A DNA stretch of 60,949 nt, counting the filler, from Sanchytrium tribonematis (Eukaryota), in assembly GCA_018985235.1 (NCBI GenBank). It is 6 parts of 6 records of this genome, joined end to end, with 100 filler letters (N's around TTAATTAATTAA, not from the genome) between each part and the next. Parts side by side here need not be neighbours in the genome. Positions count along the whole stretch, not along the records: positions 10,281 to 20,381 come from JADGIG010000306.1; positions 20,482 to 30,546 come from JADGIG010000307.1; 4 more parts are not named here. The stretch is one strand, 5' to 3'. The notes below the pieces were generated by a model that saw only the letters and a program-made list of their open reading frames with translations, was not told the origin of the DNA and ran no database searches. Every line of letters begins with the position of its first letter. Positions within the stretch are counted from its first letter, which is position 1. A program made the translations under genes and the position numbers. Of the stretch, positions 1-60,949 are shown piece after piece.

Positions 1-159
1 CAAATCCCAAGGACCATCCAAATGTAAATGAAAGCCCACAAATAAAATTTAGTTATTAAAAAAACAAAACAGATTCGATGTGTCACAAAGTCAAAGTCAC
101 TTTCGACAAGGAAGCCATTGGATCCATATGTTCTTTAATCCATAAGTTATTTATTTATT

Positions 160-611
160 TCAATGTCCTCTTTTATGATCATTCTTCGCCACTTTGCAAC
201 TCGCTCCACTCATCGACATCAGGTGACGCTTTGAGCCCATCTGCGCTGAGCTTTTAACAGCAAACAAGCCAACAAAAAGGAGGATAAAGAAAAGCAAAAT
301 ATCCAAGTAGAAAAGGATTGGAAAGTGGCAATTGAAATGCGTTTTGATTCCATGAAAAGCTTCAATGAAAAGTCCAAGGATGAGAGTAAACATAAACCTA
401 GAGATATTATTAACTTGACCACTTTGGAAGAAATTGAGAAAAAAAAGTTGCAATTGAAGAAAAAAGACTGAAATTGGATGAAAAACGAATTTTGATTGAA
501 GAAAAAAAAGTGGAAGTAGATTTAAAGAATGCCATGATTAAAGAGCAAGAAAATGCAATGATGAGAGACATCTGGTTGTCATTTAAAAATGAAATATTTG
601 GAAATAAATAA
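160..611 (+). pseudogene. Decayed coiled-coil ORF, probably the accessory (Myb/SANT-type partner) ORF of a PIF/Harbinger element
   Basis: Frameshifted charged C-terminus ...EEKRLKLDEKRILIEEKKVEVDLKNAMIKEQENAMMRDIWLSFKNEIFGNK* ends at 611, tail-to-tail with the Harbinger transposase stop (613-615). Harbinger elements carry two ORFs. The start coordinate is approximate. Confidence 0.4.
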
Positions 612-612
612 A

Positions 613-1092
613 TTATTTATTTAAATAAGTATGAATTGATGGAACAGGAATATCAAATGCTTCAGATGTTTGATTATTTTAGTAGCATGATCTAATGTTT
701 GATAACAGCACTCCAGCAGTATACAATTTAGCCAATGGTTGTTTATATAATTTTAGAGTTTTGTAAAAATCAAGAAATGCCCAGTCCATTGCCACCTTAC
801 CAAATCCTCATTCTACACATATTTTGAATGATGACATGCATGTATTAAATAATGTCATTGCACTTGAAATTATGCTTCGACCCACTTAATAGGCTGGATT
901 CCCATATACAAATAAATTGTATTCACTAAACTGTTGTTGATATTGCTCTAGTTTTAATAGTAACCCTGATTCTTGCAAAATAGCGACATCATGCTTTTTG
1001 CCTTCAAAAACATCTGAAAGATGTACAATAATTCTATTCGAAAGAATACACGACTGATAATTTACTACATGGTGTCTTTTGTGTCCATTATA
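613..1092 (-). mobile_element. PIF/Harbinger (DDE_Tnp_4/HARBI1-like) transposase, C-terminal pseudogene fragment
   Basis: Translated through stops: YNGHKRHHVVNYQS...EGKKHDVAILQESGLL...YGNPAY*...FNTCMSSFKICVE*GFGKVAMDWAFLDFYKTLKLYKQPLAKLY...NQTSEAF. This matches the Harbinger GHK..HD..YGDPAY..VEWGFG..WAFLD pattern. It has three internal stops and is 5'-truncated at about 1092. Confidence 0.85.
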
Positions 1093-1622
1093 TGTTGGCA
1101 AACTAAACACTGCAGTGTGCGTAATTGAGACAAATGAGCATCTATTCATACTTAAAAGCTTCAACTTTTATCAAATAGACACATTAAACTGGGAATTTGT
1201 GTTGAATTTATTAGAAACTATAAAGGCAAAATATAGCGACGTAGATGCTTTTATTGTAGAGGTTAGCTAGCTTGTTGCAAAGGAAAATTAAATTACTCTT
1301 TATTATGCAACAATGTCATTCAATATTCGCTACCTTCTTATTTAAAAGGATCGAAGAAGCATGTTGTTGGTTGCAGTCCTTGTAGTCGCTATACATTTGG
1401 CAAGACCCTTTTACAACATTCTTGCAACCATAAAAAATACAATCGTGCTGCTGTTTATCAATAGACATATTTAAGAAACATTGGAGAGATAAAAGATTTC
1501 AATTTGGAGATAACGTATACAATGAATTGATACAATTGAATAAGATTGACGATGTGGCCGACTGTTATTTGATGGCATTATACTTTAATAAGTCAAACAA
1601 GTCATTTGTGGTTGTTGAATAA
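1091..1622 (+). pseudogene. RuvC-family Holliday junction resolvase pseudogene (poxvirus A22/NCLDV or Cce1/Ydc2-like)
   Basis: (D)VGKLNTAVCVIE ... DAFIVE ... QLNKIDDVADCYLMALYF: the DxGxxNxA / IVE / KxDDxAD catalytic motif order of A22/Ydc2-type resolvases. Stops and frameshifts are present. Confidence 0.65.
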
Positions 1623-1635
1623 ATATTTATTGCTT

Positions 1636-2775
1636 TTAACTGCTATTTGAATCACTCGCAAGTACAATGATATCCTGATGCTTTGATGGTCTACCAGTCT
1701 TTTTATTTAACCCACTACTTCTCACATATTCACATCCATCTCTTAACATCACTTTCCAAGTCTTGTTTTCATATTTTCTAATAAATTCATCATTTCCTAA
1801 ATGCTCTAATAAATTTCCCACTTTATACCATTCACACAATTTGTTATTAATTCTGGAATTGGAAATCAACCATTCCTTGCTTGTTTCTACAAATAAAATT
1901 TAGAAATACATACAATTGAGGATCGATATACCCATTCAGCATAGTTAATACGGCATTATGCCATTTTAGTAAAAAGACTCTTTTGAACTAAAGATAGATT
2001 TTACGTGATACTCCATTTTTCTTTATGTCAGTTTTTCTACTTATCAATTTTATTTGAATAAACTGCACTATTTGAGAGGGATCATCAGGATTTGCGGAAA
2101 TTCCAAATTTGACATTTTTCCACTTTAAATCACAAATTTTACCAAACCTGCTGCACAATTTAATGCCAAATGATATTAAGACTTGACTGTAAAATAGCAT
2201 TCCCTCTGAATGATCAAATAAACTAAAATCAAAAGTACAAACCGAGTATAAGTCACCTGGCAGTAATATATCGGATGCTTTTGATCTCTCACTATTTAAA
2301 TTGATCTTTTTGAGTAAGGATTTGCGGGTATTCTTACGTGGATAGAATCAAGTGGATTGGATGACATTCTCAAATTTAAATTTATGGGAGGTGTTTCAAA
2401 AATGTCTAAAATTGTTGCGATATCGTGCGGTTCATATTCTTTTGGCCATCCAGTGACAAGAAAAGTATTGTAATGATCTGCTAATGCTGACCAAGTGTTG
2501 TACCAATGACTTTCACTGTAATAAACTGTATTTGAATTATTTGCATCTGCAGGATGCTTTATTGCAGATTGATGTAAATATTGTGCTATTAATATTGGAT
2601 GATGACTTGTTATTATGTCTAATGAGTAACCTGCATCTTCAATAAACTCAATAAATCCATCTAATCGGGCCTTATAAAGCTTAGTAGTTCCAATTTGCTT
2701 TTATTCTGTTGTAATTTGTATTTGCTGTGTCAAATCAATCGATTTGATAGTAGTAGTAGTTGGAAAATTATTCAT
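1636..2775 (-). mobile_element. Degenerate tyrosine recombinase (Crypton/DIRS-type YR element remnant)
   Basis: Fragments TTKLYKARLDGFIEFIE (N-terminal SAM-like), CSRFGKICDLKWKNVKF (box I R..E..L motif), IKLISRKTD (catalytic Lys strand) and YVF...INNKLCEW. The H-x-x-R/Y region was not found. Many stops. Confidence 0.65.
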
Positions 2776-3003
2776 GTTTACAGGAGATCCCCTAAAAGAG
2801 AAAAAAAGCTGATATTGTTAAAAGAGCTGAAAATATGATTGGCCAAAAATATCAGCTGGATGCCATAATGTGAAATAATAAAGCATTGTTTCAATCAGCT
2901 GATAATATTTCTTTAATATATTGGTGACTCAATAAAAGGTATCCGCACTAAATACATGCAGCCCATTTGCAATTTAAATAAAGAATCATTGTTATTTCCC
3001 CAT

Positions 3004-4370
3004 TACGGAAATCAACACAAAATCTCCATTTCCCATTGGGTTTAAGAACCATCACGATAGGACTTGCAAATGCTGAGCTAGAAGCACCATGACTTCATTC
3101 TCAATCATATAATCAATTTCTTTTTGATTTACTTCCTTCTGAGCTTTAGATGCTCAATACTATTTTTGTCTAAAGGGTTCACTTTTAAACTTGATTGAAT
3201 GCTTAAAATTTTCCAGTAACAAAAAGAATCTGGCCTTAAGATCAGCGCCTAGTTCCAATCACATGTTAAAAAGTTTATAAGAAAGCTCTGATTCTTCAAA
3301 ATCAGGACCAAAGTTCATGTCTTCAGCACTTTCCTCGACCGGAATAAATCTCTAATCATTCGTGTCACTTGTACGTGAATTAAACTTGTCAATTTTATAT
3401 TTGAAACCTTGTATAACATCCAAGCTATTCAAAAGAATCTTAAATTCTATTTTACTTCGATTAGCAGATATGAAATATCCATCTACCCAGACTAATCCCT
3501 GAGGGACTTCATCTTTAATATTCAATGCAGTCATGCCTTCTCGATTAATAATGCATTGATATGTTAACTGAGTGGTGACTAAGAATTTTAGATTATAAGT
3601 CTTTTCAATGCCAAAGTCAATATCAAGCTTAATCTGCCCAATGACTTTCATTGTATTTCCATTAGGAACCACTATATCAGAACAGTCTATTCGTTCTAAG
3701 TTTGTAAAATTATTATCAAGTGCAAACTGCTCTGAAAAAAGGTTAGGAATAGGCTGTTGCTTCACTATTGTTCAATTTAACTTGAACTTCGAGCAGTCTC
3801 TGCTCGACAGAATACGGTTCAACTGGTTTATTTGAAAACGTGAATGTGTTAAGTATGCTAATTTTCTTAGGGCAGTCTCGGCTAAAATGACCTAATTTTC
3901 ACATCTAAAGCACTGAGCTTTAAACTTATCAGGATTTTCTCTGTTCTTGTCATTTCCAGTATTGGCGCCTTTGTCATATTGATCGTATTTATATCTCTTT
4001 TGAATTCTGGTCGATCATAAGACTTTCTCTTACGTGGTGCCATATTTCCTTCCATTGATCCCAATGGTCCACCATTATAGCTTTCCAACTTTGAGGCGTG
4101 TGACGCAATTGTCTTAGGCTCAAAGCCTGCCAAATCCTTGTTATTAAAGACACCTTTTTCTTTCTTTTCTTTAAAATCTTTTAAAATGATGTTTTCAACT
4201 TTGATAATCTGGAGAGCCCACCGAAGGCTTATAACTCGAGATTCTTTCTTTTCTTCTGGTGGCAAATTTTGAATTTTCAAATATCTCATATCTACAATAA
4301 CTTCCGGCATTATGAGGGACCGATGTGTTGTACACAGGGTTATTGCAAGACTTCTTTCATTCGGATACAT
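3004..4370 (-). mobile_element. Ty3/Gypsy LTR retrotransposon gag-pol remnant
   Basis: Gag zinc knuckle CFRC..GHFSRDC (with a frameshift, about 3870-3915); retropepsin-like VVPNGNTMKVIGQIKLDI...FLVTTQLTYQCII; pre-RT EPFRQK*Y*AS...EIDYMIENEV; RT start SAFASPIVMVLKPNGKWRFCVDFR, truncated at about 3004. Confidence 0.9.
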
Positions 4371-4776
4371 TTGCAGTAGAATTGCTTAATTGCAGATTGT
4401 TTAAAAATGATTTGAAATATACAAGTTCATGAACCGTGTCTTGTTGGTGAAAGACTTAGCATATTATCAAAAGTAGGTGACAAAATGGCAATAAACTCAT
4501 TGTAAGTACCAAAATCTCCAAATCATTGTCTTCAGAATGAGAGCTGTGAAATTCAGTTAGTTGGCTTAATAAAACATTGATATTTATAATTCGACGGCCT
4601 CTTTTTGTGATAATTTTTTAAGTATAAATTCTAAAATGATAATTCTGACAAAACAGTTCAATAAGTAACCGATTAATTTCCAAAAAGTTAGATTATCCAG
4701 TGTAGGCACAACCACAGTTGCTTAGTTTAAAGTTATTTTTAGACTTCCATGCGAAATTATAATTCCAAACTATTTC

Positions 4777-6740
4777 TTGATAACTTCCGAGTTCGAAGCC
4801 CTACAAAATAATCCTTTATATGCAAATTATGTTTTTTCAATAGAAACTTTGGACTTTATTTACAAAATGAATCTAATCAGAAATTATTTGGAGGAAAATC
4901 GGGCCAAATTTTCTCGGAACCCATTGACCATAACATATCATGAGAAATTATTCAGAATGGAGTCAAAGAAGTAATTTTGCTTTTCAAATATTGAAGCTCA
5001 TTAGTTCCCAAATCTGTACCCCATAGGCAGAAATACACTTGAAAACAATTTTTCAGGAAGGGCAAAAGTGTTAAATCCCAATTATTCGATAAATACGGGC
5101 GTTTCGTGAATGTGATGATTGTATTTTTTTCATTTTGACTATTTAGAAACATATCGTATTACCTAACATTATGCAAAACAGTTGGGAAACAATACTTCCA
5201 ATTTGACTGTTAATGATGTTTTACAAGAATCTAAGAAAATCCAGCTCTTTTTTTCAGACAAGCTAAAATGGGTCTTTTTGCTATGGATAATACTTTCGGG
5301 TTCCGCATTTGTTTGTCACTTTTTCCTGCTCTGAGCAAACTTGGCCTGATTTAGAAAAATACTTGCTTAGGTTTGGGAAAAAACCAGATGGAAAGGAAAC
5401 TATTTTCACCGCTAATCCAGTATTATTAAATCATTACTGCTATGAAAGATTACAAAGAATGTTTAAATAATCCTTGAATTTGGTTACACGAACAAGTCAA
5501 TTTACCAATACTTTCAAAGATTTAAATTTCAAAAACGCGGAACTGTTCATATGCATATGTTGTTATGGTTGGAAAAATGTAGAGGTCCCCCATGATATTC
5601 CGAATGGTATACGGGCTGATATTCCATCTTTTAAAGAACACCAGGAAAAACATTTGTTTTACGGTATCATCAATACCACAGTTGTTCCAATTATTAATTA
5701 GGTACTTCTCGGAAATGTCGATTTAATTTTAAAGGAAAAATAATTAAAAAAACGATTTTTGATCCGAGAGTTGCAAGATATAGCATTAAAAGGCAAACTG
5801 AAGATGTAAATGTAAATGATTACCATGCAAAAGTGGAAAAGTAATATGGATATCAAACTGGTTTGTAATGACCTTATTTGTAATTATATAACAAAATATT
5901 GCACAAAAGCAGATCTTCAAGGACTGCTGGAAGTTAAAGAAAATGAAATTGCAAAATATATAAGTACCCGTGATTACTCTGTCTATGAGATTAGTCATTA
6001 TTTATCTAGAATGTGATTACAAAATTTTCAACTAAAGTTATTAAGATTTCTGTGAAAGTTTAATAGACAAGAGATATATAAAGCGACCTAAAGAATGCGA
6101 ACGTCTGAAGAAACAGAATTATGAAGAGATGGATAATTACTGCCAGATTATTACAGAAAATATGAAAAAGTTAACGCAAAGAAGATAAATCTGAAAAGTA
6201 TTGGAAGAATGATATTTTGAATTTTCAATGAAACGCTCTAAGAAAAATAATTCTCCCACTTCGTTAAAATCTAGAAAGATCGCTTATTTGAAAATTCAAA
6301 ATATCATATAATTAGTGGTGGAACAGGAAACTCTTTTTTGATGAAATAATCATTGAAGGGTCTAAAGCCTTAAATCTTAAAGCAGAAATAACAGCAAGTA
6401 CTGTGATAGCTGGATTTTTGATTGATGAAGCGACTGTACATTCAAAACTCAAGTTGCGATATCATGAAACAAAAGAAAAATGTGAGACTTTAGATTTTAA
6501 TGAAAAATCAAATCCTGTTCCTTTAAAAATGGACATGTTGCAATTATTTCAGTACATCAAATAATGCAGCGCCAAATGTTTCAAAACTGCAAAGTTCTAC
6601 TATCCGGAGATCCTAAACAGGTACCTCTTCTGTAAACGAAGATGTACTACACCTCGGATTTGGATAATTGCGAATGTTTCAAACTTTTCACAATTTAATA
6701 ATTTTTTGATTGTCTTTAACCCAATAAGGTAGCATGAAAA
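4777..6740 (+). mobile_element. Helitron Rep/Pif1-helicase remnant
   Basis: Rep-like FVTFSCSEQTWPDL, WKSNMDIKLV..NYITKYCTK..TRDYSVYEISHYL; Pif1-like eroded Walker A IISGGTGNSFLM, TASTVIAGFLIDEATVHSKL and LLSGDPKQVP. Heavily fragmented. Confidence 0.8.
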
Positions 6741-7899
6741 TGAAACTCTCCTCGTAATTCTCTTCAAAATTACTATTTATTTTGACTCCAAATTGATCTA
6801 ATAACCATGAGTGAGATGATCAAAACATAACAAACAATACGCTGTCAACAACAATATGGGAAGTGATTTGACACATAGTTGATGTTGATTCTTGATTGGT
6901 TCCCCCTTGTTTTAGAGTCGAAATATTATTGGGTCTCAGATCCTTTGTAATACTTGAGATTACATAAATAGAAGCTGATCCCCAGAAAACAACGAAGACA
7001 GACTATGAATAAAAACTTTATTATATCTCCCTCAAACACAAATAACTCATCCCCTCTGGGTGATGATGTTAACATACGCAACAGTTCGATCATTTTCCAC
7101 TTCGTAGTATGCACGCATACAATCCAAATAATATTTCTTTTTACAAAATGTGTGTATTTTTCGGGTTAATTTAAAATATTCAAAAAACACAATTGTAGAG
7201 CAGAAACAGATTCTGAACTAACTTATCTTGTTTACAATTTTTACAACATTGACCCGAATAGGAAAACAAGAATATTGGAATCGATGTTTTGCATTCTATC
7301 GTCGTTGGTAATCTGAGACACTTTTGGTAATCTCTACAACTTTATGTTGTAATTAGTCATGTGAAATCATCTTCTGATATAAAACTTCTTCGCGAGGAAC
7401 AATTTCCCGAAAGATATAATGAATCTCATTTGAAGTTCACGGATCGGGTTTTTAATATTTAATAATAAACTTTAAGAAATTGTTATATTGCGATGGGTCC
7501 GATCATATATGTTGTCTAGAGTTTGCAGTCGTTGACATAAGATATTTATTTGGAGAATGACCTCTTTATATGTATTTTAGTCCTTCTCTTGATTGGTCCC
7601 CTTATATATCACAAATCTTTGTAATATATAAAAGCCAATCATAAATCCCTCAAACTCGCCTCGTGAACCCCTTGGGTCTACAGGGTCAAAACTGCTCCCG
7701 TTGGAGTCTGACCCTAATATTGAGACCATATAAATATTAATAGTAATTTGTCAGAAGTTTACATTAAAAAAATTTTGAATATTTAAATGAAGATGATGTA
7801 TTATCACTGAAAAAATGCAACTCTAAATACAGTACAAAAAACCATTAGGAAAAGTAGATTTGCAAATTGCAAAATTTATATCTAATTTAAATTATTTAA

Positions 7900-8900
7900 G
7901 CATTTACTGATCAAAAACTACGCATTTATCTCGGGATCATTATTATTGCAAGTAATATTGAAAACCAAATTTCTGGGTATTACTGATACGGACAAAAGTG
8001 CTCCAAAAAACTGGCAAAAGTTTCGAAAATATTATCGAATGTCATGTAAATTTTGAGAATTACATTGTTTTTGAGTATTTTAGCGACTAGACAATCATGA
8101 CCAGAAAAAAAGTAGAGTTGATCAAATATTAGCTTGATACAATCAGGCCATTGTCTCAGTACTTGTATTAAGAAGAATTATGCCTTGTCATGTTCGCAAA
8201 TCTGGTATGATGGAACTAAAATATCCTCTCCCCATTTACCAATAAGTCTTGGAAAAATTGCGATTTTTGTGGTTAACTTTCACTGCCTGATTGCCGTTAC
8301 AACGATTGGGCTGCTCAAACAAACACAAGTTTAAATAAATCACAAATTAAAGAGATCCAATAGCTATCGAACTACAAATTTACTTGCCCCAATAAAGTTT
8401 CGCATTGAACATTTGTGCAATATTAGATGATTGGGCAATACAAAAGTTTTGTGCAAGGATTTTTGGATATTTAAACAGTAAAACAACAACTTTAAAAATG
8501 GTAAGCTTCATCACTATCAATGGCCGACTCACTGAAGATCCAATTGAAAAAATATTTAAAACGCTCAAGGAAGAAAAAAGAGTAAGGAGTATTGCAAGTA
8601 ACAATTACATTGGTAGAAAAAACCCGTTTTTTCAAGTAACGTTATGGAAACTACTTGTAGATCGTTTAAAAAAACTTTGAAAAAAGGATCATGCGTGGCA
8701 GTGAATAGACAATATTATCAAACAAAACATTTTTCATAAGATGGCCAAGAAAAAACTGCAAATTCTGTAATTTGCATTCAACTTGCCTTCCAGTTTGCGA
8801 ACATCCAGCCGAAATGACCGAAGAAAGTAAAGTGTTGGATGACAATGATTTGGAATTGTCATCAGACAAAAACAAATTGGAAGCCGAAGATTTAAGAAAT
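7900..8900 (+). mobile_element. Possible CACTA/Plavaka-like transposase remnant
   Basis: Weak frameshifted resemblance (IKFRIEHLCNIR*LG...RIFGYLNS...) to the KxHxxxHxxxxIRxFG..FESFN motif. Boundaries approximate. Confidence 0.25.
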
Positions 8901-10180
8901 AAGATGACAAAAACAAAAATAAATTAAAATTTTATCAAATTCATTTATTAAAACTTTTTTCTTAAATTTTTGTTTTCCAATTTCAACTAATAAAGTCGCA
9001 AGCAGCTTTTGTATGACAGACATTTTCCAAATACTCATATGTAAATTTCATTTGAATTTCCCAAAAACAACGCAATTTTACTCTGCTCCCTTAAGTAAAG
9101 TAAAGTTGTTCACATTTGCGACATAAAATTCTTGTTTTGTTTCCTCACGAGCTAAATATCATCAATCTGAGATTTCATTTTTTCCAACTCGTATTCAAAC
9201 TGGTGGCGCTCGTTTGATGACCAATTATCATCTGCAATTTTTCGTCTTTGTTTATCGAAAAGTAATGTAATGCCATGTTCCAAGTCGTTTCGTTGATCAC
9301 TTCGTTCAACTTTAAGACTTTCGTAATTTGACATATTTAATATTCTTCTTTTTGTCTGATGAGAGGTCATTGGTTTCTTTGCTGGTTGGGACATAATGCA
9401 AAATGTAGATTAGAAATTAAAAATATTTTTGACCAATTAACAACCGTTGAATTACCATTAGCCAATCAATTGTAAGTAAAACAAATTAAAAAATAACATT
9501 TTCCCTTTGAAATTAAAAATAAAGCGGATTGCTTGATTCGAAAGAGTCCCTTATCATCCATTGTGTGATTCGAAAAAGGCCCTTGGAAAATCTTTATCGT
9601 TTTAAAGAATGTTCGTGCAAAAGAAATAATAAATTATATTGATTTTATTTGTTCGAATGTGCCAAGTCCGACTGATAGGAAGAGGCTTTTGCTAGTTTTA
9701 CTGTCATTTTTCCCCTTTGTGCAACCTGAGATTTCACCCCTCAAAAAAAATGTTACTGGCAGTTGTTGACAGAATACCTACTTATTTCTGTTTAAAGTAG
9801 ATAATATAGTTCACTTATTAGATTTCCGACAGTCTTCATTCCCAAATTTCAAAGTCTCATCCAATTTGGCAACTTTAAAACAATTTTTAAATGTAGACGT
9901 TATAATAGTGGAAGAGCAACTACAGCCATCATTTGCAAGTCTAATATTAATATAAATGCCAACAATACGATATTTGGATCCATTTTTGGACATTCAATTG
10001 GATTAAAGATTTATTTATACGGAAGCGACCCAAATATCCGCTGCCAATTTACTTTAAAGTGTATAAATCATTGCTGTCGCATCCAACACGATAAATCAAA
10101 GCGTGATTGGATGTTATTTAAATCAAAATGATCTAATTAATCTAGTCAATTCAAAACAAGATCCAAGTCCTCAAATAAGG

Positions 10181-10280
10181 NNNNNNNNNNNNNNNNNNNN
10201 NNNNNNNNNNNNNNNNNNNNNNNNTTAATTAATTAANNNNNNNNNNNNNNNNNNNNNNNNNNNNNNNNNNNNNNNNNNNN
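10181..10280. other. Artificial contig spacer N44-TTAATTAATTAA-N44
   Basis: Six-frame stop linker between N runs; the same spacer occurs five times. Confidence 0.99.
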
Positions 10281-11216
10281 ACGATGAAAACAAGGGAAGT
10301 TTGTATAGGATTGCATTTGAGCAAGTTCCATCACTAGTTGCAAAAAGGCAAATCCAGTTAGAAAATGGGTTTGCATTCGTACCTGCTATGCAGGTTGTAG
10401 AATTTGCAAAAGAGCTTTTTAGAATGGAGTTGGTTAAAAATATTGAGGTTTCTCGAAAAGTTATCAATTGTTTTGAAGATGACCCAAGAATGAATCAAAT
10501 ATTAAAGATGTTTTCCAATTGTCACATTGAAAGCACTAGCAACACTGCGCTTTTAGATTTTTCGAGTGGATTGAATGTGCAGGTGGCTGAAGATATCAAA
10601 AAGTCAAAGCATTTGTTCCCACCTTGTATGGCAAGTTTGCAAGATCACCTTGAACAAAAGGCTCATCTTAAACATGGTGGAAGAATGCAGTACGGTTTGT
10701 TCTTAAAATCTCTGGGACTTCCTGTGCAGGAATCACTAAAATTTTGGAGGAAATCGTTTAAAAATATAACAGACGATGTATTTAACAAACAATATTCATA
10801 TAACATTAGGCACAATTACGGTCTCGAGGGAAAAAAAGCGGACTACAAGGCATACAAGTAATTTTACTTCACTTAGCTGCTCCAAAATTATAACAGCAAA
10901 TCAACCAGGAAGCTCAGATAACCATGGCTGTCCCTTTAAGCATTATGGAAAAGAGTCTCTTAGAAACGCTTTGACAGGCTCTTCATGGGGTATAAATCGC
11001 ATGGGAAGTTTTTTTGATCAAAAAAGAGTGGCTGAGGCTAGAGAAAAGGTTGGAGATATTGTCAAATTGGCGGCTGACCAACATCATCAAATAGCCTGCT
11101 CAAAATGGATGGAGTCTGTCATATATGTTCAGAGCGGTCAACATGTAGAAGTTGCTCCTGTTGATCATCCAAATGGGTATGCTTGTACAATTGCTGGAAT
11201 TGTAAATAACGATTAG
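10281..11216 (+). CDS. PRI2: DNA primase large subunit, 5'-partial; join(<10281..10857,10877..11216)
   Basis: FPPCM..HLKHGGRMQYGLFLKSLGL..YNIRHNYGLEGKKADY and CSKII..HGCPF..QIAC..HPN. Removing the 19-nt intron joins them as DYKAYNCSKII. Confidence 0.95.
10858..10876 (+). other. 19-nt spliceosomal intron GTAATTTTACTTCACTTAG
   Basis: GT..AG, contains the in-frame TAA. Its removal restores frame and the conserved DYxxYxCxKII spacing of primase. Confidence 0.88.
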
Positions 11217-11241
11217 TAAATTAAATATCATTAATTTATAT

Positions 11242-12622
11242 TTATTTGCCAATGTCTATGAGAGGATTCATAAATACCCCAATTCCTTTTCCTCTTTTCA
11301 AAAGTTCCTGTATTACAACTACACTCTGCCTATAGATTGACTCTAATTGAGGTATTCCCGGACGTCCAGTATGCACTAAATTATTTATAAATACTGAGAA
11401 TGGCACTATTAAGCTCATCTGCCAACACTCGCCTCTGTGAGTCGTCCATAAGATGCGAGACCGAAGATTTTCTGGGATCGTCATAGGCGACAAGAGAAAA
11501 AGTCTCCACTAATTTTTGCTGGAAATCTTCCTTTTGAATATTTCTATATATGTTTTGAAGTTCTTGGCCGTAGAGCAGGGTATTTTGGAGCATACTATCA
11601 AATTCTGATGCTTGACCATTTACTTTCAAATCTAACATGATTTTCACCATTTCAACAAATTTCCTACATTTTAATTTGAAAGTAATGTCCTCATTTTTTT
11701 CAAATAATCCTGGAAACATTCTATTTGTGGAATCAAATACACTATCTATATCACCGCTAGTAACCAATAGTCGAATTTGATGACGATTTTTAATGTCAGT
11801 CAAGGTATCATTATCGAATGCCAAATTTTGGGTCCTCCTAACGTTTTGAGAAAAAACGGACGCAGTTCCACTGTATCCGTGATGAATCAGATAAGAGAGA
11901 ATTAGTTCGTTTAAGACACTTTTTAGAAATGCATCGCCATATGATGAAGGAGGAGTTCCAGGGAGTTTTGAATTCATAATTTTATCCCAAGTTTTTGCTT
12001 TTTCTTCAAACATTAGGCTGTCGATGTCAAATTTGAAGGGCCTTTGGCCAAAATTTGCAGTGACTTTCTCACCAGGAGTACGAAGTCCTACGCAAGGATA
12101 TAGATTTTTGGGAAAATTTTCTTTTCCAAGATTGGGTAGCGGTAAATCTTTAAAAGCAACACCCAAATGAACCCCATTTTTGGTATAAAAGGCGTAATTA
12201 TCTATGAAATGAATTCCACAACCAACAACATCTCCGGTGGTAAATGTTGGTCCATAAGGTTTGCCATTCCCAGTACAAGCAAATATATTGCCGTCATCAC
12301 CATGTAATCCCCAGCTGTAATTCTCCCAGCCTGGAAGTCTGTTTAAGCTTACAGTCTCTGTACAAAATCCCACTCCTATATAACCATCTCGTCCTTTGCT
12401 TACAATTTCTAATTCATAGTAGTAAATGCCACTGCATAATGGAATTGGTAGATTCGAGCGAATGCTGGCAGCATCTGTGTCGCTTTTTCCAGTCCCAACA
12501 TAATTAACAACTCCATCTTGAACTTCTAGCAAAGAGCACTTATCTTTGGGATTCCATTGGGTAGGGAATTTAGTAGTCGGATCGATTAAGGAATTTTGTA
12601 AATAACTTGGCAACAGTTGCAT
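11242..12622 (-). CDS. RanBP9/10 (RanBPM, Gid1-like) SPRY-LisH-CTLH-CRA protein; join(11242..11375,11395..12622), 453 aa
   Basis: SPRY (YYYELEIVSKGRDGYIGVG..LPGWE..GLHGDDG), LisH (LILSYLIHHGY), CTLH, and CRA completed after splicing as LNSAILMHTGRPGIPQLESIYRQ. Confidence 0.93.
11376..11394 (-). other. 19-nt spliceosomal intron GTATTTATAAATAATTTAG
   Basis: GT..AG on the minus strand, contains the in-frame TAA. Splicing joins the two overlapping ORFs into a complete CRA domain. Confidence 0.88.
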
Positions 12623-12679
12623 TTTCCCAAAGATTGTTGAAACGTGGAGATTTATTGATTCAAATTAAATATCTTAAGT

Positions 12680-13741
12680 TCAATTCTGCTTTCTATTAAA
12701 TACCCATTCAATATATTCAGGCGTTTCTTGCTCGAGGTAATTAAGCCATTGATAAAAGCGGTCGTTGCCTGACAATTCTTCCTTTATCATTGATTCTAAA
12801 ATTGTTGTTTCGAAAAATTCGTCCATGTCTTTCAAGTATTTACCAAAATTTATCTGTGAACGCTCTTCAAATGCCGTGTTAGTTTCTTGCAAGAGATTTA
12901 ATTTTTTGTGATAAGTATCAAACTCGGGATGGTGCAACATTAGTCCGAGCGCTGGTGCTTTAGGAATACTGATTGTTGTATTCTCTTCGAATATCCAAGG
13001 GAAAAAGGTTTCTGCTTTCAAGTCATACCTTATAATAAACACTGCTAATGCCATCATCTTCCTTATTTGATGCAACATGAAAGATTGTCCATGAATTAAA
13101 ATTTTTAACCACTCTCCCTTTTCTGAACGCGAACCAGTAGGATATTTGAATACTGAAGGCTCTTCCACAGTTAAAGAAAGCATATGCCGTCGCGCTTTTG
13201 CGTCTGACCCTTTGACTTTGTTCGTAAAATTATGAAATTTGTGCGTTCCCTCGTAAAATTGAAGGATGTCTTTAAACTTTTGAATTATTTCTGATGTTAC
13301 CCTGTAAGAATCATTTGGTTCATCTGATTTACATAATATGTAAGTTGGCAGCCAATAAATATATCTTCTGCTACTGCAAAGATCTTTTGCGTGAAACCCT
13401 TTAGTAGTTCTGATGATGTCCCAAACTTTTATGGCTTCTGGCAGGGCAAGATTTAAGTTCACCTTGGCATCTTGAAGGTCCTCTGACTTCAAATCTAATT
13501 TGACATTTATAACTTGTCCTAGAGCATGGACTCCTTTGTCAGTTCTCGCGCATCTCATCAAATTGACTTTGCCACTGTCATTAGCATTGCATTCCGCAAT
13601 CAATCCTGCATTCGCTAGTGCTTTGAGCATTTCTTGTTCAATGGTTCTAACGCTAGTTTGAATTTGCATCCCGTAATAGTCTGTACCGCTGTATCCAAAT
13701 AAAATTGCAACTTTTATTTTTTTTGTTGATCTTTTCATCAT
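12680..13741 (-). CDS. PUS1: tRNA pseudouridine synthase, TruA/Pus1 family
   Basis: GYSGTDYYGMQ, RCARTDKGVHA, YEGTHKFHNFT, GQSFMLHQIRKM, IPKAPALGL. Confidence 0.92.
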   Translation of the reverse strand: MMKRSTKKIKVAILFGYSGTDYYGMQIQTSVRTIEQEMLKALANAGLIAECNANDSGKVNLMRCARTDKGVHALGQVINVKLDLKSEDLQDAKVNLNLALPEAIKVWDIIRTTKGFHAKDLCSSRRYIYWLPTYILCKSDEPNDSYRVTSEIIQKFKDILQFYEGTHKFHNFTNKVKGSDAKARRHMLSLTVEEPSVFKYPTGSRSEKGEWLKILIHGQSFMLHQIRKMMALAVFIIRYDLKAETFFPWIFEENTTISIPKAPALGLMLHHPEFDTYHKKLNLLQETNTAFEERSQINFGKYLKDMDEFFETTILESMIKEELSGNDRFYQWLNYLEQETPEYIEWVFNRKQN

Positions 13742-13872
13742 GTTTGTTTGATCCGCTTTTATGCATCAATTGCCCGAATCAAATCAAAATTATTTGTAGA
13801 CTTGAAATAATGTATTAAAAATTCAAGATTTAAGACCATATTTGAAACTAGTCTTGAAAAATTATATCAATC

Positions 13873-15624
13873 ATGGAAACAGTTAAAGTGATTGTAAGAG
13901 TCAGGCCTTTTAGCGTGAAAGAAAAGAGTGAAGGTCACAGTGATATTATTGGATCAAATGAAGTGGAAGCAAGTATTTCAATTACTGATCCAAAATTAAA
14001 TAACGCCCGACAATTTATATTCGACTCTGTGTTCGGTAGTGAGTCAAATCAAATGCAGGTGTATTCTTCTGCCAGACCGGTAATAATGAGTGTTCTAGAT
14101 GGTTATAATGGTACCATTTTCGCATACGGGCAAACTGGCACTGGTAAATCGTTCACAATGGAAGGCGACAGAAACAAGGCTGATCTAAGGGGCATTATAC
14201 CAAATGCATTCGAACACATATATTCTGAAATCCAAAAAAAAACAGGTGTCACTTGTTTGCTGCGTGTGTCATATTTGGAAATTTACAATGAAGAAATCAG
14301 GGATTTGTTGACAAACGCTGGCCATTTAGAAATCAAAGAGCACCCAAGTAAAGGTATTTATGTTAAGGATTTAAGTAGTGTGGTTGTCAAAAATCCTGAA
14401 GACATGTTTAAAGTTATGGAAGAGGGAAGCAAAAATAGGTCTGTTGGTGCCACGTTAATGAATGACAGATCCTCACGATCCCATTCAATTTTTCAGATAA
14501 TCATTGAGATGGAAGATAATGGAAAATTTAGGATTGGAAAACTAAGTCTAGTTGATTTGGCAGGTTCTGAACGACAAGAAAAAACCAAGGCCACTGGAGA
14601 TAGACTAAAAGAGGCTACAAAAATCAATTTATCGTTGACAACACTTGGTATTGTGATTAAACATTTAGTTGATGGAAAAAGTACACACGTTCCCTACAGA
14701 GATTCTAAGTTGACCAGACTTTTACAGGATAGTCTTGGTGGGAATTCTAAGACTTTAATGATTGCAACTTTGTCACCTGCAAGCTATAATTTTGAAGAAA
14801 GTATGTCTACATTAAGATATGCATCAAGAGCCAAGATGATTAAAAATAAGCCAAAAGTAAATGAGGATCCAAAAGACACATTACTTCGACAATTTGAGGA
14901 TGAATTGAAGCAACTAAAGAGTCAGCTCAATGAAATGGATGGACCGCCTATTGTGGAGAATTCTGGATCAAAAGACCCTTCGAAAAAGAAAAAAATAATC
15001 GATGATATTGAAAGAAAGAAAAAAGAACTTTGTGATCAAATTGAAGATCTACAAAATCAATTGGTCAAGTCGGACAATGTAGAAATTGATGCAAAAGAAC
15101 TAGAGAGATTAGAGCTTTCGAAAAAAGAAGAGCTGATTGAAGAAGAGAGAAGGAAAGAGAGAGAATTAAAGAAGCAAATACAGGCAAACTCTGACAAAAA
15201 ATTAGCAATGCAAACTAATTTCACCTCTTTAGAAGAAGAATGTCAGGTGCTAGTTAAAAAGTTGAAGCAATCCTACCATGAAGTCAAAAATTTGAAACTT
15301 GTGTTTAATGATTTGAAGGACGAATGTACAAGAGAAATTCAAGATTTGACAATCGAGTTAGAAAACCTTCAAAGAGATAATAGTGCCTGCGATAAAATAT
15401 GCTACGATTTATTTGATCCCAAGGATATCTCTTTCTTGAAAGACACTTATTCTGACTTTCTAATCGAAGATGAGAAACCGGACGAAGAGTTACAATTCGA
15501 ATATCCAACATATGAGAGTTTAATTGGAATAGGGCCAAACATAAAGACTCGTACTGTTGAGGAAAGCAAACCGGAAATTCCGATTGCAAAAGGTCTTATC
15601 AAATTTAGGAGACTATATGCTTAA
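13873..15624 (+). CDS. Kinesin-2 (KIF3/Osm-3-like) motor protein
   Basis: [53 protein letters not shown], neck [18 protein letters not shown] typical of kinesin-2, then a coiled-coil stalk. Confidence 0.92.
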
Positions 15625-15641
15625 AGAAATTCTCAAATACT

Positions 15642-16673
15642 CTAAGGTCTATAAACAAATTTTTTAAACTTAAATTCCAAGTGTAAGACCTTATTTTCAA
15701 AAACACAATTGAATCCTCTTTTGTAATTTGTTTCCCATTCTTTTTTCAAAATTCGGAATCTCAAGATTGCGTAAGGCTTTGAGCTTTTAAATACAACTAT
15801 TTCGTGATCCTTGCTTTCTGAGTCTGGGGTTTTCTCATAATCCGGTACACCATCTAAATTGGGATAAAAAATTGAAAACTTGTATCCCAATATTTGAGTA
15901 TCCGGCAGGTTTTCCGAAGTAAAATTAGCTTGATTATAAGAAGACCATTCAATCCCACACAGAACTCTACAAAAATATTTGGGCTTGATTCCATTATCCG
16001 GATCCATGTCATGAATCAACATTTCGCCTTGCGTCAGCGGCATTTTTGCAATTTGCTCAATGATCCAAGGATCTTGTTCCTCATTTTCAAGCTTCATAAT
16101 TTGTATTTTTTCAATTTGATTGAAAATCAAATCGTTTAATTCATCAACATGCTCTATACCGTTTCCTTTGGCAGACAAAGTTTTTTGCAACACCCTTCCG
16201 TATCTTTCATACCTCTGATGGATAAAATCTCGTAAAACAGTTTCTGAAATCTTGAAATAGATTCTGCTTAAAACAAACTCCCAATATTCATTGTCTATAA
16301 TTCCTTTGCCATTCATCCGAAGTTTCACGGTTTTTTTTACTAATTGTAGAGATTCCATAGAGAGCTTTGCAATTTTCAATTCCACTTCTTCGGTTATTTC
16401 TTTCTCTACCGAATATTCTTTTTCGCTGTAGTACTGCTCTAGAGAAGATATAATAGTTGCATAATAGGGAAACATTTTCTTATATTGCTCAACATCTGCC
16501 AAGTTTATTTTGGATTGCTGCAATTTTGGAAGAGGAATATATTTCAGTGATTTTACCAAACTGGCATCTTCCATATAGCAAATGTGTAAAAATATTATGT
16601 CAGATAAATCATGTCGCCTTTGCTTCAGTCGCAAAATGCTTCTACCAGCATATGCTTTTCGTAAATTTTCCAT
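15642..16673 (-). CDS. Cactin-like splicing factor (shortened, divergent)
   Basis: C-terminal KPKYFCRVLCGIEWSSYNQANF..GYKFSIFYPNL..PY..FRILKKEWE..KRGF..LEFKFKK.VYR matches the Cactin C-terminal domain. Confidence 0.85.
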   Translation of the reverse strand: MENLRKAYAGRSILRLKQRRHDLSDIIFLHICYMEDASLVKSLKYIPLPKLQQSKINLADVEQYKKMFPYYATIISSLEQYYSEKEYSVEKEITEEVELKIAKLSMESLQLVKKTVKLRMNGKGIIDNEYWEFVLSRIYFKISETVLRDFIHQRYERYGRVLQKTLSAKGNGIEHVDELNDLIFNQIEKIQIMKLENEEQDPWIIEQIAKMPLTQGEMLIHDMDPDNGIKPKYFCRVLCGIEWSSYNQANFTSENLPDTQILGYKFSIFYPNLDGVPDYEKTPDSESKDHEIVVFKSSKPYAILRFRILKKEWETNYKRGFNCVFENKVLHLEFKFKKFVYRP

Positions 16674-16709
16674 GACAAAAGGAGTTTAAAAATGAGTAGG
16701 CCTATTTAA

Positions 16710-19700
16710 ATGCCATTTGCAGTCTATCCTGAAGAAATAATTCAAGAAACCTGTGATTTTGATAATGGACATGTCTTTAATATCAAGATTCAGAATCTGG
16801 GATTTATTGCGGAGGAGTATTTGATTGAAAGTACAAATCAGGAATTTAAATTAGCAACAGCAGATGCTGCCAAAATACCTCCTGGACTAGTGTACAATAC
16901 TGTAATAGAATTCGACCCTTTTATTAAAACAAATTACTTTGGAAAAATCATCGTTAAATCAAAAAGCACGAATTGATTGGTTGAGATTCCTATCAAATGT
17001 TATAGGAAAAAAATCGATATTGAGATTCCAAATTCGTACAATGTTGGGATTGTACCTGTTTGCTTTGACTATTTTATTAATTTAAAATTTAAAAATAATG
17101 AATTGAAGCCAATTCATTTGACCATCATGGAACAAAGACGGCTTGGCATAGTGTCGCAACAGATTGAGTTAAAAGCTGAGGAAACTTTGGAGTGGAATGT
17201 CAAAGTCAACTTTAAGCACCATGGGCCAATATCGGAGGAGATTTGCTTTTTTGAAAATCAGTTGCAAACTCAATACTCTATTAATATATCAGGAGCTGCA
17301 GTTGTTTTGAATGTGGAATTGTCTTCGCAAATTATTTCTTTTCCTCTTTTGGACGCAAACAAAGAAGCTCAAATTTCTGTCTGGATAAGAAACAATTCTG
17401 ATTATGTTATGCAATATCATCTAGAAGAATACCAATCAGACAAGGCTGATTTTATCAGTGAACTAGAATCCAACACACATTCAAGACAATTAGGATCGTA
17501 CTACAGACCTTGGGATACTCGATACATCGGAAAGCCTGTTTCTAAGCAGCTTTTTCTTTCTCAAAGTGATGCGATCGTATATCCACATTCTTTTGCAAGA
17601 ATTGAGGCTGTTTTTGCACCCAAAAGATGTGGACTATTCAGAAGCAATTACTTTCTCCGATGCACGGGATGCGAGTTTCCGTTCCTCATTGAAATGAATG
17701 CGGAATCAGAGGGTCCTCGGCCTGAGCTAAATATTGAGAATTCTTTTGCTTTCATCGTCGGACAAGAAAACATGCTTCCATTGGTTGTGAAAAATTTAAG
17801 TGAAAAACATGGGCTTACATTTGAAGTGACAGCTACCTCAAATTACTTTTTGAAAGTTACAAATCGATTAAATGGGTATTTAAATCCGTCTGATGTCTCA
17901 AATTCAAAATTTTATATATCTAGCGATAAAGTGGGTAAAGCAGAAATCCTTGTTTTGTTGAAGATTGAGGAATTAGATATGACGCTCAAAAAGGTTGTCG
18001 CCATACATTTTAAGCTACCTGCTTTTAGTATTTCCATACCGGACAAAATTCAAAACACTTTTCTTGAGCCAATACAAATTCCAATTTATTACAATAGTAA
18101 GAACATACAATTTTGTGCTGAACTTTTGCCTCACAAGTCCAAGATATATTTGAATTCTTTAAAAGGCCAAGACACTCTTACAATTGAATCTGTCGAAGAT
18201 CTTGGTGTCACGCTACTGGCAAACTCGAAATGGGGTGTTTTGGATAAAAAATTTATCACTATTGAAAAGTTACTGTCTAAATCTGAATTTGTGAAAACTT
18301 TAGAATATGATTCGACTTCAATTACTAAAGAGCGATATTTAAATATAGATATCATAGCATGTAACAATTATTTAAACGAGGAAAAATTGACCATTCGGAT
18401 GGTTGAAGGTCCAGTAGAGGTGGATATCAAAAGCGAAGTGTTTTATTTTTCTTCCTCAATTCAGATTCCTGTTATAATTAAGCCAATTTCTGGTGGTAAT
18501 TACATAGTTGAAATTCAAAATAGTTCTGGAGATATAATGTCAATTAAAGGTGACTTTTACTTTCCTAAAGTTGATATTATTTGCAAACACGATGACCTCA
18601 CCACATTGACAATGTCCCTATTTGAGTTTTATGGAGATTGTGACGAGATTCTCGACTGTAAGGCAGAAATCTATGTCGATAATTTCCTTGTATATAAAAG
18701 TAGCCTTCAGACTAAAGAATTGATGAAATTTTCATTTGTTTTCAAAGAATGTAGACCCCATCTGTTTCGCATTTCATATTTATGGAGAAACGAAGTAATA
18801 GGTGAATATAATGGTGTAATCCCAGTTTATGACGAACCAATACAAATTATTGGAAGCCTTGATTTTCAAAGAGTTCCGATATCTTGTAATCCCTCTAAGC
18901 TCATGTATTTTAAAAATCATGGAGAAACTTCAAGAGAAATCATTTTGAAATGCAACAATGTTCGCGTAAATTTTGAGAAAAAAAGGTTCAACCTCGAACC
19001 AGATCAATCAATCGAGGTTGCAGTTTCAATACAGGATATCGGCAAAATAGAAGAAAATGCTGTGGTATTTATAAAAAACCGAGTTTTTGCTAAGATCCCT
19101 ATTAAAGCCATAGTTTCTAATCCAAAAATCAAAATTTTATCTGATTTGAGCCTGCCAGTGCAAGCCAATTGCTTAAACTATTATAATTTATGCTTTCAAA
19201 ATATTTTTGACGAAGAGCTGCTAATTCAAATTGAATGTCAAAAAGCTTTGGAGGGGCCAAAATGGCTTAAAATAAAACCAAGCGAAAAATTGGCCTCAAC
19301 ATTAACATTTAAAGGCTCAGAATATGCAGCAGATGCAATTCAACTACTAAAAATATCCATTTCTTTTAAAAACTGCAAAATCAAGCAATTTGTCACAGTA
19401 TTGAATTCAAACTTCCCATCAATTCCATTGCTGGTGTCTCAAAATAATTTAGCTTCCGGATTGAAGCAATTGACATTTAATTCTGGCAGTATTTTAAGAA
19501 GTATAAATAATAGCTTTCCACGATCCTTTAAAGAGACCACATTCACAGATTCTCAGAGTGTATTCACGGTTATAGATCCTCAAGGCTTTAAAACCCGCTT
19601 TTCATTGAAGCAACGTCCATATTTTGAAATCTCATCTGTAAAGCAAATTGTCAAGACTATTAGATGCCCAAATTTATGTTTTGATTTATCCTTGCCTCTT

Positions 19701-20096
19701 CGACTAGATGAAGCCAGTATTTTATGCTATAAAAATGAAAACACAAATTTTAAATACTTAAATTCTAATCAACTAAAATCAAACATTTTAGTTTCTATTT
19801 TAAATCCCAAGAAAATTCTTAAAGGTTTTTTTCAATATATACTTAACGGTTACTTGGGATCTATTCCTTATAAGTTTACAATTGAACCATTGATTTTGAC
19901 GATTAATTCAACTAGAATTGAATATTTTGATGTGGAAGATGTTGAAATTGAGTGCAATTCTAAAGTTGTAAATTCAAGCAATTTCCCACTTAAGTTTGAA
20001 TATCAAGGTGCATTTGTTGATGAAATTTTAGAAGCTAAAGCCTCATTTGTGATCGGAAACAAGAATTTTCAAATTAAACAAGAAAGTGTGAAATAA
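16710..20096 (+). CDS. Hydin/DLEC1-like tandem ASH/PapD-Ig domain axonemal protein with an in-frame TGA at 16974-16976 (possible pseudogene)
   Basis: FAVYPEEII, KIPPGL..IEFDP, EIPIKCY, ISGAAVVLNVEL..IRNNSD and IVYPHSFARIEAVFAP..TGCEFPF..EGP resemble the Hydin N-terminal repeats. The two ORFs are in the same frame. Confidence 0.6.
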
Positions 20097-20119
20097 ATTT
20101 TGTAAAACTTTGTCACATA

Positions 20120-20381
20120 ATGATGTTATCAAATTTAATGAAAAGTCAAAAGAGGTTCATAACCTCTCGTTCAAACTCAAAGCGATATGCCTCACAGCCT
20201 AGTAAGCCACAATTCAATTTAAAGTGTACTGAATTGAACGATAGTGGTAAAAAGAGTAATATGCAATCCAATAAGTTGGATCTTTGTGCGAGTTTTGGAC
20301 TTCAACCAAGAGACTTGAGAAAAGTGGACTCAAGAATTAAGACTTTTCCAAGTCTTGCCGTGAGAGAAGAAGCTATCATTA
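20120..20381 (+). CDS. Mitochondrial Mg2+ transporter Mrs2/Lpe10 family, 3'-partial
   Basis: Basic presequence followed by KLDLCASFGLQPRDLRKVD..PSLAVREEAII. Confidence 0.85.
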
Positions 20382-20481
20382 NNNNNNNNNNNNNNNNNNN
20401 NNNNNNNNNNNNNNNNNNNNNNNNNTTAATTAATTAANNNNNNNNNNNNNNNNNNNNNNNNNNNNNNNNNNNNNNNNNNNN
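20382..20481. other. Artificial contig spacer
   Basis: N44-TTAATTAATTAA-N44. Confidence 0.99.
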
Positions 20482-21070
20482 AAGGGATGTCTAATCCGAA
20501 AATTTGATATTTTTTTAAATTTCGGACCTGGACATTGGGATAAAGATTTAACAGTGTGACATGATTTTCACTCAATTCGTCATAATGATAGATTTGTATA
20601 GCTTCTTGCCATCCAATTTGAATTAGTAATCGAACATTCGCCACTACCAGGTCAAAATTGTGTAGATCACACAAAATTATGACACCACGTAAGCCAGTAA
20701 CATAATTTAATTGATCTAATGACTCGAGTGATTCTTTTAGAAACTTTCGTCCTTGATAAATGATCTCTGATGGGTACTTCCAAACTTTGGGATCTGTCCA
20801 TCTCCAGGATTGTGGGTGTGGGTTGACTTGCCCTACGCTAAGTGTTCGAGAGCATTTAGTTGTCATATTGAATAAAAATTTTAATTCATTTGTCATTTCT
20901 ACGTCGATTTTTAATTTTGATGACAAATTCGGGAGCAAGATTTCTTGCTTTCCGGTTCTTTTGCTAATATTCGGAATGGATATTGTCTCGGTATTAATTC
21001 TGTATTCCGGTACTTGAAGATAAATTAATAGTATTGTGCAAACAATTATACGTTTGACTACAATTTGCAT
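20482..21070 (-). CDS. Golgi alpha-mannosyltransferase-like (GT71, MNN1/MNN2 family), 3'-partial
   Basis: Type II signal anchor, stem region, then RGVIILC..VRLLIQIG..IQIYHYDELS. Confidence 0.6.
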
Positions 21071-21093
21071 GTTTTGAAATTAGAGAATGTTTT

Positions 21094-22554
21094 TTATTTC
21101 ATGATTTCGGACATGCGTTTTTCATAGGCGGTTGTATCTAACTTTTTAGCCTCCTTTAAATAGACTGGCTTTATCAGACCGCATCCTATGCACCAGTCCA
21201 TAAAATTTATCTTTTTAAGATCGAAGATGTATTTGTAGACTATATTTTTGTAGCCCTCGTACAAGCTTATGACACTGGCTTTCGCTAGACTATTGAGTTT
21301 CGCATCAAACTCGTTTAACTTTACAAGATAAGAGTACTCTCTTGGTATTTCCAGCGAGAGTTTTTCAAATTGTATTTGCTTCTGCCCCATAGTATACTCG
21401 AATGCCTCTTGAGAGGGATCTAAACAAATGATGCACTTTCCTTTCTTATCAAATCTAGCAGTTCTGCCACCTCTGTGAAAGATGTTGGAAATGTCGCTAC
21501 TAGGTGGATCTAGTTGAATCACACAATCTACAGAGTCAAAATCGATTCCTCTTGATGTCAAATCAGTGCTAAATAGAACTTGCTTTTTCTCTGAATATTT
21601 GATAAATTGATTGTAAACTTGTTCTCTTTTATGAGACTTCATCTTTCCATGTATACCAACAAAATTAGTATCGGCAGTCGCAGAATTTGAAGTCCATTTT
21701 GTAAATAATTTTGGTAATTGCTTCTTTTTAGTGGAGTTATCAGGATCCAAGCCTGAAAGTAATTTAAACAATCTCAAAAGATAATTAACTCCGTCAGAAG
21801 AATTGACAAATACGACAATTCTGTGGGATTTCTCAAAATTTAGAAAGTTAATTAAAAACATAATTCTATCCCACGCGTTAATATAACATAGTTGGTACTT
21901 CAATTGAGATGGAGACGAAGCATTTTGGGACAATTTGGACGACTTGATTCGCACAATGTACGGATTCCTCATGGCTAACTTTTTAACAAGAGTTTGCATA
22001 AAAAAGTCATCCTTACACAAGGTTGCGGAAAAAAGTGCAGTCATCCTCTGTTTTGGAAACAGTTTAATTAAATTAGTAAATGAGACATTGAAAGTGCTGT
22101 CTACAAATCTATCCGCTTCGTCACAGATCAAAATCTCGACAATTCTAGTATTTAATTTTTTCGAAATTATAGCACTAATCAGCCGTTTGGGCGTAGCTAC
22201 AAGAATGTATTTCGTCGTTTTAGGATAAATGGGCTCTGAACCGCTAGTTATGAGCCCGCATTCAACTTCCAGCGATTTGCAATATTCTTCCAAAACACCA
22301 AAAATTTGTTTTGCTAATTCTCTAGTAGGAGCTATAATTACAGCACCGAAATGATCATCTGCTTGTACGGCAAAATGTAAGCAGGGTAAGAGAAACGCAT
22401 TTGTCTTTCCACTCCCAGTGCACGCCTCAACCAAAACATCTTTCTTGCTAATAAATTGGGGTATAGCATGTTTTTGTACCATGCTAGGTTTGTCGTGAAA
22501 TGTCTTTATCATCTTGACAACAATTGGATTCAACTTTAAATCTTCCCACTCCAT
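21094..22554 (-). CDS. DEAD-box RNA helicase, Spb4/DDX55-like
   Basis: Likely start MEWEDLKLN; DVLVEACTGSGKT, APTRELA, DEAD, SAT, RGID, HRGGRTAR. Confidence 0.85.
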   Translation of the reverse strand: MEWEDLKLNPIVVKMIKTFHDKPSMVQKHAIPQFISKKDVLVEACTGSGKTNAFLLPCLHFAVQADDHFGAVIIAPTRELAKQIFGVLEEYCKSLEVECGLITSGSEPIYPKTTKYILVATPKRLISAIISKKLNTRIVEILICDEADRFVDSTFNVSFTNLIKLFPKQRMTALFSATLCKDDFFMQTLVKKLAMRNPYIVRIKSSKLSQNASSPSQLKYQLCYINAWDRIMFLINFLNFEKSHRIVVFVNSSDGVNYLLRLFKLLSGLDPDNSTKKKQLPKLFTKWTSNSATADTNFVGIHGKMKSHKREQVYNQFIKYSEKKQVLFSTDLTSRGIDFDSVDCVIQLDPPSSDISNIFHRGGRTARFDKKGKCIICLDPSQEAFEYTMGQKQIQFEKLSLEIPREYSYLVKLNEFDAKLNSLAKASVISLYEGYKNIVYKYIFDLKKINFMDWCIGCGLIKPVYLKEAKKLDTTAYEKRMSEIMK

Positions 22555-22598
22555 TTGTTTACTCCTAAAATTTGTGGTGTTGAATACTGAAACCGAAA

Positions 22599-22895
22599 AT
22601 GAGAAAGCTTGTTCAAATGTCTTGTCTAGATGAGAATTGTGCAAGTCTGTCCATAATACATCACTACCATCTTATCCATGACCTGTATGAATCGCTAAGA
22701 GATTACGTGTCCAAAGAGTTGCAAGATATGTTGTACTCCATTTGTGATAGTCCATCTTTTTTGCATTCTAGCAAACTAAAATTGAGACTTATTGACAAAA
22801 AGATTCTTGGAGAACTCAACTCTGTTGATTTGGATGATGTTGAGCTCATGGACTTGGTCAAAAGCTTGTATGTACATTTATGTAATATTTTTTAA
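22599..22895 (+). CDS. Hypothetical small protein
   Basis: 98-aa ORF filling the space between two genes, with AATAAA at the stop. No motif recognised. Confidence 0.45.
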   Translation: MRKLVQMSCLDENCASLSIIHHYHLIHDLYESLRDYVSKELQDMLYSICDSPSFLHSSKLKLRLIDKKILGELNSVDLDDVELMDLVKSLYVHLCNIF

Positions 22896-22908
22896 TAAAT
22901 ATTTATTC

Positions 22909-25591
22909 TTACAAATTACGTTGTCTCTTCAAGTCTTCTAAGGATTTGGTTGCACTCAAGTTTGCTGGTTTCTTTAGCTCGTCCATTGAACCTTTTTTAA
23001 TCATTTGTTTCTTTCTTAAATCTTCGTTAGATCTAACGCTATGGAAGGAATTAATAAGTCCCAAGCCTGGTCCCTGTTTAGCAAACTTGGCTCGAATATT
23101 TGCCATACACAAATTCATTAATATTTTAAATTTACGAACCATCTCTTCACTGCTAAATACTATGGTCAAAGTAATATTATTATCTAATTGAATTTTAATC
23201 TTGTTTTTACGTTCTAATTCCTCAATAAGCACAGGCTTTTGCAAAAAATCCATTTTGTAGACAATACCTTCACTCTTAAGTTGATATTCATTATTTGAAG
23301 AGACCTTCTTGATGGTATGCAATGAAAAATACTTATCAGTACCATTAAAAAGTAAAAAGAATCTTTTCCAGACATTAATTTTCAATTTCTTGTCCAAAAC
23401 CTCAACGTAATCGTAAAAGATAGCCGTATCATTTGTCTGATTTGAGTTTAATTTCACCATACTTCCAAGAGTACTTCGGTCAATCATATCATGTTGAGAT
23501 CCAACTTTGATTGACCTAGATTTCTCAGAGGATTTGGGTTTCTGACTTTGCTCTTTTTGGGGCTTTTCAATATCATGGCGTAGTAATAGCAAAAGTCCAT
23601 TTGTACCCATGAACATCAAAATACTTAAAATGATTTTTCTCGTTGTATGATTAAATATACTTGCAGTTGAAAAGCAAGCTGCTAAAATTAAAAACCCGAG
23701 AGAATTATAAAGAATAATATTTGCGTAACGACTTTGTTTGGTGAAAATTTTGTTTGATCTCAAAATGTATGAAAGAAATACCGCGTAGGCGTAAATGATT
23801 ACATTAAATGCAAATAATAACCAGAAAAATCCAGAATCATACTTGCTTTCTGAGCAAATAAACTCGTAAGCGTTTGTTCCACCTTCGGTAAATATATGAT
23901 CTTCGTGATAATTGGCCAACGAAACCCATAAGATGGTCAGAGTACCATTTAATATCATGAGAAGATAAGGTATAAACTTTAAGCTTTCGTCAGATCTCCC
24001 TTTAAATTCTAATCTAATTCCGCTTAAAGTTTTGAAGAGTTTCCACAATTTCATTGTGATTAAAACCCCACAGATATTAATTGCTGTTACTGAAAAAAAT
24101 CTCACTGATCCACAGCTAACCTATGTTAAAATATATTACCTGATTAGGATTTAAAACAAACAAAAGAGATGCAATATTTCCGAACAACAAGGACGCAGTA
24201 GCTAAACCTTTTGAGAACGACCATAATTTTGTTTTTGAGATTTGTACAGAATTAATAGTCACAACTAATATAATCATAATACTACAAGCAACAATCATAA
24301 AGTAAAAGAAGAAAGGGTATCTCGCTACCACTGTGTAAGCATTTGCAGAAAAGTCGATTTCGTATCCCACATTTCCATCTGGACTCCAATTATATTTAAA
24401 CCCAGTCATTTTCAAAATTTTGTTTGTGGCTGCACTGTATGAAAATGCTTTGTTTCTTGATCCGCTCTCGGTTTTTTGCATAATCAAGAAGTCACTTATG
24501 ACATCGTGATCATATGTAAAATATGCGTGACCGGCTGGACCTTGCACTTCAAAATGGGAGAGTAAATCAGTGTTATTAAGAAACCAAGTAGATCCAAGCT
24601 TTTGAAAAGTATCGACCTTATTTTTGGATTTTGCAGCTGTGATGAGACTAGAGAACAAATCCAAGCATGATAAATAAAACGGAGCATATGACAAATCATC
24701 CAGTTCGTATTTTGAATTTGAAATTGTATGTAAGTAATCATTCATGACCTTGAAGTCATCCGTACTAACATCCGCAGCTTGAACAGAGTATAAAACGTTT
24801 GCATCCCCAGCGTATCCACCAAAAGTATCAGCTCCTAGCCATACATAATCTTTATCGAACATGATTTTTTGACTAGGAGTGCTTGTGTCTACCATTTTCT
24901 GAAATTCCGAAGGTTCTCCCAGAAACACAACAACAGTACTCTCGCTGTCTTTAATTTGGCTTAAATACAAAGAAAAATCCTTTTGATAGACTTCATATTG
25001 CAAATCTGCAACAATCGTTACTTTGTCAGCATCGTCAGCTTGCTGGTTGCTAAGATTTAATTCACTAAGAAAAGCACTTCGCACACCCACAGCAAAAGCG
25101 TCCAAGTTATTCATTAAATTGATTCTCTTCCACTTCATCTGTACAACAAATTGAGCCAAGACTTTTCCCTGAATATTATCGTTTGGAATAGTTCTGATAA
25201 AGTAAGGAAATTCAGTTTTGTTTTCCAACGCCTGATTTGTCGCAGATCCAGAGCAAACTGGAATTTTGTTCAATGCAAAAACAGGCATAACGTTTTTTGT
25301 TTGACCACTCGAATATGGACCAACAACAATATCACATTGATCTATTGCTCGAAAAGCTTCGTCAACGTTCAAAAGTGTATTACCAGTCGCGCCAGTATCC
25401 AAAAAATGATTAAATGTCAAATTAGAAAACGGAAGCTTTCCGCTTGATTTAAGGTCATTCGCGTGTTTTTCGGTCAGCTTATGCATATAATTAAAGTAAG
25501 CTTGAGGGGAATCGTTGTCCAAAGCAATATTTCTAAACATTGAACATATCCTCAGGCTTTCAGCAGACACCAAATGAAAAACCCAGAACAT
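22909..25591 (-). CDS. Class C (GABA-B/mGluR-like) GPCR with Venus flytrap domain, 7TM and PH-like tail; join(22909..24120,24140..25591), 887 aa
   Basis: VVGPYSSG..IPVCSGSATNQALENKTEFPYFIRTIPND (ANF receptor domain), seven hydrophobic segments, and a TM3 Cys (VSCGSVRF..MKLWK) restored by the 19-nt intron. Confidence 0.88.
24121..24139 (-). other. 19-nt spliceosomal intron GTAATATATTTTAACATAG
   Basis: CAG|GTAAT...TTAACATAG|GTT. Splicing gives LNPNQ-VSCGSVRFF and joins TM2 to TM3 in frame. Confidence 0.9.
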
Positions 25592-25754
25592 TTTACAAGC
25601 CACACATCAAATGTTTTTTAAAGAAATATTGTAGGCATTTCTATTGGGCGACTGTGTTGTAAGAAAATCTAAGCCTGATTGATTACTTCATAACTGAATG
25701 ATATAATTTTTATCCAGATTCGACATAAATTTTTGAGACAAAGGTTTTTTGTGC

Positions 25755-26318
25755 ATGGAGAGAAAAAGAAATAAAGGAAAAACTTTAACAGCTGAGTTGA
25801 TGCCCATATTTGAAAACTTGAAAGTATCTTCCTTAGTGGGCGCGCATGTATATATAGACTATAGCAATGTATATTATGGCGCATTGAATTATTGTCCAAG
25901 ATTTGATTCCGATTTATTCCTGAAATGCATTGACGATTTAACCGCGAAACTTCCTCATATAAAGAAAGTAGTTGTTTCGTCTTTACCCATAGAAGCTGAG
26001 AGATACGGATATGAGGTCCATCAGTTGCCTAAAATGAAAAGAAGAGAACTCTTTGTAGACGAATTATTATATGCAAAAATTGGAGATTCTCTTTTGGACT
26101 ATCAAAAAGGATTGCTAGTTTTAGTTACCGGTGATGGGAACTTGTCAACCTTTGGACTTGGATTTAGCATGCAAATCGTCCGAGCAATACATCGCGAGTG
26201 GACAGTGAGGCTTCTTGGTTGGAAAAATGATATTTCTCACATTTATGTTGAAATAGAAAAGAAATATACCAAATTTTCAATACATTACCTTGATCATCTT
26301 GTTGGAAGAATATCGTAA
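25755..26318 (+). CDS. NYN (PIN-like) domain ribonuclease
   Basis: VYIDYSNV..RELFVDELL..LVLVTGDGN..WTVRLLGW. Confidence 0.8.
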   Translation: MERKRNKGKTLTAELMPIFENLKVSSLVGAHVYIDYSNVYYGALNYCPRFDSDLFLKCIDDLTAKLPHIKKVVVSSLPIEAERYGYEVHQLPKMKRRELFVDELLYAKIGDSLLDYQKGLLVLVTGDGNLSTFGLGFSMQIVRAIHREWTVRLLGWKNDISHIYVEIEKKYTKFSIHYLDHLVGRIS

Positions 26319-26322
26319 AACT

Positions 26323-27126
26323 TTATTCTCTGCTGTCTCGCTTTTTTTGAGCCATAATTCTTGTATATTTTCGGCTATCTGTAGATGCTCCTACAGCTCG
26401 TTTATTCCCAACAATCCTCATGTTATTGACTCGTTGAATGTAAGGAACAAAGCCTTTTGAAGTAGCAACTACTGCTTTGGTGTAACCTTTGTTACTCAAG
26501 CCACTTGAAGCTTTTGATATGAATCCACCGCAATTGACAACTTCCTCCATCTGCGACCTTCCAAATGCAACCTTCTCTGATACATCCACAAAGTCCGTGC
26601 TTGAATTCTCCGTTGGTTTTGCGATAGGAAGGTTTACGGTAGTTTCATGAGTGTCATCCAATTTCACAATTTGATTCAGACGATCAAATATGGCATCTTT
26701 TCTAAATTTATCGGTCTTTCCCTTTTCAGATACAATTTTTTTCAATTTTTTAAATAAATTTTCTGATAATTTAACGTGATTTATGCGGAAATCTTGGTTT
26801 TCATTCGAATTTGTTGCGTCTTTTTTTGCTTCCAATTTTTCTATAATCTCCCAAGCTCGATTTTTATTATTTTCAATCTTGTTGTCAACATTAAAATTTT
26901 CTTGATAAAATTTGAGTTGCATCGCTTTCATCTCAGTGCTCTTCACAAATGGAATACCATATTCGCTGTCAAGCGAAATAACTCTGGCATATTTCAACGG
27001 TGATACGTGCTTTCCAATTCTTCCATAAGCTTGGTCTATCAAGTTTCTTGTTGTGTATGATTGATGATGATTAAAACTTGCTATGGATGATTTTTTGAGC
27101 AATTGTCCAAAATGGTGATTGTTCAT
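26323..27126 (-). CDS. Mitochondrial small-subunit ribosomal protein MRP51-like
   Basis: N-terminal FGQLLKKSSIASF and YARVISLDSEYG resemble fungal MRP51 (bS1m). Divergent. Confidence 0.45.
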   Translation of the reverse strand: MNNHHFGQLLKKSSIASFNHHQSYTTRNLIDQAYGRIGKHVSPLKYARVISLDSEYGIPFVKSTEMKAMQLKFYQENFNVDNKIENNKNRAWEIIEKLEAKKDATNSNENQDFRINHVKLSENLFKKLKKIVSEKGKTDKFRKDAIFDRLNQIVKLDDTHETTVNLPIAKPTENSSTDFVDVSEKVAFGRSQMEEVVNCGGFISKASSGLSNKGYTKAVVATSKGFVPYIQRVNNMRIVGNKRAVGASTDSRKYTRIMAQKKRDSRE

Positions 27127-27150
27127 TACAAGGAGGTATTTATTCAAATT

Positions 27151-27423
27151 TTAAGTGTCTTTTAATTTATCAAAAAGTATTTGCTTCTCACTCTCGAGTT
27201 CCAAACGTTTAATTTCTACGTTCTTTTTATTTTCCAAATATTTTTCTAAAGATTCTGCAGTTAGATCAATAGTTTTAATTGTTTTCTTTCTAATTTTTAC
27301 TGGCATTAGGGATATATAGTGGTATTCTTGGCAATCTGACTTTTCTTTCAACCGCTCTTTAATTTTCTCATAAAAAATTCTATTCTTCTCGGACTGAGAA
27401 TGGGCAGCAATTATTTTCTTCAT
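27151..27423 (-). CDS. Hypothetical charged small protein
   Basis: ORF from ATG 27423 (MKKIIAAHS...) preceded by CCC. No motif recognised. Confidence 0.4.
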   Translation of the reverse strand: MKKIIAAHSQSEKNRIFYEKIKERLKEKSDCQEYHYISLMPVKIRKKTIKTIDLTAESLEKYLENKKNVEIKRLELESEKQILFDKLKDT

Positions 27424-27475
27424 TTGTTTTAAGGGAATTGATTTTATTGAGTACACCGTTGCTTCAAAAATGGAT

Positions 27476-28531
27476 TCAACGATTGCACATGTAATCCCTA
27501 TTCCACACCGTTGATAAATATCTTTCACCTCTATCGCATAACATAGTCAATATATTGGAACCAGGAAATTTATCCGCAATTATCTTGCAAACTTCAAAAT
27601 GAACACCTGATGAGGGGCCTAAAAATAAACCAAGTTGCATTAATTCGTGCAAATTCTCAACGACTTTGTCGTCATTAACTTGATAAACATCATCGACAAG
27701 ATTTAAGTCATACAATTCCTGAACCATCCTGGAAAGCCTTGATTGACCAATGCCTTCTACTATTGTATCTTTTTGATGCCTATGGCGAGTACCTTCGTGT
27801 TCAAATTCGTGAAATAAGACTCCATGCTTAAATTTGTTGTACAAACCTGAACCTTGTGGATCTGCAACAATAATCTTAATGTTAGGTTTGACACTTTTAA
27901 GAAATTTCGCTATACCTTTCATACTAGCGCCAGTTCCAAGACCCATCACAAAAACATCAATTTCCGGAAGATCTGCAAGAATTTCTGGTCCAGTATTTTC
28001 AAAATGTGCCTTCCAATTTAAATCGTTCTCAAATTGGTTAAGATATACTTCGTTGGGTTCAATACTTTTCTCTGCAGCTTTGATAAAGTGTTCAGTGTCG
28101 ACGAAAGAAGTGTCTTTAAGGATTTTAACTTTTGCACCCAAGCCTGCTAAATAATTTGTCTTGTCATCTGATATGTTTGGCACAAATACTTTACAATCAA
28201 GACCCAATAATTTAGAAATAGTGGCCAAAGAAATGGCGGTTGACCCCATACTGGCTTCCACAACAGTGTTATGGTGTGGCTTAATCATTTTCTTAAGAGC
28301 ATAGTGGACGAATCTATCTTTACTGCTTCCAGATAAATTCAAAAATTCGCATTTTCCATAAATCTTACTGCCATTCCTTTGAATTAAGAATATGGTTGGA
28401 GTATTTCCAATTAAATCCTCGACATTTTTGCGCTTTGAACTTTTTTTCATCCGCAATATATTCGAAAGCACAATAATGGATGTGGTGGTAGCAACTGCTA
28501 TGCATACGATCAAGGAATTTTGTATCGCCAT
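27476..28531 (-). CDS. Cysteine synthase-like PLP enzyme (membrane-anchored MCY1/Cys2 type)
   Basis: N-terminal TM, VEDLIGNTP, KCEFLNLSGSSKDR, GLGTG, ADPQGSGLY, RHQKDTIVEGIG. Confidence 0.92.
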   Translation of the reverse strand: MAIQNSLIVCIAVATTTSIIVLSNILRMKKSSKRKNVEDLIGNTPTIFLIQRNGSKIYGKCEFLNLSGSSKDRFVHYALKKMIKPHHNTVVEASMGSTAISLATISKLLGLDCKVFVPNISDDKTNYLAGLGAKVKILKDTSFVDTEHFIKAAEKSIEPNEVYLNQFENDLNWKAHFENTGPEILADLPEIDVFVMGLGTGASMKGIAKFLKSVKPNIKIIVADPQGSGLYNKFKHGVLFHEFEHEGTRHRHQKDTIVEGIGQSRLSRMVQELYDLNLVDDVYQVNDDKVVENLHELMQLGLFLGPSSGVHFEVCKIIADKFPGSNILTMLCDRGERYLSTVWNRDYMCNR

Positions 28532-28671
28532 ATTAGCCTCCCCCTGAAATTTTTAATTTTATCTTTCTAATCTTTGATCAAGTGATTATAGCGGAATCAT
28601 GAGGGCGTCTAATTCACATAGAGTTATTAAATAAAATCCAAAACAGCTACTTCTCACTGATTGTTATAGAT

Positions 28672-29211
28672 ATGTGTTTATTTGATTTGTTTGGGACTTT
28701 ACTTTCAACTCGCATGAAACATCTAGATAATCCACAGTCCGATACAAAGTTTATAAAATATGGAATTACAAGAAGAGAATATAACGCCGGATATAAAATA
28801 AGGGATAATGAAAGCGAAAAATTGCTAGCCAATATCGATAGAGAATCTTTCTTCAACCTTGACACCACTCTTTTCAATTATAAGGTAGAAATTAGGAAAG
28901 GAGGCTCTAAAAATGCATACTATAAAATCAGAATCGGAGATTCTATACTCAGGCTTGAATTTAGCAAGTTTAAATCACCATTTTTTCATCTTCATGGGAA
29001 AAAATATAAATGGAAATTCCGAAAATTCTTTTTCTTCAAAACTCCTATGAGACTGTATCTACACAATCAGCTAGTCGCAAAGTATTCGATAGCTGTATTT
29101 CCAGTTAAAAAAATGGGTGTGTTAAAATTATACAAACAATGCCCTGATTTTGAAAAAGCTGCTATTATAGCAACCAGTTTATGCATAGTTCATTACGACT
29201 CGAGAAAATAA
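28672..29211 (+). CDS. LURP-one/Tubby C-terminal-like protein
   Basis: Beta-rich basic protein with GKKYKWK and a terminal helix AAIIATSLCI. Confidence 0.5.
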   Translation: MCLFDLFGTLLSTRMKHLDNPQSDTKFIKYGITRREYNAGYKIRDNESEKLLANIDRESFFNLDTTLFNYKVEIRKGGSKNAYYKIRIGDSILRLEFSKFKSPFFHLHGKKYKWKFRKFFFFKTPMRLYLHNQLVAKYSIAVFPVKKMGVLKLYKQCPDFEKAAIIATSLCIVHYDSRK

Positions 29212-29245
29212 ATATCTTCTAAATATTTTTATTTGTTTGAAACAA

Positions 29246-30546
29246 ATGATACTTGATATTCAAGTTTCACACACAAAATTTAAAAATGAAAAAATCCTTT
29301 TAGATGGATCTATCAAACAGAACACTGAGAAAATATTAGGCAATTCGAAAAAAACAATAGAGTATTTGACCGATATGGTCAATGATGCAGAAAAGATCCA
29401 AGATGCATCCCTCTTAAAACAGGATGTTCAAACTATATCTAGCATTAAAAACATTCAACATCTTGCATTATTATACCATCACCTAAAATCAACCGAAACC
29501 ATCTGCAAGCAACTCTCGGGCCTGAAGAAACAATATAAATCAGTTGCATTAATTTTAAAGACTTGTTTACAAGAGCCTTTGGGATCTAAAGATGTCCTTC
29601 TATTTGTACATTTTGAACTCATGCAATTACAACAGTTGCAGCAACATCTCCTAACTACAGCACCTATTGAAGTTCATCCGTTGGTTAGTCAACATTTCTT
29701 AAAATTAGATAAATTATTGAGGCATTTTGATAAACTTATTTTGCATCTAATGGCTCACTTGTACGAGCTGGAACCTGAACTTATGGTCAAAATGATGAAA
29801 GTTATACATATAAGCGATGAAAGAGGTGTTGGAAACTACAAGCAAGTTTTGTTTGATATGATTCATGATTTAGTCGCAAATCGATTGCAGGACCCACTAT
29901 CAGCTACTTCAAATATTTCAAAGGAAAAGCTAGATTCACTATTAACTATGATGGTGGACGATCTTTTATTTGTAAGAGAACAAGTTATACCAAAATCTCC
30001 TCCAGAGTTCAAATTATTTCCTTATTTTGCATTAGAATATCATCGGGCGATCTACAATTACATCAACAAAGTCTTAAAGAATAATGTGGATGCGGGAACT
30101 TTATTGAGTATATTACAATGGACTCAGACTTATTATAAAGTATTAGAAGAGAAATGCAGTATTGCTAGAGAATCATTAAAACCTCCACTTCTTGACAACC
30201 AAGAACAGCTGCTTCAAAATGATGTTGTACACTTACTCCAGGATAATCTCAAGGGCTGGATAGCAAATCTCTTAGACTCTGAATCGAAAGAATTCATTGT
30301 TAGAACCCGAGCACCCGAAACAGACGCAGATAACAAATATCAAATGAATGTTCCCACCATTTTATTTAATATTATTAATCAGCAGATAGAAGTGATATTA
30401 AGCACGAATCAATTAAGACTTATACAAGCAGTTATCAATGCCTGTTTTGAGTCCATGGGGACTTTTAATGTTAACTTTAAGAAAATAGTAACAGATGAAT
30501 TCAACAAATTTCTCAAAAATCCAGAATCCATTTATGAAGGACTCTG
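29246..30546 (+). CDS. SEC6: Exocyst subunit Sec6/EXOC3, 3'-partial
   Basis: LLFVHFELMQL, YHRAIY, GTLLSILQWTQTYY, PPLLD, PETDADNKY..PTILFNIINQQI. Confidence 0.85.
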
Positions 30547-30646
30547 NNNNNNNNNNNNNNNNNNNNNNNNNNNNNNNNNNNNNNNNNNNNTTAATTAATT
30601 AANNNNNNNNNNNNNNNNNNNNNNNNNNNNNNNNNNNNNNNNNNNN
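30547..30646. other. Artificial contig spacer
   Basis: N44-TTAATTAATTAA-N44. Confidence 0.99.
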
Positions 30647-31221
30647 GATGTCGTGATTCTGACAGATGGCGTGTTTTTGATAATATTCAATAAATTGGAG
30701 TCTACTTGCAATTTGGTGCAGAATGTCTTGTTGTAAAGTTGCACTAGATGAATGAATGGGATTGGGTGATTTGGATGACATAAATGAGTGACGTGGGAAG
30801 AGAATGAGTCTGGATTTAAATCAGGTTTTAATTTCTTATGTTTTTCAACCAAAGACACATAAGCATTGGAAATAGACCCACCATTTGTATTTCCATTTGT
30901 TGAAGCATTTTGTAGCAACTCAATTCTAAAGATCCAAGTGAATTCATTCATCCAATCCAATAATACATTTGGACTTGGAAAATATTGAACGAATTCGTTA
31001 TCACTGAAGACATGCTGATACATGTGAAATAGATCATTGAGGTGGACAAAGACATATGGGGATTGACAGATTTCCATTAATCGCATTAAACACTGGTACT
31101 TTTTACCTTTAATTAAATGGTTGAAACGATCTATGGAAATGGGCAAATCTGCCAACTTATCTTTCAATAATCTTCTCTTCTTTTGTGGTTTGGATTTGAG
31201 CATTTGATTGACGAGTGTCAT
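30647..31221 (-). CDS. Possible LOTUS/OST-HTH domain protein, 3'-partial
   Basis: Two winged-helix-like segments, e.g. IPFIHLVQLYNKTFCTKL..NLLNIIKNTPSVRI. Confidence 0.4.
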
Positions 31222-31488
31222 TTGGGTTTTTAATAGTGAAATGAAACGACGGAGGGAGATGTGGGAATTTGATTGGTAAATTCGAATCACAAACGAATCG
31301 AGTACGACGATGTACTGTCATGTGAGAGAATCGTCTGTGTCGGCACATTTTTGGTTGACTAGTTGTTTAGAACTATTGATTATTTGGGAGATTATTGATT
31401 GAAATAGAGTCTTTTTTGATGTTTTGTTAAAGTTTGAATATTTTTTAAAACGCGTTTAAAATGATGCCAATTACCCATTTCTTGCAAA

Positions 31489-33663
31489 ATGACGCTAGAG
31501 ACGATATTGAAAGAGTTTTATGACCCACATACTACCAACCATAAGCGACATTCTCTAGAATCTCAATTAGTAAAGATGCAAATGGACATAGAAACATTAA
31601 AAGAGGGTCTATTATATCTCAAAATGGACCATGGCAATCAGCAAATGGAATTCTATTTCATGAATACCATTTTCTACCATTCTAAACAATGGAAATCCAT
31701 TGAAAATGCCCTACAAAATGAAATACTTTTAACATTGCAATCTAAATTGCATAGTATCTCTCAAATCCAAAATATTACCATTAAATCATTATGTGAAATC
31801 TTAAAGCAAGATACAAATATGGTTAATGGCTATTTTGAGAATATTTATGGATTATTACAGCAACAACAAATTTTAGGGGTCATTTTATTGGATGCTTCCA
31901 TTGAATATCTATACAAATCACCACATGCGATTCAAAATCAAATCAATCAAATGATTCCAGTGCTATTAAACCAATTAATGGCCATTTTAAACAATAAATT
32001 ACACGACAGTGCTTATTCTTCCCCAACCAATGAGACATTTCAACCAACTGGCAATGAGAAACCACTGATCAATGCAGCATTAAAAGCATCAACAACATTG
32101 CAAATTCATTGTCAAGTCTCTCTTGTCAATCAAGTGCAAATTATTGTGCAAAACTTGCCAAATGAGAATGCCATTCAGTCCATTTTACAAATGATGACTG
32201 TCAATGATTCACAAGTCAATTCAGATGTGATTCAATATGTTTTTCAATCTTGTTTGTCATTTCCAATTGAAACATTGCAAATTATGACACAAATAATTGT
32301 GAAATATTACAATAAATGCCATTCTGAGCATATTTCACAATATATGCAAGTGATTTATAGTCAAATTGGAAATGATTTGGCATTAATCAACACGCTACAC
32401 CAATTATTAGATATGTTTCATATTCATGCGTCTCAAAACAATATTGAAAATGAGTTGCAATTTGTGAATGCCACATTACAGCAACTATTTCAAGTGGATG
32501 TCGATGAATTGACTGATTATTACAATGAAATTGTGGATATGATTGAGATTTTACAGCAACATGGCATTATTTTAGATTTAAACGCCGTTATTTTGAATCC
32601 ATTTTGGTGTCAAATATGGATGCATACCAGTACAAATATCAATCATTGTGCAGATTGGTTGTTAAATCACTTGAATATCTCATTATTAGATGCTATTTTG
32701 ACATTTAATATTCGTGTGCCAGTAGAATGCACAGATTATTGGAATAAATTATTGGAATTTGGATTACAATGGGCTACAGAGTCACAAAATGAGAAAACAT
32801 TGAATAAATTAGAACTATTGCTGACTGGGATCAAAGTGAATCCAGAAATGAAACAATATTTGGATCAAATTCCACAAACAAGACCCTCTTTAGTGATTTT
32901 AACACACCAAATCACATTTATGAATCAGTTACAGCCATTAAAATCAAATGAATTGCAGCCTGTGTTTAAACACGCGCATCAAATGCCAATGAATTATCGG
33001 AAATATATTATTGCAAATTATACGCAACAAATGAGTGAATATATCCAATATATCATGACAAATCAATGCAATTCTAAAGAATTGATTCATTTCATGGGTA
33101 TTTTGGGATCATTTTACATTTTACAGCCTATTCCTCAATTAAATATTATTTTACCCCGTTTACAGCCCAATTTATCAGAAGATTTGCATTATTTTGAATC
33201 TTATTGTCAATTGTGCTTAGATGTTTTGAATAGAAACACAATAACTCTCATTATTCCATTATTACATGATAAATCAGTGAATGTTTGGAAATCAAATGCC
33301 AGATTGCCTCTTGTATTCTATCAATTGATTACATCACTCATTAAATTGAATGCACAATTGATTGTAGAGGTGATTGACGTGTTGTTGAATGAAATAGATT
33401 TATTGCAAATTGAAACAACGCGTGAGATATTGATGATTTTAAAACAATGTCAAATTCGACAATTGCCAATTGATAGAATCAACAAATTGTTGGATAGATT
33501 GATTTCTGCATGTAGTTATTCTGAATATCAATTGTTAATAGATGAAGTTGTTGGTGTTTTATTTGTGGTGAATCAACAATGTTTGATTTTAAATGTGGAT
33601 ATGACGAGTGAATATTCATTTAAAATGACTCTAAATGAAAGATATTTGAGAACAGTTCAATAA
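31489..33663 (+). CDS. Exportin-6-like karyopherin (HEAT repeats), divergent
   Basis: N-terminus LETILKEFYDPHTTNHKRHSLESQL and YFENIYGLL..LGVILL resemble the XPO6 N-terminus (EFF...TTNERKREIE..L; FFTNILQLI..LGLIML). Confidence 0.6.
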   Translation: MTLETILKEFYDPHTTNHKRHSLESQLVKMQMDIETLKEGLLYLKMDHGNQQMEFYFMNTIFYHSKQWKSIENALQNEILLTLQSKLHSISQIQNITIKSLCEILKQDTNMVNGYFENIYGLLQQQQILGVILLDASIEYLYKSPHAIQNQINQMIPVLLNQLMAILNNKLHDSAYSSPTNETFQPTGNEKPLINAALKASTTLQIHCQVSLVNQVQIIVQNLPNENAIQSILQMMTVNDSQVNSDVIQYVFQSCLSFPIETLQIMTQIIVKYYNKCHSEHISQYMQVIYSQIGNDLALINTLHQLLDMFHIHASQNNIENELQFVNATLQQLFQVDVDELTDYYNEIVDMIEILQQHGIILDLNAVILNPFWCQIWMHTSTNINHCADWLLNHLNISLLDAILTFNIRVPVECTDYWNKLLEFGLQWATESQNEKTLNKLELLLTGIKVNPEMKQYLDQIPQTRPSLVILTHQITFMNQLQPLKSNELQPVFKHAHQMPMNYRKYIIANYTQQMSEYIQYIMTNQCNSKELIHFMGILGSFYILQPIPQLNIILPRLQPNLSEDLHYFESYCQLCLDVLNRNTITLIIPLLHDKSVNVWKSNARLPLVFYQLITSLIKLNAQLIVEVIDVLLNEIDLLQIETTREILMILKQCQIRQLPIDRINKLLDRLISACSYSEYQLLIDEVVGVLFVVNQQCLILNVDMTSEYSFKMTLNERYLRTVQ

Positions 33664-33784
33664 ATGCAATTTATTACAGATAATTCGCATTGTTTAGCAG
33701 CGCAAAATTAAAAAAAAACTAGATGTATATTATAGTTTAGCACTGCAAAATAGATGAAAACACTTAATTTCATAAATATTTTAC

Positions 33785-35221
33785 TTAAACAGGACGCACT
33801 TCCGGTTTTACTTCTCCGCCTTCACCTCCTTTGGCAACTGGTTCATTTGGAATTGTAGTAGGGAATTCTGGGTTATATTCTGGTGGTACCACACCATCTC
33901 CTCCAGTACTTGGTAAACCTTCTGGCAATTTAGGATCAATAATTGGAGGCAATGTTGGTAATTCAATTCCTCCAAATGTAATTGGTGGGACTGGCTCTGG
34001 ACCTTTTCCAGATCCTTCTCCAATTCCAGACCCGCCAGCAGATGCACCGCCTTTCTTACCTCCAAATAAATCACCCTTCTTTTTTGGCTTCACAGGTGTT
34101 TCACCGTCAACTTTGGTAATTTCTTCCAAAAATGTTTGCTGATTGTCTGGCGTATTGGTTTTTTGCATCACACTAGCAGTATCAGTTAATTCACCAATAG
34201 TTAATTCAAAATGAGTCATTGCTTTTGGTACAGACTCGTGCAATCGATTGAAATCAAAATTTCTAGTATTTTTTGGCAATTTCTTATATAATTGTTTTGC
34301 GTCCACAGAATTTTGAATGGGCATATATTCTGGGTTCACAATAGACGTTTTAAGCTTTGATTGATCAAATAAATCTGCTGCATTCTTTGTAGATTCTTGC
34401 GAAGAAATCCAAGTATTCATTGCTTCCAACGCAATTTGAGATCTGTAATAGGAATATGGGTTTGTGACCTTCCTTGCTTGTCCTCCACAATCTGCATGGC
34501 TTCCCAATACATACAATTCTGTTCTACTGCCAGAATCAGAAGGAGCATCGATTGGCAAATCCACAAATCCCATTCTATTTTCATTTAAAGCAATCAAATG
34601 ATAAACGTCTTTGATATTCGGATTTGTAGTACTCATACTGTATTTTGCAAGATTTTTTATACCCATATTGTTTAAACTTGGGACCGTATCGTAAATTCCT
34701 AAAATATCAATTTTTGGTTTCAATTCGCCTTCCACACTTTTCTTTCTAGGATCAATAATTGATGCTTTGAGATTCTTGGCTAGATTCACTTCTGTTACGC
34801 CATAATCACTCACATAATTTGCAAACATTCTAGCAGTAGCAGCCCCTCTCGAAAATCCAAAGACATTCAAATGAAAATCAGCTTGACTCATCATATCCAT
34901 ATTTCTGACTAAAAACTCATATCCAACACGTACGTTGGAGTCCATTCCATACCCAGCAATGATATTTAAAGTTGTTGTCAATGCGCCTCCTTTCTGGTTG
35001 GTACCAATGCCTGAAACATACAGAGCACGATCACCTGTGTCAGAATTCACCTTTTCAAAGGTTTGTACTTTTTGACCATTGTAGTCGGAAACATATGTGC
35101 TCATATCTCCAATGAATGCATCAAATTGTTTCCAAACATTTGTAGTAGATTTGGGAGTGTTTTGAGTTCCATCAAAGAAGACACTTAAACTTGCTGCGAA
35201 TAAAATGTACTGTAAGAACAT
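33785..35221 (-). CDS. DUF2235 / T6SS Tle1-like alpha/beta hydrolase with a Pro/Gly-rich tail
   Basis: VFFDGT..TNV, YVSGIG, FGFSRGAATAR, GIYDTV, HLIALNENR, GSHADCGG. An alternative upstream ATG exists at 35293. Confidence 0.88.
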   Translation of the reverse strand: MFLQYILFAASLSVFFDGTQNTPKSTTNVWKQFDAFIGDMSTYVSDYNGQKVQTFEKVNSDTGDRALYVSGIGTNQKGGALTTTLNIIAGYGMDSNVRVGYEFLVRNMDMMSQADFHLNVFGFSRGAATARMFANYVSDYGVTEVNLAKNLKASIIDPRKKSVEGELKPKIDILGIYDTVPSLNNMGIKNLAKYSMSTTNPNIKDVYHLIALNENRMGFVDLPIDAPSDSGSRTELYVLGSHADCGGQARKVTNPYSYYRSQIALEAMNTWISSQESTKNAADLFDQSKLKTSIVNPEYMPIQNSVDAKQLYKKLPKNTRNFDFNRLHESVPKAMTHFELTIGELTDTASVMQKTNTPDNQQTFLEEITKVDGETPVKPKKKGDLFGGKKGGASAGGSGIGEGSGKGPEPVPPITFGGIELPTLPPIIDPKLPEGLPSTGGDGVVPPEYNPEFPTTIPNEPVAKGGEGGEVKPEVRPV

Positions 35222-35587
35222 TTTACAAAAATGGGCGAGTTTCCTTTTTAATACAATGGGACTGAACAAGAGTTTAACAATTTTTCCTGTCATTCGTCCC
35301 CTTAAATATGGATATTAATACCTTTAATTTGATTGGTTCTCGTTATAGTTTTTGCTTCTTGAAATTAATTGCAAAATGCTGTGCTCGAAAGCGTGATATT
35401 AATTTTAAAACGGGTCGAAATGTCGCCCCTTCATGAAGATATTGAACTTTATATTGAAAATTTCAAATTGTTTGATCCCTATCAATTATTCCAAAGTGTC
35501 TCATACGTAAAGATGATTTGGGGTAAAATTTGACAATCTTTTACTGCGAGTCAAATATTTTTTGTAACTTTAATTCTAAACAAATTT

Positions 35588-36454
35588 TTATTCATCTTGC
35601 AATTTAATCCATGACTCCAAATGATGAATACATGATCCACCATAATTTGGAAACTGTCCTAATTCTTTTTCCACATATTCCAAATCAGTCAATGCTGCTT
35701 TTTTAGATTGTTTTCCAGGTGTCGTCGCATATGAAACGTATTCTTCTTCCATCTCACTCTCCAATCCATTCATCAATTTACAATCACTCTGCATTTCCTG
35801 TGCCAATTTCAATTTATCAATAATGCGATTAACAACATTCTCAGGCCATGTATTATAACTCATAAAAATGATTTCATTTGTAATTCTCAAAAATGCATTC
35901 AACACAGGTTCCTCACTCGTCATTAATGGTCCACCATAATAATCATCAATCCACGTTGGTAATGCCACAGATAATGACAAATCCCCAATAATCTCTCTCA
36001 ATTTCAAATGCATTTGAATCCACTGATTCATCAATTCTGTTCTTTCCTGTAATTGCTGCTTTGTCATATCTTTTAATTCCACTCTATCATAAAATCCAAC
36101 ATGTCCATCTCTATCCATTGGTTCCACATCCGTATGAAATCCAATAAATCGTTGATTTTCATTCACTTGCTCATTATATTCCATCATTTTAGAAGCGGAT
36201 TCATATAAAGTAGATGGATTATTGAAATGACCACGTTCTCCATCCATTGCCATCACTTTAATGTTGTGTTTACTGCATTGTTGAATGAAATGCGTTAATT
36301 GCTTTTTAAGTGAATAAATGCTAGAATGCGCATACAAAATGACTAGAGAGATTTGCGTATTCTGACAATGAGTCAACATTTCTTTAATCTGCTTTTGATG
36401 TTGAATGAGGGATTCTGTATTCCAAATCCAAAAGTATCTTTGCATTTGCGTCAT
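35588..36454 (-). CDS. TIM-barrel glycoside-hydrolase-like protein
   Basis: WIWN..IKVMAMDG..FIGFHTDVEP..LSVALPTW..IIFMSY pattern of GH18/GHL-like barrels. Confidence 0.55.
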   Translation of the reverse strand: MTQMQRYFWIWNTESLIQHQKQIKEMLTHCQNTQISLVILYAHSSIYSLKKQLTHFIQQCSKHNIKVMAMDGERGHFNNPSTLYESASKMMEYNEQVNENQRFIGFHTDVEPMDRDGHVGFYDRVELKDMTKQQLQERTELMNQWIQMHLKLREIIGDLSLSVALPTWIDDYYGGPLMTSEEPVLNAFLRITNEIIFMSYNTWPENVVNRIIDKLKLAQEMQSDCKLMNGLESEMEEEYVSYATTPGKQSKKAALTDLEYVEKELGQFPNYGGSCIHHLESWIKLQDE

Positions 36455-36523
36455 GGGGAAATTTGTACAATAGGGGCTTTAGAGAAAATTTATTTAATTT
36501 CAGGTCACTTGCAATAAATTGCA

Positions 36524-39500
36524 TCATTTTAAAGTCAATGAATACGTCATTTCAGTAATTCCCTTGTTTTTCGCTAATCTCATATAATATTGTCCCTTTT
36601 GTTCATTTCGTTCGATTCCATATCCATTTAGATACATATATCCTAATCCACAATAGCCCTCTGCAATATCCTGATTCGCAGCATCTTGAAACAATGTAAA
36701 TGCTTTTTTATGTGTTTTAAAAAATAAATGATTATAAATAAATCCCAATTGCAAAATAGCACTGTGGCATCCCAAATGAACTGCAATTTGATAATAATGT
36801 ATACTCAGTTCATAATTTCTATCCACATGAAATGGCCCAAATCCATTTCTATAAATCACTCCCAAATTGTAGATACTTTTTACACATCCAAATTGAGCAC
36901 CTTGTAAGTAATGAAACAGTAAATCACTTTCATATTCACTATATTGTGCCAATTTATAAAATGCTTTACTAAAACAGCCATAAGCAGCTAATTTGTAATA
37001 CTTTATGGCTGTTTCTTGATCTTTTTTGCATCCATGACCATTTTCATAGCATTTGGCAGTATAATAATGACCAGATGAGATATTTTGATCACTTGCAGCT
37101 ATAAAATATGAAAATGCAGATGAAACATCATGATTTTGAAAATGCAATTTACCAATAAACAAATTGGATAATTCATGTTTTGATTGTTTAAATGCATTCA
37201 ATATATCATCATAATCATAATAATGCCCCATTTGATAATATTTTGCAACTGCAATTGAAAATGGATGATTGGTGTATTTCGCAATGTTTTTAGTGATTTG
37301 AAATGTATTTAGATACTTTTGGATATCATTAATGGATACTGTATGTAATAATTCCATGATATTATGGTCAAATTGATCCATATTAAGAGAAATAATGGAT
37401 TCTTTTAATAATTTGAATTTCGTGTCAAGGGGCAATTTGACTTGGAATGATTTATAATTTGAATTCCATTCTAATCGTTTGGTCTTTGTTGTTTTCATAT
37501 ATTTGATGGCATAATAATGTAGTGTGGAATCCTCGATTTTCTGATTTGTTTTATTATTGTAAAATTCACTTAATTTCAAAATGGCATCTGAATGATTCAT
37601 TTGTGCACTTTTTCTAATCATTTCTCGTGCTTTGTCAATACTTATAGGTACGCCATAACCATGTAAATACACAAGTCCCATTTTATAATATTGGTTGGAT
37701 AAATCAAGTGTTTCATTTTCATAACATTCAATAGCGAGCCCATATTGGGATATAGACAGGTATAAATCACCTAAATGGCAATAATCTGTATACTTATCTA
37801 ATTTAATGGCCATTTTATAGTGTTGTATGGCCTTGTTGATGTCCATTTTACATCCGTATCCAACTTCATAAAATATTGCAATATTGTGATAATTGAGAAT
37901 ACTGCCTTGTTCTCTAGCTAACAAATGATGTTGCAATGATTTTTTATAGTCGTGAGATACGCAAATGCCTTGGCAATAAAAATCAGCCACTTGTGTAAAT
38001 GCACTTGCAAACTGTAATTTTATGGCCAATTTATATAAATCATATGCTAATTTGAGATCATTGGAGGAAGCTGTGTATTTAGCAAGTGGTTCAGCTAATT
38101 GGAAGCTCTTATGGGGCCTGGAATGGATATTAATTGGAATATTATTTGGATTGTCAGTTAAAAATTGACATCCACATTCATAAAATTTAGCAAGATAGTA
38201 GTGTCCAGCTGGTAAATTCAAATTAGATGCTTTTTGAAAATGATGAAATGCCATTTTATAATCTTGATTTGTGCCATTTCCATCAATATAGCATATTCCT
38301 AAAAAGACATTAGATAAAGGTGTATTTTGACATTGTTGAAAAGCATCAAACATCTTTGAAGAGGGAGATTCCGGTCCAATTTTGAAATATTGGCAAATCG
38401 CATTCATAAATGGATCTTGAGTTTTGATCTTAATTTTGGATAATTTAGAATTTGAACTTGATAAATGTTTAATGATGGACTCTATCTCATGAACAGAAAT
38501 GATTTCCAGTGCATTTAGAAGTGTAGATTCGATTAAACTGAGTTTTGGTGTTTCAATGAATTTTTGAAATTGTGGGATTAAATGACTTTGTAAATCAATT
38601 TCAGAATTACTAGTAGACTTTGGAGATGTCAGATTTGGATCTGATTTAGACTTGTTGAAGGCAGATAAAGAACTGGCCATTTTCCTTAATTTGGAAGTAA
38701 GGTTATTGGATGGCTCTGATTTGATGTTTTCTGCTGATTGTGAATTTGGATGGGGTGACTGTGATTTAATTTCTAATGATACTTTGTTCATTTTATTTAA
38801 TAAATCAGCCATTTCTTTCATTTTTATTCGCTCATTTGCATTTTGTTTCCACCCTTTTTCTATTAATTTGTAGATTTCAGGGTCCATTTGATCAATAGAA
38901 TAAGGTCGCATTCCATTGATCACAGCTTCTTTAATGTCATTATGACTAAATTGGTTCCATGGAATGATTTTTGTTGCAATTTCTCCGAGTAAAATGGCAA
39001 ATGAGTAAACATCACCCGCAAATGGATATTGTTGACGCAATTTCATGTGAATGGGATTCATTTGCCAGTACTCTGGGGCTCTCCAATTATCTGTACCAAT
39101 GGTGTTATTTTTATTGAGTGACGACATATTGGATGAATTTGAAATTTTGGCCATTCCCAAATCAATAATGCGTGGTGAGAAAGCAATATCCAGCATAATA
39201 TTACTAGATTTGACGTCATTATGGGAGATTCCGTTCATATGCATGTACGCCAATCCACTTGCAATACCCAGTTGAATTTTATAAATTTTATCATCTCCTA
39301 GTTCTTTGTCGTGATATAACCAGCTAGATAGTGTGCAATTCTCCAAATACTCCAAGACTAAACCCAAGTTACCATTAACCGTCGTCACTCCAAAGAATTT
39401 GCAAATAAACGGAGATTTGTTTAATTTTTCAAACGCTTTTACTTCTCTTAAAATGGCTCTATTTCTCTCAAATGCATCGGATTTAATTCTAAAACTACCA

Positions 39501-40240
39501 GGATCTTTGAATGAAAAGTCTTTGAGCCGTTTAACGGCAACATCGATGCCTTGCCAGGTAGCAATGAAAACGGTCCCAAATGATCCAGTTCCCAATTCTT
39601 CATCTAATTGCACCTCTATATTGTCTACATAATCAATATCGAACGACTTTGATTTTTCGAAAATCTTGGTGCGATTCTTTTCAATGTTTTGACTTTAAAT
39701 TGGCTCACTCTTTGATTTTGTATTCATCAATTTTGATTTTAATGCTGTCATTTCTTTGTCCGAAAGCCCTGGTATCTTATCATTAAGCATGGATTCAATC
39801 CCGCTTTGATTTAATATGGAGATTTGACTAATTAAAACTTCTAAAATCCCTTTTACTTCATTACTATTTCTTTTGATGTCCATGGTACTACATACAATCA
39901 ATTCATTAACCAATTTATATAAATCATCATTAATTCCAATAAATTTATCTTTATAATTATCAGCAAGTGCAAATTTAAGAATAAAATTTCTTTTCTCAAA
40001 ATTCACAAGAAATTCATGTGTGGCAATCAATTTATGATTTAATGCTTGTAAAATACTAAATGTGATACGTGAATAGCTTTCTGTTGCCATTTCTGATAAT
40101 ATATCATGTAGGCGATGCAGTCTCTCCAATAATCGATCTGCCTCTTCAAAATTACTATCAAATTGCTTTAATCGCTGTAAAATGGGTAAAATGTTACCAA
40201 CAATCCCCATAGCATTGGAAATGAGAACTGCTTCAATCAT
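36524..40240 (-). CDS. MLKL-N-like helical domain + TKL kinase + SEL1 repeats; in-frame TAA at 39695-39697 (intron or nonsense mutation)
   Basis: N-terminal four-helix-bundle-like region, then GTGSFG..VAVK..HNDVKSSN..DLG..WRAPE, then SEL1 repeats (LGICYIDGNGTNQDYKMAF, YENGHGCKKD, YLNGYGIERN). The two ORFs are in the same frame. Confidence 0.8.
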
Positions 40241-40283
40241 AATTTCCAACTGCAACGCGGAGAATCTCCCAAAATATACAAAT

Positions 40284-40697
40284 TTATTGATTTTCAAATC
40301 CTGTCCTTTTATTCACAATTAATGGTGATTTCATGCGTGTGTTATTACTCAAAGTAGGTTGATTATAATATTTAGGCTGTACTGGTGGCACTTGAACCAC
40401 TGGCACACTCGTCAATGGAATCCTCTTTTTATTTCGTTTCACCAACATAAATGTCCCACCAAATGCCAATAATAAAAATACAACCACCCCAACTGCTATT
40501 AATGCCATAGTCGTATCTTTATTGCTATTTGTTGCATCTCCACCAGAATAACCCGTATTTCCACCAGTATTTGAAGATGTGGCTGCGCTGGGTGCGCTGC
40601 TAGTCGTGGTTGTAGTAGTGGGTTTCTCTAATTGTTTCCCATCTAGAGTGCATACAGATCCCTTCAAGAAATCACTATTCATTGGATTATTAAATAC
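40284..40697 (-). CDS. Single-pass membrane protein, C-terminal part (5'-partial)
   Basis: Ser/Thr stalk, TM IAVGVVVFLLLAFGGTFML, KRNKKR stop-transfer signal. Confidence 0.7.
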   Translation of the reverse strand, partial: VFNNPMNSDFLKGSVCTLDGKQLEKPTTTTTTSSAPSAATSSNTGGNTGYSGGDATNSNKDTTMALIAVGVVVFLLLAFGGTFMLVKRNKKRIPLTSVPVVQVPPVQPKYYNQPTLSNNTRMKSPLIVNKRTGFENQ

Positions 40698-40797
40698 NNN
40701 NNNNNNNNNNNNNNNNNNNNNNNNNNNNNNNNNNNNNNNNNTTAATTAATTAANNNNNNNNNNNNNNNNNNNNNNNNNNNNNNNNNNNNNNNNNNNN
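40698..40797. other. Artificial contig spacer
   Basis: N44-TTAATTAATTAA-N44. Confidence 0.99.
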
Positions 40798-41058
40798 ACG
40801 CTTATTGGTTTGATTTTAAGAAAAATGTGCCAGTGACGGATGGAATGAAGGGAATTTGTCATTTGCAAGCATCACAATCTCAAATTGGTAATTTTACACA
40901 AACTGCATCAGTTCAAATTGGAATTCAATAAATTTTGATGACATGGATCTGCTAAAATGTCAAGAATCACGCTGATTTTAATATCCAATGAAAATATGCC
41001 ACGTGGTTGTACAAATCACCCCAAATGTTTTAACTAAAATTTCGATGTCCCCCTTGAA

Positions 41059-41574
41059 ATGCAAATTATTCTACTATTGGTATCCATGGTCATGTCCGTT
41101 CCTACCACTACATCATTTTTAAAATCCTCAAAAGGTTGGGCTAAAGGTTTAGGCAAAGCTTTAGTTGGAGTGTCTGCAATTGGTACTTGGATGCTCGGTC
41201 ATTCTGTGTTGCATCAGAAGATTGAAATATTCAAATTTGAGTCTCCCTCTGCAAATCAAGTATTTGGTAAATCTGATAAAATTCATGTGTCTTTTAAGTC
41301 TCAGCACATTAATTATTCAGAAAATAGCCAATTGTTGGTGCAGATGAACTGTCCAAACACCAATTACAAGAATGAATTGTATTCTGGCTCAATAAAAGCA
41401 GCTTTAAACATGAAAGGTTTGATGGATTCTAATTATGAAACTTTTTATGAAAAAGATTTGTCGGTGGAAACTGGAATGCAAGGAATATGTCAAATCAAAG
41501 CCACTCGGTATCAGGGCTCAATTTCAGACAGTAAAATAGAGCAATCAACCACCGTAGATATTAAAATTCAATAA
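41059..41574 (+). CDS. Small secreted protein with an Ig-like/Kre9-N-like beta domain
   Basis: Signal-like MQIILLLVSMVMS, FESPSANQVF..IHVSF, two Cys. Confidence 0.6.
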   Translation: MQIILLLVSMVMSVPTTTSFLKSSKGWAKGLGKALVGVSAIGTWMLGHSVLHQKIEIFKFESPSANQVFGKSDKIHVSFKSQHINYSENSQLLVQMNCPNTNYKNELYSGSIKAALNMKGLMDSNYETFYEKDLSVETGMQGICQIKATRYQGSISDSKIEQSTTVDIKIQ

Positions 41575-41591
41575 ATCACCTCTTGAAACAA

Positions 41592-42857
41592 ATGGAAGAC
41601 TCTTCAAATGATGCTGCTCAAGAGCATTTAGTGCAGAAATTACCCATGAAAACATCTGAAAAAGAAATAGGACAACGATTTGGATATGGTCATGAATTCT
41701 ATTTTATATTTACTAGATTTCTAGCTGGTTTTAATTTGATTTTGGGGATATTGGGATTCATCGGATTTGGACCCAATGCTTCTAGAAAAGAATTAGGGTT
41801 GCAGGTTTTATTCTTTACATCTTTCAGTACGACTATTAGAAGTTATTGGCAGGCATCATCCATTTTACAAACCATATTGTTTTTTGGATCTGGATTTATC
41901 TATTTCGCATTTGTGAGAATCTATATGCGTAAAAGACAATTTACTCATGAAAATGCATTTGTAGTGGATGTCGTAGCAGCAGAAAGAATCAATTTAAACA
42001 AAAGATACGGATTTTGGACTAAATGGTTTTATCGCTCCATTTCTTATTTTATCCTATTTGGACTAACAGCATTGAGTATATTCATCACATTTACACTTCA
42101 GAATGTATACAAAGAAGAAAAATCTACAAATTTGAGTGTTACAAATTTCATTCTAGTTATTTTTATCAATATTTCTGGGGTCATTTTTGGATTTATATGC
42201 TCATTTTTGACTGCTTTAGAGAAACAAACTACTCAATCAGGCTATAAGATCAGTCATGTCTTGAAAATTTATTTCTTTAAAGTGGCATCTGTATTTGGTT
42301 TAAATTACACGACTGGTGTTCAAAACTTTTGTCAGGGTGGGTATAATAGCATGTTATTGCTATTAATGGATTTAGTCGTTTGGAATATCGTAGAATTAGT
42401 CAGTCCCATCATAATTAGTAAAATCAAGGAAATGCTCAAAATCACTTCAAATTTGAGTGACGAGCAACAAAAACCAGAATTTGATGTGGCATGTGAATTA
42501 ATTGAGTTGTTTTACAGACAATTTATTGTATTTTCTGCTGTTTCTGTCTTTCCAATTGTTGGATTATTCGCATTTGTTGTTTCTTCAGTAGAATATCCAC
42601 TTGATAAATTCAAATTATTAAAGATTTGTCAAAAACCTGCTCGAGTCAATCATACATTTACATCATTTATAGTCATATTATTGACATTTACAGCATTAGC
42701 TGCATTATTTAGTCCATATTCCATTTTAAATCTAAATCGGGATTATTACGAGCAGCAATTGATAGATTCTAATTTTAATTGTAAAGTCATTGGGTGTTAT
42801 TTTTATCAATCTGCAAATACATGTCAAAATATTGCCATTTCAAGGGGCGTGCAATGA
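41592..42857 (+). CDS. Transmembrane channel-like (TMC) protein, compact
   Basis: EIGQRFGYGHEFYFIFTRFL..FN, LTALEK, KPEFDVACELIELFYRQ..FP, plus multiple TM helices. Confidence 0.72.
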   Translation: MEDSSNDAAQEHLVQKLPMKTSEKEIGQRFGYGHEFYFIFTRFLAGFNLILGILGFIGFGPNASRKELGLQVLFFTSFSTTIRSYWQASSILQTILFFGSGFIYFAFVRIYMRKRQFTHENAFVVDVVAAERINLNKRYGFWTKWFYRSISYFILFGLTALSIFITFTLQNVYKEEKSTNLSVTNFILVIFINISGVIFGFICSFLTALEKQTTQSGYKISHVLKIYFFKVASVFGLNYTTGVQNFCQGGYNSMLLLLMDLVVWNIVELVSPIIISKIKEMLKITSNLSDEQQKPEFDVACELIELFYRQFIVFSAVSVFPIVGLFAFVVSSVEYPLDKFKLLKICQKPARVNHTFTSFIVILLTFTALAALFSPYSILNLNRDYYEQQLIDSNFNCKVIGCYFYQSANTCQNIAISRGVQ

Positions 42858-43094
42858 AAAATAAATAATAGGGGTCATCTTGAAATTTGAACATCTTTCG
42901 AATCCATTTTAAAATATTTCTTGCTTTTAGATCCATCTAATCGTATCTTCTAAAATGGCACTCGATGGCAACATCTCATTGGATTTAAAATGCCATCTTT
43001 CATGCCAATTTGAATGTGATTGGCTATCAGGGCCATTTTAGAATATTCTCAAGTCTATAAATTCTGCTACTCCCCTGTTCATTAATCATTTGAA

Positions 43095-44879
43095 ATGATT
43101 GACCAGAAATTAGCAGTTGCACTTTTAGTGAGTGTCTCTTTAGCTAAAGATGTCTCTGGCATCCCAGTCACTGAGAGTCCCAAATCTCAGTCAAGTTCAC
43201 CAACCAGGACCAATGCACCAAAAATGAATGCTGACCTGTATTCCAGTTTAATGGCATACTTTCAACAACAGAAAGACTTTGCCAAATCAGAAATCCAGCA
43301 ATTTGAATCTAAAATCATTCAATATCAATCCAAAATTGATAATTCTGGTTCTGGTTCAGGATCAAGAGAACCACGTATCACGGATGCACCACTTATACCA
43401 GATGGTGGATTCAAAGTAGACCCCGTTCAAGAATCCAAAGTCAATGATTATTTAGATGAATTCCAATCTAAATTGAATTTCTTCAATCAGGAATATCAAT
43501 CATTCAAATCAGCACATCCTAGAGAAACTGAAATTGAAAAGAGTGGCCATGTTGATGAAATTAGGGATATTATCTCTAAAATTGAAGATCATAAATCTGG
43601 AAATGACACTTTACCAGTTGATTCTCGTGCCATAGTTATGGCATTTGGTAGTCAAGATCAGAAAAACAAGGTGGTTAAATCTGAAATGAAGGATGCAGAT
43701 GTTAAAAAAGCAAGAATTAATGCCACATTCCAAAATAAAACCATCACGGATCCAATGACCTCTAAAGACTCTAAAAATGGATTCTCTGTCATTAAAGCAG
43801 ATAAATCCAAATTTATTGAAAAAGAACAACATGTTATTGATGCCCATGTCCAGCAATTTGAATCACAAGTGTCTAAAATGGAGAAACATGTAGATGCTTC
43901 TAAATTACAGCAGCAATTACAAAAAGCAGCTGAATTATTAGATGCTCACCCATTAAGAACCAGAACACATGTCAATCAACGTAAAGTTGTCTTGAATGCA
44001 CAGGGATTAAATTCTACATCTGGTTTCGTATTTAATTTACAGGGTGCTCCATTTATCCGTGCAGGACACTGGAATGCATCTAGTGATGGATTCTCTGGTG
44101 ATTCATTCAAAGTATCCTTTTTACGAGTTGCTGAAGTCCCTGTTGGATCCACTGTTGACAAGGCCATTTCATCTATTAAATTGACTGGTCAAGATTGGTC
44201 TCCAATTGAATTTAAAGAGATTGTGGCTGATGATGGTACTACCGTACAACATTATTCATCAGATTTGACTGTTAAAAATACCACAATCACTCTATCTGCC
44301 ATGATTTCCAACAAATTGGTGCAAGCCACTGAAAACAATCAAACTGCTGTTTTAACCCCATTCCGTTTAAAATATGCCATAGAAATCAATGGATACAATT
44401 ACCAGAGTGATCAATCTGAATTATACATTGTGAAATCAGTAGATACTGCTTCATTTGAGGGTCAAACATCTGATTCCATTGGAACTGGAAATGGCTCTAA
44501 ATTGCAATGGTCTTTAAATGCCAATGTGGATAATGAAATCAAGAATATTACTGCATCTGTCATTAAAACAGGTACCATTAATCAGTCTGATTTGGACCAA
44601 TCTGAAGATTTTGATGTGAATGTGAATGAACAGTCTAAATGGATGGCATTCAACTTAGGACGTGGTGCCAATGTCTTGTGGGATCCAAGTACCAATTTGA
44701 ATTAAGATTCATATGGTTCTAGTGATCCTACGATCCAATATGGAAATGCGCAAGCAATTGATGAATCCTCTACTGAAACAAGTTCATTATACACGCAAGC
44801 CACTCAGGGATTTGGATCTGGATCCAATATGCCATTATTCTCTGTTGTGGGATTGATTGGTGCTTCTTTATTGCTATAA
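43095..44879 (+). CDS. Secreted, probably GPI-anchored surface protein; in-frame TAA at 44703-44705 (candidate 18-nt intron 44689-44706)
   Basis: Signal peptide, coiled-coil and beta-rich domain ending LWDP. The same frame continues after the TAA to ...GSGSNMPLFSVVGLIGASLLL*, a GPI-type tail. Confidence 0.7.
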
Positions 44880-44918
44880 AATAAATTATATCCATTTTAA
44901 TACCTTGAAACGTATTTT

Positions 44919-46214
44919 ATGCTCCGATTTCCTCCAAATGCCCCAATTACATTTATTTATGGTGGCAGATTAGATGGCAATGAAGATCAGAATGAATTGG
45001 ATTTAGTGAATCAATTATATCAATTAGAATTAGAAGAATATAAAGATGAATTGAAATTATTAGAGAATGAACATGAATTGCCATTAAATGAGATACAAAC
45101 ACCCGAATTGCAAATTATTCAACCACAAAATGACATGCAGATTCATCAAAGTCAAGACAATGCAAGTGAATTGCAACAATTACAAGAATTGCAAGAAATG
45201 GAACATGTTGCTCTAAAATCAAGCAGTGATGACAGCCAATTTGATCCAGAATTGAATCCATTTACAGTATTACAAGATGATGCAAGTGATGCACCTTCAA
45301 TAAGTACCATATCTAGTGATTCTATTGAATTACAATTTACTCCAAATTATCATGAATATTTTAAATCATTATTAATTCCACCTATTTATCATCAATCGTA
45401 TTATCAATTGAATATTCCATCACATTTAATGATAAAATATCAAGTATTATTCAATGAATCACATGAATTGGCCTATAAACAGCAATTTAATGATTTATTT
45501 GATATTGATGACTATATGGCACATTATCCAGATATATTGAGTATATCATTAATGGAATTGGATTTATTAAGTGATTATATCCCCAAATCATTGATTATTG
45601 ACAAAATACGGCATGAATTTACAAATTTGAAATCTGCTAAAATTCATCATTTGCAAGATGCTATTGAATATTGTGAATTTATTTATGATATAAATCCATT
45701 ATATATTGATAAATGCATAAATTATGTGATACCCAGTGATTTCCAAATAGATTGTTGGATTTGGCTGGATGCTCAAACATTTGAAAATGAAACATCTCAA
45801 GAATTTATTGAAGAATCTGTTGATTTAAAGCCAAAGAAATCTAAAAAGACAAAGAAATTAATTAATACAGATATAGATTATTATGATCAATCTGCTATTA
45901 TTGCATTAATTGAGTCATTTATTGAATCAGATGCCATAGAAATGAATCTACCCCCTATTTCTAAACAATTGCGTGCTAATTTCCATAAAACATGTCAATC
46001 CTATCTCATTAAAACCAAATCACAAGGAAAAGGAACTAGAAGATTCTTGAGATGCTTTAAAACGAATAAAACAGTGACTGAAATCATACGGGGAATGACG
46101 ATGGAAGAGAATATCGGGCATTCATTACTTTGTAAATTGGGATGGAATCCTGATTCACATGCATTGGGAGAATCTATTGAGATTAAAAAGAGATTTAATA
46201 AACGTGGTTTGTAA
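44919..46214 (+). CDS. R3H + G-patch protein (Sqs1-like)
   Basis: LPPISKQLRANFH..KSQGKGTRRF (R3H) and ENIGHSLLCKLGW (G-patch). Confidence 0.8.
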   Translation: MLRFPPNAPITFIYGGRLDGNEDQNELDLVNQLYQLELEEYKDELKLLENEHELPLNEIQTPELQIIQPQNDMQIHQSQDNASELQQLQELQEMEHVALKSSSDDSQFDPELNPFTVLQDDASDAPSISTISSDSIELQFTPNYHEYFKSLLIPPIYHQSYYQLNIPSHLMIKYQVLFNESHELAYKQQFNDLFDIDDYMAHYPDILSISLMELDLLSDYIPKSLIIDKIRHEFTNLKSAKIHHLQDAIEYCEFIYDINPLYIDKCINYVIPSDFQIDCWIWLDAQTFENETSQEFIEESVDLKPKKSKKTKKLINTDIDYYDQSAIIALIESFIESDAIEMNLPPISKQLRANFHKTCQSYLIKTKSQGKGTRRFLRCFKTNKTVTEIIRGMTMEENIGHSLLCKLGWNPDSHALGESIEIKKRFNKRGL

Positions 46215-46441
46215 ATTGCAAAATACCAAGTGCATTTTTAACACCAAGTCAGTTGACAGTAAAACCACGTCGAATTCATTCAATTTAACTGGTCGTGACA
46301 CCATAACCATGTCTTGATTGGGAATTAATTCATTAATAAATGACTTGGGTCCTTGTTCTTAAAGATGCAATCATTTTTATGAAAGTTGATTGGTGTGAAT
46401 TCATTAATTTTATTACTTAATCTGGCTAACGAAACTACTGA

Positions 46442-47266
46442 ATGTCTACCTGTTTATGGCAAAATTGTAGTGAAATACTGACGAGTGAGAAAATGCTGTA
46501 TGAACATATGCAAAAAGAACATATTGGATATAAAAGACAGGGCACTTTGACCAATGAATGTCATTGGAAAGACTGTAATTTCAAATGCGATCGACGAGAT
46601 AGGATGAGATCACATGTATTGTGCCATATTGACTGTAAATTATTCGAATGTGATGTATGTGCAAAAAGTTATAAATGGAAACATGATTTATATGCGCATC
46701 AAAGAAAAGTGCACCAACGAGAGACATCTGGGAATAAAAGAAGAAAATCAATGGCATCTGAACCTGCATTTTACTTACCCAGCCAGGATCGACGCAATTC
46801 GATTAGTCAAATTGATTTTAATGCATTAAATTTAGCCAGAAATAATGTTGAAAATCAGTGTGATCCAAACACGTTTTGTATTAGTCCTAATGAGACCACT
46901 GATTATTTATCACCAGCACCTAGTCGTCGTCATTCTGTACATACTGTTGCATATATGCAGCAAGCCAATTCTCGCCGACCATCTATTGCTCAATCCATTT
47001 CACCCGTCAGTCCGTCTCAAATGTACCCAATGCCACCCCCTCCTATGCAATTCCCAATGCAATTACAACAAGTACCCTCTATTCCATCTGATCAAAATGA
47101 ATTATCCCCAGATTCTCCCTTGAGACGGGGATCTTTGCAACATCATCAAATGATGCCAAATATGATGAATCAAGCACCTGGTGGTCAATTGCCACCTGCA
47201 CCATATGGTATGGCATATCCAGATTATGTATTTTATCAGCAACCACCCCAAACTACATTAGTATAG
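46442..47266 (+). CDS. PacC/Rim101-like three-C2H2 zinc finger transcription factor
   Basis: CLWQNC..LYEHMQKEHIG..CHWKDC..RDRMRSH..H..CDVCAKSYKWKHDL..H with the two tWCH2 Trp residues, and a Pro/Gln-rich tail. Confidence 0.8.
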   Translation: MSTCLWQNCSEILTSEKMLYEHMQKEHIGYKRQGTLTNECHWKDCNFKCDRRDRMRSHVLCHIDCKLFECDVCAKSYKWKHDLYAHQRKVHQRETSGNKRRKSMASEPAFYLPSQDRRNSISQIDFNALNLARNNVENQCDPNTFCISPNETTDYLSPAPSRRHSVHTVAYMQQANSRRPSIAQSISPVSPSQMYPMPPPPMQFPMQLQQVPSIPSDQNELSPDSPLRRGSLQHHQMMPNMMNQAPGGQLPPAPYGMAYPDYVFYQQPPQTTLV

Positions 47267-47289
47267 TAATAAATTTATTGAAATTGCAT

Positions 47290-48252
47290 TTATTTTGTTG
47301 CGATTTTTATTCGCTTATTTGCCGGCAAGGCATGCTCTGTATCAGGTGCAACGGATGGTGGTCTCTTTTCCTGTAGAAATCGAAGACGTAGTGCGTCCTC
47401 TGCCGTGGGTCTACTATTCGGGTCTGCATCACACAGCCGTTGAACAAAGTCTAGGAAGCATTTTTCATTTTGATTTTTGGAGATACCTTTAAAATACGGA
47501 ATAGATTGCTTCTTCTGTGTAAATCTAGAAATATTGATTACTTGGTTCGTTTCAAACCATTTCTGATAGATTACAGATAAATAAACTTCACCAATTGTAG
47601 CACCAATATTAAAGACATCCACTTTATCATTAGAATATCCCTTTATCCATTGCAATTGCATTTCAGGTGCAAAATAGTACATTGTTCCTACGATGTCATT
47701 ACTAAATGTGTCACTTGTTGCAAATTCAAAATCAATTAAAATAAATTGGGGAGGATCTTCAGCATCATTTACAAGTACATTATCTGGCTTGATATCTTTG
47801 TGAAAGATTTTTATACGGTGTAAATAATTCACGGCATTCAGCAAATCTTTTGCAACATTTTTTAAAACATTAATCAGTTTCTGTTTATCAGTTATTTGCC
47901 TCGCGTACTCCCATAAATTCATTTCGTAATAGGGTAATTTGAATTTGTAGCATTTGTACGTTTCCTGCTTATTCGAATTCACCAAATAATTGTGACGGGT
48001 TTCTATCTCAAGTGCTACTGGCTTAATTATATTAGGATGATATAAGGATTCGATAATCTTAAACTCATTAATGATCTCTTCAGAGTGAGGATAATTTAAA
48101 GGAACGCAAACTTGCTTGATAAATTGCTTTTGGCTATTCAGCTCTTGAGTGGAGAAGAATGTGGTCTCTTTTAAGTACTTGACATTGTCTATGTCTATTA
48201 CAGTGACTTTGCGATCTGGTACTTTTGCAAAAACAAACAAAAAGAAAATCAT
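47290..48252 (-). CDS. Ser/Thr kinase with a short hydrophobic N-terminus (candidate secreted kinase)
   Basis: MIFFLFVFA; HKDIKPDN, DFE, GTMYYFAPE, DVF, RPTA. No GxGxxG loop. Confidence 0.85.
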   Translation of the reverse strand: MIFFLFVFAKVPDRKVTVIDIDNVKYLKETTFFSTQELNSQKQFIKQVCVPLNYPHSEEIINEFKIIESLYHPNIIKPVALEIETRHNYLVNSNKQETYKCYKFKLPYYEMNLWEYARQITDKQKLINVLKNVAKDLLNAVNYLHRIKIFHKDIKPDNVLVNDAEDPPQFILIDFEFATSDTFSNDIVGTMYYFAPEMQLQWIKGYSNDKVDVFNIGATIGEVYLSVIYQKWFETNQVINISRFTQKKQSIPYFKGISKNQNEKCFLDFVQRLCDADPNSRPTAEDALRLRFLQEKRPPSVAPDTEHALPANKRIKIATK

Positions 48253-48310
48253 TTCACCCTTGATCCCCTTTCCGATATTTGTCTAGCAAATAGTTGAAAT
48301 CTGTAAGAAT

Positions 48311-48826
48311 TTATTGAATCGTAGCTGCCACTTGAATAGTAATTAATTTCTGCACATACATTGTCAATGAAATAATAAATGCCACATCCAAATTCTGTCT
48401 CAACTTCAATAGACGCACAACTCCAAATAAATTTGGTTTTAATTCAGCCACTTTAATGTCATCTTTAGTATCACCCAAATACACTTTTATACGCCGTGAT
48501 TTAAATACCAATGAATAGCATTGATCTTTGAATTGAGCAACAAATATTCTTTTGAAAATTGAATTATTAGGGACAATTTCGCATATCTTTTCATCTGATG
48601 CATTTTTAACAATACCTATACGTTTATGAAAAGTTAGATTAGAGCTACTTGTACTTATCAATACTCTGCCATCCTGTGATATTGTGTGTTTTTTAATATT
48701 GTAAATGAATGAATTTGAAACTTCATTGCTAGCAAATGTGAGTTCGGGTGAACAAAATGTATGGCGAATTGTAAATGTGATGTATTCAGATGGATTGGAT
48801 TCGGAATTGGGATTCATCATTGACAA
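48311..48826 (-). CDS. LURP-one/Tubby C-terminal-like protein
   Basis: Beta-rich protein, KVAEL..LDVAFIISL terminal helix. Confidence 0.5.
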   Translation of the reverse strand: MSMMNPNSESNPSEYITFTIRHTFCSPELTFASNEVSNSFIYNIKKHTISQDGRVLISTSSSNLTFHKRIGIVKNASDEKICEIVPNNSIFKRIFVAQFKDQCYSLVFKSRRIKVYLGDTKDDIKVAELKPNLFGVVRLLKLRQNLDVAFIISLTMYVQKLITIQVAATIQ

Positions 48827-48858
48827 ATGAATTGGACATTTTGAATGTTTCTGACCAA

Positions 48859-49808
48859 TTAATTCGTCTGAGAATATATTAAATCGTAAATGAAGAGCAA
48901 GCTTATTTTACATTTACTTTTTAAAAAGTCATGATTATGTGCTATCTTAAGATCTCTATTATTCGCTCTATCACACAAATATGTCACAAATTGAAAAAAA
49001 AGACCTTTTCTCCAAGCTGCAAACCAATTCCAATCTGATTTGAATGTGAAATGGAAATATTCTATGACTTCATGACTCTCAATATCATCTGCTGGATTCA
49101 AATCTATATTTTGTGAACTTTGTATTCTTTCTACTTCTTCTGCCTCTTCCTTGATAATATAAAACTCCAAATAAAGTGAGCCAATTGTAAATCCAATATG
49201 ATATATATCCAATTTATGATTCACATATTCCTTCATTGGATAAATCAGCATTTCTGGTGGCAAATAATATAATGTACCCTGAATTGTTTTACTTTTTTCT
49301 TCCCTTGTTGCCAAATGAAAATCATGACATTCTCTGGTTTAATATCACGATGGGCTATTCCTTGTTTATTTAGATACCGCACCGCTTTTAGTAATTGTTT
49401 TGCCGCATTTCTTATCAATTTTCTAAATTTGGACTGATTCTCTTTTATTTCTAATGCATATTCACGTAAATTCATTGGGTAATATGGCAATATGATGTTT
49501 ACACAGCTATATGTCACTTTTCTATTTGCAATTGTAAATTTTGTAAATATGGGAAATTCCAAGTAATTATCACGTTCTATTATATTGTATGATATTAGAT
49601 TGATAATATTAGAATGGTCAAGTGATTGTAACATTTCAAATTCCATTTTAATGTCATTTATCATTTCTGATGGGATGCAAGTTTCTTTAATGACTTGATT
49701 TTCATTTAATTGATTTTTAGTGATATTTGTGACTTTGAATTCCCTTTCATTCAATTTCTGAATATTCAAATATGGCAATTTAGCAAGTACTATGAAAATC
49801 ACAATCAT
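48859..49808 (-). pseudogene. Frameshifted paralog of the 47290-48252 kinase
   Basis: MIVIFIVLA..HRDIKPENVM is followed in another frame by DFHLAT..GTLYYLPPEM. The roughly 12 codons between these motifs in the paralog are missing. Confidence 0.8.
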
Positions 49809-49886
49809 TTCACCCTGTTTCTCCTTTTGAAAAATTAGTGATTTCAAAACTTCACACGTGATCTCATGACAAATGATTTATATCAT

Positions 49887-50660
49887 TTATTGACGATGTA
49901 GAAAAGGATGTAATAATGCCATCGTTGCTGTTGGTCGATTTTCTGCACTTTTTTCCAAATAATCTAAAAAATTAAAAAATTGCAACAATTCTTTTCTTGA
50001 TTGTGTTGTCAAATGTCTCAAATCTAGATTTCCAAACTTTTTAATATACAATGTACTCAAAGTTGCACCAATATTGTAAATATCCACTAGACTATTTTCA
50101 AAAGATGGACAATGACTATAATAGATATAGCAATCAATTTCGGGTGGATAATAATATTCTTCAGATTGAATTTCGTGGCTCTCTGGTACTCTAGTAGCGC
50201 CTCCAAGTCCAACTAATCTAAATTTTGGAGCACTCTCTTGAATGTCCACAATTATGTAATTTGGATTGATATTTCGATGATAAAGGCCTTTTCCATGCAA
50301 ATATTCTACGGCATTTAATAAATCAAGTGCAACTTGCTTTAATATAGACAAAAAATACTTTATATCTGTAATTCCACTTAAATACTTCGCAATAAGCAAA
50401 GGGCTTACCGCCATAACTTCCATATTCAAATAGTAGCATCTATAGGCTTTATGGTATTCGCGAGAAATAAATTCGGCTGCTTTTACAATGTTACGATGTT
50501 CAATCGCAAATGTAATTTCATGTTCATTACGCATATTATCAATTTCAGGGTCTTCTTTTTCTCCATTTGGTACACAATGCTCTCTTTGTAAACGGAATCC
50601 ATTATTTGTCATATCCACATTGTACAAATTAATTGCAAATAATGGCAAATACCAAAACAT
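49887..50660 (-). CDS. Pseudokinase paralog with a short hydrophobic N-terminus
   Basis: MFWYLPLFA; HRNINPNY (catalytic D replaced by N), GLG in place of DFG, YYYPPE, RPTA..LLHPFL. Confidence 0.8.
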   Translation of the reverse strand: MFWYLPLFAINLYNVDMTNNGFRLQREHCVPNGEKEDPEIDNMRNEHEITFAIEHRNIVKAAEFISREYHKAYRCYYLNMEVMAVSPLLIAKYLSGITDIKYFLSILKQVALDLLNAVEYLHGKGLYHRNINPNYIIVDIQESAPKFRLVGLGGATRVPESHEIQSEEYYYPPEIDCYIYYSHCPSFENSLVDIYNIGATLSTLYIKKFGNLDLRHLTTQSRKELLQFFNFLDYLEKSAENRPTATMALLHPFLHRQ

Positions 50661-50836
50661 AGTTGTGTTTCCTCCTTTTTTAATTCACACAAATCATGGC
50701 ATGTCACATGAAGTTTCATGGTGCACATTGTCATCAGCAAATTAATATTTATTTTGATTGTAAAAATGAATGCTTTAATGCTTTTGATGCACTAGGTCGT
50801 TTATCTGGAATTGGATGACACAATAATCTCACAAAA

Positions 50837-50936
50837 NNNNNNNNNNNNNNNNNNNNNNNNNNNNNNNNNNNNNNNNNNNNTTAATTAATTAANNNNNNNN
50901 NNNNNNNNNNNNNNNNNNNNNNNNNNNNNNNNNNNN
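50837..50936. other. Artificial contig spacer
   Basis: N44-TTAATTAATTAA-N44. Confidence 0.99.
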
Positions 50937-51404
50937 GATAAATTGACCATCTTGTTTGTAAATGGATCCAATAACTGTAATTTGATCATGAGGGGTTAAA
51001 ATCAACTCATTTTTGATTTTAATGAGATCCAAATCACATTTAGTCAAATCTAATAGTACTTGCAGTCCATTACTCGTGTGAAGAGTCAATTCTGTAGACA
51101 GAGTGATGATAAATGGCGTATAAAATGAGAAAATGGATGGTTTTTGATAAAATAAACATTTGATGCCATTTGGAGATGATAAATAAGTATTGGATTGTAA
51201 TTTACCTGTTAGTTTGTAATATCCAATAGGTTGATACGATTGGATGACTTGATAATCATCTGCATCAGATGGTTTAAATTCGGGTGTTTTCTTTAATTTG
51301 GATTGCTTGTTGTAGTATTTCATAGACTTATAGAGTGAATGAATGGATAACAAGGCACATGTCGTACCGCCAATTGAGTAAGCATTGAGTTGTAAAAAAT
51401 GCAT
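50937..51404 (-). CDS. GIDE-domain (MUL1/MAPL-like) membrane protein, 3'-partial
   Basis: N-terminal TM, YYKLTGKL..LSSP..C..ELILTPHDQITVIG. Confidence 0.5.
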
Positions 51405-51588
51405 TTTAACAAAGTGATCTCCGTGTTTGTGACTTAGAGACGAAAAAGGACTTTAATATTTAGATTAATTTAGAGATAAACTTGTTTTTTAATTTAAGTG
51501 CAAGTATTTCGTAGATTCATAGACATGATTCTCATTCGAAGAATAAAATCTCTTGATTTACATTTTTGGTTCGCCAGTTTCACTTCAA

Positions 51589-51683
51589 GATTGGCTCAGA
51601 AAAGCCATTTTTGGAATATTCTAATTTCTAACCATTCAATGTGCTGTATTTCATAGTAAATAGCAGCAACGCCCCCCTCGACA
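51589..51683 (+). promoter_or_regulatory. Upstream region duplicated with LRR gene 1 (CCAAT box, CCC tract)
   Basis: Aligns closely with 53371-53465 (GATTGGCT..GCCATTTTT.GAATATTCTAATTTCT.ACCATTCAATG..GTAAATAGCAGCAACGCCCC). Confidence 0.6.
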
Positions 51684-53348
51684 ATGTTGCTACTTTCTTT
51701 CGCTACTGCTCTCACAGACTGCCAAAACTTGAAGCAATTTGCACTCGGTTTAAACATGCATTTGACAAATCCAACTATCATGAATGAAATCAATACAAAC
51801 TGCTGTACGGGATATGTCACCGGTGTCTCTTGCACAGGAGGTGTGATTACAGAAATCTTTTGGATCTATCTGGGATTAAATGGAACAATTACAGCAAATT
51901 TGCCATCTCAACTGAAAATTATCAATTTGGAAGGGAATGGCATTAACGAAAATCTACCCATGACTGGATACCCACCCACATTGACTCAATTTTATGCCAT
52001 GTACAACAATTTAAATGGCACCATTCCGAATTTCCCTGATTCTGTGGATTCCATCCATTTAGGATTCAACAAATTATCAGGATTTGATCATCTTCCCACA
52101 AATATCACGGAAATCGATTTCAATACAAATCAAATTTCAATGCCCTTTCCTTCCAATTTGCCAAATAGTTTGCAATTCATGTCACTATCACAAAACCAAA
52201 TTTATGGAAATGTCACGAATTTGCCTGATAATTTACAAAACCTCGGTATAAATCAGAATTTACTATCTGGAACTATTCCAAAATTGCCATCTGGTCTCAA
52301 AACTATAAATGCCTATTTGAATTCATTCACAAATGTGACGCTGCCATTTCCGGATACCCTCACATCTGCTAACTTTTACCACAATCAAATCAATTCTATA
52401 TTGCAATTTCCACCCAAAATTGAAATATTTATTGCCAATTTCAATTTATGGCACGGTAATTTACCTCAATTGCCTCCTTCTCTCACAACTTTAAATGTGA
52501 GATTTTCACAATTATCTGGTGATATCTCAAATGTGACTTATTTCCATGTGCAACCCAATTCGAATTCACAGTTGACGGAAATGAATTTAGAATACAATCA
52601 ATTTACTGGAAATATGCCTATGTTACCCAAGAATTTGCAATCATTGCGATTAAATAACAATCCAATGAATGGCTCAATTCCCAGTCTTCCAACGTCACTC
52701 GTAGATTTTCAATTAAATGGTCTCAAAGTCACTGGATCTGTGTTTCTAAATCGCCCCTCGACTTTATATTTAGATTCCACATTGATTTACAATTTGACCA
52801 TTCAGGACACATCCTTATTGACAGATTGTACTTTTTCAAATACACCAATGTTAAATAATACCAATGTGGTCAAATTATTTCCATTTTGCTCGCACTCTGA
52901 TTTATTTGCATATATTCCACCAGTGATAACTGGTTCCACAGAAATGACAGCTGGTGACAATATCAGTACTCTTATTTCCACGAATAGTTCAAAATCAAAT
53001 TCTGAAAGTACCACTTTAGTAGATGTAGAAATTGTAACCTCTGAAAGCGAAAATGTTGTTTCAAAATCAGCTCAAATCATAAATACTAGAAATATTGTGC
53101 ACTTGACAACCTTATCTATGACTTCCCAAACAACATTGTCCACTTTTAAATACTATTCAAATACCACAGCAGTATTTGAAACCACAAAATTGCCAATTAT
53201 CAAATTCCAAACAAAATCATTTCAGGTTTCATTTAATGTTCCCATTGTTATAAGATTACTCATAACCATGTTTGTCTTGGCATTTACAATGGCAAAATCA
53301 CCATTAAGGAGATCAACTCGAAAAGCAGCGACTTCATTTACAGTTTAA
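51684..53348 (+). CDS. LRR receptor-like membrane protein 1
   Basis: Short signal, Cys cap NCCTGYVTGVSC, LPxxLxxLxLxxNxxxG repeats, Ser/Thr stalk, C-terminal TM and basic tail. Confidence 0.9.
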   Translation: MLLLSFATALTDCQNLKQFALGLNMHLTNPTIMNEINTNCCTGYVTGVSCTGGVITEIFWIYLGLNGTITANLPSQLKIINLEGNGINENLPMTGYPPTLTQFYAMYNNLNGTIPNFPDSVDSIHLGFNKLSGFDHLPTNITEIDFNTNQISMPFPSNLPNSLQFMSLSQNQIYGNVTNLPDNLQNLGINQNLLSGTIPKLPSGLKTINAYLNSFTNVTLPFPDTLTSANFYHNQINSILQFPPKIEIFIANFNLWHGNLPQLPPSLTTLNVRFSQLSGDISNVTYFHVQPNSNSQLTEMNLEYNQFTGNMPMLPKNLQSLRLNNNPMNGSIPSLPTSLVDFQLNGLKVTGSVFLNRPSTLYLDSTLIYNLTIQDTSLLTDCTFSNTPMLNNTNVVKLFPFCSHSDLFAYIPPVITGSTEMTAGDNISTLISTNSSKSNSESTTLVDVEIVTSESENVVSKSAQIINTRNIVHLTTLSMTSQTTLSTFKYYSNTTAVFETTKLPIIKFQTKSFQVSFNVPIVIRLLITMFVLAFTMAKSPLRRSTRKAATSFTV

Positions 53349-53370
53349 CCAATAAATTGAATTGAAACAT

Positions 53371-53465
53371 GATTGGCTTATAAATGCCATTTTTAGAATA
53401 TTCTAATTTCTCACCATTCAATGGGTTATATTTCAATGTAAATAGCAGCAACGCCCCTCTCCAAG
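53371..53465 (+). promoter_or_regulatory. Upstream region duplicated with LRR gene 2
   Basis: Copy of 51589-51683, with ATTGG 94 nt before the ATG in both copies. Confidence 0.6.
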
Positions 53466-55079
53466 ATGCTTCTTGTTACTTTCACTGCTGCACTTACTGA
53501 TTGCCAAAACTTGAATCAATTTGCACTCGGTTTAAACATGCATTTGACAAATCCAATTATAATGAATGAAATCAATACCAATTGCTGTACTGGTGTTGTG
53601 ACTGGTGTCACTTGCACAGGAGGTGTGATTACAAGGATATCTTGGCGTTTTTTGGGATTAAATGGAATCTTTACAGCAAATTTACCATCTCAATTACAAT
53701 ATATTGACTTGGAGGGTAATTCTATCATTGGCAATTTACCCACTACAGGATATCCGCCCACTTTAAATCAATTTAAAGTCCCGTACAACAAATTCAATGG
53801 CACTATTCCCAGTTTCCCTGATTCTGTAGATTCTTTATACTTGGGAAACAATCAGTTTACTGGATTCAATGCACTACCATCCAATTTGACATATTTGAGT
53901 GTCATTTCAAATCAAATTTCAGGTTCATTTCCCCTCAATTTGCCAAATAGCTTGCAATATTTAGAATTAGATAGCAACAAGTATGATGGAAATATTACCA
54001 ATCTACCAAATTCACTTAAATATTTGGGAATATGTGGTGATAAATTCAGTGGTATTCTTCCTAAATTACCCCCTAGTCTGACGGGTTTAAATGCGTGTTA
54101 CAACAATTTAAATGGAGTAACATATCCATTTCCAGTCAATTTAACAGATATCAACTTATATTACAACAAAATCAATGCCACACTCGAATTTCCTCCAAAT
54201 ATCCATTTTTTCGTGGCAGATAACAATTTGTTTCATGGCATTTTACCCCAATTGCCACCCTCATTCATCCAATTGACATTAAATTATAATCGATTAATTG
54301 GAGATATCTCCAATATCACTTATTACCATGTACAACCCAATTCTAAATCCAATTTAGGTATTTTAGATTTAAGTGATAATCAATTCACTGGAAATGTGCC
54401 TTTTTTACCCATTAAATTGAGTCAATTGACAATTTATCATCTCAAATTAACTGGTATAATGCCATCTATTCCCAAATCATTGTCTGTATTAAATATGAAT
54501 GGCGTCAAAGTCACTGGTTCCATTTCATTAAATTGGCCAACTCTCCTTTATTTAGATTCTACATTGATTTATAATGTGACAATTCAAGATACTTCTCGGT
54601 TATCCAGTTGTATGATTTCAAATACACCAATGTTGAATAATACGAATGTAATCAAATTATTTCCATTTTGTTTGCACTCTGATTTATATGCATTTATTCC
54701 ACCCATGTCAAATACAAGCACAGACACTAGAAATCAATCGAGTACCACTTCAACAATATATACCACAAATTTCATTGAAATGACATCAGAATCACCCATC
54801 ACATCCCAAATCATCCCAATTATCACCAGAAACATTGTAAAACCCACCACATTCTCAATCTCATCAGAATCCACTTTAAATTCAGAAATATCCACATTCA
54901 TGGAAATCACATCCACTGAAATCCCATTATATCAAAACAAATTCACCCCATTCCAAATCACATTCAATTTATCTATTGTACTTCGATTACTCATTTCCAT
55001 GTTTTTATTGGCATCTGTGATTGTGAAAACACCATGGGGAAGAAAAAAGAAACAGACATTTGCATCTTCAACCATTTAA
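53466..55079 (+). CDS. LRR receptor-like membrane protein 2 (tandem paralog)
   Basis: Collinear with 51684-53348 across its whole length. Confidence 0.9.
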   Translation: MLLVTFTAALTDCQNLNQFALGLNMHLTNPIIMNEINTNCCTGVVTGVTCTGGVITRISWRFLGLNGIFTANLPSQLQYIDLEGNSIIGNLPTTGYPPTLNQFKVPYNKFNGTIPSFPDSVDSLYLGNNQFTGFNALPSNLTYLSVISNQISGSFPLNLPNSLQYLELDSNKYDGNITNLPNSLKYLGICGDKFSGILPKLPPSLTGLNACYNNLNGVTYPFPVNLTDINLYYNKINATLEFPPNIHFFVADNNLFHGILPQLPPSFIQLTLNYNRLIGDISNITYYHVQPNSKSNLGILDLSDNQFTGNVPFLPIKLSQLTIYHLKLTGIMPSIPKSLSVLNMNGVKVTGSISLNWPTLLYLDSTLIYNVTIQDTSRLSSCMISNTPMLNNTNVIKLFPFCLHSDLYAFIPPMSNTSTDTRNQSSTTSTIYTTNFIEMTSESPITSQIIPIITRNIVKPTTFSISSESTLNSEISTFMEITSTEIPLYQNKFTPFQITFNLSIVLRLLISMFLLASVIVKTPWGRKKKQTFASSTI

Positions 55080-55206
55080 TAAATGAAATTGATTTGAATT
55101 CAATGGCACACAAAGTTGTACGATGTAACTATTTAGCAGCGGGGTATATTTGTACAACCACGTGCTACCCCTATTTGTATTAAAAAGAGATCGACGTCCA
55201 TCCCCC

Positions 55207-57051
55207 ATGTTGTTTGCATTATGGACTGTATTTGGTATGTCAGGAGAAACTGAAAGCACAGAAACAATGAGTCTTGCATACTTTATGGAAATAGCAAGCA
55301 TTTTAGATCCAGTGTTTTCAGCATTGCCTATTGAACAATTAATGGAATGCATTAATGTAAAATATCATGATGATCCAAATCTCTGGATGTCATGTCTACC
55401 TAATGGATTCAATTGGGGTAGTGTTTTAAAGTCTATTCGATTGGTGCCTGCCTCGGAATCTGTCCCCGATTATATCGAACGTAAATTGGAAAAGGTTTAC
55501 ACATGTACAACACCCCCTCATTTGCTAAAAAAGAGATCTCTTGATAGTCCTACTACAAATCAGAAAATGCAAGCATTGATTTTTGTGGGTATTGTATATT
55601 ACTCTGCGTCTCAATATGGATGTATAGATCCAATATTCAAGACTATTGGGGCAACCATCAGTGTAATTGGCATATTATCGTCTTTTCTGAAAGTCTATGT
55701 AGAAAGTATTAAAATCAATATTGATTTGATTGCAAAATTAAAAATGTATTCACATGATTCACCCGTGTACAGAAGAATCAGTGGTGTAAACGAGGACTTT
55801 TTAAAACCAGCTCAAGTATTGAAAACAAATAAAAGCATTTGGAAACCAACTCAGTATAAAAAATACAAAAATCTAGATGAAGTATTGAAAAAATATAAAA
55901 GCATTTGGAAAATGTATGAATCCATTTACAAGATTGATTGGTTTAATCCAAATTTCATCACCGATTTAGAACCAGCCAGCTTAGTCAACTCAGTGTACTA
56001 TGCAGGGGTGTATTTAGAAATTGTACTTAAAAAGTTCAATGGACATGGAAATGATTTGCCTCCAAAAAGAAATGTACCAAAGAGAGTGATCCTTGTTTTG
56101 AAAGAAAAAGACTATAGAATCACATTAAATAATGTACTGCCAGATATAATCCTTGAAATTTATTCATCAATTTTGAATAGTGAGCATTTTCGAGAAACCC
56201 CACTACTTTTAAAGGAAATGGCATTTGTTTTTCTGCTTAAAAGACCAAGCAATACAAATGAATTGATTGCAGTGATTCAGCAAATATCTAAATATTATCA
56301 AAATGGAAATATTTTAAAGAATTGCATGAGTTTATTAAAATACAGGGAACTGCCTTGGGAAGGATCAAATGAAAACTCAGAATATCTTAATAGTCCAACG
56401 GTGGAAATTTGGCTGCCAAAAGAATTGGAAAACATGAAAATAAGATGGCTATCAGATGATTTGTATCAGGATCTAATGAGTTTTGGTCCCAAAAGTTTAA
56501 GAGTGCGATTAAAACAAAGTTATTTGATTGTATTTGGGAATCCTGAATTTAAATATTCTGAATTATTATCCATTGAAGACAGAGCTAGACAAGCCAATAC
56601 TTTGTTTTATGCTGCTATGTATATTGCGACTAATAAGCTTTCTTCATTACAAATTAATCAAATTTGGAAGAAAGTTTTGGATTCTTTACGTACTTTTGAT
56701 CGAATGCGTGACACTTATGGTAAAATCATGAATGATTTGTTTCACAAAGTCAGCTCAGAGGTGCAAAATGAGATGGAATTAACAGATAAAATATCACAAT
56801 TGCTTCAAGATTTTGCGGTTGTATTTTATGTGAATAGACCAGGAGCACTTAAGACGCAAAGAGAAGCAATTCGGGCAATTTTGGTGAAGTATGACAATTT
56901 TGGCAAATTCAAAGAATACAAGAAGATGTTGCCAGAAAAGTTTGATGATGTTTCAATAGGAACAAGACCATTTAAAATGGAGGTAATTGAATACATGCCA
57001 TTAGAATTAGTGGAGAGAGTGGAGTCGTTTCAAAATGGACAGTATTTGTGA
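55207..57051 (+). CDS. Hypothetical secretory protein with a Cys-containing prodomain, KR site and two internal helical repeats
   Basis: CCCCC directly before ATG 55207, MLFALWTVFG, LLKKRS, and repeated YYAGVYL/FYAAMYI..LLKEMAFVFLLKRP/LLQDFAVVFYVNRP..WLPKEL/YMPLEL. Confidence 0.65.
   Translation: MLFALWTVFGMSGETESTETMSLAYFMEIASILDPVFSALPIEQLMECINVKYHDDPNLWMSCLPNGFNWGSVLKSIRLVPASESVPDYIERKLEKVYTCTTPPHLLKKRSLDSPTTNQKMQALIFVGIVYYSASQYGCIDPIFKTIGATISVIGILSSFLKVYVESIKINIDLIAKLKMYSHDSPVYRRISGVNEDFLKPAQVLKTNKSIWKPTQYKKYKNLDEVLKKYKSIWKMYESIYKIDWFNPNFITDLEPASLVNSVYYAGVYLEIVLKKFNGHGNDLPPKRNVPKRVILVLKEKDYRITLNNVLPDIILEIYSSILNSEHFRETPLLLKEMAFVFLLKRPSNTNELIAVIQQISKYYQNGNILKNCMSLLKYRELPWEGSNENSEYLNSPTVEIWLPKELENMKIRWLSDDLYQDLMSFGPKSLRVRLKQSYLIVFGNPEFKYSELLSIEDRARQANTLFYAAMYIATNKLSSLQINQIWKKVLDSLRTFDRMRDTYGKIMNDLFHKVSSEVQNEMELTDKISQLLQDFAVVFYVNRPGALKTQREAIRAILVKYDNFGKFKEYKKMLPEKFDDVSIGTRPFKMEVIEYMPLELVERVESFQNGQYL
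55814..55911 (+). repeat. 32-bp imperfect direct repeat, 66-bp period, within the CDS
   Basis: aagtattgaaaacaaataaaagcatttggaaa (55814) and aagtattgaaaaaatataaaagcatttggaaa (55880). Confidence 0.8.
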
Positions 57052-57239
57052 AAAAAATAAATATTTGGAATTAATCCTCAGCAGATTTAAACTTGAGGAT
57101 GTTTGGTTTACGTAGATTTTGATTTATCTACAACCATTTAAAAGAATTAGCATGCCAAATTGCTACGGATACATAAAAACTTCTGTAGCTTAAAAGAAAA
57201 TCTGTGATTACGAAAACACCATGGAAATAAATCAATTTA

Positions 57240-58844
57240 TTATTTTAAATGCAATTTCTCTAAAATAGTAGCATACGCACCTGGTAAATGATCCAAATAC
57301 ATATTAGTAGGTAAAAACCATATCTCTTCACATATTTCTCTATTGATCTCGAATATGTCTTCTTCTATGTAATATAATTGACCGGGTACATATAATTTGG
57401 CATGATGAAATTGGGGTAAATTGGATTTTAATTTTTTCTTACATTTTTCAATCAAATCAAATGCGTCAGACTGATTTGAGTAACTAGTTGTCATTAAATT
57501 GGCACAAATCATGACTAAATCACTGACAGATCCATAACTCACTCGACTCACAATATCGTGTCTATAAATGAAAGAATGGATGAAATGATCATGTTCACTG
57601 GCTAAATTAAGACTTAAGATAGGTGGACATCCAAACGAATAGACTTGTAATGGAAATGGCTGTTTAATTTGCCATAAAATACCCAAAATAGACGCAATGG
57701 CACCTCCTAAAGAATGGCCTGTTAAAATGACTTGTTTGGCATTCCATAGATCGTATTGATCCATAATCTCACCCAACAACTCGCTCTCAAATTTATTAAC
57801 AAATCGGTAAATGCCAGAATGAATAAATCCATTTTCCCATGGGGTATATTCTGTTTGGAAATCAATTAATGAATCTGCAAATGACATGGTGCCTCTAAAA
57901 CTCACAATAATGGCTTTATCTACCGCATCATAACATATAAAATGACAGGGCATTTCTGTATCTCCTTGAAAATATGAAATAAATTCATCTTCTTTTAAAT
58001 GCTGTAAATATTGTTTAATGGCTGTGGTATTCTTATTATTCTGTAGCGCGGCTTTGAATATACCTTGTCCTTTATTGAAAAAGTTGATGCCTTGCCATCC
58101 GTATGAGCTAAACGCATAATCATGAAATTGATTGATTCTTAAAATGGGTATTTTACAGGGAGTTTCCAAGGGTATCTTTAATTGTGAGTAGTATTTCTCA
58201 ATCATTAAATAGCCAGTCATCCATTGCAATGGGTTTAAATTGTCATATCCCTTTTGAAATGAAATTAAAATATCTCTAATTTTTAATATCGCATTTTTAT
58301 TCTCCTGATTGATAAACCAGGAAGAATCACTTGGTGCCACAGCATCATCAGAGATATTAGAATCCAAATCATGTACTACGGTGTGTTTATTCACGAATTG
58401 GATGGGTTCTATGACTTCAATCTTTTCAGGCCAATCTAAAGAATAAGAGCCTTTTAAAATATCCAATATAAATGACTCACAGTCATCTTCTAGTAATAAA
58501 TGGACAACACCAATCCCATGATCCTCATTTATTGGTAATTTACCACCATCTTTAGTAATTTCAAAATAAGTGTCCATATTTAACCCATTTAAGAGTAATA
58601 ATCGAATGTGACATCTCCCAATCCATTTCTCAAATACGCCAATGGTACTCGTATAAATATCCAATTGAATTGAGTAAAATAATCGCATGTGAAAATTCAA
58701 ATCTTCAAATTCGAATACTTCATTCCACATCCCATGTTCTAAAGTGGACCATGAAGATTGATAATTGATATTGCCAATGGATAGTTTGATGCAGAGTGGA
58801 GAATGATGCTCTAATAATTGACATTTTAAAAGTTTTAGTTTCAT
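57240..58844 (-). CDS. C2 domain + class 3 lipase (DAG lipase-like)
   Basis: C2-like WNEVFEF..WIGRC, IIVSFRGT, HSG, TGHSLGGA, FGCPP, DIVSR, DH. Confidence 0.9.
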   Translation of the reverse strand: MKLKLLKCQLLEHHSPLCIKLSIGNINYQSSWSTLEHGMWNEVFEFEDLNFHMRLFYSIQLDIYTSTIGVFEKWIGRCHIRLLLLNGLNMDTYFEITKDGGKLPINEDHGIGVVHLLLEDDCESFILDILKGSYSLDWPEKIEVIEPIQFVNKHTVVHDLDSNISDDAVAPSDSSWFINQENKNAILKIRDILISFQKGYDNLNPLQWMTGYLMIEKYYSQLKIPLETPCKIPILRINQFHDYAFSSYGWQGINFFNKGQGIFKAALQNNKNTTAIKQYLQHLKEDEFISYFQGDTEMPCHFICYDAVDKAIIVSFRGTMSFADSLIDFQTEYTPWENGFIHSGIYRFVNKFESELLGEIMDQYDLWNAKQVILTGHSLGGAIASILGILWQIKQPFPLQVYSFGCPPILSLNLASEHDHFIHSFIYRHDIVSRVSYGSVSDLVMICANLMTTSYSNQSDAFDLIEKCKKKLKSNLPQFHHAKLYVPGQLYYIEEDIFEINREICEEIWFLPTNMYLDHLPGAYATILEKLHLK

Positions 58845-58872
58845 GGAGAGTAGCGTGTGCAGATGGCATTTA

Positions 58873-59079
58873 TTAATAAATTAACATGTGAATGGACATG
58901 ATGATTAAACTAAAAGAGACATAGGGAGATAATCTTTCACCAATTCTACTTAATTTCCATGCAAAACTGAATATGCCTTCTCTTTTGAATAATTTGAATT
59001 GTGAATTGATATAGGTGCTTGTGCAAATGAGCAATAGAATGACCATTAAAAGAGATTGGAAATTGAAGAGCGCGGACAT
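58873..59079 (-). CDS. KSH1: Protein kish (TMEM167)
   Basis: MSALFNFQSLLMVILLLICTSTY..WKLSRIGERLSPYVS. Confidence 0.95.
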   Translation of the reverse strand: MSALFNFQSLLMVILLLICTSTYINSQFKLFKREGIFSFAWKLSRIGERLSPYVSFSLIIMSIHMLIY

Positions 59080-59224
59080 TGTTTCAAAAAATATCGCTCA
59101 TTGGTTTATTGCAAATTGGATTACTTGCATTGTATTTTGTTACCAATCCTAGAATTGTACAAGTGATTGCAATGCTTGCCTTTATCAAAAAACAGAATAA
59201 AAGGGATCCTGTTTCTTTTCGTAA

Positions 59225-59572
59225 ATGATGTTTCTTTTTATTTTTGCAACTATTGCTTTACAAACAACAACTATCTCCAAAATATATTACGAAAACCGAG
59301 TAAAAAAAATAATCAAAACAGCAGGTAATTGTGTTTATCAACAAAGTTTGAAGTTGGAATGTAAAGACAACCAATTCAATTGCATGTTTACGGCACTCAC
59401 AAATTGCGGTATTGCTGCAAAAGCCTTTACTAAACCTGCAAAAACAATTATAGAAAATTGTACTGACAAGAAAGACAAATGTGATGAGAAAAGCAAAAAA
59501 GATTCCATTAATTGTTCAATAGTTCAAAAATATAAATGCTTTATACAATTTCGAAACTTGGACGTATTTTAA
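59225..59572 (+). CDS. Small secreted cysteine-rich protein
   Basis: Short hydrophobic N-terminus, 8 Cys, 115 aa. Confidence 0.7.
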   Translation: MMFLFIFATIALQTTTISKIYYENRVKKIIKTAGNCVYQQSLKLECKDNQFNCMFTALTNCGIAAKAFTKPAKTIIENCTDKKDKCDEKSKKDSINCSIVQKYKCFIQFRNLDVF

Positions 59573-59754
59573 AACACTGATCGCCAATAAATGATTATCA
59601 ACTCACTCAATTGAAATCCTTTTTCAGTTTACCCGAGTCTATCTTGCATCAATCTGATTTACGACTTGTTCCCAATCATAAACCAAGTCTGAATTAATAA
59701 TGTGCTTGTATGTGCTTGCACGTGACATAAAAGGAAGTCAGTCCCCCAAAATCA

Positions 59755-60084
59755 ATGATCTTTGCTTTGACTCTCTTCGCTAGCCCACTCGCTAAATCAA
59801 CTACCAATCAAGTAAGTCACCTAAAAGAGCATGCCAAATGTGTTCGCCAACATTACACGTTAGTGGTAAACCAAAACAAAAAAATGTGTCAAGATGAAGC
59901 TGTTGAATGTAAATCAAAAGCAATGAATTTTTGTGGTACAAAGAAACGATTTAAGTTGAGCGTTGAAGATAAGCGAAAATTATCTGAATGTGTGCACGCA
60001 AATGGAAATGCAATTTGTTGGAAAGCACCCAAACCTCATGACTGTTATCAAGAGGAATACTTTAAATGCTACCAAAAATTCTAA
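59755..60084 (+). CDS. Small secreted cysteine-rich protein
   Basis: MIFALTLFA, 8 Cys, 109 aa. Confidence 0.7.
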   Translation: MIFALTLFASPLAKSTTNQVSHLKEHAKCVRQHYTLVVNQNKKMCQDEAVECKSKAMNFCGTKKRFKLSVEDKRKLSECVHANGNAICWKAPKPHDCYQEEYFKCYQKF

Positions 60085-60343
60085 AAACAATAAAACAATG
60101 TTGACACAATATATTTTCAATCTTAACTTACAAGCAATACAAAGGATAATGATTTGGCATAATTATATTGCAAATAGACCATTCAACCATTGAATCAGTT
60201 GCAATATCCTTGGGATTTCATTTAAGCGTAAAATAAATTAAAATGCAAGTAAAATTAACCAATCAAAAATGGGTAAATATTAATTTAAATGCTTGCAATT
60301 GGTAAATAAACACATAAAAGGGGACAAAGGTCCATTAAATAAC

Positions 60344-60742
60344 ATGATGTACTTGATTGCGTTAACTGTCTTTGCTGCACCAGCTGTGAAATCAATGTCA
60401 TTATCCGCAAAAAAAGCAGTAGTCAAAAAGGAAAACATGAATGATCTTGCCCAATGTATTTTGAATTTAAGTATTCAATATGGTTGTCCAACAAATGGAA
60501 TTTACTGTGAAGCAGTCACTATGGATAAATGCAACCACGCTCTTCCTGCAAATAGTTATTATGGGAAGCAAACACCGGCAGAAAAGAAAAAATTTGGGGA
60601 TTGTGTGGATCCGCGTCTTCAACAATGTTTAAAGTTAGATCATGGTAAGGTGAAAAAGCCATCTAAAACAACTAAACAACCAGCTGGGCTCGATTGCTTC
60701 GTAGATGCTACTTTTGATTGTATGACATCACTTGTTAAGTAG
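60344..60742 (+). CDS. Small secreted cysteine-rich protein
   Basis: MMYLIALTVFA, 8 Cys with spacing similar to the two neighbours. Confidence 0.7.
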   Translation: MMYLIALTVFAAPAVKSMSLSAKKAVVKKENMNDLAQCILNLSIQYGCPTNGIYCEAVTMDKCNHALPANSYYGKQTPAEKKKFGDCVDPRLQQCLKLDHGKVKKPSKTTKQPAGLDCFVDATFDCMTSLVK

Positions 60743-60949
60743 TAAATTGTGTCAATCTATGATTTTCAAAAACACTTCTCTAAATTCTTAAAAATTACCC
60801 ATTTCAAATGTTATACGCGTTAATTCTTGTCATGTCCATCTCAATAGATTGCGCAGTAGTCATTAAACTAGCAGATCAATTGCATTTTAAACAGAAATAT
60901 CCCACCCTTTACTCAAAAATAGAATCAGATTGTTGTTTATCTTGATCAA

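Follow-up and report, generated by a model that had tools for sequence, protein, structure and literature searches.

Putative 19-Nucleotide U2-Type Introns in Three Conserved Genes of the Sanchytrid Sanchytrium tribonematis

Three interrupted genes

Sanchytrids are a fungal group parasitising algae. The window, i.e., the whole stretch of DNA analyzed here, comprises 60,949 nucleotides of Sanchytrium tribonematis, filler included. Contigs 2 and 3 of the window feature three conserved genes, PRI2, RanBPM, and a class C-type GPCR gene, each interrupted by an AT-rich 19-nt insert that shifts the frame by one base and joins two Pfam-matching or homologous halves lying in different frames. A check of the DNA located the 19-mers at the coordinates and on the strands reported in the initial annotation, with GT...AG ends in all three, and confirmed that each begins with GTAWT (GTAATT, GTATTT, and GTAATA) and ends in T-(A/C)-A-Y-W-TAG, which features an A at -6 and a T at -8. 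The inner G+C contents of the three inserts are 0.20, 0.00, and 0.07, compared with 0.36, 0.45, and 0.34 in the flanks.

PRI2, the DNA primase large subunit, is an essential replication protein. Its upstream exon (10283..10857, + strand) matches positions 2-186 of the PF04104 profile (E 2.7e-46), and its downstream exon (10877..11216, +), which includes the stop codon, matches positions 180-265 (E 1.1e-14). The 5' end of the gene is cut off by the contig edge. The putative GT-AG intron (10858..10876, +) is in phase 2, has a branch-like A at 10871, and lies directly before a conserved cysteine motif. The spacer at this point consists of 9 residues in all 108 of the 120 homologues that match the pattern, and removal of the 19 nt yields 9. 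Among 931 deletions of 1-60 nt that leave the frame open, the best HMM score was obtained at a length of 19 (247.2, next 240.5); removal of the GT..AG 19-mer itself scores 245.5 vs 235.8 for a 1-nt deletion. A second allele differs from this region somewhere within 10684-10864.

RanBPM, a SPRY-LisH-CTLH protein, is encoded on the minus strand by an upstream exon (11395..12622), identified by profile and homologue matches, and a downstream exon with the stop codon (11242..11375), which aligns without gaps to full-length homologues in their C-terminal helix. The putative GT-AG intron between them (11376..11394, phase 1) is marked by an in-frame stop and features a branch-like A at 11381. The corresponding stretch measures 17 residues in 88 of 116 homologues, with 2 more after a pattern-start correction and 26 unmatched, and removal of the 19 nt yields 17. 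The best HMM score among 1160 open deletions of 1-60 nt was again found at length 19 (133.0, next 128.4), with 132.2 for the GT..AG 19-nt removal and 123.2 for a 1-nt deletion. In both PRI2 and RanBPM, excision of the 19 nt brings the conserved protein back into register, by homologue spacing and by HMM score, and the use of other junction lengths, which the initial annotation had listed as evidence against its proposal, is disfavored by the homologue register.

The class C-type GPCR, also on the minus strand, features an upstream exon (24140..25591) with an ANF ligand-binding domain and the first helices (PF01094, E 3.6e-21; P0242) and a downstream exon (22909..24120) that matches the 7tm_3 profile from position 71 and includes the C-terminal tail. 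The putative GT-AG intron (24121..24139) is in phase 0 with a branch-like A at 24126. Pfam and PDB searches left the register of this junction unfixed, and no full-length homologue was found for direct comparison with the window GPCR; the register is supported by the frame and by a shifted-frame alignment of relatives. The GPCR ORFs of four relatives break at this site, and the ORF calls of two relatives start inside the downstream exon.

Interruptions of this kind could also stem from pseudogenes or from 1-nt insertions introduced during assembly or amplification. The published sanchytrid genomes are derived from whole-genome amplification, and the window contains breaks that no intron explains, namely stop codons in frame at positions 16974 and 39695 and a frameshift in a kinase gene near 49300. 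The first of these, a TGA at 16974-16976 on contigs 2-3, is not accounted for by any small intron. The kinase break was considered as an intron and rejected: it looks like a deletion, and splicing out the 17-nt candidate would delete the catalytic loop. At the three inserts, a 1-nt fix leaves six extra residues, whereas homologues have none, the downstream exons are still conserved, and the proteins of eight relatives break at the same sites. Unitigs from the short-read DNA run X1, which may be the window's own source, span the RanBPM and GPCR introns without gaps at depths of 151 and 88, respectively, and the 1-nt indel errors against which the initial annotation had cautioned did not appear there; the unitig over the PRI2 intron has a flank of only 18 bases on one side. 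Errors or pseudogenes are, taken together, a highly improbable source of the inserts.

Probable intron lengths across the sanchytrid clade

The sanchytrid genome paper called ORFs without modelling introns, and eight unspliced ORF calls of relatives end just past the same three sites. All eight tails are compatible with a GT at the equal position, and Val comes first in all four GPCR tails (chance 0.048 each). The sanchytrid identity of the GPCR relatives is itself presumed. Two tails, P0003 and P0004, end too early for a length to be read, which leaves six. P0243 and P0245 (GPCR) continue in the shifted frame and match exon 2 of the window only at 19 nt (alignment scores of 48 vs 5 and 46 vs 0); at that length, the complete 3' motif (T-N-A-Y-N-TAG) is also matched by both. 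For P0002 the fit is at 20 nt and for P0246 at 21 nt, where both tails terminate at stop codons of their own; a full motif fit has a chance of 0.3-1.8% per tail. Weaker fits, in which three motif bases are reached (chance 5-9%), were found for P0244 at 20 nt and P0122 at 21 nt, and none of P0002, P0244, P0246, and P0122 fits 19 nt with the motif. The 20- and 21-nt lengths are read from protein tails, and the three window introns are those available as DNA.

These lengths bear on the possibility that every intron in the species is exactly 19 nt, a length that the spliceosome would gauge starting at the 5' end. All three window introns (tiny by a limit of 21 nt) and, by register, the GPCR introns of two relatives are 19 nt long, and no convincing stop-free 18-, 21-, or 24-mer intron was found in 46 ORFs, a search in which discovery through frame breaks is biased against stop-free 18- and 21-mers. 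However, the relatives' tails at the same sites point to 20 nt (P0002, weakly P0244) and 21 nt (P0246, weakly P0122) as well, and three published sets of tiny introns fall into narrow ranges and not on one length, with 15/16 nt in Stentor (PMC9505925) and 16/17 nt in Mikrocytos and 18-21 nt in nucleomorphs (PMC10245619). A sample of three introns is too small to establish a fixed length for a species, and we regard a universal 19-nt length as improbable; the single fixed length put forward in the initial annotation gives way to what looks, from these sequences, like a class of about 19-21 nt across the sanchytrid clade.

The genome is intron-poor, with about 0.06 introns per kb of ORF, and no longer intron is apparent in the 46 ORFs, so that the sample consists of the three introns and the six informative tails. 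A scan for frame-joining GT..AG pairs returned many chance candidates, of which only the three join homologous halves. Motif matching on the sense strand of contigs 2-6 gave 28 matches of 15-26 nt and none to accept beyond the three; the others, judged by eye, fall upstream of a gene or within ORFs that show no interruption. Hidden in-frame introns were sought among the insertions of relatives, with two weak fits. No publication on sanchytrid introns was found in the literature searched, and a paper on TPPP in sanchytrids does not discuss introns.

Splicing signals and alternative routes of removal

A GT..AG 19-mer lies within 4 nt of a random coding position with a chance of 2.2%, which falls to 0.10% when the 3' motif is required (14,979 positions). 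Motif counts by length revealed no excess of 19-mers window-wide (19 GTA..TAG observed vs 15.4 expected); the narrow motif occurs 3 times in the whole window vs 0.47 expected, a count that is circular because the motif was derived from these same three inserts. A T-N-A-Y motif occupies positions -8 to -5 in all three inserts and is fitted in full by four of the relatives' tails. The absence of a polypyrimidine tract and the presence of a branch-like A at a fixed -6 position, both proposed initially, agree with the sequence of each insert. The DNA of all three has a GT at the 5' end and a YAG at the 3' end, as in U2-type introns. Minor (U12-type) introns feature an extended 5' consensus, RTATCCTT, and none of the inserts starts with it.

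Ribosomal frameshifting, hopping, or RNA editing might take the place of splicing, as the inserts are three AT-rich segments that each produce a one-base frame shift. To keep the register, however, the skip would have to span six codons and one further base, no more and no less, and at the corresponding sites in relatives it would have to span 19, 20, and 21 nt. The GT, the A at -6, and the TAG also recur. None of the three inserts folds above its shuffles (z 0.09, 0.29, and 0.22), and we give such recoding very little credence. Excision of the Ire1 or tRNA-endonuclease type also deserves mention, because the inserts are close in size to a hac1-type intron: fungal introns of these types are about 20 nt long. 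They carry conserved hairpins or a bulge-helix-bulge at both junctions, whereas the inserts have canonical GT-AG ends and no stable hairpins, and no Rfam match, snRNAs included, was found anywhere in the window. Elimination at the DNA level is opposed by the unitig check, which found no contig with the 19 nt deleted. Non-spliceosomal excision and DNA elimination are accordingly as good as dismissed.

The relatives' tails, the homologue register, and the lack of indels in the unitigs instead make it very likely that the inserts are U2-type introns. On sequence grounds we consider it highly probable that the three represent a narrow size class (about 19-21 nt) in a sanchytrid genome with few introns. 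The inserts are likely genuine introns of the spliceosomal type, in which the branch-like A occupies an invariant -6 position.

Spliceosome content, proposed mechanism, and known systems

The annotation of Amoeboradix gromovi lists U1-70K, BBP/SF1, SF3B1, PRP8, PRP22, PRP17, DBR1, and both U2AF subunits (U2AF35 and a K12837, U2AF65-type, protein), which indicates that a major spliceosome is encoded in the lineage; the many core factors retained do not bear out the miniaturised spliceosome proposed in the initial annotation. SLU7, PRP18, PRP28, and U1C were not found in this annotation, which covers about half of the proteins, using KEGG/KOG identifiers that we take to represent these factors. 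The window itself encodes Cactin. The RanBPM sequence is 84-85% identical to that of A. gromovi and at most 50% identical to those outside sanchytrids among the matches listed. A scan of metagenome contigs with RanBPM returned two distant loci (44-45% identity) and no sanchytrid DNA, and a scan of viral contigs a single distant SPRY match.

In the proposed mechanism, the last eight intron bases would act as one fused signal, in which U2 pairs with the T-N-A-Y box and the A and AG are read by BBP/SF1 and U2AF35, leaving no space for a pyrimidine tract. Attack of the 5' G by the -6 A would produce a lariat with a 14-nt loop and a 5-nt tail, and the AG used would be the first one past the branch. 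The fixed ruler would then be the 3' distance, while the loop from the 5' end to the branch may range from 14 to 16 nt among sanchytrids, a variation of about 2 nt. In yeast, Slu7 and Prp18 are dispensable when the branch-to-3'-end distance is less than 7 nt, and the rule also covers Prp22 (PMC3392075). Slu7 and Prp18 may likewise be dispensable here, where this distance would be below 7 nt, which fits with neither being annotated in A. gromovi. The intron size would likely represent a floor between the needs of the catalytic core and deletion pressure in a compact parasite genome. A stronger proposal is that these are the shortest opisthokont spliceosomal introns, all 19-21 nt with the A hard-wired at -6, and that Slu7, Prp18, Prp28, and U1C were shed because the spliceosome recognizes the 19-base cassette in one step and does not scan for the 3' splice site; this we advance only tentatively, as possible rather than probable.

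Precedents for such small introns in a few lineages, cited initially, appear in published accounts. Stentor coeruleus has 8,806 introns of 15-16 nt that are AU-rich, begin with GUA, and place the branch A at position 10 in 15-nt and position 11 in 16-nt introns, which corresponds to -6 with a 5-nt tail, alongside a mostly conserved spliceosome (PMC9505925). Stentor is a ciliate, whereas the sanchytrid introns are fungal, 3-5 nt longer, rare, and marked by a clearer T-N-A-Y box. Chlorarachniophyte nucleomorph introns (18-21 nt) share the sanchytrid size range, and with those of Mikrocytos mackini (16-17 nt) a narrow distribution in a reduced or parasitic genome; however, nucleomorphs are intron-rich relic nuclei, and Mikrocytos retains 17-19 spliceosomal proteins, compared with the many core factors of A. 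gromovi (PMC10245619). Fixed spacing between branch point and AG is described for the intron-poor Yarrowia lipolytica, Trichomonas vaginalis, and Giardia lamblia, in which the branch box is anchored at the AG without a pyrimidine tract; in Yarrowia, two bases between box and AG place the A at -6, but the introns are long and have a strong ACTAAC consensus, whereas the introns of the window measure 19 nt in total and follow a weaker consensus (PMC2483917). The fusion of branch point and AG claimed initially is likely in all three inserts, whose architecture matches Stentor tiny introns and the Yarrowia fused branch point-AG and is of a kind already known. What is new, as far as the literature searched shows, is the lineage.

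Among opisthokont parasites, myxobolid and Dicyema introns, with a lowest median of 22 bp, also feature a GTa start and retained U2AF; their A-rich stretch drifts from the AG with intron length, whereas the sanchytrid A appears fixed at -6 and the introns are shorter than that median (PMC13644364). Microsporidia (E. cuniculi, about 25 nt) and Rozella (about 30 nt) are holomycotan parasites with very short GT-AG introns (PMC6349667), but the sanchytrid introns lie deep in coding sequence and not at the 5' end. The short introns of E. cuniculi are reported in the same source to be spliced at less than 20% (PMC6349667), and the sanchytrid introns, in an intron-poor genome of a parasite lineage, could similarly be real but poorly spliced relics kept in most transcripts. 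The PRI2 intron, upstream of conserved cysteines in an essential protein, argues that useful splicing is needed, and poor splicing is doubtful, if still worth considering; it would alter the efficiency and not the identity of the introns.

Published work places sanchytrids as a separate lineage sister to Blastocladiomycota, a position also recovered in a quick tree of RanBPM. Their separation from microsporidia and Rozella suggests an independent shrinkage of U2-type introns, to a smaller size. If the assignment is correct, a fungal lineage would join the few groups whose introns approach the smallest size that a spliceosome can physically handle, with the smallest fungal introns among the published sizes found (microsporidia about 25, Rozella about 30 nt) and a size below the lowest animal median. 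It would also represent a further independent arrival at introns that lack a pyrimidine tract and place the branch A at -6, and changes in spliceosomal parts upon intron shrinkage could be tested through close fungal homologues and yeast genetics. Since sanchytrid proteomes consist of plain ORFs from DNA, public databases contain intron-bearing genes as truncated or split entries, as seen for RanBPM, PRI2, and the GPCR, and counts of gene losses can be affected.

Three 19-nt inserts in conserved genes

The initial annotation described three 19-mers that interrupt conserved genes, in PRI2 (10858-10876, + strand), RanBPM (11376-11394, - strand), and a class C-type GPCR (24121-24139, - strand), and the three sites were confirmed as described. 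Each 19-mer features GT and TAG ends, an A at position -6 and a T at position -8, counted from the 3' end, and a G+C content far below that of its flanks. The inserts are very likely real, tiny spliceosomal introns, as judged from the sequence; their ends, spacing, register, and position conservation were observed directly. An origin as endonuclease-type introns lacks support, as the inserts show no folding above shuffles and no Rfam match. There is no excess of such 19-mers across the window (19 seen vs 15.4 expected) and counting a narrow motif is circular, therefore the case rests on position and homology rather than on motif counts. A GT..AG 19-mer is expected within 4 nt of a random coding position with a chance of 2.2%, which falls to 0.10% when the 3' motif is added.

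In PRI2, the spacer between RHxYGxxG and CxxII is nine residues long in 108 of 108 pattern-matching homologues (108 of 120 matched), and in the window it is nine residues after removal of 19 nt vs fifteen after removal of one base. The RanBPM distance from NxxIL to PxLE is 17 residues in 88 of 116 homologues (two more are at 17 with a corrected pattern start and 26 are unmatched), and removal of 19 nt results in 17 residues. Every open deletion of 1-60 nt, up to 45 nt from each break, was scored against homologue profiles (931 candidates for PRI2 and 1160 for RanBPM). The best-scoring length was 19 nt in both genes, with the GT..AG placement at most 2 bits below the best placement. Homology fixes the predicted removed length at 19 nt in PRI2 and RanBPM.

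The initial annotation had named one-base assembly indels at these sites as a finding that would count against introns. Unitigs from the DNA sequencing run X1 bridge the RanBPM and GPCR sites gap-free, with one unitig each (depth 151 and 88), and a depth-90 unitig spans the PRI2 site with zero differences, although only 18 of its bases lie to the right of the site, where the next unitig overlaps it; X1 may be the source of the window itself, and the comparison tests assembly, not independent occurrence. X1 contains a second allele that branches off at 10683 and merges again at 10865. The alleles differ somewhere in 10684-10864, a stretch that ends at intron position 7, and the last 12 bases of the PRI2 intron are therefore kept. 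Allele bubbles are also present elsewhere on contigs 2 and 3.

Sanchytrid relatives and intron length

Sanchytrids are parasites of algae with genomes of 10-11 Mb and ~35% G+C, and Blastocladiomycota are reported as their sister group (PMC8371127). In a protein search, the RanBPM upstream exon is 81-85% identical to three close relatives, one of which (P0003) is an EukProt protein of Amoeboradix gromovi, and at most 50% identical to the 116 other matches listed. A tree built by a quick method from 30 selected rows groups the window with these three relatives (support 100), and this group is nested in a clade containing Blastocladiomycota (support 98). These identities and the tree grouping identify the window DNA, at the level of protein comparison, as sanchytrid and distinct from the A. 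gromovi record.

Public ORF calls of the relatives, made without intron models, would read into an intron and then stop, so that their tails record intron sequence. The RanBPM tails past the common AIL are SI (A. gromovi), SK, and SCFILM, the PRI2 relative P0122 terminates in KYSFY, and Val comes next in 4 of 4 GPCR relatives found; all 8 tails are compatible with GT at the same position. P0122 and the RanBPM relative P0002 are probably on one 64,615-nt contig. The shifted-frame read-through of the GPCR proteins P0243 and P0245 aligns to the window downstream exon (22909-24120, - strand) only with a 19-nt intron (scores of 48 vs 5 and 46 vs 0), at which length the full T-N-A-Y-N-TAG motif fits. 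The initial annotation had proposed a single fixed length of 19 nt, which probably does not extend to the relatives, as the whole motif fits at 20 nt in P0002 and at 21 nt in the GPCR protein P0246, each with its own stop codon as the final TAG. Three motif bases are reached in P0244 (GPCR, 20 nt) and P0122 (21 nt), while the tails of P0003 and P0004 (RanBPM) end too early to give a length. These lengths are inferred from protein tails, the GPCR relatives are at 47-48% identity and may include paralogues, and in simulated AT-rich DNA chance gives full fits in 0.3-1.8% of tails and three-base fits in 5-9%. Additionally, a 6-7-residue insertion near residue 390 of P0245 would match an in-frame intron of 18 nt that carries this motif, a weak fit given that another chance-like fit came from the same test.

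The simplest reading of the tails is a 19-21 nt class in which the 3' cassette would be fixed and the 5' part slightly variable. The branch-to-AG distance is the predicted fixed element, and intron length is probably narrow, not single. Frameshifting past the inserts would require jumps over 19, 20, and 21 nt at identical sites, and assembly or amplification errors and pseudogenes are contradicted by the register, the unitigs, and the relatives.

Proposed splicing of a probable tiny-intron class

Splicing of these introns would be of the U2 type with the -6 A as the branch, which would form a lariat with a 14-nt loop and a 5-nt tail. The same geometry is reported for Stentor, with the branch A at position 10 of 15 or 11 of 16 (PMC9505925), and the branch point is likewise anchored to the AG in the intron-poor Yarrowia, Trichomonas, and Giardia (PMC2483917). 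The A. gromovi annotation lists PRP8, SNRNP40, U2AF35, BBP, SF3B1, U1-70K, PRP22, DBR1, a K12837 protein, and PRP17. This sheet, searchable over its full length, has no rows for SLU7 (queried under its name and two ids), PRP18, PRP28, or U1C, which is only a hint of absence, as the result depends on the ids used, the annotation covers about half of the proteins, and long cells are incomplete. The lack of SLU7 and PRP18 rows is consistent with the rule reported for yeast, where Slu7, Prp18, and Prp22 are dispensable for the second step if the branch lies <7 nt from the 3' splice site (PMC3392075). DBR1 and U1-70K have two rows each, and in the second species two SNU114 rows fall on a single contig (PMC8371127 supplementary file 4); such doubled rows may reflect genes that were split because introns were not modelled. 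The window encodes a short Cactin splicing factor (15645-16685, - strand), whose ORF has no more than 347 residues vs 758 in human; the C-terminal domain is kept, as is a weak mid region.

Intron density is at least ~0.06 per kb (three in 46.6 kb of ORF), a lower bound as stop-free in-frame introns and introns adjoining the start codon are easily missed, compared with 1.30/kb in Allomyces, 2.53/kb in Rozella, and a microsporidian mean of 0.01/kb (PMC8476143). Splicing may alternatively be inefficient, as in microsporidia, where it is reported at under 20% (PMC6349667). Tiny introns are reported at 15-16 nt in Stentor, 16-17 nt in Mikrocytos, and 18-21 nt in nucleomorphs (PMC10245619), with a median of 22 bp in myxobolids (PMC13644364) and ~25-30 nt in E. 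cuniculi and Rozella (PMC6349667). A search of titles and abstract starts in the open literature found no paper on sanchytrid introns. The sanchytrid genome paper predicted ORFs from contigs with TransDecoder, and its main text, taken apart from the main supplement, contains the word intron once, in a reference (PMC8371127). The sanchytrid introns are very likely a new, independent fungal case of an already known tiny-intron type.

Gene packing and other interruptions

The six contigs, joined by N-linkers, are ~10 kb each with 30-36% G+C, and 46 ORFs cover 46,650 of 50,317 bases on contigs 2-6. Gene packing is very tight; PRI2 and RanBPM are convergent, with 25 bases (11217-11241) between their stop codons, and many other intergenic gaps are <100 bases. 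Contig 1 (1-10180) features few genes and short broken ORFs that resemble decayed mobile elements by eye, and six ORFs tested from it had no Pfam match.

An in-frame TGA at 16974-16976 (+ strand) separates two ORFs of 88 and 1039 residues, apparently one gene, without a Pfam match. A small intron does not explain this TGA, which may represent either a nonsense allele or a gene in decay. No frame-keeping small intron fits the in-frame TAA at 39695-39697 (- strand), located between an ORF with an MLKL-type N-terminal domain and a kinase-Sel1 ORF. In a tandem kinase cluster, the reading frame of the kinase at 48862-49877 (- strand) shifts between its catalytic loop and a DFG-like motif; some sequence is apparently absent at this point, so an intron was rejected.

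The C-terminal tail of the GPCR (22909-23500, - strand) is long and conserved, and the tail of a relative gives a faint PH-domain match (E 0.038). Additionally, a Tle1-like phospholipase domain lies in an ORF at 33788-35314 (- strand), and two tandem LRR genes (51660-55076, + strand) have near-identical leaders.
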